Source: Hydrolagus colliei (lineage: Eukaryota). From it: 64,000 bases of DNA. Where the stretch lies: the NCBI GenBank assembly GCA_035084275.1, contig CM068742.1, positions 100,812,001 through 100,876,000 on the forward strand. The letters run 5' to 3'. Below, in pieces: positions 1 to 64,000 of this stretch; within the stretch, counting starts at the first letter, position 1; every line of letters starts with the position of its first letter. Under the pieces are notes generated by a model, which was not told where the DNA came from, made no database searches, and was given only the letters and a program-made list of their open reading frames with translations. The position numbers and the translations under genes were made by a program.

Positions 1-160
1 TGGAGGGCTTTGAAGATGAGGATCTTAAACTCAATCCTCTGGTGGATGGAGAGCCAGTGAGGCCAGACAAAGGTAGGGGTGATCAGCTAATGATCACTGC
101 ACAGTTCTGAATAATCTGCACCTTGTGGAGAGAATAGTTGGGAAGTCTAGCAAGCAGGGA
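1..160 (-). mobile_element. L2 LINE ORF2 C-terminal fragment
   Basis: gaggatcttaaactcaatcctctg...ggagagccagtg matches the L2 segment at 62660-62720. Confidence 0.75.
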
Positions 161-814
161 GCAGTAACGCGTACTTCAGCATGGCACCCATTATCTTGGA
201 TACCCAGGTATTGCACAACTTATTGCAAAATGTGTACTGTGCAGAGAGAATATCCAAGCCAGATTTTCACTCACAGGCTAAAAGCATCCTTTAAATGAAA
301 CACCTGTAAATTGAGTGACAATTTAACATAATTAGGACTTCTAGATAGTATGGGAAGTACTTGGTTAGTGATTGTAAAACATTTCCAACTTTTAAAGGGT
401 ATGAAATACAGTAATAGAAACAACCTTTTAACCCGATTAAAATTTCAAATGCTCATGTCACTAGTAATTAACGAGTGGGTTGGATGGCGGCCTGTGATGC
501 TTTAAAAAGATTTATGGGAACGAGACTGTTTACTTGTTCTTTCTGTCCGTTATGTATTGGAAGTGACATTCTTAAACAAAGCTGCCTTTCTGGTCCAGTG
601 GACCAATTAACAGCACTCATAATTGTCATCCCACGACTCTACAACTTTTAGCTAGCTCTCATCACTGCTCCATATTACTGGGGGCTGTGATCTTCACTGA
701 CATCCACTTAAAAATACAGTGCTGTGGAGGCAGATTTCAGCCAAATCACTGAACTTCAGCCAATCTACTGAGTCTGGGAACATTTCAGTTGGAGACATTT
801 TTGACTCAAGTTTT

Positions 815-1009
815 ATGGATTTAAAAAAAATTAGCAGCGGCTGTCATGAGTCTTTGATTTATAAAAATGTGTTTGTTCGAGCAACCTATTTGGTATTTAA
901 TTTTAAAAAACGTTTTGCGTTTTGTCCATCCTTTGCAGAGATCCTTTCTGCTTTCAGCGAGATGTTTACGATTCCACTTTGCTATTTAAATGAAGATGAG
1001 AGTGTTAAG
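815..1009 (+). CDS. Candidate alternative first coding exon of TRPM3 (MDLKKISSG...EDESVK, 65 aa)
   Basis: In-frame ATG at 815 within ORF 719..1036; donor AAG|gtatca at 1009 in phase 0, matching the phase-0 acceptor at 39326. No homology recognised. Confidence 0.35.
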
Positions 1010-1563
1010 GTATCATGGCGCAAAAATGTAATTTAAAGATTCCTGCTGCATTTTAGCAATTCGTATAAGGTAGATCCCCATTGTATGATGTGCTTTGAGA
1101 AAAAATTGATGAGGTTTCCTGGCCCCAACATATCATGGAAAGATCGTTATTTCTAGCTATCAGTCCACAATTTTTTGTCTGAAATTCTTTGAGATGTTTT
1201 CACATTGCAAGGCTTTATATCAAATGCAAATGCATTGGTATTTATTTTTCATGCTTCTTAATTTGGTAATTCTGTTGAAGGCATTGCAAATCTGATAATT
1301 GCAGTACTTTGAATTTCCAATGGGACTATTTAAGAATTGCCACAACCCCCTCAAAGATTCACAAGAGTCTAGGGAAGTTGGTGATCGATCGGTAATGTGT
1401 TTTCAATATTTCCTTGATTGAGTATTTCTTGAGTTGTGGCATCAATCAAGAAAATTTGTATTGTCAGCCTACCATAAAGGTTGGCCACAAATTGTCTAAA
1501 CCATCAGGCTTAGTGTTGGAGAAACAGGTTTGCTCGAATGATGCACCCATCATTCAATCTTTA

Positions 1564-1785
1564 GAAACAGAAATAGAAGTTGCTGGAAAAACTCAGCAGG
1601 TCAGGCAGCATCCATGGAGAAAGGAAAGTGAGTCAACATTTCGGGTCCTCGACCCTTAGTTCTGATGAAGGGTCGTGGACCCGAAATGTTGATGCACTTT
1701 CCTTTCTCCATGGATGCTGCCTGACCTGCTGAGTTTTCCCAGCAACTTCTGTTTCTGTTTCAGATTTGCAGCATCTGTAGTAAGT
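1564..1785. mobile_element. Penelope-like element terminal fragments arranged as a ~94-bp-arm palindrome, with a hammerhead-like core
   Basis: Arms 1564-1657 and 1668-1761 are reverse complements with few mismatches; CTGATGA-A-GGGTC-gtg-GACCC-GAAA at 1662-1686. The family assignment is from recall. Confidence 0.72.
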
Positions 1786-2533
1786 TGTTTGTGATCCAAT
1801 CTTTAGATCCTAGTATGTAATTCATCATTACCCTTTAAACACTGTTATAATGTTCTTTTGATTGATTCAATTTGTGAAGCAGCTAAAGAATACCTTTATT
1901 TTCTAAACTGCAACAACTGAAATTATATATGATTGTGTTTTAATTGTTGGAGAAGCCCTTGGAAAATGTGTTCTTTATCACCAAAGACGTTTAAGGTTGA
2001 TGCACTCCATTTTCAAACTGCACAACCTGTAGAGTTTGGATTCAGGAGCAGCTGTAGATCACAAGCAAGCTGGAGAAGTCTGAGCATTGAAGAGTCTCTG
2101 TGAGGTCTGTGGTTGGTGAGTGTGAGAGCAGCTAAGCCGATGGGGTGAGAGAGAATGGACCAAAAATAATAAGGAATCGAGGAGTGGGTTAAAAGTTGCA
2201 GATCAAAGGAGGATAGGCTGGGGCCTATTCTGTTCCATTTGCCAAATACAGACAATATTTTAATATGCTCCTGAGGGGAAAGAATGAAAGAGAATGTATA
2301 TTAAATAGCAGAGGGAAAAATCTATATAAGACGTTGTGATGAGAGAGATAACAGCAGAGTCGGGGCAGTTTCTATAATGAGATGTTTCAACCTTTCATCA
2401 CAACGACTGGAAGATTGAGTGAAGAAAAACGAAAGAGGTTTCATATAAATGAAACAAAAGCAAAATGAGTGCACAAAGGAAGTGAATCTAAAAATAAGAG
2501 AGAATGATGATAGACCAGAGTAATGAGCCCCAA

Positions 2534-3697
2534 ATTATACTTGTATAGTGCCTTTCACATCAGGAGGACGTCCCAAGGCGCTGGACAGGCACTGCTTCAG
2601 ACCCGAGCTGAGGACTCATGGACGGACGGGAGGGAGGGAAGGGGGGCATTAGGAGTTGGGAACGGGGAGGGTGGTGGGAAAGGGGGGATTTGGGGTGACT
2701 GATGGGACCATCAAAGAGGAAGGTCTTGAAGCGGGTCTTGAAGGAGGCCAGGGAGGGGGCAAGGTGAGGGACTGCGGAATGGAGTTCCAGAGGTTGGGGG
2801 CAGAGTGGCTCACCAATGTTGGGTCAGGTGGTTTGGTGGACGTGGAACAGGCAGGAGCTTGCTGAGCGAAGGGGGTAGGCAGATTCGTAGGAGACAGAGG
2901 TCCCCCTGATTGGCTCGCGCCAGCGACTCCGCACCTCAGGCACTGGCAACATCAGCATCCAAGGCTGTACTCTCCATCTCTCAAAGCCAGTCAGGAATCA
3001 GGGCATCTTGTTTGACCCTGAACTGGGTCGACTACGGGAACTCTTTCCTCATCGGCCTTCCCAGCTCCTCCCTTCATAAGCTGCAGATTATTCAGAACTC
3101 TGCAGCTCATATACTCTCCCGTACTAGGCTCCGCGACCAAACCACTCCCACCCTCGCCCTTCTCCAATGGCTTCCCATCCCCCAGAGGATCAAATTCAAG
3201 ATCCTGGTCCTCACCTTCAAGGCCTTTCACGGCCTTGCTCCCGCCTATCTATCCAACCTGCTGTCTCCCTATCAGTCTGCCCGTCCCCTCCGTTCAGTGG
3301 GCCCTGGCCTGCTCCATTTCCCCATCTAAACCGCCCTATAATCAGTGGCCGGGCTTTCAGCCTCTCTGCCCCCACACTCTGGAACTCCATCCCGCAATCC
3401 CTTTGCCTCGCTTCCTCCCTTTCCTCCTTCAAGGTCGGTCTCAAGACCTTCCTCTTGGACCATGCCTTCTGCTGCCCTCCTAACTCTCCCTACTTTCCTA
3501 CTCTCCTTCACCCCGCCCCTACCCTGACCTTTCCCCCCCACTCGGGTACCGACCTAACTGTTCAGCACGTTCACGTCCTCCCAACATGAAAGGCGCTCTA
3601 TAAATGTAATTTTGTTGTTGTTGTAGGAGGTAGCAGATGTAGGGTGGGGCGAGGCCATGGATGGCTTTGATGTGAGGACCAGGATCTTGAATTGGAG
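2534..3697 (-). mobile_element. L2 3' fragment (host), interrupted by a nested opposite-strand L2
   Basis: L2 tail motif tatagtgcctttcacat..ggacgtcccaaggcgct; the sequence before 2893 resumes at 3630. Confidence 0.8.
2894..3622 (+). mobile_element. L2 3' fragment with (TTG)n tail and 7-bp TSD gtaggag
   Basis: ORF 2910..3329 contains DYGNSFLIGLP...WLPIPQRIKFKILVLTFKA; TSD at 2887-2893 and 3623-3629. Confidence 0.9.
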
Positions 3698-3968
3698 TAA
3701 TAAATTATTAATAAGTGATAAGCAGCCTTGTCATTCACATTGGGACAATTCCACCTCCTAAACCACTACTTCCTATATCCCTTGTCATGCATTTTGTTTA
3801 TTGCACCGACTCTGTTCCTACCCTAGCAAATCTATTCCTTTGGTTGTAGTTAATTGCTCTGCAGGTTAGATAATAAGTAACAACAGTAATCATTCACATA
3901 GTTATCTTTAGAGAATTTATAAAGTACTGTATGATGTTTTTCAATTTTTGGATCAATCAAGATGGATT

Positions 3969-4413
3969 CAACACAACAACAACTTGCACTTATATAGCGC
4001 CCTTCACGTCTTGTAGAGTCTCAGAGTACATAACAGTGGTGGAGCCTGACTTCAAATCGGGGGGGATTGGGGGGAGGTGGCGATAAGCACGGTCGAAGAG
4101 GAAGGTTTTCAAGCAGGACTTAAAAATGGAGAGAGAGGGGGCAAGGCAGAGGCATTGAGGGAGAGTATTCCAGAGTTTGGGGGTGTAGTGGCTAAAATTT
4201 GCTCCGATAGTGGAGCAAATGGTGTGAGGGACGAGCAGGAGACCAATGCCAGTCAAAAGGAGGTGCCAGTTTGTGGATTGGGTAGTGAGGAGGTCTGAGA
4301 GGTAGGGAGGTGCCAGAGAGTGGATGAGTTTGAACACGAGTGTGAGGATCTTGAAGTTGATGTGTTCAGTGATGGAGAATCATTGGAGCCTGGCCAGAAC
4401 TGGTGAGATGTGG
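3969..4413 (-). mobile_element. L2 3' fragment
   Basis: (CAA)n tail; ORF 3990..4337 contains LAPPYLSDLL...PKLWNTLP...LKTFLF. Confidence 0.85.
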
Positions 4414-5335
4414 TTTTCACTGGTCTTTTCTGGTCTGGTAGGTTTCTGCTTGAATTTTCTTCAATACTGTAGTTATTTGCTTCCTCCTCTCTCTTTACGT
4501 TCTCCCTATATCTCTCTCTCGCTCTCTCATCATTTCCGTTGTGGATGAATCATGATGTCCTCTCTTTCACAACATTCAATATCACTTCCAAACCCAAAGG
4601 ATAGACAGGTCTTTGCCAACATGAGTGAACAGCCAGATCCAACTGGTGCCAGATTGTCATAGGTTCATTCAGATTCCAATCTCCTTTCCTTCCTGTGGTG
4701 AAAGCCCTCACATCTCTCACCACTTCTGATCCTGCCATCATGTGGCCCAATATGCTGGCCATGTGATCTACATGTTTTCTCTTCAGTGAGGTGAGGTCAA
4801 GTCCTTGTCTTTGACTTTACCTTCAGCCACCCTCCCACTCCGAGCTCCCCTACCCTCCACCCTTCCTGATTCCAACACCAGCTCAGATCCAAACCCTTAA
4901 ATATACAGCGCCTCGTGACATCCTTCCAATGTGAAAGTTGCTATAAAATTAGTTGTGAGTTGACCCTTGAAAGAGGAGGGAGCAAGCAAGGCATTGGGAT
5001 TGTGGGACGGAGTTCCAAAGCGTGGGTGTAGAGAGACTGAAACCCCGGCTGCCGATGGAAGGGCGGGTCGGGTGGGAGACATGAAGCAGGCCGGAGCCTA
5101 AGACAGAATGATTCAACAGGCTAAGACTAATTGAGCTGTGGGTCAGCAGCTCTGTTAGAGTCAACATGACACTGTGGTTCCTCTCCCTCTGAGTTGCAAA
5201 GCAGCTGGTCTGCTAATTAAAGCAATTTGTCGAAGATAGCATGAACCAATTAGTTATCAGAGAAATTAAGGTTTGGAAGATTCATCACTAGCGCAAGTAG
5301 CTCATGTGTTATGTTATGTAACTATTTTTTCAACT

Positions 5336-5604
5336 GGAGTCCTGTAGCTCAGTGGATAGAGCACTCGCCTTACAAAGTGAGAGACCTGGGTTCAATTCCA
5401 GACAGAGTGAAACCTTGGTTAGGTTTCCTTATTTCATATGCCTAATAATAATCCCTCAAAAAAAATGGTAATTTCAATCCACGACTGTGGGACACTGCTG
5501 TGTGCAATTGGCTGCCGTGTTTCACCCACAGACATGCAGTTGATTCATTTTACAAGAAGTCAAAAGTGATATATCAAATGCAAGGATTATTATTATTAAT
5601 TATT
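5336..5604 (+). mobile_element. tRNA-headed SINE with Deu-like central domain and L2-like (ATT)n tail
   Basis: A box tagctcagtgg, B box ggttcaattcc, body tgtgggacactgctgtgtgcaattggctgcc, tail caaatgcaaggattattatt; multicopy in the window. Confidence 0.85.
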
Positions 5605-5868
5605 GCTGAGGAATTATAATAAGGAGCTGTGGGCAAGGGAATACCTTGTGGCAGTAACTGCAGCAGTTTTGAAAGTGAGGTTCAATATGTGGCAATTTCC
5701 GAGAGAATTACTCAATAAGGAAACTGGAAGTGAGTCAGGTCCATTTGTGGAGCTCCACTATGAGACACTCGCACAGCAGTGGCATATTCATAGAATCATA
5801 GAATTTTACGGCACAAAAGGAGGCCATTCGGCCCATCTAGTCTGTGCTGGCTCTTTGAAAAGAGCGAT

Positions 5869-7581
5869 TCAATCCCACTGCCCTGCCCGCTCCCCATAGC
5901 CTAATAGACCCGTTCTCCCTAAATAAAGATCTAATTCCCTTTTAAAAGTTGTTATCGAATCAGCCTCCACCACCTTTTCAGGCAATGCATTCCAGATTCG
6001 AACAACTCGCTGAGTGAAAAAATTTCTCCTCAGCTCCCCTCTACTGCGCCTTGAAACTATTTTAAATCTGTGACCACGAGTCACAGATTCACCCACGAGT
6101 GGAAATAGTTTTTCTCTATTTGCCCTGTCGAAACCCCTCATGATCTTATAAACCTCTATTAGGTCTCCCCTCAATCTTCTCTGCTCCAGAAAGAATAACC
6201 CTAGCCTATCTAGCCTCTCCTCATAGCTGAAGTCCCTCAATCCTGGCACCATCCTAGTAAATCTTCGTTGTACCCTTTCCAATGCCTTCACATCCTTTCT
6301 GTAGTGTGGTGACCAGAATTGAACACAGTATTCCAGCTGAGGCCTCACCAAAGTCCTATAGAGGTTAGTCAGCACTTCCTGACTTTTGTACTCTATACCC
6401 CTATTTATAAAGCCTAGTATCCCATATGCCTTCTTAACAGCCTTGTCTACCTGTCCTGCCACCTTCAACGAGTCACTAACACAAATCCCCAGGTCTCTCT
6501 GTTCCTTCACACCATTTAAAATTGTACTATCTAGCCTATATTGCCTCCCTTCATTTCTTCTCCCAAAATGCATCACCTCACACTTCTCTGCATTAAACTT
6601 CATCTGCCATGTGTCTGCCCACTTTACCAATTTGTCTATATCCTCTTGCAGATGGCTACTATCCTCCTCACTGTTTACTATTCTCCCTAACTTAGTGTCA
6701 TCTGCAAACTTGGAAACTGTACTCCGTACACCCAAGTCCAGATCATTGATGTAGATTACAAACAGCAATGGTCCCAAAACCGATCCCTGTGGCACACCAC
6801 TGTTCACTTCCCTCCAATCTGAAAAACAGCCGCTCACTACAACTCTCTGCTTTCTGTCTCGCAGCCAGTTGTGGATCCACGCTGCCACTGTCCCTTTTAC
6901 GCCATGGGCCTTTAATTTCATAATAAGTCTCTCATGTGGCACTTTGTCAAATGCCTTTTGAAAGTCCATGTAAACTACATCAACTGCGCTACCATTATCC
7001 ACCCATTCCGTTACCTCATCAAAAAATTCTATCAGATTTGTAAGGCAAGATTTGCCTTTAACAAATCCATGTTGACTGTCCTTTATTAGCCTATATCTTT
7101 CTAAGTGAAGATCTACCTTGTCCCTGATTATGGACTCTAGAAGTTTGCCCACTACCGACGTTAGACTGACTGGTCTGTAGTTACCAGGCTTGTCCTTCTG
7201 CCCCTTTTTATACAAGGGAGTAACATTAGCTATCCTCCAGTCCTCTGGCACGACCCCTGTGTCCAAGGAAGATTGAAAGATCGTGGCCAGAGTCCCTGCT
7301 ATTTGCTCCCGTGCCTCACTTAGTAACCTAGGGTGCATCCCATCCGGACCAGGTGACTTATCCACCTTGAGCGACGTCAACCTTTTTAGCACTTCCTCTC
7401 TGGTTATAATTATTCTATCCATTTCTCCTACCCTCTCCTCTAATACCATGGCATTGGCTGTATCATTTTCTTTTGTGAAGACAGAGGCGAAGTACTCATT
7501 CAGTACATCAGCCATGCCCTCTGCCTCCACAATGAGATTTCCTCCTAGGTCCCTAATTGGCCCCACCCTCTCCTTGACCAA
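5869..7581 (-). pseudogene. CR1 ORF2 C-terminal part: reverse transcriptase
   Basis: Motifs [53 protein letters not shown]. Confidence 0.93.
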
Positions 7582-7591
7582 CCTTTTACTC

Positions 7592-8656
7592 TTAATATGT
7601 TGGTAAAAAAACCTTAGGGTTCCCCTTAATCTTACTCGCTAATTGTTTTTCATGCGGTCTCTTTGCCCCTCTAACTTCCTTTTTTAGTTCTATCCTACAC
7701 TTCCTATATTCTGCTTTGTTCCCTTCTGAATTTTGAGCCTGACACTTATCATAAGCCTCTTTTTTTTGTTTTATTTTGGCCCCGATTTCCTTAGTCATCC
7801 AGGGAGGTTTGGATGCCTTACATTGCACCTTTGTGGGGATGCTTTTGACCTGTGCCTGAACTATCTCCTCTTTGAACGCTGCCCACTGCTCATTAGTTGT
7901 CTTACCTGCCAATTTTTCTTTCCAATCCACCTTGGCTAGGTCCCACCTCAACTCATTGAAATTAGCCCTTTTCCAGTTGAGTGTCCTCACCTGTGATCGT
8001 TCCTTATCCCTTTCCATAATTATTCTGAATCTAACGATATTGTGGTCACTATTCCCTAGATGCTCACCTACAGAAACCTGTTGAACTTGCCCTACCTCAT
8101 TTCCCAAAACTAGATCCAGCAATGCTTCTTTCCTCGTTGGACTGGAAACATACTGATCAAGAAAGTTGTCCTGCACACACTTCAGGAATTCTTCTCCCTC
8201 CTTGCCCTTTACTCTACTATTCTGCCAGTCTATGTTGGGATAGTTGAAGTCACCCATTATCACTACTCTATTAGTTCTGCATTTCTCCGTGATACGCTTG
8301 CAGATCTGCTTGTCTATCTCCTCCCCACTATTTGGTGGTCTATAGTATACCCCTAACAGTGTAACTGCACCTTTTTTATTCCTCATTTCTAACCAGATAG
8401 ATTCGGTTTTTAGTCCTTCTTCCACCTCGTTCCTTTCTAAGGCAGTCACTGAGTCCTTAACTAAAATTGCCACCCCGCCCCCTTTTCTCCCTTCTCTATC
8501 CCTCCTGAATACATTATAACCAGGAATGTTCAACTCCCATTCCTGCCCATGCTGGAGCCAAGTCTCTGTTACTGCTATAACATCATATCGCCTCGCAGCA
8601 ATCTGAGCCTGCAGCTCACCAATTTTATTTCTCAAACTTCGTGCATTTACATACAT
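7592..8656 (-). pseudogene. CR1 ORF2 N-terminal part: APE endonuclease domain
   Basis: Motifs YVNARSL, VTETWL, GGGVA, YRPPN, GDFNYP, LDLVL, SDHN; the frame breaks near 7605. Confidence 0.92.
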
Positions 8657-9924
8657 GCACTCTAAGGCACAAATTACTTCCTCTGCATTTTTCTCCCGTC
8701 TTACCTTTACCCCTGTCCTCTTTATTACCCCTCCCGTATTTGAACTACTGATCAGTTTCCCACCCTCACCCCCCGGGATTAGTTTAAAGCCCCCCCCACA
8801 AAACTCGACAACCTCCCTGCAAGGAGATTGGTTCCAGCCCTGTTCAGGTGTAACCCATCCATTTTGTACAGGTTCGTCATGACATTCACGGCCAGGAGAT
8901 CACATCATTTGTGGTGTTTGTAAAAATGGTGAGAAGCACCAATTATTACTTTAAAAAGCTGTCAAAATGGATTAATAAAGATTTACAAAGAATGTACAGC
9001 ATGGAAAGAGGTCTCTCAACCCAACCGGTCCATAACGGTGTTTATACTTCAGTCAGCGAGTTCCACAATCGTCTATCTCACTATCTCTATTTCTCACTAA
9101 CTCTGTTCCGCACTATCTCTGTTCCTCCTAAAATCTCTTTTAGATCTCTTTGTCGCTATCTTATATGCTATTTATGCTACAATTACATTGTCAAACGTAT
9201 AGAAAAATGTGAGGAGAGAAGGGACTAGAAGAGTATGAGAGCGAGGATGGCTATGAAGAGCTGACTTGCCAGGTTTTTTTTTCCTACTCTGGTGATTTTG
9301 AAAAGTCTTGACCACCCCCACGAACTCTCTGCCCCTCTCAGTTCCCACTACTCTGGCCCACTGAGAGGTTCAGATTAGCATCTCCCACACTCCAGAACAA
9401 TATTCCCAATTATTGCCTGCCATCCAAGTACTGCATGCAGCGGCACCAGGAATCTCCCCATAATTTTTTCAGAATCGATTGATCATCTTTTTTCCATTGG
9501 GAGAGTTAAAACGTGAGGAAGGAACCAACCTAAAGGGTCAATCTGTTTTTTTCTTGTTCCATACACTCCTAGATGAGCAGCCAGTGATAGCTTGTGCATG
9601 TGCACAGTTTGGAACACAATTCTATGTCCTTCCAACCAGATGGCTTTTGTAGATTGATCAATCAAAACAGCAATCATCTGCTACATTTCTGTGTGCAGAA
9701 CATTTTATTTGTTTAAAACCATTAATTTGCCGAGAGAGAGAAAGTATCTGCTTCTTGTGTTGTGTTTTGATGAAAATTAGGCAAAAGAAATCCACGGATT
9801 GTGCCGTTTGCCATCTTATGAATGAATAACAAACGGAATGAATTTGCTGTGCAAATCCTTACACCAAGTGGCACGAGAGCCCACATGTCTGAGGATAATC
9901 TGTATGCGGTTCATTAATCAATAC

Positions 9925-10750
9925 TAGGGTCCGTCGATATGGAAATTTTCCGATTTAGATATATCGATGGGCTCATATCAAGACATACCGAAATATCGAT
10001 ATTTCTGGGGTTTTCGTACTGCGCATGTGCGCGTAGCGTGCGCATTTGGGGTGCGCACGTGTTCCGGGTGTGCGTGCGTTCCAGGTGTGCGCGCATTCAG
10101 GGCCTATCTACTCAGGAGGTAAATATATTTCTCTCTCTGTGTCTCTCACTCTCTCCATCTCTGTGTTTTTCTGTCTGTTGTCTCTGTGTCTCTCTCACAT
10201 CCCTCCATCTCTATCTATCTGTATATTATCACATCCACCCCGTCTCTCCCCCCACCCCCCCTCACCGTCTCTCTCCCCACCCACCCACCCCAGCCATCTG
10301 TCTCTCCCTCCCCCCCCCCCCCCCCCCGCCGTCCCTCTCCCCCCCTCCCCCCCCAGCCATCTCTTTCCCCCTCCCCCCCAGCCGTCTCTCTCTCCTCACC
10401 CCCCCAGCCGTCTCTCTCCCCCCCACCGCCCCCAGCAGCCGTCTCTCTCCCCCGCCCCACCCATCTCTCTTCCCCCCCCCCCAGCCGTCTCTCCCCCCAC
10501 CACCCCTTGCATACCTGTATATTGTATTCGAGGACTATGAATACAATATGGCGGCTTTGCACCTCGGTCTGTGCATTGTGTATAGAGATGAGCATTCTGG
10601 GTCTTGTAGTTCAGTGTGCGTGCATTCCGATTTTTTACCTCGATATATCGATTTTTCGATATATCAATATTTTTAAAATGCCTATATCGGCGTATCGATA
10701 TGAAAATTATATCGGGTTTTAGCGATATATCGATATATCGCCGGACCCTA
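9925..10750. mobile_element. Non-autonomous hAT DNA transposon (826 bp)
   Basis: TIRs tagggtccgtcgatat / atatcgccggacccta (15 of 16 match); perfect 8-bp TSD atcaatac at 9917-9924 and 10751-10758; repeated subterminal CGATAT/ATATCG motifs; no transposase ORF. Confidence 0.92.
10235..10507. repeat. C-rich minisatellite (unit about cccccagccgtctctctcccc) inside the hAT element
   Basis: About ten degenerate units visible; explains the spurious proline-rich and glycine-rich ORFs. Confidence 0.88.
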
Positions 10751-13740
10751 ATCAATACCTAAATCCAAAGTGATAAACAACAGCAAAAGACCTTTGTAAC
10801 CTTGCCCCAACCACTTGTGTATGTTTGTATTTGTTGGTGCAGCTTTTCTCACCCCTTTCATTCCCAGCAGTTCTCTCCTCTTGTCTCCCCTCTCGTCCCA
10901 TGCTCATTGTCAAACAGATCTGTTGCCAACTTGTTTGAAGATAAATGTTGAGGGTTTTAATGCTGATTTATTTGCTGGTCTCGATTTTTAGGTGAGTGGT
11001 AAAAATTAAATTCTTTCAGGCCCACAAAACTGTTCCACTAAACTTAGCAATAATTCCTGTGAAGCGCTTTGAGATGTTTCAATTTTCAATGTTGCTGTAA
11101 TGCTTACATTTGCTGTAAAAAATGTAAGCATTATTATTATAGTAACTGGCTAAAATTGATCTTTCCAAATAAATACCAATTTGTCCTTATTCTTTGAACC
11201 ACATTTTCAAATTTGGAGTGAATAAGAATAGGGTGGAAAGTTTTGATTACAGACAGATGCTAATGGGGGGGAGATCTGTTCTGATGAGCCAGAAATTCCA
11301 GATAAGTGTAATTATGCAGCTGGTAATGTAAAAAATTAATATGCAGTGCAGGAAAATGGCAGTAATGTTGGTAAAATCTCACCCCCTCTGACAGCAGAGG
11401 AAGGACGGTGAAGCAGGAAGCTGTGAGCATCACTTGGGTTGCTCAGCCTGGCGTTAGCGATTTGAATTGGCGGGAATCCCTGTAATTATGAAATTGATGA
11501 AAATTGCAGTAGATACCTAAATACCATGTAAACAACACCACTATTGTCCCCCCTCTGTGCCGTCTGACTATCTGATGTGTCTTATTGGTTGAACAAGAGG
11601 CTTTCAGTGGTCATTGGAATTACGACCCAGGGAACATAGGGATTGATTGCTACATCACGGGAGGCCGGCTTCATTCCCATTCTGTAGTAACACTGTGCAG
11701 TCTATACAAGTTATCAGAACTCACTGCAGTTAGTGAAGCACAATTTGAGTCACCAGTTGGAAAATGACCAATGGCTTACAAGAAATAAGAAGCCTGGAAC
11801 TGAAGGCAAAGTACTGCAGATGCTGGAACTGAATTTGGATGGATTTAGGTTGAAACTTGATACCAATTCTTTTTGAGCTGTTTCATATTTTCTGACTTTT
11901 CATTTATTTTTGCACGGAATTGTGAGATCTGTCCAGTGCTCAGTGATGGCACTTATGTAACTGTGTGAATGACAAAGAGTTTAAAATATCAGCACTAAGC
12001 ATCAACAAGCACAACTGAAAGCTTTCTCAGTAAATTTAAATATGCTTCAGTGAGCAGCAGTGTAGTGTCAGCGATCTTAGGAACCATGTACTAAATGCAA
12101 AAGCACTCCCATCCTGACTGTGACTTGAGCTGATTTGTCCACAGGGATGGACAAATTACAGGCACTAAAAGATCTGGTGTTTGGGAGGAGGCGAGGAAAA
12201 GCCTGGAAAATTCCACTTGCTGTCATCATTCCACCCAGTATGATATACATTTTAACAGAGGTGACACAAAACGGGAAAGCAATTGAATGCTCTGATTCAG
12301 AGCAGCCATCATTGGGCTAGGTTTTGTTGGTTTGCTGCACTCTGAGAAGAATTATTTGTATCCCTAGTTTTCTTCTGTTAAGTTGAAGCCAGGATCCTAT
12401 GAAGAAGCATTCTAACTGTGGTGCTCTGCGAGCCAGCAAACCTATTGGCAGCTTCAGGCTCAATCTCAACAACTTGCACATATACTGTATTTAGCACCCG
12501 TCATGTAACATCACAGAACTAGTTACAACAATTGTGACTAACACATGTCTTTATTCAGAGCATTCTGAAGATGTGGAGCGCTCTGCCTCACAAACCTGTA
12601 CAGATGAAATCAACAGGAATGTATAAAAGAAACTTAGACAGATATTTGGGTAATAAACTATAGCAAGAGAGCAGGAATTGGGATTAAAAGATCCTGCAAA
12701 ATTTAATAATCTGGTAAAACAGGCTGAATGGCCTATTTCTATTTATCTTAAGTTCCCAACAAACCTCCATTATCAGATATCAAATCACACATCACAATTT
12801 TCATCCTATAATACCTTATCAGGTTGACCTGTCTCCAAAATGTCCTTACGTTGAGTTGCTTTGAATTACAGTACATTGAATGTTAAGCAGGCAAATATAG
12901 CAGCTAATGTGCCCTATCAATATCACACAAATGATGACGAGATGAATGACCAACTAATCTAGGACTGTTTGATGAGGAAAGAGTATCAACCAGGACCCTG
13001 TGACAATGCTCTGCGTTTCTTTGCAAGAGTGCCATAAGATCTTTACCATATCATCATGAAGACATCATCTCTTGACAATGGAGGTACCAGTGCCTTGGGA
13101 TTTCCTCCTGACATGAAAGGCAGTCTATAAATGTAATTTTGTTGATTTTGTTCCTTCACTGCTATGTTGGAGAATCACTTTAGTGTTCAGCTCAAGTTCT
13201 CAATCCACAATCTTCTTATCGAAAGATAAAACTGATACCAACATAGATGACTAGGTTCTCCAGCTTTGATTCCACACATAATGAGGGAGGCACCTGATAT
13301 GAAGCAAAAATTTGCATGTCTAAAGTTAATACTGTATCACGCTTCTCACTTTTACCTGAAGTTTCCAGCGTATAGTGCACTCTTAATGTCTAGCAGTGTT
13401 CTAGCTATCACAGGAAACCATCTGAGAGCCTTTGCTGGCTTCAAGTGCAGAAAACAATGTCAGTGGTGACCTGGCTTCCTCTGACCAATTGTCTTATTTT
13501 TATTTTGGATGTGGACCCAAATCACCTCATTATAACGGGGTGGTTGACTGGTAATTTCATGTAAAGCAAAAACTCTGTTGCAACTGATGGCAAATGTTCC
13601 TAGGTCTTGTCTACTGTTTGACATTTCTGTTCAACTACATAGATGCATCTGTTGAAATGAAGGCTCACACTGATGTTTTGCTCATGCCCATCCCATCTTT
13701 CAAAAACACCCTCCCAACTATGTCCCCTCAGCCACCATCA

Positions 13741-13778
13741 CCCCCCCCCCCCCTACCCCCCCCCCCCCCCCCCCCCCC
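13741..13778. repeat. Poly-C tract
   Basis: Nearly pure C run with one 'ta' interruption. Confidence 0.9.
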
Positions 13779-14138
13779 ATCACAACAGCATCAAGCTACT
13801 TCTTAAATTAATCTAGTGTCCTGGCCTCTAATACCTTTCCTGGTAACCTGTTTCGGTCGTTGATTACCCTCTGAGTCAAGAAAAACTTCCTGGTGTTTGT
13901 CCTGAAATTGCCATTTCGAACTCTGAACTTATGTCCTCTTGTTCTGCCATCATGATATATCCCAAGTATTGATCTGGATTGAGTTTTTCAATTCCATTTA
14001 AAATCTTTATCATTTTGATGAGGTCTGCTCTGAGATGTGCTCGACAATAAATTACTGTTTATTCATGTGAGCACCTCGTGAAAGATTCTGGGCATCGTTT
14101 TTGTTGGGCTTCTATTGAAACTCCCACAAATAGTTTAA

Positions 14139-14164
14139 AATCAATCAATCAATCAATCAATCAA
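14139..14164. repeat. (AATC)n microsatellite forming the tail of a short minus-strand L2 end
   Basis: aatcaatcaatcaatcaatcaatcaa followed by tatagtgcctttcacgtc. Confidence 0.85.
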
Positions 14165-16258
14165 AACTTACATGTATATAGTGCCTTTCACGTCGAGAGG
14201 ACGTCCCAAGGCGCTGTACAGTTAGGTAGGGACAAGAGCAGGGAAGGGGGGGGGTCAAGGCAGGATGAAGATGAGTAGGAAAATTGACTGTATATTTGTG
14301 GGCGAAAATAAAATGTAGATACCTCAGAGCAAAACAGCTTTTACTGTACCATTAAATACTTGCTTCTAAAAAAGTCACAGTAAATCTATCAATTCTCATT
14401 TTTTTAATGCCCTTTTTGAGGGTTTTTTTTAAAAAGAGACCTTTTCCCTACACGTGGTGTGTCAATATAAATGGCACATCTTCCGTTTGTGAGAGGGGAA
14501 AGGAATTTGTTTTTACTATTGCTGAACAAATAACTGAACCAGTACTGAATCCATCTGCATTGCAAAGGGCTTTCAGCCAGTTGAAAGTCTACGCTCAGTC
14601 AGTCATGGATAATGCTACATTCATAGGCTTATACTTGTTTTTCTAGGTGGAACAGTGTTGTTAGTGGACAACTACTGTGAAAAAACACCTCTTTTCTGTT
14701 TGCTCATACATAGAGGATTTCAGCACTGGGTAACATGGCCCTGAAGGTCACATGTGTAGAAAGTTGCCTTTGGCTTGAAGCAAGGTAATCTCATATTGCA
14801 GAAAACATTAAACTCAACTGTTCATTTGATCTGAACTTTAGCCCCGTGATATGAGGATGTTTTTGTAGCGAAAGATAAACTCTGACTCTGTGCACGATTT
14901 CAATATTCATCACTGTGGGCACAAACAAGGTTTCACACGGTGGGGTGCGGGGGTGGGGGGAATTCAACCTGCTGCACACATCTATATTATTGAACAACCG
15001 CAATACCATGCTTACCATTTAGGAGATGCTGAGTAAGCCAGATGGACTTGAGCAGTTTGCATGGGTTTCTAGTCACTCCAACAGGCAGCACTTAAAATAT
15101 CAGATTTTTATTTGACTGTCTGCCATCAGAATTGTGCAAAACATTACAAGATCCTACGGCACGTAGAGAAAAAAGGAGTTTCTCCCAGGGTGCTGACCAG
15201 CAGTGCTCCAGAAATTGCTTATTCACTGCTTGGTTGGTTATGTAACTCAGTTTGTGTGACTTGCTGACATGTTGGCCATCCAAACAGTCACTACATATGA
15301 TAGTAATCACTTGTGAAGCACTTGGAGATGTAAATTTTATAGCGCTCAATTGTGTTGACACGTTTCCTTATATACGTTGAACAACTGTCACTGGTATTGC
15401 AGATAAAGAGTTTGCGTGAGACTCAGATAATGATCCAGGCTTGTTGCAGTAGAATTATGGAGATGAACATTTTTAGTAACTAACCAGTATCTACTAAGAT
15501 TATCCTTTTGGGCTGAGGTGTGGGGGAGTAAAGTATGGTCTGTTTGGGGCTGATTTTCACGGTTCACAGTAACTTGCCTGGCAGTTAAATATCAGAATTG
15601 AGTTGATCCTGTTTGGCAGTCCTGTCTGATAGCTGTACCAGACATTGCTGCATTCCAAGGCATGTCTGCTGTATTTCAAGGCACCATTGATAATCGGCTG
15701 GCCTTTCTGTGCTGTTAGTAAAACTTGGAGGGACCAGACTCATCACTGGAAGCAGGGTTTCCTCCCACTTGGCTTCAGGTAACCTGTAACCCAAAGCCCT
15801 AATAGCTAGGATGAACCTAATTGCATAGAAAGTTGGAAGCTTGCCAGGGTTAGCAATGGCGAGCTGCATAGTTTTTGCTGGTTAAACATCTGGTCATACC
15901 CCAGCACACACTCTGTGTCCCCAACCTTTAACTCTCACCTTTAACAGTGTTGCAGGTGTTAAACTATTATTTATAAAATCAAGTTTTTCAGTGTAACAGT
16001 ATATGGTGTCACATATTCTAATCTATTTGTATGTACAGGTGATAATGATTGATTATGGTTACCATACATTTACTTAATGTAATAAGAAGATTCCTTTATA
16101 TGGACTCAAAGAAAACGTCACTAAAGCTAATGAACATCACAGATTAGTTCCTTTTGAATATCATTAATCAAGTTAATTTCCAAGAATTCTGAAAGCAGAT
16201 TCCTTTCGACAACCTGAAGTGTGTCACACAAATTTAGGCAACCTCGCTCCCAAGATGG

Positions 16259-16940
16259 AACATAAGAACATAAGAAATATGAGCAGGAGTAAGCCAAAAA
16301 GGCCCCTTGAGCCTGCCCTGCCATTCAATAAGATCATGGCTGTTCTTCTAACCTAATTCCATTTAAGTTATCTCCATATCCTTTAATCCCTCTATCGATT
16401 AGAAATCTATCAATCTCAGTCTTGAATATGTTCAAGGATTGAGCATCCACCGCCTTCTGAGCTAAAGAATTCCATAACTTCACTACCTTCTGAGTGAAGC
16501 AATGCTTCCTCAACTCTGTTAGAAAAGGCTGACCCTTAATCTTGAGACTATGACCCCTAGTTTAGATTCTCCAATCAGGGGAAACAGTCTCACACTGTCT
16601 ACTCTGTCATGCCCCTTAATAATCATATAGATTTCTATAAGATCACCTCTAATTCTTCAATATTCTAGAGAATATAGGCCTAAATTACTCAACCTATCCT
16701 CATAGCTCAACCCCCTCATCCCAGGAACCAACCTAGTGAATCTTTTTTATTATTGGAAAGTGCTCTGAGACGCCGTTCGGCGTGGAGGGCACTCTATAAA
16801 TCCAAGTTGTTGCTGTTGAATCTACGCTGCACCCCTCCTAAGACGAGTATGTGTTTTCTTAAATGAGACCAAAACTGCACACAATATTCTAAGTGCGGTC
16901 TCACTAGGGCCCTATACAATTGCAGCAAGACTTCTCTGCC
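16259..16940 (-). mobile_element. Degraded CR1 3' fragment of a different subfamily ((TTCTTATG)n tail), with a short L2-tail insert at about 16745-16815
   Basis: aacataagaacataagaa tail; ORF 16794..17021 contains [18 protein letters not shown]. Confidence 0.8.
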
Positions 16941-19900
16941 TTGGTTGTAATTTTGTATTTTGTATCTGAAAAACATTTTTTTAAATTCAAAATTCATCCA
17001 ATTGTTGTGCCCACATTTCAAACAAGGAAAAAATTTGCTTTGGATGTAGAAAGATTGGAAGGAATTGAACCTCTGAAGGTGGAGTGGATGTATTGAATAT
17101 CAGGAAAAGTCTCTTGTTTGCCCACAAATACACAGTCAGCAGTTACTTGCTACAAGATCACAAGATTAGTTTGGACGAAGAAGGTCCTTCAGTCCACCTG
17201 ATCCCCTTCCAGCATACTAACCCAATCATCAATCTAGTACAGCATCAAACTGTTTTTAAATGTCCGGTGCTCCAGCCTCAACCAACCTTCTGGCAACCTG
17301 CTCCTAATCATGAAGAGGTGCCTTAAGACACTGGTACAATATCAAATGCAAAGACTATTGTTATTTTGTTTTAACAAGCACTGGAATGTCAGATGTATTT
17401 AAAATATTTATTCTACCTTTCAGTCTGGTTGATGAAAGCGTGGTGCTTTTTCAGCGCCTTGCAACGTCCTCCCGACATGAACGGCATTTTACAAATGTAA
17501 TTTTGTTGTTGTTTTTACCAATTACATTAATAGATATGACAAACCTTTGAAGGATCTGAAACAGAGTTCCATTACCCAGACCTTTCATTCATTGCTGTCC
17601 TCCACATGACATTATTGCAAATTGTTTTCAGTCTTTTTTTTCATGAACTGGCAAATAATGTCACACTGACCATAATGGGGAGGGGGTAGAAATGAGTTAT
17701 CTAGCTACAGTGCACTGAGAGAGCATTGATGTGTAGTGTCTGACTCTGACATGCTCACTCAGCAGTCATTCTTGCAGCAATGTTACTACTAAAATGAACT
17801 AATCCCTTCTCCTGAACAGCAGTTAGCAATGCTTTGAGGCGCTAATTAACACAAACTTAATGAAGGCACTAATCTGTATTAAGTTAAATCCCTCAAGAAT
17901 TTGACAGAGGAATTTTTAATGGAACAAAGTTGAAGTAATAAGCACAAGTCTTCTTACAAATGCCTGCTGTGACATTTATGGAATGCACTGTGTAATTAAA
18001 TTCCTTCAGCATTTCAGTTGATGGAGGCTTAAGAAACTTCTGGACTATTGTATTTCTCTTATGTTTCCTAAATGAGCTGTTTGTTTTTCTATATACCATT
18101 TTTTGTTTCAAGTTCTTGGTTTAAAATGTGCTTTGATTCAAGTTCTTGTTTTAAAAGGTGTTGTGGTAGACAATTTGGACGATAATGTATTTAGTTCACC
18201 GACTGTACAGCTTGCTTTGATTTTTATTGGTTGCACAGAAATCCATCAACACGCTTAAAAGTATCCTAGCCAACAACAACAGCCAAATTTGTATAGCACC
18301 TTTCACATTAGGAGGATTCCCAAGGCAGAGTTCCACATATGTATGCCACCTAAACAAGTAGATTTCCCTTTGTTTGAAATGGTATGCTCACTTTAGGAAC
18401 AAGAATCGCATGTTCTTGTAGGAATGCATACTGCTTACCTAATTATGGAATGTATTGGATGTAGGTTGCCATGGCTTGGGGTCCCCAGAGGGGTGTACCA
18501 GTGGAGTTTAAGCAGCACATTGAGAGTGCTGTCTGGCACTCGTCCTGCTGTTTGTCCAGCTCGAACAATCTAATCAGTTAGAGCTTTGAATTGGAAGGTT
18601 AACAGAAGCTGAGTGGGAAAAAAACCCCAGTCATCAACAACTGATCTGGTTTGGATAATAATATGGAAATAGGCTTCCACATGTGTCAGACACAAATTGC
18701 TCAACAAATGACTTTACTGAACCTGACATGGGAGGGTTTAATTCAGACACTGACTGACCAAGAATGCACAAACATCCATCCCCGTTCATTGAAGAGCACA
18801 GATTTCACCCAAAAAGTTTGATACACTTACAGATGAAATAAACCAAACCAAAAATCCTTTTTTTTTACTAAACTGACATTGGTGCATTCATCTCTGTGGT
18901 TACACGTCTGGAGGAAACAGGGTTATTATTCATTATTATTAATTACTATTAATACCAATTAGTATTAGTTAACATTTTTCTTGCTTCACACAGTGTGATA
19001 TTTGCAGGGTAGTTCTTCACTTATAGGCACAACAAGTTACAACTGCATCCCCTGAGGAAAGCACTTTGGTCATTAAAACTCAAAGTAGATCTTTAACTTT
19101 GTGCAGGTGGTGAACTGAGGCTGATCTCTTAAAAAGGGAGTTTTTTTTAGACTATTTGTCTAGACTATTTGCCTAGCCTTTTTCTTCACTCTGCTCTGCA
19201 TTATATTCCTCACAAAGAGATTGGGTCCAATATTGTGACGGAGCATTCTCATTAGGTGTACATGATCACATGTTCCCAAATTAACAGGGTTTGACAATCA
19301 CACCAGGAGGAGGTGCAGGAAGAGACGGAAAAGGTTAAAAATAAAATAGACCAAAGAGGAAAGGAGAAATACTTATGTCGAGAACACAATGATAGACCCA
19401 CTTTCTATGATGCTTTCGCAAATGCTCCTTTAGATACCGAAAATATTTAAAAACTCCTTATTTGTATTTAGTGAAGCAGTTTTATTGTATATAGATCGAC
19501 CTGGCTCAGTCGGTAATACTCTTGTAACTCAGTTAGAAGATTGTCAAACTGGGGCTTTGAATTCACAGTCTAAGCTAAGAAGATTAATACTTTAGGATGT
19601 ATCTAAGCTCTCTGAGATACTACCCTGCCTGGAGGGCGTCATGCAAGTGCAACATTTTGTTGTATCTTGACAGTAGAACATGAGGAAACAGATTTAGAGA
19701 CGTAAAGGACAACTTCAGAATAGACACCAGGAAAGTTTTCTTAATGTTGAGAAAATTGATGATTGGAACAGGTTGCCAGGAAAATTGGTAGAGGCCAGAA
19801 GTTAACCCATTTAAACAACAGTTTGATGTAATGATGCAGGATTGATGCAGAAGGATAGGATGAGTGTTCTGGAAGGATGAGATCAGATGGGCTGATGGAC

Positions 19901-22900
19901 CTTTTTCATTAAGCCCAATCTTGTGATATTGTGACACTTCATTGCAATACCAAGGATGCGCTACATTGCCAGAGGTGCCATTGTTTAGATGAGATGATAA
20001 ACCAAGCGCTCATCTGCCTGTCCAGGTGGACATTAAAGATCAATGGCTATATTCAAAAGAGAAGAAAGTTTTCTTAACCAACAAAACTCCAATTGGTTAT
20101 TACCTTGATGGCTGTTTGTGGGATATGGCTGCCTGCAAATTGGCTGCCATGTTTTCCTAAAAACAATACAGCTTCAACATGTTACAGTAAATCCAGTAAA
20201 GTGCCTTAAGACATCTCTCTGATGGGAAAGGATATAATAATAATAATAATCCTTGCATTTGATATAGTGCTTTTCACGTCTTATCGACGTCTCAAAGCGC
20301 TTCACAGAATATACTGTAAAGTGAATTGACTGTATATTTGTGGGCATAACTATATAAATTGATTTCATGTGTGCATGCAACATCTGAATGTTGCTTTAGT
20401 AGCAACCAGTTGAGTTAAACCAGCATCTGAGTTTTAGATGATGAAATCTAGCATTCACCCCATTTGGGACTACAGAGATCTCAGGGCTCAAGCCTTTGAT
20501 CTGAAGCTCTCCTCACTTCTGGCCATACAGATCCAGCATTACAAACACAATCTCTATTGTTGTCTAAACAATTGGTGGGGGTGGTGGTGCATAGAAGAGG
20601 TTGGGAGAGAGAGTTTTCCATTAAATTTATTGCTGATGTCCAGTTTATAAAGCTACTGAGAAAATTTATCCTATAAAATGCTAAGAGTAAGCATTCAAAT
20701 GCTTCTTTTATTTTAAATCACTTTGTTCAGCTAAATTCAGGCTTACTACGGTACTTTAATTAATCCTATGAGCAAAGTGTTTAAAGTATTTAAGTATTTC
20801 TACCATAATGATTTATTTTCCCCAAAACACAAAGCTTTCCATTTTGCCTGGCTGAATGTATTTATCTTCTGGGTTTTGACCATTATGAGTGCCCCTACCT
20901 TCAACAACAACAACAAAATTACATTTATAGAGCTCCTTTCACGTTGGGAGAACGTCCCTTCAGCTTCTGTTGGTTTCAGTCGAACACATTATCAGGAGCT
21001 GTGCAGACTCATTTTGTTCTTTCTTCCCACTCTATCAATAATGTTCTTCACTCATCTCCTGACAGCACTAACCCATGCTGGGATATTCCATCAGGCCCAG
21101 ATATATATATACGGTTAAGTTTATAGCGTGCAGTACGCCAGAAGTATTTTTACTGTAGCCAGTTTTGGCCAAACATTTTGTAGCCAGTGTTGGCCCAAAC
21201 AAATAATTGTTTTCTTGATTGTATACAGTATTTCTTTATTTATGGCCACACCATAAATATCACTATTCAGGATCCAGTGGAACTAAATATTGATTTAACA
21301 CCAATCTACCTAGACTGATGCAAATGTTCAGTAGGTCACTTCTTGATGTCCCCAAGAGCTGACTTTGGCCCACAGTCTATGGGTTTACCACCACTGCTGT
21401 AGATTCAGCACAAAGCAGGAATTGAACATGGGACCTTCATGGTCGAAATGGCTTAGTGCCACAGTTCAGCAGTGAATTCACCAATTGAGACATCAGTGGA
21501 CCCCAAATTAATTTTTAGTGAGCCTCAAACAAGCAGCGGGGAATTTAATTTGTGATTACAGGAAATGAGAGCAAACACATGTCATCGAGGATGTGTATTC
21601 CTCAGGCTCTCTACAGAAATAGATTTTCAGCACATGAAGAATTGCTGTCACAGGCCTCATCAAATGGTCAATAGTGCATTAAAAAACCGGCGCAACAAGC
21701 ATTCAGAGATTGGGCTAATTGGTCCATCAAAGTACTTTCAAGCCATCAGACACACAAATTAATCCTCGTAGGACAACATCACAGAAACGGAGAGAAAAAA
21801 AATTAGTTTAAGATGAGTTGTTTCAAATGGGATTAATTAGACAACAATAAATAAGAGGGGGCCGGCAGCCATAGACCAGAAACAGACTCGAAGAAGAGAG
21901 AGCAGTTTAAATGCAGTATTAGACTCTGTTGCTGTTCCCACTCGGGTTTCTCCTTGAGAGTGGGAAGTGATGTGCCTTTGCCAGTTCTCTGCATAGTGCA
22001 GGGACTGAGAGATGATTTGATTGAGATATTTTAAAATAATGAAAGAAATTGACAAGCGTAGATATGGACAACTCGTCCCTTTGGTAGAGAGATGCATTAC
22101 CAGGTGGTACATCCACAAAAGCTGTTCATGCTGGTTTTGAAAGCAGGGATGTGGGGAGTGAGCAAGGGAGTGAAGCAGAGAGAGTTAGTGAGTGAATTTC
22201 AGAGACTGGGGATAAAGTGGCTGTAAGATCACCACCGATGGTAGGGCATAGGACCTGAAGCAAAGCCTTTCCTCAGGCATGTTTTCTGGTGGGCTGCTTA
22301 TGGACTAGAATGACTGATACCCAGTCGCTTCAAAACCTTCAATAATCCTAAAGTTATGAGGTTCAACCAGTTTAGCCTAAGCAAGATGACACCAACTGGT
22401 TTCACACTGCTCTGTCTACTCATGTCTACTCATACCTGCAATAGACTAGACAAGCTAGTGCTCTTCAGCCTTAAGAAGAAAGGTCTTAGAGAGAAGCTTA
22501 TATTGGTGCAACATTCTCATTACCCCTACCCTTCCCTTCTCCCACCTCTTACCTTTCACACGTTAGCCTGTGTCCTGTTCTTTGGTCTTCTTCCTAATTT
22601 TTCTTCAACTCTTCATCCTCATCTCACCCTCATTTCTCCCCTAAAACCCACCAGCTGCTCAGTTGACCTCCCACTTCCACTCATCTCCTCATGTGTGGCT
22701 TAGACTGAATGGACTTCATGGTAGCTCATTCCAGCTCATAGAGCCAAGGTTAACCAAATCTCTGCAGTCCATGTGCTTTCCCACACAAGGCTCTGAGATC
22801 CCATTAACCCCACCCCTGCCAGGCCGTTCCACTTCTCCTTATTTCCCAATTATATTTCATTGTTACTTTCAAATACCTCAAATACCTTCCTCCACTATAT

Positions 22901-23183
22901 CTCTGTGATCTCCGGCAGTCCTGATGTCCGGCTCACTCCCTTCACTCTGTTAGCTTGGACCAAGCAGATGGTTAATAATAATAATGCTTACATTTTTGAT
23001 ATAGAATCTTCCACGCAAGAAGAACATCTCAAAGTGCACTCTGGTAATGGGCCAGGAGAATGAATATCAGCTAATTTTGTGTGTGTGAGAGACAAATGTC
23101 AGAATTTCAGAAAGGGGAATTCGCAAATAAAATACATTTTCCCCACATGGAGCAGGTTCATAGAGGGTCAGCAGGTCACAGAG

Positions 23184-23754
23184 ATAGAATCATCATAGAA
23201 TCATAGAATGTTATGGCACAGAAGGAGGCCATTCGGCCCATCGAGTCTGTGCCGGCTCTTTGACCGAGCAAGTCACTTTCATTAATCCCAATCACCAGCT
23301 TTCTCCCCATAACCCTGCAAACCCATCTTCCCCAGATACCTATCTAGTTCCCTCTTAAAAGCTGCTATTGAATCGGACCTCACTACCCTTTCAGGCAAAT
23401 CATTCCAAATTCGAACAACTCGCTGAGTAAAAAAATTTCTTCCAACCTCCCCTCTGCTTCTTTTGGTAGATATCTTAAGACTGTGACCACGGGTCACAGA
23501 CACACCTACCAGCGGAAACAGCTTTTCCCTATCTAGCCTGTCGAAACCTTTCATGATCTTGAAGACCTCTATCAAGTCCCCGCGTAACCTTCTCTGCTCT
23601 AATGGGAAAAGTCGTAACTTCTCCAGGCTGTCCTCATAGCTAAGGTTCCACATTCCTGGTATCATTCTCGTGAATCTCCTCTGCACCCTTTCCAGTGCCT
23701 TAATGTCCTTCCTGAAGTAAGGTGCCCAGAACTGGACACAGTACTGCAGCTGAG
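23184..23754 (-). mobile_element. CR1 3' fragment
   Basis: ORF 23282..23812 contains QLQYCVQFWAPYFRKDIKALERVQRRFTRM; catagaat tail. Confidence 0.92.
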
Positions 23755-25399
23755 TGGGCAAGGCCATGGAGGGCCCTGAAAGTGAAGACTTAGCAACCAA
23801 TTGTGTAAGCAATGGCTCACAACAATTTTATTTGGGGATTATTGGCCAGGACACCAGGAGAAACACCTTATTTTTCCGAATATTGCCATGGGATCTTTAA
23901 CATTAATAAGAATAACATTCACTTCAACAGGCAGACGGGACCTTGGTTTAATGTCTTATCCAAAGAACAGTACCTCTGACATTGCAAAACCTATCCCAGT
24001 ACTTATCAGTTTAGATTGTGTAATTCCAAGTCCTGACGTGGGGCTTGAACCCAAAGGAGAGGCACCAGCCATACCTTCCAACATATGAAGGTATCTCTTT
24101 CTATCAGGTAGTGAATATATACTGGGATCATTGGGAAGAAGAGAATGGGAAAACAAGATGAAAGTCGGGTGTTTAAAGGCTCAGACAAGCTATGTGCTTA
24201 CTGTGCACTAATATATAAAATGCTTGTTTGGCTTTGGTCTGAACCATGACCTCTGAACCCCCCACCCCCAATCAAAGGATGAGCTTTCAGCTGCTTTGCC
24301 ACTGCTCGCTGGTGCTGTCTGCTAAAATCTCAATCTCACCCCCTCCGGTCCCCCCGTTTGAAAACTCATCTGAAAGTACAATCTCTTTGGCTGCTTCTTT
24401 GGCCATTCACCCCCATTTCCCATTCTCCTCGTATTCTCACTTCCTTGCATTTGATATAGTGCTTTTCACGTCCACTAGACGTCTCAGAGCACTTCACAGA
24501 ATATCTCTATAAGGCACTTTGAAACATTCTTCCATGGGAAACGTGCGTACTGCATTTAAGTTTTCTTTGTGGCACTGCAGGGGTGGATGACATGTGGGGT
24601 TGTGATAAATTTTAAAACAAGAAAAAATAAAAATCAGACTTGGATCAAAATTCAAGGAGTAAAATGACTGATTGCATCTTTTAACAGAATCGGTGATGAA
24701 CTGGCCTGAAAATATGAATATAGTCATGAGCCTGACCTCAGTATTCTCTATCATGAGACTTGGAGGAGAAACACACCCAGCCATCTTCCTGCACCTGCTA
24801 ATCAAATGAGCTTCAGTTCTTAAACAAGTTCTTAAACAGGCTGATGCCTCTCTCTTACTCTTTCCCTCCAGCCAGGATCTACCCAAAATAAAGATCATAC
24901 ACACATCAAAACATGACCGCCATATCCCAGGCTGTATAGTGGGCGCCTCTTTAATATGAGGCAAGATAGGAAGGCGTCCTGCTGTCCCACCTAATGTTTC
25001 TCCTCAGAGCAAAAGTACGTGGACCTCGTCCAAGGGCAGATCGGGTATCCATGACGACAATTCTTTAGTCTAGTATGCACTGCTTTCAGCATTTTTTCAT
25101 ACATCAACAACTTAGGTGCTGTTTAACAAAGAATTTGAGTTCTTTGCTTATGTATCCTTGCAGCTGTTGAGCTGGCAGGTGTGTGTGGGTTGTGGGGGTG
25201 GGGGCATGGGGAGAGGGCATTTATTCTAAAGCTAATTAAAGTTGAGCTTTCGTTGGTTGATAACCTGTAGAGATTAAAGTAGCTGGTTCGAGAGCTTTAA
25301 ACCAATACTCCTCTTGTTTTCCTAATCTTACTCAGGTACTTGAAAGGGTACGTGATCAGATGATGCCTGGTACAGTACTCAGTGGTTTAATAATATCTG

Positions 25400-25894
25400 G
25401 TTTGCATGCAGATTAATTTGGGCATTAGCATGCTGTTTCTGCAAGGGGATTAATTTTCTGAGGTGGAATTATAAGGTCGCCAAATGTTCTGAGCACGTTA
25501 TGGTGTTTTCACATGCGTGGGTCTGAGAGTGGCCAGCCAGGACATGTGCCAGGGAAATCAAAGCTTCAGCCTTTGTTCTTCATCAGGCACTGGATTAAAG
25601 ACTCAACCCAGATTCATTTTTTGGGGGGAGTGGGGGCGGAATAAATGTCTGCAGATCTTGTAATTCACCTAATCCTGCTGCACATACCAGGTACCTAATG
25701 GGCCCAGACCCAATGGCTTAAGGTTTTTTTTAACTGGTTTTGCTGGAATGAGTTTAGTGTTCAGTGGGCAGTCCTGTCCTGTCAGGAGTACAGGCAGAGC
25801 AGAGTGAGAGGCAGCACAGTGCTATGTGAAGGCTACTGAGACTGAAAGTACACGGCACCAGAACGCTCCGTTTTACAATGAAGACCTTCCTCAG
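25400..25894 (+). promoter_or_regulatory. Candidate alternative TRPM3 promoter and non-coding first exon
   Basis: Repeat-free; GGATTA at 25447 and 25592, TAATCC at 25670, E-boxes at 25510 and 25543, GC box near 25633 followed by ATAAAT, donor CAG|gtatca at 25894. Motif evidence only. Confidence 0.35.
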
Positions 25895-26404
25895 GTATCA
25901 GTATGTCTTTGATATTTAATTTCTCTATTTAACCGAGTAGCTATTCTTTCTGCCTATGAATATATGAAATGCAACAATTGCTGGAGTGCACAGTTTAGCA
26001 TTGACCAACTTATATAATAGATAACTTTATCTCTTGTTGCAAAACATACTCTAAAGTCAGTCAATAGCCAGGAGGGCAAAAGTGCAAAAAACCTTTTTCA
26101 CTCCTTTGTAATTGAAACTGATCATTTTTTCTTAAACATACAGAGCAATTGCTGTACGTTTGCCTCAATAGAATGTTTGTTTCCAGGGAGATTTGTCTGC
26201 TATTTTTAATAGCTTTACCTAATTGATTCTTGTAGCAATTTATTTCTCACGTCCTGAGGATTTGTATTGTGTGTACACAGACAAGCATTCATGTAGAACA
26301 ATTTTAACACGAAAAGCTATGCAACTCTGGTAAGTGGCTAATTATTATAAGCTTGGTTAATTCCTAGCCGAATGCTTTCCAACTTTGCTCACAAGTGAAG
26401 GAAG

Positions 26405-26677
26405 GTAATAATAAAAATCCTTGCATTTCATATAGCGCTTTTCACATCTGCTAGACATCTCAAAACGCTTCACAGAAAATACTGTAAAGTGAATTGACTA
26501 TATTTGTGAGCGAAACGCAGCAGCCAATTGCATACATCAGTGTCCCATCAGTGTTTTTTTGAGGGATTCTATTAGGCGTGTGGAATAAGGAAACTTGCCC
26601 CAGGTTTCGCCCTGCCAGAAATTGAGCCCAGGTCTCTCGCTTGTAAGGCAAGTGCTCTAACCACTGAGCTACAGGTA
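26405..26677 (-). mobile_element. Same tRNA-SINE family
   Basis: Reverse complement of the head (ctaaccactgagctacagg) and of the tail. Confidence 0.85.
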
Positions 26678-27154
26678 ACTGTTGTATTTGAAAGAATACA
26701 GAGATCTTCTGCCTGATGTTTAATTGTTCAACCTCCCACATACACACACACGCAAACAATGCCTCAGTTGAAAACAGTAGAATTGTATCTGAAGAAAATC
26801 TTCATTTAAAGGACATGAATAGAGCTGTTTAGTTTACCTGCGCTCTGCCAGACATTCCATGTTTGTGGCAGATTAAACCTGTATCAGAATTCATGCAAGC
26901 TGATAACCTGAATTGGCAGAAGAAATAACCCCCATTCTGTGGCTTCCCGCAGAAATGCACAGAGGATTTCCCATATCCAATAAACTGCGCCTGCATTTCA
27001 GAAAGATGTATTTAAATGAATTAAACCTTGTGATTGAAACAAAATCGTAAAGTTGTTGGATCACAATTCTCACAATTCTGTGTATTGTGTTCTGCCTGAA
27101 TAAAAAGCTCTATTACCTCATCTTATTTCTCGGCTGTTGTATTCAAACAACTTT

Positions 27155-27447
27155 TAATAATAATAATCATTGCATTTGAGATAGTGCTTTTCATGTCTTC
27201 TAGATGTCTCAAAGCAATTCACAAAATATACTGTAAAGTAAATTGACTGTACATTTGTGGGCGAAAAATGCAGTGTCCCACAAACAGTCGTGGATAGAAG
27301 TGACCAATTTTATTATTGTTCTTTTTCTGGAGGGATTATTATAAGGCGTGTAGAGTAAGGAAACTTGCCCAAGGTTTCACACTAGCCTGGAATCGAACCC
27401 AGGTCTCCCGCTTGTAAGGTGAGAATTAATTGAGCTACAGTATTCCA
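27155..27447 (-). mobile_element. Same tRNA-SINE family
   Basis: Tail taataataatcattgcatttga, Deu-like body, ggaatcgaacccaggtctc. Confidence 0.85.
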
Positions 27448-28220
27448 TTTTATTCTGTTTTACTGACCACAAAGGTGATTATCTCAACCTGGTCACATGT
27501 AGAATTGGGACAATTTGGATGTTGTTACTAGTCTCTTGACATTTAAAAAAAAACTAAAGCTTCACAGAATTCAATGCATTGAATTACAAAAGGTTTAAGG
27601 TGTCACACCATAATATACAAAATACCGTCCCACAAAATCATTTTGTATTTGTGGGACGGTCAATTCATTTTACACTATATTCTGTGAAGTCTCAACCACG
27701 TGATAAGATGCTATTTGATAAGATCAAATACCAGGATTGTTATTATAAAAACATGTGTGTGGCTTGTGGGACCATGAAAGTAACAGCCATATGGTAAAGC
27801 ATGTTTCAGCTCCGTCTTGGGTCATGGATTTCCATTGAGGGATCCAGGTTTTACAGTACATATCTCAAAGAGATTAGTCATTTGGAAACTCACAATGCCA
27901 CCTCGTTTAATCTTCACGCCTATTTTCTCCAGAATGCATGATCAACACATTAGAATTAAAATATATATTTATAAAAAGTTACAGTTTTTCTTTGGCTATG
28001 TTTTAGTCGGGGGTGATCATTTGGAAAAACTGACAATTTTCATTTGCAGATCCTTCTTGTGGTTTCCTTCACATGTGTTAGCAGCAAGACTTCAAGCGAG
28101 AGATATCCATAGTGCTGTGAGGATGCTATAAAACTGAAATTATTGTTGGGTGGGGGTGTGGGGCAAGGGGGCAGGGAAAGAGTGGGTTTTTTCAACTGAT
28201 ATATACTGTACATATATATT

Positions 28221-28535
28221 GGAGTTCCTGTAGCTCAGTGGTTAGAGCACTCGCCTTGCAAGCGTGAGACCTGTGTGTTCGAATCCAGGCAGATCAGGGC
28301 GGAACCTTGGGCAAGTTTCCTTACTCCACATGCCTAATAATAATCCGTCCAAAAAAACTCACAATAATAAAATTGGTCATTTCAATCCAAGGACTCTGCT
28401 GTGCACAATTGGATGCTGAGTTCCACAAATATACAGTCAATTCACTTTACAGTATATTCTGTGAAGTGCTTTGAGATGTCGATAAGATGTGAAAAGCGCT
28501 ATATCAAAATGCAACTATCGATATCATTATTATAT
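28221..28535 (+). mobile_element. Same tRNA-SINE family, full length
   Basis: ggagttcctgtagctcagtggttagagcactcgccttgcaagcg...gttcgaatcc...aaaagcgctatatcaaa. Confidence 0.88.
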
Positions 28536-31500
28536 TTATTTTGATCACATGCCTATAGAATGAAATGACATCTCTTTCCTCTACAAACTTCTCTACACTG
28601 AGATAATGTGGTAAGTATAGATGCTACTGTAGGCTAGTCTGAGTCACATTCTATGATATTCATGATGACATGGAGCACTCTTACAGTGGGTCTGGCAGCA
28701 CTACTGAAACCTGATCTTCATGTGAAGAATAGAAAGGGTATTTTTTTTTGCATCAGTAGCATTTCTTTTTATTCAATACTTCTTACAATGCTTCTCTGTT
28801 GTATAACTAAGCAAATCAAATGCAGCCAAGCCCTTACTTTTAAAGTCTTCCTGTGAGAATATTCTGGTGGGAATATTCTTATGGAAACTCCTTAAAGGTT
28901 GATCAGTTTCATTAGGAATTTTGTGGGATCCTTAGATGAAATGTTGGGAACAAAATTGTGAAGTTTTCTATATTCCATTATTTCCTGAGGTTGGCACAGA
29001 CGGTCACAGTCCAGCGCCTTGGGACATCTCCCCGATGTGAAAGGCGCTCTATAAGTATAATTTTTTTGTTGTTTTGTTATGTAACTCACTGTACTGTATT
29101 CCCGTTTTGTAGAACACACCATCAGAGAACCTATTAGTTACAGAAAGGCCACATGTAGTTTCCATTTTTGCTTGCGTACCAGGTGAATCTATACATTATC
29201 TCTAGGCTATCTATTTGTAACCTATTCAGAACAGTGTTCTTAGATTTGCCTCCAAATCTCCAAATATACAAAGTTCTGTGTGTCATAATAATGTTATACA
29301 GTCATCGTGCATGGTAGTGTATTATAACAATTCAGAATGTATGCAAATCTCAACCCATTGAATAAGTTTAGAAAATGTTCACGATACAGCGAGTGTTGGG
29401 GTACATAAAATAAATGAAATAGTTTCTCAATATATTAATCTCACATTTTTATGCACAAGACTCTTTTGAACAACAACAAAATAACAACAAAATTACATTT
29501 ATGGAGCAGCTTTCACGTGGGGAGGACATCCCAAGGCGCTGAAAGCTTTATCAACAACAACAACAAATTGCACTTATATAGTGCCGTAGCATGTAAAAGC
29601 AAGCACGATAAGACTGGGAGTTAGATGTACCATTTGTGTGCCACTAAATTAAGCTTTAAAGCGGGTTCATTCTCTGACAACTTTGTGAACACATCCAAAA
29701 GATCAGTCTTGGTTAGGCCTATTGAATGACACTGTTTGCATTTCTTCACAAAGAATGGTTGAATAGATCCTTCTGCATTGACATTGACTTCTAAAGATCA
29801 AATGATTTTTGTCTTATTCCTTTGCACATTCTTAAACTAATCTCAAATTCTGAAAGTTTTCTTCACGCAATCACAATTCCTGAAAGATTAAAGGGAAATG
29901 TCTGATAAAATGGGGTCGTTTTTTTTACATTACAATCAACCTAATTAAGTCAAAAAACAACATTGCCACAATCTGCAGTAACTGGTGAGGTAGCCGGAGA
30001 CTAAACTGTGAGAACTGGTAGGAATTATCAAACTAATTAATAAGAGTTCAACAAAGGAAAATCCAAATGAAATGTCAGCTGGAGTTGAACCCTTTAGCAC
30101 ACCGGGCAGAACATGTCAGTCCTTCCATGTGCACATTCAGCTTTGACAAGTGATTTCATACTCCAGCTTTAATGGAGTTAATGATGGCTTAATGGTACTC
30201 TGTGGAATGGGCTGAGTAAGGAATTGGTGTCAGTCCACAATCAGCCTCTCAAAGAGTCATTAGTGCTCCTTCGATGCATGGAAACCAAGGTAGAAAGGAT
30301 CGCCTTTGACTGGTGGTAGGGGCTGTTTGCTTTTGTGAACTTTACCCAGAGAATATTTTTTTCCTTTTGTTATAGAGGAATTTAAGCTCCCCTCCCCACT
30401 TTTTTTCTCTTTAATGGAATTGTCTCTCTGTTCCTCCATCAGCACTCTCCCAGCAGCATCGAACTCTGCCGAGAGGATGGTTGGGTGACCTGCTACCATC
30501 CCCATGCCGATGACACTCTGATGCTGCCTTGCCAACACTATCTCATAGTAAATGTAGCTCAGATCAATAACTCAGTACATGATAATGAGAGCCAAAGGAT
30601 ACTCAATGCACTCTGTACTTCCCACATCAAAGAGGCTTTACAAATGTAATTTTGTTGTTGCACCACCTCATTGAGTCAGCTTGGCAGAAAGAGAGGCTGT
30701 TTACCAGAGAGCAGGAATAGCTCAGCATAAGCCGAGTGGGAAGAATACCTGCTCCCATTGCTTGTTCTGCCCCTCCTAGTCTTGGTAATGAGCCAAGCTG
30801 GCTGGTGTGTCATCAGCAGAGCCTTGTACTATGGACCTACCTGGCTCGGGAACCAGACAGCCAAGACCTTCACAGATTATTGACTCGATTCCAATTTTCT
30901 GTTGCCAAGCATGTCAACTTAGAGCCAGTTCACCTTCAAAGAGACACGTTTACCCTCTCCAGCACCCCACCCACCTTCCTGCACCCCACCACTGAGGATA
31001 ACTTCTTAATGTATCCAGACTCACCCATTTTTCTACTGTTTCAGCTCCTAGGTCTGATAAAATAATAGTATCTGGTCCCGCTGATAATAGAGTTTTCGTG
31101 ACAATTTCACTCATCAAGAACTCTTACATTAAGACATTAAACCAAGGTCCCACCTGCCTATTCGGGTCTTTGCTAAAGATCCTCTGGCACTGTTCAAAAA
31201 CATTTTTCTTCTCCCAGTGTTCTGGCTCACAAATCCCCAAATGAAATTGGTCACTCACTACATGGCTGTTTTGTTTGTAAGACATTGTGCATAAGTGGCT
31301 GCTGCATTTCATCCATAAAATACATAGCCAATCTGCTTTACAGCACATTCTGAGAAGCTCTTTGAGACATCTTGACGACATGATAAAGCACTATATCAAA
31401 TGCAAGCATTATTTATAATAGATTTGCATTACATACCAGTGACAGGAGAATGTAGGTGGGAATTTAACTGTTTTCTGATTGGGAATTCCTCCTGACAAGA

Positions 31501-32439
31501 AAGGAGCTATATAAATGTAATTTTAATTTTCTTGTTGATTCAGAATTAGAAGTGTTCCCTGGAATAATAAAGCCTGATTGAATATCTGCAGTCAGAACCT
31601 GTATTAGTGTATTCCTAGCCTGTATTCATATTTATATTCTGAGGTATAATGAAAATCTTGTATAAATAAGCCTTGAGATGTGCCTTGAAGGAGGCAAGGC
31701 GATGGGACTGTGGGATGGAGTTCCAAAGGGTGGGGTTAGAGATTCTGAAGGCTCAACCGCCAATGGTTGGGTGGGTTGGTGATGGTACGTGGAGTTGGCC
31801 AGAGCCTGCTAGGTGAAGGAGCGGACAGGTTGATTTGATGATAGCAGGTTACAGAAGTAGCAAAGATCAAGGCAGTGGAGAGCTTTGAAGGCTCGGATGT
31901 AGATTTTGAACGCTATTCTCTGAGGGATGGGGAGACAAGCGAGGGTAGCTCCACATCTCTAAAGTGGATTGACTGTATTTTGTGCGCAAAATATGGCAAC
32001 CAGCTATGCAGGTCAATGTCCCACAAACTGCCATGGAGTGAATCACCAATTTTATTTGAGAGATTATTGGTCAGGACTCCAAGAGATACTCCAATTTCTT
32101 TTCAAATAGTGCCATCGGATTTTTAACGTCCACCTGAACAGGGAGAAGGGACTTCACCACGTGTCCTTACTTGGTTAGCCAAGAAGCTTCCTGGGAAACA
32201 AGTGATCATTACTTGAGATAATGACATCGTCTTTTCTAATTATGCTAATTTGGATGCAAAAGGAGAAGATTCCAGCAATAGTTTGGGGAAACTATCACTC
32301 CCATCTCTCGGCCTTGTGAGAACACATCTCCCAATGTATTACAGTGATCATTTATCAAATGTTTGAACTCCCATGTTATTTTTTTGAATGGCAATTTGAC
32401 AGTAGCTTTTCTGTAATGCTTAAGTATACAAATAATTAT

Positions 32440-35400
32440 ACTACAAACTGGTACTCTGTACTGAGTGTGGATGAGAGTGTTGATATCTCAGGGGAGAGCA
32501 ATGCACAGCCTGTGGATACACAGGGGGCCATGCGGGGAAAAAATGTTCAAAGATAATTGTCATGGTTGATACAACTGTCCAAGGTATAAACAGGCATTTC
32601 TGTGACCGAAAACATGAATCTTGGATGGTATGTTGCCTCCCTGGTGCAAGGGTTGAAGATGTCACCGAACAGGTACATAAAATTCTAGAGGGGGAAGGGG
32701 AACATCCATGTAGGGACCCATGATATTGGGAGGAAGAGGCCTGAGATGCTCCAGGGAGAATATCAGAAGCTGGGGAAAATGCTGAAAACTGGAACTTCGA
32801 AGGTAGTGATCTCTGGATTACTCCCGGTGCTTCGAGCAAGTAAATTTCTAAACAGTAGGATGAGGCACATGAATGCTTGACTGGAGAAGTGGTGTAGAAA
32901 GGAGGGCTTCAGGTTCCTGGATCATTGGGATTAGTTCTGGGGCAGGTGGAACCTGTACACGATGGATGGGTTACACCTGAACAAGGCTGAGACCAATGTC
33001 CTTGCAGGGAGATTATCTAACGCTGTAGGGGGGGCGTTTCAACTAATTTTGAGGGGGGATGGGAATGCATACAGTAGTTCAGCTAGAGGAGGGGTAAGAT
33101 AGGGGACAAGGGGAGGGGTAGAACAGGAGAAAAGTATAGAACAAGCCAATTCTGTCTTGAAGTACATATATGTAAATGCACACAGTTTGACAAACAAAAT
33201 TGGTGAGCTGCAGGCTTAAATTGCTGCAAGGGGATATGATGTGGTAGCACTAACAGAGACCTGGCTCAAGGAAGGGCAAGAATGGGAACTGAACATTCCT
33301 GGCTATAATGTATTCAGGAGCGGTAGAGAAGGGAGAAAAGGAGTGGGGGTGGCAATATTAATTGAGGACTCGGTTACAGCCTTAAAAAGAATCGAGATGG
33401 AAGAAGGCCTGAAAACCGAATCTATTTGGTTGGAGTTGAGGAACAAAAAAGGAGCAGTTACACTGTTAGGGGTATACAGACCACCAAATAGCGGGAAAGG
33501 AGATAGACAAGCGGACCTGCAAGCAGATTTCAGAAAGATGCAGAGCTAATAGAGTAATGATGTTGGATAATTATCCCAATATCAACTGGCAGAACAGTAG
33601 TGTAAAGGGCAAGGAGGGAGAAGAATTCCTGACATATGTACAGGACAAATTTCTCGATCAATATTTCCAGTACAACAAGGAAGGAAGCAGTTCTGGATCT
33701 AGTTTTGGTGAATGAGGTGGGACAAGTAGAGCAGGTTTCTGTAGGTGAGCACCTAGGGAATAGTGTTCACAATATCATTAGGTTCAGTGTAATTATGGAA
33801 AAGGTGAAGACACTCAACTGGAAGAAGGCTAATTTCAGTGAGCTAAAGCGGGACCTAGCCAAGGTGACTGGAAAGAAAGATTGGCACGTAAAACGGTTAA
33901 CAAGCAGTGGGCAGTCTTCAAGGAAGAGATAATTCGGGCACAGGTTAGAAACATTCCAACAAAAGTAAAATGTAAGGCATCCAAACCTCCCTGGATGACT
34001 AGGGCAATTGGGCTGAAAATAAAGCCAAAAAAGGAGGCTTATGATAAGTGTCAGGCCCAGAATACAGAATTCAACCAATCAGAATATAGGAAGTGCAGGA
34101 GAAAACTAAAAAAGGAAGTTAGAGGGGCAAAAAGAATGCAGGAGAAACAATTAGCAGGTAACATTAAAGGGAATCCTAAGGAATTTTACAAACATATTAA
34201 GGGTAAAAGATTGGTCACGGGTAGGGTGGGGCCAATAAGGGACAAAGGAGGAAATCCTATTGTGGAGGCAGAGAGCATGGCGGATGTACTGAATGAGTAC
34301 TTTGCCTCTGTCTTCACAAGAGAAGAAGATGCAGCCAATATCACAGTATTGGAGGAAAGTGTAGTAGAAATGGATAAGATAAGCATAACCAGAGAGAAAG
34401 TACTAAAAAGGTTGACGGCGCTCAAGGTAGATAAGTCACCCGATCCGAATGGAATGCATCCTAGGTTACTAAGGGAAGTATGGGAGCAAATAGCAGAGAC
34501 TCTGGCCACAATCTTTCAATCTTCCTTGGACACAGGGGTGGTACCAGAGGACTGGAGGGTTGCTAATGTTACTCCCCTGTACAAAAAGGGGCAGAAGGAC
34601 AAACCTGGGAACTACAGGCCAGTCAGTCTAACGCCAGTAGTGGGCAAACTTCCAGAGTCTATAATCAGGGACAAGATAGATCTCCACTTAGAAAAATATA
34701 GGCTGATAAAGGACAGCAAGCGTGGATTTGTTAAAGGCAAATCTTGCCATCAATGATGTAACAGAATGGATGGACGAGGGCAGCACAGTTGATGTAGTTT
34801 ATATGGACTTTCAAAAGGCATTTGACAAACTGCCGCATGAGAGGCTTATTAGGAAAATAAAGGCCTATGGCCTTGACACGATGCCTTGATACTTTGCCCA
34901 TAAACTTTGGAAGTCAGTCTCCTACAATTCAAAAAAAAAACTACCACACTAAGACAGAATTTAAGTATTTTCCATAATTCTGAAAAAATTTTAGTTGGCA
35001 AATTTAAGTTAGGACAAATTCATCTATCAGACAGACACAAGGCGAAATGTAAGGTGTTGGGTGTTCCAGAATGCTTTAGTTTCCTGCTATTGTGTTGAAG
35101 CACCTGGATCACAAGACAATAGTAACCTGTTATACAGAGAGTAGAGGGTCAGGTAAGAAATCCTTATTTTGTGTATTGCTTTGCTTGCTTATTAGAGTAC
35201 CGAAATGCATCATTAATTACACTGCACGACAATAAGAATTGAACTAGGTCATTCTGAAGCAATTTACTGCGTATCTAAATATTTGTTAATATTGGAGAAA
35301 TAATGTTTTCTCTCACCTAAGCACTTTGTTGTCTTGCTCGCTAACTCAATGCATTGCCTGAAAAGGTGGTGGAGGCAGATTCCATAACAGCTTTTTAAAA

Positions 35401-35553
35401 GGGAACTAGATCTTTATTTAGGAAGAGCAGGTCTATTAGGTTATGGGGAGAAAGCTGGGCAGTGGGATTGAGTTGCTCTGTTCAAAGAGCCGGCACAGAC
35501 TAGATGGGCCGAATGGCCTCCTTTTGTGCCGTATAATTCTATGATTCTATGAA
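32440..35553 (+). mobile_element. Decayed chimeric CR1 LINE: partial ORF1, EN and first half of RT (to about 34871), ~475 bp non-CR1 insert, then CR1 3' end (35348-35553)
   Basis: ORF1-like MVCCLPGARVEDV and DGLHL; ORFs 33241, 33636 and 33881 are highly similar to the 5.8-8.9 kb copy; ends attctatgattctatg. Confidence 0.9.
34872..35553 (+). repeat. Left arm of a ~685-bp inverted duplication (partner 50085-50771)
   Basis: Reverse complement of 50085-50771 along its length; ORF 34907..35098(+) and ORF 50540..50749(-) translate almost identically. Confidence 0.95.
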
Positions 35554-37209
35554 ATTAAGTATAATTTGATCCTTCACATGGTCTTAATTGGGGGGGAAAT
35601 ATACATACTGTCAGAGGGAATTAGTTTCTTTCTTACAAGATTAGCCATCATACCTTTGAACGCTTGCCAGATTTTATAAATATGTTACATTATATGTTAA
35701 ATCCCAGGGATGTTTTTTGGGGGGAGAAGGAGCTAATTCTTACATTGATGCAGATATATATTCAGGGCTAAATTTGTTGGAAATCTTGGATCTTATGGTG
35801 CCTTTTGATGTCTGCTCCATTTTATCAAGGAAAACTATCTGGGAAACTGTGGTTAAATCGTGTTTTGAGAGAGAAGCACTTAAGCTTTTGCTTAAGACAT
35901 ACAAGTACACATAAGGGTACTAACATTACCAGATGGTTCCTGAGGCTTTTCTTTTATTCTCGTCTTGGCTTTTTCTGTATATTTAGTGGAAATTTTAGAT
36001 GCAGCATTGATGCTCAAGCATCTTAATGAATACTCTGCATAAAGCTATCCTTACCTGTTCAGCTGGTAGGACTTTGGATTACAAGGAACAGTGCTTAATT
36101 CTGCTGAAAGGGCTTCTTGGCAAAGCTGGCAAAATTGGCCGTTCAATTCATGACTGTTTACGGGAGGTTTCTCTCCCCAAATTGGCTGCCACACTCTACA
36201 ATACACAGGCAACACACTTTACAGAAAATCCTGTTTGGAAATATTTCAATGAAATATTTTTTTAAAATGTTGTCCTAACCTTCAACTGATAATGATGGTT
36301 GTGGAGATGATGGAAGGGGAGGCGGGGGGTGGGGTGGAGGGGAATGGGGGGAGAAAGGAGCGTGTAATGCCAGCGCCCTTGAGTGGTTTTCTTGATTCTG
36401 ACATATTCATTGCAGGCGTTTGTGGAATACATGCAATTGGTGGCTGCCAATTATCCAAGACATCAAAGTCAGCAGCACAGCACCAATTGTTGATTGATAC
36501 ATCTCAACAGTAGTTCCAAAAACCCAATTGAGGTCACCACTTGTTTTCGTTTAAATCCTATTTTAATTTTATTTTCAGAAAGCAAAGGGTCTGGAATTAG
36601 AGTATCATAAAATGAAGACGGCAACGGGACTAAAGAAAACTTGATTTAATTAAGGATCAGTTGGCTGGCTGTTCATTATTTTCTATCGGAATAACCTTTC
36701 CTTCTAAAGATCCTGTGATTTTGTTTCCCAATGACAACAACAGGAAAGAAAGGCAACAGATGGACTACAAAGTTCCCAGTTTGCAATGAATTGCTGAAGT
36801 CTTACTTACTCCTGAAGGGCTGTGCAAATTATAAGACGTGGGAAAGTTATTAAAAATACTGAAAAGTCAACTTTTTACAGAGTGCACATTACCAAGACAA
36901 TAGACTGAAGAACACTATGTTTCATAACAAATTTGATAATGATCAAATGAGTTATTGAAGCATCATGTTTTCAGCCTGTTGTTTTTATCAGAGGGTGAAG
37001 AGGTTAGTTTCTTAGTGACTTGTGTTCAGTTTGTTCACTCAGTCCAAGGTCTATGTGAGATTAGTGTGTTCAGAAATGGTCATCAGGTGATAGATGCATA
37101 TTGACCATGCTTTTGGTGAGTGCCATCCTAACCTTAAAACTGTATTTGGAATTTCTTGAAAGTATATAACAGAGGGATGTGCAGCAAATAGAAGGGGTAG
37201 GTATTAAAC

Positions 37210-38055
37210 AAGAAATGGTGCTATAGAAATTGATGGAACTTAAACAGTGCAAGATACCAGGGCCTGATGAATTGCTTCAGAGAATATTGAGAGAAGTCAG
37301 GGAGGGAATAATAGATGCTCTGACTGCAATCTTTTAAACATTTTTGGATACAAAAGTTGTGCCACTAAACTGACCTATGTTTAAAAAGAGAGGGACCAGA
37401 TGAATAATTATAGACCTCTCAGATGAACACCAATACTGGGCAAACTTTCAGAGACTTGGAAAGGCATGGATTGATTTGGACACAGATTTGTTAAAGGTAC
37501 GTATTGCTTAACAAATCTAATAGTTCTTTGCCAAAACTAGAGAATAGATAACGGTAATGCTGTGGATGCAGTATATATGAATTTTCAGAACCATGTGATA
37601 AGGCTTGAGATGCATCGTATTAATTGGGACATCTTCCCATCATGAAAAGCACTGTCCAATTGTAATTTTGTATTGTGTTTTGTATTAATGGGAGGAAGCA
37701 GCATGGATTAAAGTTAGTGAAAGGAGATGGAGGGTGGAAAGAAAGGGTGGTTATTTACTGTGGGGTTAGTGGTGTCCCCTGGGGGTAAGAGTTAGGAGTA
37801 CAGTTTTTCGCCATTTTTATAATTGATCTGGATTCCAAAACATAGTAGTCATAAATGTATTGCCCTGAAGGGAGTGGTGGTTGAGGCAGAATCCATATTA
37901 ACTTTCAAGAGGAAACAAAATAAATATTTAAAAAGGAGTCAGCTATAGTGGGATGCAGAAAGGGCAAATAAATGGGCCTAAATGTATTTCTCTTAATGGA
38001 GCTATCCAAAGCACGATGGCTGAATGGCCTTCTATGCTGTAAACTTCCATGATGC
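37210..38055 (+). mobile_element. Heavily degraded CR1 RT and 3' end remnants
   Basis: Residual similarity to CR1 RT (ccagggcctgatg, gatttgttaaagg, ggatgcagtatatatgaattttcagaa) and the 3' end gctgaatggcct. Confidence 0.65.
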
Positions 38056-39325
38056 TTTCGTTAAAACAAAATCTCAATTTTCAGAAAGGTGGGCAAATTT
38101 GTCAAAAAACAGGTAAAAGGTTTAATTGTGTATTCTAGTGTCTACATCACTCACGTAGATGTGCATCTGATTTTTCTTGCATGTAGACTTTATAGTTGGA
38201 AAGCCTTATGAATTCAAACAGTATAACAGCAAATGAAAAATTGTATTGGATTTCACATTGAAAGTCTGCTGTGTTAAAACTAGTTGCAACATATGTCTTA
38301 CTAAACTTCAAGAACTTCAAAAGAATAGCTTGAAAAACCTTAAAGGGTGTATGTTGTGTCCAAAGTCACTGTCATTCACTTGATTGGTGTTTGTACAGAA
38401 ATTGGCTATTGGCTGCTGCGTTCGTCTACAAAAATTTATGGGGAATCCTGTGAAACAGTTTGAGGTGTGCTTCTGATGTGAAAGGATGCAAAAGGTGCAT
38501 CGTGTTGTACACTATGTGTTCTTCCGAGTTAAATCTCATAAAATCTGTAGCTTTATCATCTTTGAATTTACAAAGACAAGAAGTAGTGAGTGGGACTGAA
38601 CCTGCAGCATGTTAGAACTTTGCACCCACTCCAAAACCACATTAATCAGAACAGTCAACTCAAAATATCTGTTGAGAAAAAAAATCTACAAATCGTTGAT
38701 CTATTTTCCAAAGAAAGTAACTTTTTTATTTTAAAATATAATTTCCCAGTCATACATTTATACATTTCACTAGGTCACACAGATCAAGAGGTTACAGGTT
38801 GAACCTTGATCTGTGCTGAGCGAGCTGATCTCAGTCCCAGGTCCTCAGTGTTCTGGATTAGGGAGGAGACAATCATTTAAAGTTCCTGCTCTTGTTTGCT
38901 ATCCAGAGCATCTGGTGCAAAATGAGCATCAAGTGAGGACTGGGTCGGTATGAGGTTCTCTAGTTGAGTAACCTGCCAAGTGCCAACACTCACTCATTTT
39001 CAAAGCTGAAACATAGCACTTGGCCAAAGTACTGAAGCATGTCTGGCACTGTAGAATCATATTGCATAAAATAACATACAAACAGGAGTCTGAAAACTTC
39101 AGGAAAGTTGGGGATGCAAGAAACTGGACTAGAGTAAAATAAATATAACCTCTGCAGTTCTTTTCCAAGTTTATGGTTTAAATTTAGTTGTATAAGCTAA
39201 TCAACGAATCACTGAATGAAACATGATCAGAGTATTTGAACTGCACTGCTTTGATTGCAAAGTTACTCGCTCCTATCCGTTCTTTGATGGGAATTTGCAC
39301 TGAGGTTTTGTTCTTTTTCTTTCAG

Positions 39326-39405
39326 GCTCAAAAATCATGGATAGAGAGAGTGTTCTACAAGCGGGAATGCGTTCATATAATACCAAGCTCCAAAGACCCT
39401 CATAG
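39326..39405 (+). CDS. TRPM3: TRPM3 coding exon ([27 protein letters not shown]), 80 nt, phase 0 to 2
   Basis: Acceptor ttctttttctttcag|GCT and donor AG|gtaatg. Hand translation closely matches the first common TRPM3 exon (human [27 protein letters not shown], from memory). Not in the ORF track. Confidence 0.95.
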
Positions 39406-39513
39406 GTAATGATTTATGTTGTAGTACTGTATAATGAAAACAAAGTTCCGCACTGAATGAAAATGTACAGTCCACTCGCTTCATTCCTCACAATCTGGTA
39501 CATAAATTTGCTT

Positions 39514-39613
39514 CAGCCTGGTTCAGTCATGTGTCAGCCTGGCACAGAAATGCATAGGCCTGGGACAGTAATGTGTCAACCTGGCACCATAATGCGTCAG
39601 CCTGGCTCAGTTG
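39514..39613 (+). repeat. 21-bp tandem repeat, four units plus the SINE head
   Basis: cagcctggttcagtcatgtgt / cagcctggcacagaaatgcat / aggcctgggacagtaatgtgt / caacctggcaccataatgcgt / cagcctggctcagttg. Confidence 0.85.
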
Positions 39614-39800
39614 GTAGCACTTTCAATTCTGAGTTAGAAAGTTGGAAATGCAAGCCCCATTTCGAAACATGGAACTCATCAAGTCTATCCTGACACTCCA
39701 ATGCAGGGCTTGGGGTGTGCTGTTTTGTCAGAAATCCCATCTGCCATCCAAGTGGACATTAAAGATCCCATGGTACTATTTGAAATGAGAATAATGTTCT
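39595..39800 (+). mobile_element. Older tRNA-derived DeuSINE-like (SacSINE1-like) 5' part
   Basis: gtcagcctggctcagttggtagcact...ctgagttagaa...gtggacattaaagatcccatgg; related pieces near 19500-20170, 23770-24070(-), 42800-43080(-) and 57540-57650. Confidence 0.6.
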
Positions 39801-40249
39801 TCAGAACAGTTTCCTGTTGGATGAATGGATAAATGCGTTGTGGTGTCCCAGTTTGATCACAGGCCTGACTTGACTGAGATATACCATGGATTCCTGCTCA
39901 TGATCAATATCCAGGAAAGCCCCTCCCCCTGAATTGTACAGATGTTTTTTTCCGAAATTTATTAATTTCATAGAAACTGAAATTAATAAATTTCCAAAAT
40001 TCTGCACAATCTTACATTTTCAGATTGTGGTCTTAATGGCAGGATACCAAGAGTAATTTTAGGATAAAGATCAACATTTTTCAACCTAACGATCGAATCA
40101 TAATATTTGCACTGACTTTTTTTTGTGGTGCGATGTGATCTGGAAAAACTTAACAGTCCCTGTTGCCGTGGGATAAAATCTAGTGAATCTTTTGGCTTGT
40201 TTGGCACCAAGGTAAATTCAAGAGACCCCTTTTTTTGTTCCCATGGTAG

Positions 40250-40454
40250 GTGCTGCTGTGGGCGGCTAATAGGGCAACATGTTGGACTGCCTCCAGCCAT
40301 CTCCATCAGTCAGAATTACAGCATTGAAGGCAGAATCACAAAGAATGATCTCCATTCAGAGAAGTGGTCCATTGCCAAGCACACGCAGCTCAGCCCCACA
40401 GATGCCTTTGGGACCATCGAATTCCAAGGAGGAGGACACTCTAACAAAGCTCTG
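40250..40454 (+). CDS. TRPM3: TRPM3 coding exon ([15 protein letters not shown]...[32 protein letters not shown]), 205 nt, phase 2 to 0
   Basis: Lies within ORF 40125..40520; tag|G acceptor and CTG|gtaatg donor; CCCGR and [12 protein letters not shown] are TRPM N-terminal motifs. Confidence 0.96.
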
Positions 40455-40614
40455 GTAATGAAAGCTCTCTCGGAGGGGGTGGAGGGGAGTTTAAATGCTT
40501 TAAACACTGCAAGACATTAATTATTCAATGTAAAATGCGGAAATGTCAAGCGTTATTGTTGGTTTGATTGCTAATGACCATTTGGGAGTCAAACCTTCAA
40601 CAAATAGTTAACAT

Positions 40615-40872
40615 AGAATCCTGTAGCATTGTGGTTAGAGCACTTGTCCTTTGATTCTCGAGCAGGGCAAAACCTGCTCTGGGGTAATAATCCCTTAAAA
40701 TATATGTATATAATTATTCCACAACTGTTTGTGGGACATTACTGTGCTCAATTGGCTGCCATGTTTCACCCACAAAATATAAAGTCAATTCACTTTTACA
40801 GTATAATCTGTGAAGCATTTTGAGACACCTCAATGAAGTGATAAGGTGCTACATCAAATGCAAGGATTATTA
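40615..40872 (+). mobile_element. tRNA-SINE copy with internal deletions
   Basis: cctgtagcattgtggttagagcac head, Deu-like body, caaatgcaaggattatt tail. Confidence 0.78.
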
Positions 40873-41985
40873 GAATTATTTAAAATACAATATATATGTT
40901 GACCATGTTTAGATTGTCAACTGACAGGATTAATACCACAGACATTCACTGTTATGGCTGTGATGGTTGCTGAAGTTCTGTAATAAGGCTCAAGGAATCT
41001 TCCCACAATTCGTTCCCAAATTGTAATTCCGTTCATCATTCATGTGGTATAATGTGTGAGATTCACACAATAAAAAAAAATACTGCGGGGCTCACACTTG
41101 CCTGAAGACAACCCACTGGAGTTTCTCTCGTGCTCCCAACTACTGGCAGCCTTCAACTTCAGGGCAAATCTCTTGGCATCCCTGATATTTGAGACACATC
41201 CAAGTGTCCACAGGATTCACATGCAATCAATCCTTCTTTATTTTTATGTTGAATACCAGTGTGGGTTTACTGTCTACATTTGCTTATTTGCTAGATTATA
41301 ATTATTTTCACAGTTAAAATATTTAATATTCTTAAGAAGCAACGTAGAAGAGAGGACCTTATAGATATACTGTTAATTGCACTGTTATACTATAAACCAG
41401 AACAACACTTGAGGAATGCAACACAGTAGGGAAAAAAAAGGACAACAGTTCACAATTGTGACTCGCTTAATAAACAGCTTGAAGATGATACTTGTATTGG
41501 AAGATGTAGACCAAATGGACTAAAGGGCCTTCTTCAATTATACCCCTCTAATGTAATGATATTTGTGGGTTGAGATCTATCAGTTAATACCAGGCTGCAT
41601 TACCACAATACACAAGTGCTATTTGTCAAGACTGGTTCACTTAGTTCTTACATTTGGATCAGTTTTTGTGCTTCTCACAGCGGGGAAGTGCTGGGAATAT
41701 ATGACAATTCCACTGTCAACATCAAGCACCCCCAGGTCAGGTAGACCACATCTCCAAAACAGAGTAAAGTCACATTTTCAGACTAGGTTGATTTATTAAC
41801 TGTGAAGTTTTATTTGTAGGCGCCAGTACTTTTCACCTACTGACAAATAGTATCTTGTTCAAATTATACGGTTTAGAAATTTTCCAATCCTTTTATTATT
41901 TTTCCTATTATTATTTCCATAGCGTTGGAGAAACACAGTTTGCCTCTAGCATGTAATATTCTTCAACTGTCTTTTTCTTTCCTAG

Positions 41986-42700
<715 letters not shown>

Positions 42701-43596
42701 CATGGATGGCACTACATGTTGCCAAAGTCCTAAAGTGCTTCACCACAAGGGTAGTGGATGTTTTTTTAAAAAAGCAAAGGCAGCACATAGCTAAGTTCCA
42801 CAAACAAACATGAAACAAATTTTTCTGGAGGGTTTTCTGTTCAAGGAGATCAGCAGAAACTTTTTTGGATATTTGAAAGTGATGGGCTCTTGAAAGCCAT
42901 CTAAAGGACAGCTAGATGAGCCGTTGTTTTATTGTGTCATCCAGAGGATGTCATCTGTAACAATGTTCTGGACTGGGATGTCTATCAAGAGTTTGTCCTC
43001 AAGACATGACATGGTATTCGAGCATACAACCAGAGGCAAGAGAGCCACCAACTGAGCCAAGCTGACATCCTTAGAGAATAGAGTCATACAAATACCCTGT
43101 GACATGCATTGGTCTACAGGTGAAAAACATGACTTGATGTGATAATTCCAATCTTGAAAACCTGCTGCTACATGAGCCTTCTCACTTTCCACCCCCTCTC
43201 TCCCTCACACCCATGCACACACACAGTTGGGTCTGAAGCTAGGTTCAGTTATTGGATGAGTTACCGCTCGCTGCATTTGAGTTTTGAGTACCACTTCATG
43301 GCAATATGAGCATAACTCCAATACCTTCCCCAGTCCCATTAGCGAGCCAGGCAGTCTACTCAGCCATCAAGAGTGTGCTCAAGTACTGTGACCCTGCCTG
43401 GCTGTGGTGTTGGTTCACTGAGCTCACTACAAAGATTTCGATTTGTCTCTGCTCCCGTTCCTAGACTTCCAATAAGACCGACAGAATTGGGGTCACAGCA
43501 GTTCCCTCCAGCTCTCTGCAAGCTATCATGCTCCAGACTCTGCCAGAGTTGTAATTGAATAGCCATGTGAGTTATGTTCAATGGGTTGCCTTTCAG

Positions 43597-43721
43597 GTGT
43601 AATTCGACATGTAGGAGATGCGTTGAAGGACCATGCATCAAAATCCCGAGGGAGGATATGCACAATAGGTATTGCTCCGTGGGGAATAGTAGAAAATCAA
43701 GAGGATCTAATTGGGAAGGAC
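43597..43721 (+). CDS. TRPM3: TRPM3 coding exon ([42 protein letters not shown]), 125 nt, phase 1 to 0
   Basis: Acceptor cctttcag|GT and donor GAC|gtgagt; hand translation gives the conserved TIGIAPWG motif. Confidence 0.96.
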
Positions 43722-44446
43722 GTGAGTACATCTTGTATGTTTTAGTGGATCAATAGAATACTATTAAAATCAGAAAATTTAATTTACTGACATCAAAGTT
43801 CACCCAGCTATAGGCCAGACACCTAACAAACTGCCTCTGTTGAGGGGCCACTTGTTTATAAGGATCGTTTAAAGTTAGTGTGGAAGCAGGATATTCAGGT
43901 TCACTCGATGGGGTAGGTGACATTTACTAAGAACAACTGAGAATCCCTAAGAGGAAATCCTATTGATAACCAAAAATATGTCACGACTTCCCCCCCCCCG
44001 CTCTAAAGCAGTCAATAAACCATGAATTACTTACCACTGACAAGGTTCTTGAATTGCTTTTGGTGACCCTAATGACAATATGGGCTATCTCACTCTTGAC
44101 AATAAATAATAATAATCCTTGCATTTGATATAGCGCCTTATCGCATCTTCTAAACGTCTCAAAGCAATTCACAGAAAATAATGTAAAGTGAATTGACTGT
44201 ATATTTTGTGGGCGAAATGTGGCAGCCAATTGCACACAACAGTGTCCCACAAACAGTGGGGGATTGAAATTACCAATTCAACATTTTTTTTTAGGGATTA
44301 TTATGATCTCTCTTCTTCCCCCTCCCCGGCCACCCCACCAACGTTAAACTAAAGCATTTCAGAGTTCCGGCTATGGATCTAGGTCACTGAGTGAGTCACC
44401 TTAAGACTGACGGTGTCTCAATAGTATTGAACTTCTCTTCCTACAG

Positions 44447-44618
44447 GTGGTCCGGCCATACCAAACCATGTCGAACCCCCTGAGCAAGCTGACAGTTCTA
44501 AACAGCATGCACTCCCACTTCATCCTTGCTGACAACGGCACAACAGGAAAGTACGGAGCTGAGGTCAAGTTACGGCGGCAGCTGGAGAAGCACATCTCCC
44601 TGCAGAAGATTAATACCA
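44447..44618 (+). CDS. TRPM3: TRPM3 coding exon ([57 protein letters not shown]), 172 nt, phase 0 to 1
   Basis: ORF 44447..44674; acceptor ctcttcctacag|GTG and donor A|gtgagt; [10 protein letters not shown] motif. Confidence 0.97.
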
Positions 44619-44910
44619 GTGAGTACTTTGCACTCAATGTGGGCAGGATGTCAGGCAGCTCTTGGAATCACTGACAAAGCCTCCTTCCTTCACTGCCCAT
44701 AACAGGTGCCTTTAGTCGTGTACCGCCAACTGAGACTGATTTATTTTTATTAAAAGGCACTGAATAACTTGGTGGATGTAAAAAGAAAACTTGCACGCAT
44801 TTTTTTCTAGAGGATTCTAATCCTACATTTTTGATTATCAGAGTTTCAAGTTTGCATGTAGGAAATGTAATACTTTGACTTGGCAATTGATCATTTGAAG
44901 TAGGCTACGT

Positions 44911-45261
44911 GGAGTCCTATAGCTTAGTGGTTAGAGGACCTGGCTTTGATTCCTGGGCAGGTTGAAACCTTGGACAAATTTACTTACTCCACGGGTCTTT
45001 GTTTACCTAGCAGTAAGTAGAAACCCTGTTGTTAGCCGATTGGCGAATCACTTTTCTGGGCATAGTAATCCATTAAGAAAATAATAATAGTTTGGTTACT
45101 CAATCTGCGACTGTTTGTGGGACAATATTGTGTGCAATTCAATGCTGCATTTGCCCGCAAAAACTACAGTCAATTCATTTTTCAATATATTCTGTGAAAA
45201 GCCTTGAGACATCTCGAAGACATGATAAGGCACTATAACAAATCCAAGGATTATTATTATT
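44911..45261 (+). mobile_element. tRNA-SINE, long variant
   Basis: Same head, body and tail plus an extra tttacctagcagtaagtag segment. Confidence 0.8.
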
Positions 45262-46942
45262 TGATCATTTTGTTATCACCTTGGGTCCAGATCAAACCAT
45301 TCAAACATAAGCATTACAGTACCGAAGGAGGTTATTTGGCACATCAACTTATGCTGCGTTCCTCCACTGGAACTAACTACAATTCCATGCTCCTTCCCGA
45401 GTGTAACCTTTGCCCACCAAGACCAATTGTTGCTGTGGTTGGAACCAGCCAATTCAACACAGAGCAGGGACTAGGGATACCCATGTTGTTCACGGTGAAT
45501 CCTCACACCCTTGGGATGTCCTCCTGACGTGAAAGGTGCTATACAAGTGTAATTTTTTTGTTTTGGAGCCAGGACTGGGTTGGCTGATTCACAGCACACA
45601 AAACAAATCACAGTCCATGATCACTTTCTCTTCACCTCAGTATCAGATTCATCTCCACCTCTTCCCATTTGGGTAGCTGGTATATAGGTGCTTTGAAGAT
45701 CACAAGCTTTGTTGTGTGTTATTCAAAATAAAAGCTGTATTTGTAACAGTGGATTGTTTAAGTAATAAACGGGCAGAATGCTGCAGTAATATGGTTTTTG
45801 CCTACAAACCACACAGTCAGACCATTTTGAGAGACATTGTGTGAAGCATTGTCTGAGACATCCTTTGGGCATTGTATCAAAGGCATTACATCAAACATAA
45901 GGATTCTTATTACATTCTTCGTGTGCCTGGAATATTTAGTATCCTTTGCAACCACAACAAAATTACATTTGTACAGCATCTTTCACACCGGAGGACATCC
46001 CAACGTGCTAGACACAGTATTTAGTTACAAATGCAATCACATGACATTATTGCTGTTGACCATTACATACATTCCAACCATCTGTAGAGTAGATTTAAGG
46101 TATTCCAGGGTGAGCAAAGGAAGGGGTGGGTTGAGTGAGGAGGGGAGGGGAGGGAGGGAGGGAGGGAGGGAGAAATTTATGGACAGAGGAGAATACATAT
46201 TTTCTCCCTCATTTGGCAGAAAAGAACTACGAAAAGAATGGTAAAAACCACTGCTTAAAAATACAGTTTGAGAACTGCATTAAAATCAAAACTCAAAATG
46301 ACATTCAGAAAGACAGGAGGTAGCGAGTGCTCGGAGATGGGGCTGAATGACAACTATTGACCACTGCAGGTGGTTCAGTGTGAATGGTGCATTTATGTCT
46401 TTGTCCCCCTGGAACTCCATCAGTCCTTTTGTATCGGAGGAGGGTAGAGGTAGGATGGTGACCAAAGACACGGTAAAGAGGAAGATCTTGAGATGGGCCT
46501 TGAAGTAAGAGGAAGCAAGGGGATTTGGGGGTGGTCTCAAGATCTTTCTCTTCAACCAGTTTTTGATCACCCTCCTACCTCCACCTTCTCCGTGTCTATA
46601 CCTCTTGATCCTAGCCACTCACTCAGGTGCGCATCCTTGACTGTCCAGGACTTTAGGACATCCCCCTAAAAGGCACTATACAAATTAATTGTTGTTCTAG
46701 AATGCTCCATCGCCAACACTATTAGTATGTCCCAATTGCATCAATCTTCACTTGAAGGAATTGTTCTCTTTGTCTCTCTGCATTGTTTCTGCTTGTATTG
46801 ATTTAGCTTTAAGCAGTTGTTGGATTTCTAAAACGTAGAATGTGTTGAAGAATCTCCAGTTAAATAGTCGAGGCATTCTTCAACACTTTCCATGTTGAAG
46901 AATCTCAATACTTTTACATTTTCTTATTCAGAAATGTAGCAA

Positions 46943-47350
46943 GTAATAATAATAATAATCCTTACATTTGGTCTCACGCCTTATCAGATCTTCGAGACAT
47001 CTCAAAGCAATTCACAGAATATACTGCAAAGTGAATTGACTGTATATTTTGTGGGCAAAATGCAGCAGCTAATTGCACACAACAACAACAACAAAATTAC
47101 ATTTGTAAAGTACAGCAGTGTCCCACACACAGTCTGCATTGGGTAACCAATTTTATTTATTTTTTGAATGAATTATTACCCCTGGAAAAGCGATCCGCTG
47201 ATCGACTAATAACCAGGTTCCAATTTACTATCGAGTAAAGAGAGGCATTTGGAGTAAGGAAATTTGGCTAACGTTTTGCCCTACCGGGAATTGAACCAAG
47301 GTCTCTCTCTTGCAATGCAACTGCTCTAACCACCGAGCTACAGGACTCTC
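46943..47350 (-). mobile_element. tRNA-SINE, long variant, containing a short L2 (CAA)n tail insert at about 47080-47110
   Basis: Reverse-complement head ctctaaccaccgagctacaggactc; tail aataataatccttacatttg. Confidence 0.8.
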
Positions 47351-49762
47351 AAGTAATACTGCAAATTAGACCCAGCCTGGTCTTTAGTCATCAGGCCGTG
47401 GCATTAATATACAGTGGTTGATTAGTTGGCATTGTGAGCAAGCTGATTATGACCGTCATCTGCAATGAGACTGACCCCTGTCTGTTCCTTTCACAGATTA
47501 AACAGAGCCCAGTGAAAAGACAGCAGCACAGAGTAAAGCACCCACACTGGACACTGGCACCAGTGCATTGAGCAGTTCCAACAAGCAGTACATTTAGAGG
47601 GGGGAAAGCACAGGGTGGGGATACGCACTCAGGTCATGAGAAGAATCAGTGACACTGAAAAGCACCCAGTGAATGTGAGAGAAGCTCCGAGTCATATCTC
47701 ACTGGAAGATAGCAGGGGTCACGTGAGAAGTATATCATTCAGAGTCCTGGGGCTACCTCAGGAATACCTAAGGAAGCAGCTGCAGCAACCCATGGCGTCC
47801 AGTCTGTGATATTTGTTGTGTTAATTGGGGCTTTAATTGCAGTTTGCAGATGTCGGAAGACGTTTGATTTGCACAATACACAAACGGTGAATTGCAATTC
47901 CCCAAAGACATCAATCAATGGAAAAAGTCTCCAGGGCAGGGCAGATGATGTGGCAATGATGTCAGAGTAGTGTCTTATCAGTGAGGGTAGTGTCTTAGCA
48001 CTGTCTCTTATGTTGAAGTTTTGAGGCCTGAGATCAAGGCTTCAAATAATGATCGGTTTCCACTTCTCAAAGTAAAGGACAATGACAATATGACAATCGC
48101 AACAACTAATATTTATCTGGTGCCCTCCACATGAGGCAGTGTCTCAGAACATTGATCAATGGTGCAGTTTGACCTTAATTGTCTCCTAAAACAGGATGCA
48201 GGCAAGCTTGATCCAGTCCTCGCACAAATTCCACACACATTCACCTCGTGTACGTCGCCTCTGCTTGTTATCTAAGAGTGTAGTTGCTTTGTAGGCAATA
48301 GCTTCTAAGCTCTCAACAAATTCATGTACCCAGGTGTTCACATTGTGTGAACAGCCACCTTCTGATGCAAAGTGTAATCATTATAACATGACAAAGGGTT
48401 ATGTGAGAGAGCTCTGACTGTCAAGTAGGTGCAGTCAATCATACCTTGTACTTTGGGGGAAGAATTTGAACAAAATACTGATGCCAGGGCAGGTGCTGCC
48501 ACCGGCTGTTGTCCAGCATGATACACCTGGACTCCGGCCAAATGCAGTGTCTGTAACATGTCACATTATGCTTCAAATAGATACCAGGTACACAACAGAA
48601 ATGTGTCATGGCTGTTGTGGACTATCACAGCCACACAAATAGCTTTGTAAAAATGTTTGATCTTTTCTCCAAAACACAAAACAGTCATTGCTTCCTTGAA
48701 TCTCCAGAGCCCTTCCACGTCCTCCCGATCTTCCTTCTCGCCTCACATCCTGAGGTTCACTAGCTGAGCTGGATAGTCAACATGTGCCGAGTTTCCTAAA
48801 AGAAGCGCCCTTCTCAGGCGAACCTGAAAATCATTCTAATCTGTCGGACTTTCAAAATTTCTCTATTTTGCATTTCTTGGTGTTTAAACTTAACCAACCT
48901 GTGCATTCCCTCTGATCTGTAGACACTGTCTTGCTCCACATTCCCCACCCTGTCGGTACTCTAATAAACACTATCAGTGAGTGGTCAGGCCTTCAGACAT
49001 TCTACCCTCACCTTCTGGAACTCTCCTCCGCATCACCCACTTAGTTGCCTGCTTCAAGCTCTGTCTCAACATCTTCCTTTTTGACTGCACCTTCGGTCAT
49101 CTTTCCTCCTCCATCCCACCCCCCACCCCCACCTTCCACCCTTCTCTGATTGCAACCTGCAGTAGGGTTCCAAGTCCCTCATTGTCTAGTGCCTCGGGAT
49201 GTCCTCCTGGTGTGAAAGGCGCTATATAATTGTAATTTAGTGTTGTTGTTTAAGCCATTAGTTGCTGCCATGTGATCAGCTCCAAAGCTGTTGAAGTGGC
49301 TCACAGCAGATGTACAGGGATGCTTCCACTGTGCGCTCGCTGCTGTGGCTGCTGCTCTCTTGGCTTCAAAACACTGCAAAGGAGGAGTACGGCTGAAAAG
49401 TACGATGCAACAGCAGAGGGAAGAGAAATGCAGCAATTTGTGTGATTATTATCACAACGCAAAACAAACATCATCCCACGGAAAATTCCACCCGCTTGAT
49501 ACCTGCCCTCTCCAACCTCTACCACTCTCCCCACCGATAAACTATGTTACAAAAAGATTGGGCACAAAACCAATTGTGGCCGCACTTTGACCTGGAAACC
49601 ACAGCATTTGAGTAACAGTTCCTGAGCTTAACTATCTTGTTTGTAGAGTTAAGCCATATCCTGCCTCTTCAAAATGTAACAGTTCCACTATTGCTCTATT
49701 AACTCGCGTCTGAGGTAGATGCGAGAAAGCTCTACACAGTTGAGCTGCAACCATCCATATGA

Positions 49763-49853
49763 GTGACCAGTGGGCTTCCCTTTGTCATCCTATGCCTGAG
49801 ATTATATGAAGGGGGCTGGGAAGGCAAAGGGATGTTCAACTGTCATCAGTGGC
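49763..49853 (+). ncRNA. MIR204: miR-204 precursor hairpin (5p 49776-49797, 3p about 49815-49835), intronic in TRPM3
   Basis: Contains TTCCCTTTGTCATCCTATGCCT (mature miR-204-5p), loop gagattatatgaagggg and 3p arm GCTGGGAAGGCAAAGGGATGT. It lies in the intron between the ...KINT and RIGQG exons, the known host position. Confidence 0.97.
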
Positions 49854-50084
49854 ATCGCTTGATCATTCTTCTATTATTAACTGCATCATTGACTGAAGTG
49901 ATGGCTCGTGCCTGGTTTGCCTTTTTACAAGCAATGTTGACTGCATTGTGAATTGTGTCCCCCACTCTCCATTCACACAAAGGGCCATTCAATGGAACCA
50001 ATATGTTGTGGCCAGATAACCAATTGACCTACTTTCAGACGTTGAACAAGCTGGTTTGTCTCCCTCTCTTTTATGTAACCAAGG

Positions 50085-50290
50085 TTCGTAGAATCATAGA
50101 ATTATACGGCACGAAAGAAGGCCATTCGGCCCATCTAGTCTGTGCTGGCTCTTTGAACAGAGCAACTCAATCCCACTGCCCAGCTTTCTCCCCATAACCT
50201 AATAGACCTGCTCTTCCTAAATAAAGATCTAGTTCCCTTTTAAAAAGCTGTTATGGAATCTGCCTCCACCACCTTTTCAGGCAATGCATT
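50085..50290 (-). mobile_element. Short CR1 3' end
   Basis: gtagaatcatagaat tail followed by ggccattcggcccatc, matching the CR1 3' end at 5789-5990. Confidence 0.9.
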
Positions 50291-50771
50291 GAGTTAGCGA
50301 GCAAGACAACAAAGTGCTTAGGTGAGAGAAAACATTATTTCTCCAACATTAGCAAATATTTAGATACGCACTAAATTGCTTCAGAATGACCTAGTTCAAT
50401 TCTTATTGTCGTGCAGTGTAATTAATGATGCATTTCGGTACTCTAATAAGCAAGCAAAGCAATACACAAAATAAGGATTTCTTACCTGACCCTCTACTCT
50501 CTGTATAACAGGTTACTATTGTCTTGTGATCCAGGTGCTTTAACGCAAAAGCAGGAAACTAAAGCATTCTGGAACACCCAACACCTTACATTTCACCTTG
50601 TCTCTGTCTGATAGATGAATTTGTCCTAACGTAAATTTGCCAACTAACATTTTTTCAGAGTTATGGAAAATACTTAAATTCTGTCTTAATGTGGAGGCTG
50701 ATAGTTTTTTTTGAATTGTAGGAAACTGACTTCCAAAGTTTGTGGGCAAAGTATCAAGGCATCATGTCAAG
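50085..50771 (-). repeat. Right arm of the ~685-bp inverted duplication (partner 34872-35553)
   Basis: Direct comparison by eye, e.g. gagttagcgagcaagacaacaaagtgcttagg here vs cctaagcactttgttgtcttgctcgctaactc in the left arm. Confidence 0.95.
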
Positions 50772-51451
50772 CAAGATTATTCATTTTGTAGGATTAAAGG
50801 GATGTTGAATCTTTCACCAGCTTTGCACTTTTCAAGGTTGTTTCAGGGAAGAAAAAACACTGTCTCTCTTACATGCGTTTACACAATAAGTAACTCGTGA
50901 ATATTCTTTGTTTAAAAAGTGTATATACTTTATATACTCTGGAAACAAAAATGTCGCCATCCCTCACTTTGTGCATCAATGGTGCTTTATTTCAAGTAGA
51001 AATTATTTCTCTACTCATGAACAACAATGCTAAAACTATCATATGACAATATATATCATATCAAGAAGAATAGACTTGAACACATTTTAGACATTCTTCT
51101 TAACACAAGAAGTTGCATTGAATGTCTCTGTTAGCCCAAGAATTGACGCAGTAGTATTTGCAAATTGCTCAACAAAATCCACAGCCAATTATTCCGTCCT
51201 TGGATAAGGCAAATGTTTATCTGATCAGTTAATTTCCCATGTCACTATTCGAAAAGAGAAGGGAGTTTCTTTTGGTGTCCTGGCCAACAATCCCCCAGAT
51301 GAAATGGGTCATTCACTTCATTGCTATTTATTGGACATTGGTTGCTGTATTTGCCTATCCAATAAATAGTCACTTCAATTTACAGTAAATTCTGTGAAGC
51401 ATTTTTAGATGTCCTCTCGACGTGAAAGGCACCATATCAAATGTAAATCAT

Positions 51452-51796
51452 GGAGTCCTGTGGCTTATTAGTTAGAGCACTCACCTCACAGGTTTGATTC
51501 CAAAAAATGCACTTATCTAGCACCCTCCACGCAGGGTAGGGTCTCAGAGCGCTTAAACCTTAGCCAAGTTTTCTTACTCCTCTTTACCTAGCAGTAGGTA
51601 GGAATCCGGTTGTCAGTAAATTGTCGGATCGCTTTCCTGGGGTGATAATCTCTGTAAAACAAAATGGTCACTCAATCTACGAATGTTTGAGGGACACTGC
51701 TGTGCACAATTGACTGTTACATTTTGTCCACAAAATACAGTGTATTCTGGTGAAGTGCTTTCAGACATTTCAAAGATGTGATTAGGCACTATATCA
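51452..51796 (+). mobile_element. tRNA-SINE, long variant
   Basis: ggagtcctgtggc...gttagagcactc head; tttacctagcagtagg segment; caaatgcaaggattattatt tail. Confidence 0.78.
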
Positions 51797-52552
51797 AATG
51801 CAAGGATTATTATTATCCTATAAAGTGTCTCCTGTCTAGTTTAGGAACGGCACTGTGAATTATTAGACTGTTAGAGAAGTAGTTGTCTGGCAGTAATGAA
51901 ACCTTCACTTTTATTGTGCTAATTTTTTCCTCCAGCATTGATGATCTGACAGCTGGTTCAATGTAAGTGACCACCTGATGAATGAAAAGCTATATCTGGC
52001 AGCTTTTCACTGACAAAACTCACAATAAGCTACCTTATCTCCCTCTTTTTGCCCATCTTACACCCCACACATCCATGAAGTATTGCTCCCTCTTGGTATT
52101 TCTGAGATAGCAATATTTAAAACCGACACAGCTGAAATAAAACATAAGTCAGGATTTATTACTTTATTTATAAAATTCAAGCTCAGTTTCCTGTAAGCTT
52201 TGCCAACAAGTCTGAGTGCACTGCAGATATGCGTGCAGTTTATAGCAGGTATACACCCAGTGTACATTATATTCTGTCTGTACGTGTGTCCGCTGCTAAT
52301 ACAATGAGGTACCTCTCTGAGACCTCAAATCATTTAAAAACACTGCTAATCTTTTCTGTTACTCATGTGGAATTCTTGTTGTCAGCGTTCAAAATGGCTG
52401 GGAATAAACAATGAAATTCTCAAAGTCTCCCTGACTGGATTCCAGTTCATTTTGTTTGTCGGTTCCATTTCTACTACTCTCCTTACCCAGAACACTTCCT
52501 CGGCACACCTCATCCTGCTACGAAATCTCTGTGGCCTTCCCCTGAGATGTTT

Positions 52553-53042
52553 TATAATCATAATATAGTTGCATTTGATGTAGCGCTTTTCATGTCTTCT
52601 AGATGTCTCAAAGCTCTTCACAGAATATCCTGTAAATAATATTAATATAAAGAAACAACTGTTTGTGGGACACTGCTGTGTGCAATTGGCTGCTGCATTT
52701 CGCCCACATATATACTGTCAATTCACTTTAACGTATATTTTGTGAAGCACTTTGAGATTTCTAGAAGACGTGACAAACATTATAGCAAATACAAGGATTA
52801 TTATTATTATTATTAAAGTGAATTGACCCATATTTGTGGGTGAAACGTGACTGCCATTTGCACACAGGAGTGTCCCACAAGCAGTCAAGGATTGGTTGTC
52901 AATTTATTGGGGGTTTTACTTAAGGGATTTTTATCAGACATGTGGAGTAAGGGAACTTGCCCATGGTTTTGCCCTGCCAGGAATAGAACCCAGGTCTTTT
53001 GCTTGCGAGGCAAGTGCTCTAACCACTGAGTTACAGGACTCC
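52553..53042 (-). mobile_element. Minus-strand tRNA-SINE with a plus-strand SINE 3' half (about 52655-52813) nested inside
   Basis: The minus copy breaks at cagaatatcctgtaaa and resumes at taaagtgaattgac (52813). Confidence 0.8.
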
Positions 53043-56000
53043 ACTGTTTCTCATTCTGTTCATGTTCACTTTCCATTACCTGGACATTTGGTTCCTTAAC
53101 CCCTCTATAGGTCATATATTTGTTTTAGCTTTGTCCTATTCTACCGCTCCTGTTTATGTCTTTACTGAGCTCCACTCACACTGTCTCTCCAGGTTCTCCC
53201 TGACCTGGCTTTACTGCATAATTAAGTGGTTCCCAAGTAAGAAAAGACCATAAGAAGAGACAAAGCTAAGATGGAAACTCCGTAAAGGGCAAATGCCAAA
53301 AGGCAGAGTAATTAAACAGACAGTGGCAGTAGCTATGCCTGTACACACAGTGTATCTAAAAAGGAGTAAACCCCATGGAGTATGAGAAAAGCACATTTAA
53401 ATGGGTCTGAAAGGATTGCTCTTTAAAAGCCACAGGCTGAATGGCCTTCTTCTTGGATTTCTATGGTTTGAGGGTACAATAGTCAGGCATGTGGTAGCTG
53501 GCCCCAGCCAAGAGATACTTGACATTTATTTATCGTTGTGGCAAAAGCAGAAAATTATAGCTTGTTGAATATGTAAAATATTTCACAAAGGGACTGGCAC
53601 TAACATAAGTGGGCAACTTGGAATCTCCATCCATGTGTGTCATGGCATCCACTTTTCTTATGAGGTAATTTCGGTCCTCTTTATTGAACTTAATAACAGT
53701 TTCTCCATCTTTCACATTTTGTTCCAATTTTTCACTCAGGTTAACCAGATTACAGTATGATACATTGCCTTTTTCTCCCCTAGTGCCCCAGCTTCTGACA
53801 CAGCCTGTTCAATAAATAGCCAGTCTATTGCAAAATGATAAATTCATGGCAAGATCAGGGATGAGATATCTTACTTTCAGTAAAAGTAAGGTTAGACAGT
53901 GTTTCTTCAAACATAGAGTTGTTCAAATGTGGAATTAACTGCACTGGAAGTCCACAGAATTAGAAGTTTTTGGGGGTGTTTAAACAGATTAAATAGGTAC
54001 TGTACTTGGGAGGTTGAGTATTAATGGGCATTGAAAAAAGGATAGTAAATGGAATTGGAAGAACTAACATGATCTAACAGACTGGAAGAAAAGGCTTGGG
54101 TTCACTAGACTGGCTCTAGACTCTCCCACACTAGGCCCCATGTGTCATCAACCCCATCTTCATTGATCCTTTGGCCTCACTTTTAAATCCCTCCACCTCC
54201 TACCCCACTTTAGGAGGTATTAAACCCTGCCAATCCACCTGCTCTTTCCACTCAGCAGGCACCAGCCTAAATCATGTCCTCTGCCCTGCCCACCTCACCA
54301 TCGATGGTCGGGCTTTCAGCCTATCTTCCCCACCTTCTGGAACTGCATCTTGAAGTCCCTTCGCTTCTTCTCTCTTCTCCTTCAAGGTTCGTCTCAAGAC
54401 TTTCCTCATTTCTTTTGGTCATTATTTTCTCTTACCCCACCCCCACCCCCACCCCCAACTCACTCCCACACTCCTACCCTCCATGGGCTGCAGTCCTCCC
54501 AAATCCATCCCTCTGTTTGGGTGCAGACCTTTGATTGTCCAGTGCCCTGGGTCATGTTCCCAATGTGAAAGATCCAATACAGATAAATGCAATTTGTTGT
54601 TGATTATGCTTCTCCAAAAAATATATATATTTTGATTCAGATACAATTCCAATTGATTGGTTTTAAATAGTATTAGTCATGATCCAGAATAAAACCTGCC
54701 TTTGCAAACTGTTACAGGCTAAAATTGACAGATTAATTTAGGAGTTTCTTAACCTCAGTCAGTGTTTGTCTGTATTGGTTGCCTAACTAGATAATGAAGT
54801 ATGTCTGCAAATTAGAAAAAATCCCACTTGTACTTAGATACCTGTCATTTGTAATTGAAATTGAGTGTTTAAGCTATGATTAAAAAGGATTTCCACGGTT
54901 ACCTAGGACTTCAACAGAGCAAAGAGTCAATTCTAATATATAAAAAGGGATTTACTCTCCATCTCATCGAGTCAGTATAGAGCCTTGGTGTCTTTTAAAT
55001 CCTACATCGGTTCCATGATCCGTTCTGACTTTCCCCACCTCTCAACATTGCCCGCCACTGCCATCCCGGAGTCCTTTCGCCTCATCCTTTGCCTCCCCTC
55101 CTTCTCTTTGACTGTGCCTTTATCATCTTTCCACACACGCATGCCTTGCCCCCCACCATCCCACTTGACTCCAGCTCAGGTATAAACCCTTGATTGTCCA
55201 GGTCCTTGGAACATCCTGCCAATGTGAACAACAGCAACAAAATTGCATTGATATGGCGTCTTTCACATGGGAAGGACATCCCAAGGCGCTGGACAGTCAG
55301 TATTTCAGAACCAAGCTGGGGTTGGCATTGGGGTGGGTGGAGGGAAAGGAGGGGATTTGGGGTGACCGGTGCAACAGTCGAAGAGGAAAATTTTGAGGTG
55401 GGACTTAAAGGATGCTAGGGAAGGGGTGAGCCGGAAAGACTGCGGGATGGAATTCCAGAGCTTAGGGGCAGAGTGGCTGAAGGCTCGTCTGCTGATGGTA
55501 GGGCAGGGACATTGAGCAGGCAGGAGCCCAATGCTCCCTGATTAATTGCTGAATCTAGACAATTATTGTGGAAAGGATGTTTTTAAATATATATAATTTT
55601 AAAACTTTTTTCACCATTCCAGTACTGTACCATTGGTAGAATCATAGAATCTACCAGCACAAAAGAAGGCCATTTGTCATCGCACCTTTGCTTGTTTTCT
55701 CTAAGTTAGTCCTCATCCCCTGACTTTTCTCATACACTTTTACATTTCTCCATATCAGACCTTTGTCTGATTTCCGTTGAAAATTCAATGATAGATTTAT
55801 CTACAGCCACCGTTCTTGATAAAAATAACTTGTAATGTTATACTATCGGATAAAGGTTAGGGGTGCTTTACAAAGATGGGGTCAGGCAAGAGCCAGGCAG
55901 TGTTGAAGGGAGGAGGTTACCATAGGGGTGGGGTAGAGATAAGTTTTAAGACGGACAGATGGGAGGAGAGCAAAAGTATGTCAAAACCACTTTACAGAAT

Positions 56001-57070
56001 ATATTGTGAAACACTTTAAGACATTTTGATGACATGATAGGGTACTTTATCATATGTAAAAATTATTATTATCAATATTATTATTAAGATGGCTGAGTAG
56101 AGGGAGGGAATTCCAAACTGGTTAGGGCATTTTATGTCATGACAATTCTTGGTAAAACAAATTATACTAACTCTCTTTGTAGACTGGCAGTGATCTGATG
56201 CTTTCCAGTTACCAACTCACTGAGCAATGGATAGAGTGCCTTCCCATTTGCCGTCCCAGATGCTCTTTGGGAAGAGTTGGCTATAACTCTAAAACTGGGC
56301 ACTGCTCTGTTGGCACAACCTGCACTTACTGTTTCCATCTCTTGTGTTGCTTCCCGTGTCCACAGTATCACAGGCAGGGGCAGGGTAGGGAGCTGAACAA
56401 AGGAGTGTTATTGTCAACAATGTTTGACTTGTGTGCTTGATGCTATCAATGATGACAATACATTTCAACGGTTCATTTCTCTCCTCTCACCCCCCGCCCC
56501 CCACTTCCCGCAACTCCAATGAACATGCACATGATCTGATGAGCAGTCCTGTCCTGGTTCTTTGGGTCTAAACAGCACATTCTTCACAAAACAGATTCAG
56601 TATGAAGTCTATCCAATCTGAGCATATAATGCGCAGAATCAAGCTGTTAAGGTGGACTCAAACCTATGGGGTTCATCAGGATTCCCTAGCACTCCACTCT
56701 TCCAAATGGGATGACACTGTTCAGCTGGCTCTGGCTTCCTATTTGTCCCTCGTCCCCTCCGCTCCAGTTGTTGTTCAAGCCAAATTTGGTTGAGAGCTTT
56801 TTGGAACATTTACAGGTGACTGGAGGATGATTCCACCATAATAATAATCCGTCAAAAAAAACAATAATAAAAATTGGTTATTTCAATCCACGACTGGTTG
56901 TGGGACACTGCTGTGCGCATTTGGCTGCCGCGTTTCTCCAACAAATATACAGTAAATTCACTTCATAGTGCGCTTTGAGACGTCGATAAGATGTGAAAAG
57001 CCCTACATCAAATACAAGAATTATTATTATATTTCTGTTTTAAGGTGGGTTCCAGGTCGCGTGCCTGTGA

Positions 57071-57310
<240 letters not shown>

Positions 57311-58179
57311 TGAGTTGTGTCACACGCAACGTGCGTTGTCCATGGCAGTGCAGCAGCTGTGCATACACGCGGTGCAGAGTGTGCAAAGAAATGACTTTTT
57401 ACAATAGAGAAGGAACAGTTTCTGCGTCACCCCTTCCTGCTTCTCCAGGTCACAAGAGGTTAAAATGAAGAGCGTCCTCAACCCATTTCATCTTATCCAT
57501 CCTAAATAAAAGCTCCACCGTCCACCATCCTCCCATGTGAGTGTCAGCCTGACTCGGTTTGTAGATCTCGCTTCTGAGTCAGAAGTTCCACATCGGGACT
57601 TGAGGTCACTCAGTCTATATGGACACTTCAGTGCAATGCTGGGACTGCCCTCCCCACCTTGAAAATCAGTAGATGATCAAACCTCAGAGGCATCTACAGC
57701 CCGTTCCTGTCAGCCCCTCACCTTTCAGTGTGTACTTCTAGATAGGAGTTTGGATGGTAGGTAGGAATGATTTTTCTGCTCCCCAACCACGGAGGCTAAT
57801 TTTGAACTGCTTCAACTACCTCCCTGGTTGAAAAACATCTAACGTAACAAACCAGGATGCCAAATGATCTGCTGTGGCCTTTATGCACAAAGCTGTCAGG
57901 CGAGTGTCTGTCACTATGTATTTGGAGTCCCTCCTCTTTAGCCAAGCATTCGGCTTCCCTCCCTCCCGGCCCTCCAACCCTCCTGATTCTAACCCTGCCC
58001 CAGGGCCCCCATCCTCCCGATTTAGGTCCAAATTCCTGGCAGTCCAGGGCCTTGTGAAAGGCATTATATAAATATAATTTTGTAATATCTTGTATGTCTA
58101 AAGACATTTTCCTGTTACTTGTGCACTGAAGGGTAATCAATGAATCCTTAAGAGACCAGCTACTTGTCACCATTCAGAA

Positions 58180-58625
58180 GACCTTCAACTACAGCCGCAC
58201 CCAAGCCCAGCATCTCTTTATCATTCTAATGGAGTGCATGAAAAAGAAGGAGCTGGTAAGTGAAGCTGCTGCCCTGAACTTCTGTCAACAATACAGAAGC
58301 CATACTCTTTGGCTCCCATCGACATCTTCTCTCCCACAGTTCTGACCTCTTCAACCTACCCGATCTGTTCTTAAAACTCTACGAAACCAAGAGCACCTTA
58401 GTCAGATTTGATCCCCAATTATCCTTCCACCCCACATCCAGTCCCTGACCAGCACCGCTTTCTTCCATCTCCGTCATAAAGCCCGTCAATACCTCACCCC
58501 AAAAGCTCAGTCAATACCTCATCCCGAATCCCTAGTCTATGCCTTTGTCACCTCACAACTGGACTACTCTAATGCCCTCCTCACTAGTCTACCCTCCTCC
58601 ACCATTATCAAAATTCAGCTCATAC
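58180..58625 (+). mobile_element. Degraded L2 ORF2 fragment
   Basis: gcctttgtcacctcacaactggactactctaatgccctcctc translates as AFVTSQLDYSNALL. Confidence 0.7.
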
Positions 58626-58739
58626 AAACGGCGTAATAACGAACGTCACAACGTTAAATGAATATATGTTCTCTATGTATCAGCAACGTAATAACGAAAC
58701 AACATTGACCAAAGCAATGTTAAACAAGGTCTACCTGTA
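58626..58739. mobile_element. Possible single end of a Tigger/pogo-type DNA element
   Basis: Repeated cgtaataacgaa motifs ending aacaaggtctacctg-TA; no second end found. Confidence 0.4.
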
Positions 58740-60169
58740 CAGTACATATGGCCCTCATGCAAATAAATCAATGTCTCATGCAGATTTCCTAAATTAGGTT
58801 TAAAGGCAATTAATGGTTTAAAGGTTTTATATACTACTGGATGAATTGTTTTTGATCAGGCGGGTGTCTGACACATATCCAACCCCATCACCACACTTAA
58901 GAGTATCCAAATCAAGCTGAGAATTCCATGCATCCCACGTACACATGGAAATCCTAGAGAGATTTGCGCACAAGCTTTCGCCCTGAGGGTTGCTGAAATA
59001 TAGCGCAATAAAATTATTTACTTTCAAAGGACGCATTGACTGGTTTGCTCAGAAATATCGCCAAAGTTAGGAGAGCTTAAGACCTTCCTGCAGGTGAAAT
59101 GGGCATTTTTCCCATCACAGTTAATCGTTCCCTCTTGTGGGGAAGTTTCAAAAAGCTTTAGAAAGCCATCAAAAACAGGAGCGACAGATTCCAGTTTTCT
59201 GATAGAAAAAAAATGGACCTGGAAATGATGCATCATTTTATCTTGCGAATAAAATAATGATTTAGTGATCCTTATAACCACATCATTCCCGCTCCCCTCA
59301 CATCACAACTTGAGCTCCAAGTCAACTGTGCAAATTGCTTGGAAACATATTCCCATCAAGTCACTGTAGAAATATAAATTGTTGTTGATTTTATCTATCC
59401 TTCATCTTTATAACCCTCTCCTCAGCTTGCCAAGACAAGATCATCTGCTTCACTTGAACTAATTTGGTGAAACCCCAAGGTTTTCTTTCCTAATATATCC
59501 TGCCAATTATAACTCAAAAATTGCATTTAATGAATCCAAATGATGTAGTCATCTTCCAAAGCATCAATTCCATCTTTTTAAAACTATAACTGCAAAGCTT
59601 GAGTTCTTTAAATATGCATCTGCCTCTCAGCGATGGAACTCCAAATATAGCAATATACCAGAATACAGCTCATATTTGGGTCACCATTGATCTTCCCACA
59701 TTGTGTTTGTGCATATAGTCCAGAAGCAGCAGTCTATCCTTGCTGAATTCTTATTCAGGGTAGTTTAATTTTTTCACTCCAAAATAGTTTGCTATATTTT
59801 CTACCAATGTCATAACATCTCTTGTTTTCCCACAAAACACAGTCACTCCACTTTACAATTCTATGAACATATCCTGTGAAGCACTTTGGGCTGTCCCCTC
59901 GATGTGAAAGGTGCTATAATAATAATAATAATCCTTGGATTTGATATAGGCTTTATCAGTTATTGTTGAGGCAGCAACAAGAACTTCAATTTGTAGAGAT
60001 GGTTCAAAGCAGTTCACAGAGTATATTGTAAACTGGATTGATTGTGTTATTGTGGGCAAAACAAATATATCAAATGCATGGATTATTATTGTCTGTTTGC
60101 ACAAACATCGATTGAATCTGAAAATTATTTAAGGGATGGATATCCCAGCCACAGGTTTTGCTGGTGGTG

Positions 60170-61120
60170 TGATTTAAGAAGAGGAACATTTTCAGCCGTG
60201 AGTTGAAAAAGGGGAGAGTGGGGGCAAAGCAGAGGGATTGAGGGAGACTGTTCCACTTTGTTTGGAACAAAGTGGCTAAAAGCATGACCTTCGATGGTGG
60301 GGGCGGAGAGTACAAGTAACACTCAGGAGACTGGTGCCAGTTGAGCAGAGTCACCGGGTGGAGGATTGGGGAGTGAGGACGTCAGAGGGGTGGGGAATTG
60401 CCAGAGAGTGAAGGGATTTGAACACGTGTGAGGATCTTGAGGTTGAACCATTCGCTGATGGGGATCCAATGGAGTCTTAGCAGAACTGGTGAGCTCAGAA
60501 GTGGGTATGGAGTTTGGTCCAGGTAAATATGCGGACAGCGGAGTTCTGAATGAGCAGGATCTTTTGAACAGTGGAGCTGGGGAGACCAGCGAGGAGCGCG
60601 TTTTTGAGTTATCCCAGCGGGACATGACAAACCCATGCACAGGGTGTCAGCTGCATTTGGAGTAAGGCAGTATCAGACAATCTGGTGGAGGTGGAAGAAG
60701 GCAGTCCTAGTGAGGGACCGGATGTGGGGGAGGAAGGACAGCTGGGGGTCGAACCGGATTACGCAGTGAGTCTGAGGGAGAGCCCAGGGAGGTTGAGGAG
60801 TTTAGATTCACAGGAGTGAAGACCTTGATGGGAGACGAGGAGTATGGTTTCCGTCTTGCCCACATTCAGCTGCAGGAAGTTTGCACTCATCCATGGCCTG
60901 ATGTTTGCCAGAGAAGTTGAGCATTGGCAGAGTTGGTGCTAGAGGAGGCAAAACAGATTTTTGTGTCATCCACATACATGTGGAAGTTTACCCCATGACT
61001 GCAGATTACTATTGAGCATATAGATAAGAAAAAAAAGGGCCAAGGTTGGAGCCCTTACCCTGCAGGTAAGGAGGCAGGAGGAGAAATCATTTGCTGAGAT
61101 GTAATGCAGGTGGCTGGTTA
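60170..61120 (-). mobile_element. Degraded L2 RT and C-terminal fragment
   Basis: ORF 60382..60636 contains LHWIPISEWFNLKIL; gtgtcatccacatacatgtggaa corresponds to the F-H-M-Y-V-D-D-T RT motif. Confidence 0.8.
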
Positions 61121-62304
61121 AGGACTCAAAAAACTCTCTGACCTAGGCAACTGGTGACTTTTTAATGGGACGGTTTAATTACAGAATGTGGGTCAGTTCA
61201 GTGTTGTTGCACACCATCTCAGCACAAGCTCTGTGGGATCACTGCAATTTAATTCTGTGAAACACTTTGAGACGTCGATAAGATGTGAAAAGCACTATGT
61301 CAAATGCAAGGATTATTATTAATGTTTGGAGTTCTTGTGGAGGAATGGGAGGAGTATCAACCACTGCAGCTTCACAATATTTATTTGCAAACCATCTGAA
61401 GCGAACATTAAACATTAAAAGTCCATTGCCTGTCACCCCATCTCCCAGGGAATCAAGTTTAACATCCTCATCCTCACTTTCAAAGTTCTCCATGGCATTA
61501 TCATGTCATCGAGGTGACTCAAAATGCTTCACAGGGTCTACTGTAAAGTGGTTTGACTGTGTACTTTGTGGGTGAAATGAGGCAGCCAATTGCGCTTAGC
61601 AGTGTCTGAGAGAGAGAAATCGAGAGGAAATGAAGAGGGAAAAGAAGTTGATTCTTTTAAAGGTATATAACTACCTCCAGCAAAATATTTGTAAGCATGC
61701 AGTGCAGTGATATCAGTTGTGTCATCCATGCAGTGTCACAAACCATTATCATAGTACTTTTCATCAAGACAGAGGAACAATGCGGGTCAAAGCTTTTCCT
61801 TCCCCTAAGGATGAGGAAGCCCTTTTATGTATTGCTGGGGAATAGAAGAGTGCATGGAAAGAGGTTTCATAACAGCAGTTACTGCTGTGATGAGCTTTGA
61901 ATGCTGAGCAACCATAACTCAGCTGTCACTGTCTTTGCCAACAGAATTGTATCATAGAAAAGTGTTTTGCATAATGAATCTTGAAAGGTTCTTTCTTCTT
62001 CATTTGAAAGCAGATCACCACCACTGAATAATTTACAGCATTCCTCCCATCTCCAAATCAGTTTCCCAATTTGCAGCGAACTGGCTTTCAAGGCTCAATT
62101 TTTTCTCCATTATGTGCTCAGTGCTGAGTACAGACAGCTGAGTGCTTATAAACTGAGCCATGAAGACTGCATAGTTGGTGGAACAAACATGATCTTGTCG
62201 TGAACTGGGCTATAGCTTATGAACTGCAAAGTAGTTGGCCTGTGATAGCCTGTGATGGGCTTAACTAGGGCTGCGTGATGAGGCGATATTGGCTCCAGCT
62301 CTCC

Positions 62305-63690
62305 CAACAACAACAACAACAAATTACATTGACCCGAGCTGAGAGGGGAGTGTTTGGGAAGGGGTGAAACACGAAAGGGCGGTCGAAGAGTTAGGGGTGG
62401 AACTAAAGGCACGGTCGAAGAGGAAAGTCTTCAAACCGGCCTTGAAAGAGGAAAGGGAAGAAAGGAAATGGAGGGATTGAGGGATGGCATTCCATAGGGT
62501 GGGAGCGGAGAAACTGAAGGCCTGGCCTCCGATGGTGGGGCGGTTCGGGCGGGGGGCTTGGAGCAGGCCAAGTCCTGTTGAACAGAGGGTCCGGGTGGGC
62601 GTGTAGGGGGAGAGTAGATCGGTTAAGTAGGATGGGGCAAGGCCGTGTAAGGCCTTGAAGGTGAGGACGAGGATCTTAAACTCGATCCTCTGGAGAATGG
62701 GGAGCCAATGGAGACGAGCGAGGGTGGGGGTTATGTGGGAGGCGGGTGCGGGATAGTACACGGGCTGCAGAGTTTTGGATGACCTGCAGCCTGTGAATGG
62801 AGGAACTGGGGAGGCCGACGAGGAGAGAGTTTCCGTAGTCCAGCCGTGAGGTGATGTATGCGTGCACGAGGGTTTCGGCAGCGCGTGGGGTAAGATAGTT
62901 GCGGAGCCTGGCAATATTGCGCAGATGGAAATAAGCGGTGCCGGTCAAGGCGCGGATGTGGGGTAGGAAGGAAAGTTTTTGATCGAACATGATGCCGAGG
63001 TTCCTGATTGGCTTTGTGAGGTGGAGAGTGCAGCCTTGGATGTTGAGGCTGGCAGCGCCCGATGTGCGGAGGCACTGGCTTGAGCCAATCAGGAGGGCCT
63101 CGGTCTTACTCACGTTCAATTGCAAAAAGTTGTCACTGTCCAGGACTCGATGTCGGACAGACGTGCTGTCAGAACATCGATGGTCTGGGGGTTGAGAGAT
63201 GAGGCAGAAAGGTACAACTGGGTGTCGTCCGCATACATGTGGACATTTACCCTATGTTTGCAGATGACGTCGCCCAGAGGGTGAAAAGGAGGGGGCCTAA
63301 AACAGAGCCCTGAGGGACGCCGTGAGAAACTGTGCGGGGGTTTGAGGAAAAACCGTTGGAAGAAACAAAGTGTAAACTGTGGGTCAGGTAGGAATGGAAC
63401 CTGTCAAGGACTGTGCCTTGAAGGTTGAGGTGGGAGGAAAAACGTTGGAGGAGGATGGTTTGATCGACTGTGTCGAATGCAGCAGACAGGTCAAGGCGGA
63501 CGAGGAGGCAGAGGGAGCCCTGGTCACAGGCGGTTAGGATGTAATTTGTAACCTTAACCAGGGCAGTTTCTGTGCTGTGAATTGGGCAGAAACCTGATTG
63601 GAGGGGTTCAAGGAGTGAGTGAGTTGAAAGGAAAGAGCGGAGCTGGGAGGCAACCACTCTTTCAAGGACCTTGGATAAAAACGGGAGGGA
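62305..63690 (-). mobile_element. L2 LINE, 1.4-kb 3' portion of ORF2, frameshifted
   Basis: ORFs 63247..63657 ([31 protein letters not shown]), 62676..63125 and 62324..62914; (CAA)n tail. Confidence 0.93.
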
Positions 63691-63778
63691 GCAGAAAACC
63701 TTGACTAGGGCTCCTTGGTTTGGTCCCTATTCAGCACCCATACTACAACAACAACAAAATACTGATGATAAATGTGCC

Positions 63779-63779
<1 letters not shown>

Positions 63780-63810
<31 letters not shown>
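63780..63810. repeat. (TG)n(AG)n compound microsatellite
   Basis: Read directly from the sequence. Confidence 0.9.
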
Positions 63811-64000
63811 TTAGCTGAGGATAGAGAGGTCAGGCTAGTCTTTGAGGTCCACTACACACATGATCATTGTTTACTGAGGTGGCTGGGGCCTGGACAAATG
63901 CATGTTACCTGCGCGTGTGTGTGTATGTGTGTGTATGGGGGGATGCCAGGGATAATTAGAAAAATAATTAGACTTCCAGGTCCATTAGTGAGTTACCTCA

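Follow-up and report, generated by a model that had tools for sequence, protein, structure and literature searches.

The stretch of Hydrolagus colliei DNA analysed here (the window, 64,000 nt) poses the question of how two long and nearly identical sequences came to lie in opposite orientation on either side of a block of TRPM3 exons, and of whether TRPM3 pre-mRNA makes anything of their complementarity. On self-BLAST of the window, 34872-35553 matches 50771-50085 at 96.07% over 687 columns (E=0), in agreement with the ~685-bp inverted duplication of the original prediction, and the pair is the longest among the 165 ungapped inverted pairs there. Globally aligned, the arms differ by 22 substitutions and one 5-nt gap; with the three substitutions that sit in one A-run indel set aside, 19 remain (2.8%), 14 of them transitions. 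The loop that they enclose is 14,531 nt. The 476 nt at 34872-35347 have a single match in the window, 50771-50291, any further ones being of 29 nt or less with E of 0.025 or above, so that the earlier claim of about 475 bp of non-CR1 sequence absent elsewhere in the window stands.

The loop holds five TRPM3 exons and miR-204, and a further exon follows beyond the right arm:

39326..39405, + strand, TRPM3 exon, 80 nt, AG/GT ends, open frame
40250..40454, + strand, TRPM3 exon, 205 nt, AG/GT ends
41986..42199, + strand, TRPM3 exon, 214 nt, AG/GT ends, Pfam LSDAT_euk (E=6e-34)
43597..43721, + strand, TRPM3 exon, 125 nt, AG/GT ends
44447..44618, + strand, TRPM3 exon, 172 nt, AG/GT ends
49761..49850, + strand, miR-204 precursor (Rfam RF00646, 93.8 bits)
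57135..57309, + strand, following TRPM3 exon, same strand and frame as the five inner exons

The best PDB matches of the 214-nt exon are to TRPM3 (E=2.5e-42). The five exons total 796 nt and read in frame into 57135-57309; with the exons at 57135 and ~58135 they are on one strand and in order, and the arms do bracket five exons and miR-204 in one pre-mRNA as had been proposed. No upstream TRPM3 exon was found within the window. The miR-204 hairpin lies outside the right arm, 235 nt ahead of its start (about 230 bp had been given). Duplication at inversion breakpoints through staggered breaks was considered as an origin and rejected, the exon order between the arms not being inverted.

The existence of the pair is explained by where its left arm is, because it sits within a CR1 element and has taken the place of that element's 3′ half. 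The features concerned are:

32420..32428, + strand, 5′ copy of a target-site duplication, 9 bp TTAAGTATA, bounding the left CR1, with the identical word at 35555-35563
32429..34871, + strand, left CR1 body, a 5′-truncated, decayed LINE with ORF1 and ORF2 likeness, putative recipient of the copy
34872..35347, + strand, left arm, unique part, 476 nt, inverted copy of 50291-50771, in place of 909 nt (reference 5992-6900)
35348..35553, + strand, left arm, CR1 3′ tail; 35348-35490 identical to the right tail, last 63 nt differing at 4 sites
35555..35563, + strand, 3′ copy of the target-site duplication, same 9-bp word
50085..50290, − strand, right arm, 5′-truncated CR1 tail, 206 nt, 98.1% to the left tail, putative homology primer and donor
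50291..50771, − strand, right arm, native intron flank of the CR1 tail, putative donor of the 476 nt
5787..8875, − strand, reference CR1 ORF2 copy, nearly intact, stop-free frames of 435 + 589 aa, RVT_1 E=1e-35

Likeness to ORF1 begins at ~32432, just inside the 5′ target-site duplication, and a match as long as the 9-bp duplication arises at 0.17% of ~3000 random window positions. From there the element runs through an esterase ORF1 and the endonuclease and reverse transcriptase of ORF2 as far as mid-RT (Pfam Exo_endo_phos, and RVT_1 at profile positions 5-98 of 205, below cut-off), and its body is 82.7% identical to the copy at 6901-8875. Relatives of its ORF1 bear Lipase_GDSL_2; a HMMER search using one ORF1 piece gave 48 matches, and a word-index protein search using a different piece gave 0 among 10 candidates. 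Esterase ORF1, endonuclease-RT ORF2, a short tandem 3′ tail and a target-site duplication are thus all present, as in CR1-type elements, and we take the host LINE to be a CR1 on these features, the name being that of the original prediction. The earlier reading of the locus overlooked that the left arm lies inside this element.

Relative to the reference copy, 909 nt of LINE are absent from the left CR1. At the junction 34871/34872 there are 0 shared and no added bases, neither microhomology nor filler, though later mutation could hide one base. The left tail, 91.3% identical to the copy at 5787-5991, ends one base from the 9-bp word that also marks the 5′ end of the element, and a single target-site duplication surrounds the whole element including the arm. 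For the right tail no clear target-site duplication was found, the longest shared word being 4 nt. Over the first 143 nt of the tail, left and right show 0 differences and each has 16 from the reference copy, while in the last 63 nt the differences are 4 between left and right, 2 between left and reference and 4 between right and reference. All four left-right differences thus lie in the final 63 nt of the 206-nt tail (p=0.008, for a boundary picked post hoc), and the left tail is apparently chimeric, donor-type for 143 nt and from there on its own sequence.

On balance, the left arm probably duplicates in reverse orientation the short CR1 tail on the right, together with the 476 nt of intron beside it, the copy having been made in the course of break repair within a resident CR1. 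A break would have occurred in the 3′ half of the left CR1, and the tail-bearing end would have invaded the homologue nearest to it, the inverted tail of 206 nt that lies 14.5 kb downstream. Synthesis would then have passed the point of donor truncation and copied 476 nt of unique intron and, with homology exhausted, the new strand would have been end-joined to the reverse-transcriptase region. Consistent with this, one breakpoint is within homology (the tail) and the other is without any. That the donor is only 15 kb distant would favour copying at the DNA level over random retrotransposition. Homologous recombination whose second end has no homology is completed by end joining (PMC5104497), and PMC7407515 describes both the usual dissociation of D-loops after several hundred nucleotides and the ectopic invasion that repeats provoke. 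The event is of a known kind. As in the recombination of PMC5104497, there is a homology-primed end, copying into sequence that the other end lacks and closure by end joining; unlike there, the case here is a scar in the germline deduced from sequence, the donor is non-allelic, inverted and 15 kb off, and the junction is blunt. As in non-allelic recombination mediated by repeats and in short ectopic duplications (PMC7407515), a transposon copy gives the homology and the product is a short duplication from a nearby donor, whereas here only one breakpoint is homologous, exon order is kept and CR1 takes the place of Alu or L1. The blunt left junction speaks against the repair model: among the nine cloned breakpoints of PMC5104497, 0 are blunt joins and 9/9 have microhomology or added bases, microhomology there being typical and not required.

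Whether the two arms are real, and just two, was judged from contigs of other samples. One from another sample of the same organism spans the left junction with 0 differences, and the check for an assembly artefact left the arms in place. The interval 35103-35303 is covered by one contig at a depth of 99.4, where flanks stand at 55 and bins of CR1 at 1e5-4e6. Two copies with popped bubbles would be expected to give 93-103 and identical copies 110-120, such counts being approximate because contigs merge close copies. A high copy number of the 476 nt in the genome, the original prediction's own worry, is not supported over that interval, where the depth is about twice that of a single copy. That a dispersed composite element inserted twice independently, or that the arms were misassembled, would have as support the few extra short contigs drawn by ~34902-35035 (summed depth 364-521 vs 55 single-copy); the depth fitting two copies, the junction in an independent sample and the 19 sites at which the arms differ largely refute both, and leave them very improbable. 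Gene conversion in the individual of run X5, whose contig at 35044-35375 has right-type letters only, was rejected because the depth fits two popped-bubble copies better than identical ones. An exact 24-nt flank pattern gave 0 stretches in metagenome contigs.

A right-type copy with its non-CR1 flank is present in organisms A and B, the latter a relative. The sole organism B contig at 34905-34930 has right-type letters and then runs on for 69 letters that do not resemble the left CR1, the non-CR1 flank starting exactly at 34872. Its left-flank contig aligns only from 35568, following 670 unlike letters, with no CR1 tail beside 35568, and the left arm was not seen in the contigs of organism B. 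Nor did any of the contigs show an allele in which the left CR1 was whole. Five arm differences outside the A-run could be typed by the visible outgroup rows, four as derived on the left and one on the right. Stretches without cover were left out as evidence, namely 35093-35347 in organism B and, for runs X7 and X12 (~4x), the left junctions.

In the copied tract the arms have diverged at 15/619 positions (2.4%), and the flanks of A and B at 12/480 (2.5%); judged by these sequences the left copy would be young, its age matching roughly that of the divergence from the nearest relative seen. The substitutions are concentrated in the distal 239 nt (12, against 3 in the 380 nt that follow; p=0.002), an excess that a simple repair model does not account for. 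For the left CR1 body, 3 stops in 675 codons give d=3.7% with an interval of 0.8-10.8% that overlaps the arm age interval; it has 11 gaps vs the reference, some belonging to the reference, and the arm has one indel. Mismatches at the second codon position (8-10%) were discarded as a means of dating the body, since differences between master elements are mixed in. The greater age of the body than of the arm, which the repair model would have, lacks significance.

These ages bear on a minority candidate, in which CR1 cDNA switched template during target-primed reverse transcription, from LINE RNA to the neighbouring tail (as DNA or antisense RNA), on through the 476-nt flank and then to the CR1 RT region, to finish as one insertion. 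The whole composite lies within one target-site duplication, the last 63 nt of the left tail are consensus-like, the junction is blunt and the arm's age is close to that of the A-B split, all as such a single step would give; an empty site would also lack a CR1 tail beside 35568, as the organism B contig does. If that site is the empty pre-insertion site, insertion and repair must both postdate the A-B split and, since the divergence of the copied tract equals that of the A-B flanks, little time is left and a single event is favoured. Chimeric LINE insertions by template switching are known (U6-L1 chimeras, for example), and L1 cDNA reportedly recombines with resident copies, as Gilbert et al. 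are said to have found in 2005. Here too a LINE holds foreign sequence within one target-site duplication; unlike in those chimeras, that sequence lies internally, derives from the DNA on the 5′ side of a copy 15 kb off and replaces LINE sequence. Two switches would be required, the second of which would have no homology and would pass over 909 nt, and the CR1 body, with its stops and gaps, looks more decayed than the arm, though not significantly so. Rather less likely is an origin by template switching during replication (FoSTeS/MMBIR), or by a deletion at a later time, the homology of the CR1 tail then being incidental. Such switching typically yields local, inverted, sub-kilobase copies (PMC4888836), which is what the arm is, and the 14 nt at 35554-35567, unmatched by the organism B contig, have an 8-nt word in common with the tail, like templated filler. 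However, the junction lacks microhomology, the tail ends one base from the very word that marks the element's 5′ end and its last 63 nt are not donor-type. No title on this locus or on CR1-primed local inverted copies was among the top literature matches, subscription papers lying outside their coverage.

If the arm is a product of break repair, the complementary pair in TRPM3 pre-mRNA is probably a by-product and close to neutral. It is doubtful, by comparison, that the long stem drives a 796-nt circRNA joining 44618 to 39326, causes A-to-I editing in the arms or alters how much miR-204 is made. In its favour the pair is the strongest of the 49 inverted pairs linking the two introns (1118 bits vs 150 for the next), and the duplex of its arms is predicted at −1207 kcal/mol. 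Back-splicing is promoted by pairing between the introns on either side, and the stronger pairing wins (PMC11263572); young repeats dominate such pairs, most of which decay neutrally (PMC8516420). Against it, distances of 3773 and 5467 nt separate the arms from the splice sites, the 14.5-kb loop and four internal introns lie between the arms, and the left arm is not seen in the relative's contigs. The mouse has circTrpm3 species, whose exons the available portion of PMC10719524 does not give, and its circles form without such a duplication. There is no bias towards preserved pairing among the 14 transitions (8 G.U vs 6 A.C, p=0.79, with low power), nor any editing-like skew among the arm-to-arm mismatches (T/C 6, C/T 5, G/A 2, A/G 1). 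The miR-204 hairpin, outside the arm, folds locally in MFE and centroid structures alike. A low-level back-spliced product from the arms is possible, and nothing suggests a change to TRPM3 protein or to the miR-204 hairpin. The fuller version, a repair accident giving one lineage a 685-bp single-partner stem that drives the 796-nt circTRPM3 or has edited arms, absent in the sister organism, is equally doubtful; if true, the birth of a circRNA would have been caught with the sister organism as a natural control. The larger importance of the locus would come only with a circle or editing in its RNA and none in that of the relative, which would be a test of circRNA birth.

The pair resembles those flanking circRNAs, such as inverted Alus (PMC11263572, PMC8516420), in that complementary sequences in the introns around an exon block are evolutionarily young and linked to a transposon; unlike inverted Alus it is long, 97% matched and far from splice sites. 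As 70% of the arm is unique sequence, it has one pairing partner only. Repair of this sort would be a route to long intronic inverted pairs of mostly unique sequence, which surveys of circRNA flanks that mask repeats would miss. Such a scar would show cleanly, in a natural setting, how unique intron DNA can be copied backwards across ~15 kb by abundant LINE tails; donor, recipient, tract boundary and deleted piece are all readable in it.

The left arm (34872-35553) is most likely a repair scar of an already known kind, of which this locus is a further case: a young templated duplication, LINE-primed and restricted to one lineage. That it and the right arm (50085-50771) are near-identical reverse complements is confirmed. 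In a self-BLAST of the window, 34872-35553 matches 50771-50085 (96.07% over 687 columns). None of the other ungapped inverted pairs, 165 in all with this one, is as long, and a global alignment agrees, with 22 substitutions and one 5-nt gap. An indel in an A-run accounts for three of the called differences, leaving 19 substitutions (2.8%), 14 of them transitions. The further claim of about 475 bp with no other copy in the window also holds: for the 476 nt at 34872-35347, matches there other than the right arm are at noise level. The interpretation placed on the arms is partly supported.

The pair is neither an assembly artefact nor a common dispersed repeat. Contigs of four sequencing runs (X5, X6, X7 and X12), of the 12 that carry part of 41900-51800, were compared with 34500-36500, and what follows concerns the matches listed. 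In X5, another sample of the same organism, a 238-nt contig (34836-35073) spans the left junction with 36 nt on the LINE side and 0 differences, at a depth of 55.5, similar to the unique flank (53-55), which speaks against an artefact; a 700-nt contig with right-arm letters has a fit beginning at 34872. Over 35103-35303 the same run has one contig at depth 99.4, as against 1e5 to 4e6 in LINE bins, which speaks against a dispersed repeat. Two copies with popped bubbles are expected to give 93-103; as summed depth does not translate directly into copies, the 476-nt part is read as being present about twice. At 34902-35035 both X5 and X6 show 3-4 contigs of higher depth, which means that a short piece of the 'unique' segment is common to a few other loci.

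The original prediction had missed that the left arm sits within a LINE. The features concerned are:

~32429-34871, decayed CR1-type LINE body, ORF1 esterase followed by ORF2
32420-32428 and 35555-35563, target-site duplication word TTAAGTATA, the second copy one base past the tail
50085-50290 (-), CR1 tail of the right arm, short and 5'-truncated
481 nt on the 5' side of the right tail, right-arm intron flank

ORF1 of the left element is an esterase (relatives have Lipase_GDSL_2), and its ORF2 runs through the endonuclease to midway along the reverse transcriptase. The body, with 3 stops in 675 codons, is 82.7% identical to the nearly intact copy at 5787-8875, with 11 gaps; 909 nt of that copy (5992-6900) are replaced in the left element by 476 nt, after which the 206-nt tail resumes. 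A match as good as the TTAAGTATA pair occurs at 0.17% of ~3000 random positions, and ORF1 likeness to a scored relative, P0005, starts at ~32432 and is absent further upstream. With the word at both ends and the likeness starting there, the whole composite is, on the sequence evidence, bounded by one target-site duplication.

The relative sampled in run X6 (organism B) has the right locus without the left arm. Its single contig at 34905-34930 has right-type letters and a fit that begins exactly at 34872, preceded by 69 letters unlike the left LINE, and a second contig of 925 nt fits solely 35568-35792, after 670 unlike letters; both say the same, though contigs show presence better than absence. 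The 14 nt at 35554-35567, unmatched by the organism B contig, contain the target-site word as well as an 8-nt word that recurs close to the end of the tail. X7 and X12 each have one right-like contig, at a depth too low for a further reading. Outside the A-run, four of the five typable arm differences in the rows listed are left-derived (34949, 35036, 35093, 35097) and one right-derived (35089). In the first 143 nt of the tail the arms are identical, each with 16 differences from the reference copy (5787-8875); in the last 63 nt left and right differ at 4 positions, left and reference at 2. By this comparison the left tail is chimeric (p=0.008, for a boundary chosen afterwards).

The best, and a probable, reading is a one-sided homologous invasion that end joining brought to a close: one breakpoint is in homology, copying went past it, the recipient lost sequence and the donor is intact. 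Invasion would have started at the breakpoint within shared homology, copying would have extended past that homology with the donor staying intact, and end joining would have closed the repair with a deletion in the recipient. Belmaaza and Chartrand 1994 is among the references of PMC4888836. Such termination of homologous invasion is described by Hartlerode et al. in a mammalian reporter (PMC5104497), and a review gives several hundred nucleotides synthesised before the D-loop dissociates, and repeats as ectopically invaded (PMC7407515). However, no microhomology is present at 34871/34872, where the join is blunt, whereas blunt joins are 0 of 9 junctions in PMC5104497. The timing is also tight, the copied tract having 15/619 differences (2.4%, interval 1.4-4.0) as against 12/480 (2.5%, interval 1.3-4.3) in the flanks between this organism and B; if the organism B site is empty, insertion and repair followed in quick succession. 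Quick succession would favour the alternative that the LINE cDNA captured the flank during its insertion, for which Gilbert et al. 2005 is said to be a precedent. Capture in one step is nevertheless unlikely. Decay seems further advanced in the LINE body than in the arm, though the intervals overlap. A simple repair model leaves unexplained the excess of arm differences in the distal third (12/239 in 34872-35110 vs 3/380 in 35111-35490, p=0.002), for which the late part of synthesis having been error-prone, or gene conversion at a later time, could account.

The bracketing of TRPM3 exons and miR-204 is borne out. Five AG/GT exons between the arms (80, 205, 214, 125 and 172 nt, giving the predicted 796 nt) continue in frame into 57135-57309, the best match of one of them among solved structures being TRPM3, and miR-204 at 49761-49850 (+) is 235 nt upstream of the right arm, where about 230 bp had been proposed. 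The arms had also been put forward as a substrate for inversion; none is evident in this assembly from the inner and two downstream exons, which are on the same strand and in order.

Both arms lie within a single pre-mRNA, with a predicted pairing of -1207 kcal/mol, and are by far the strongest of 49 inverted pairs with one member in the upstream intron and the other in the intron of miR-204 (1118 vs 150 bits for the next). Such pairs across introns favour back-splicing and compete with pairs within one intron (PMC11263572); circRNA-flanking pairs are mostly from young repeats and the majority of circles seem by-products, according to PMC8516420. Mouse has circTrpm3 species (PMC10719524), and has them without this duplication. 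A strong or selected RNA effect is disfavoured because distances of 3773 and 5467 nt separate the arms from the splice sites, the enclosed loop is 14,531 nt, arm mismatches have no lean to G.U pairs (8 vs 6, p=0.79) and the miR-204 hairpin is predicted to fold by itself. The proposed back-splicing, editing and Drosha effects are predictions; that the arms may affect TRPM3 RNA is a fair if ordinary one, for which organism B is a ready control. As 796 nt is not divisible by three, skipping of the exon block would shift the frame. In the putative circle (39326-44618) the frame would be open for 26 codons beyond the back-splice junction, and 180 residues would be encoded from an ATG at circle position 334.

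The copy at 5787-8875 (-) has a nearly intact CR1 ORF2 (435 + 589 aa, one frameshift) and, being inverted relative to the left CR1 body (82.7% over 1979 nt), makes up another long complementary pair with it, both members lying in the upstream intron; the tail of this copy could compete for pairing with the left arm's tail (-350 vs -404 kcal/mol). An old, strongly decayed LINE remnant is seen by eye at 37150-38050 (+), its tail weakly resembling the left tail at 37876-37930. In their style, the repeats of the window look like those of a cartilaginous fish. Four tRNA-like Rfam matches at the heads of repeated elements (5338-5410, 26611-26675, 28224-28293 and 52969-53040) are likely tRNA-derived SINEs. 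At 1564-1761 there is a palindrome with 94-nt arms, 95% complementary, and a 10-nt spacer, which resembles a repeat end that is common in cartilaginous fishes.
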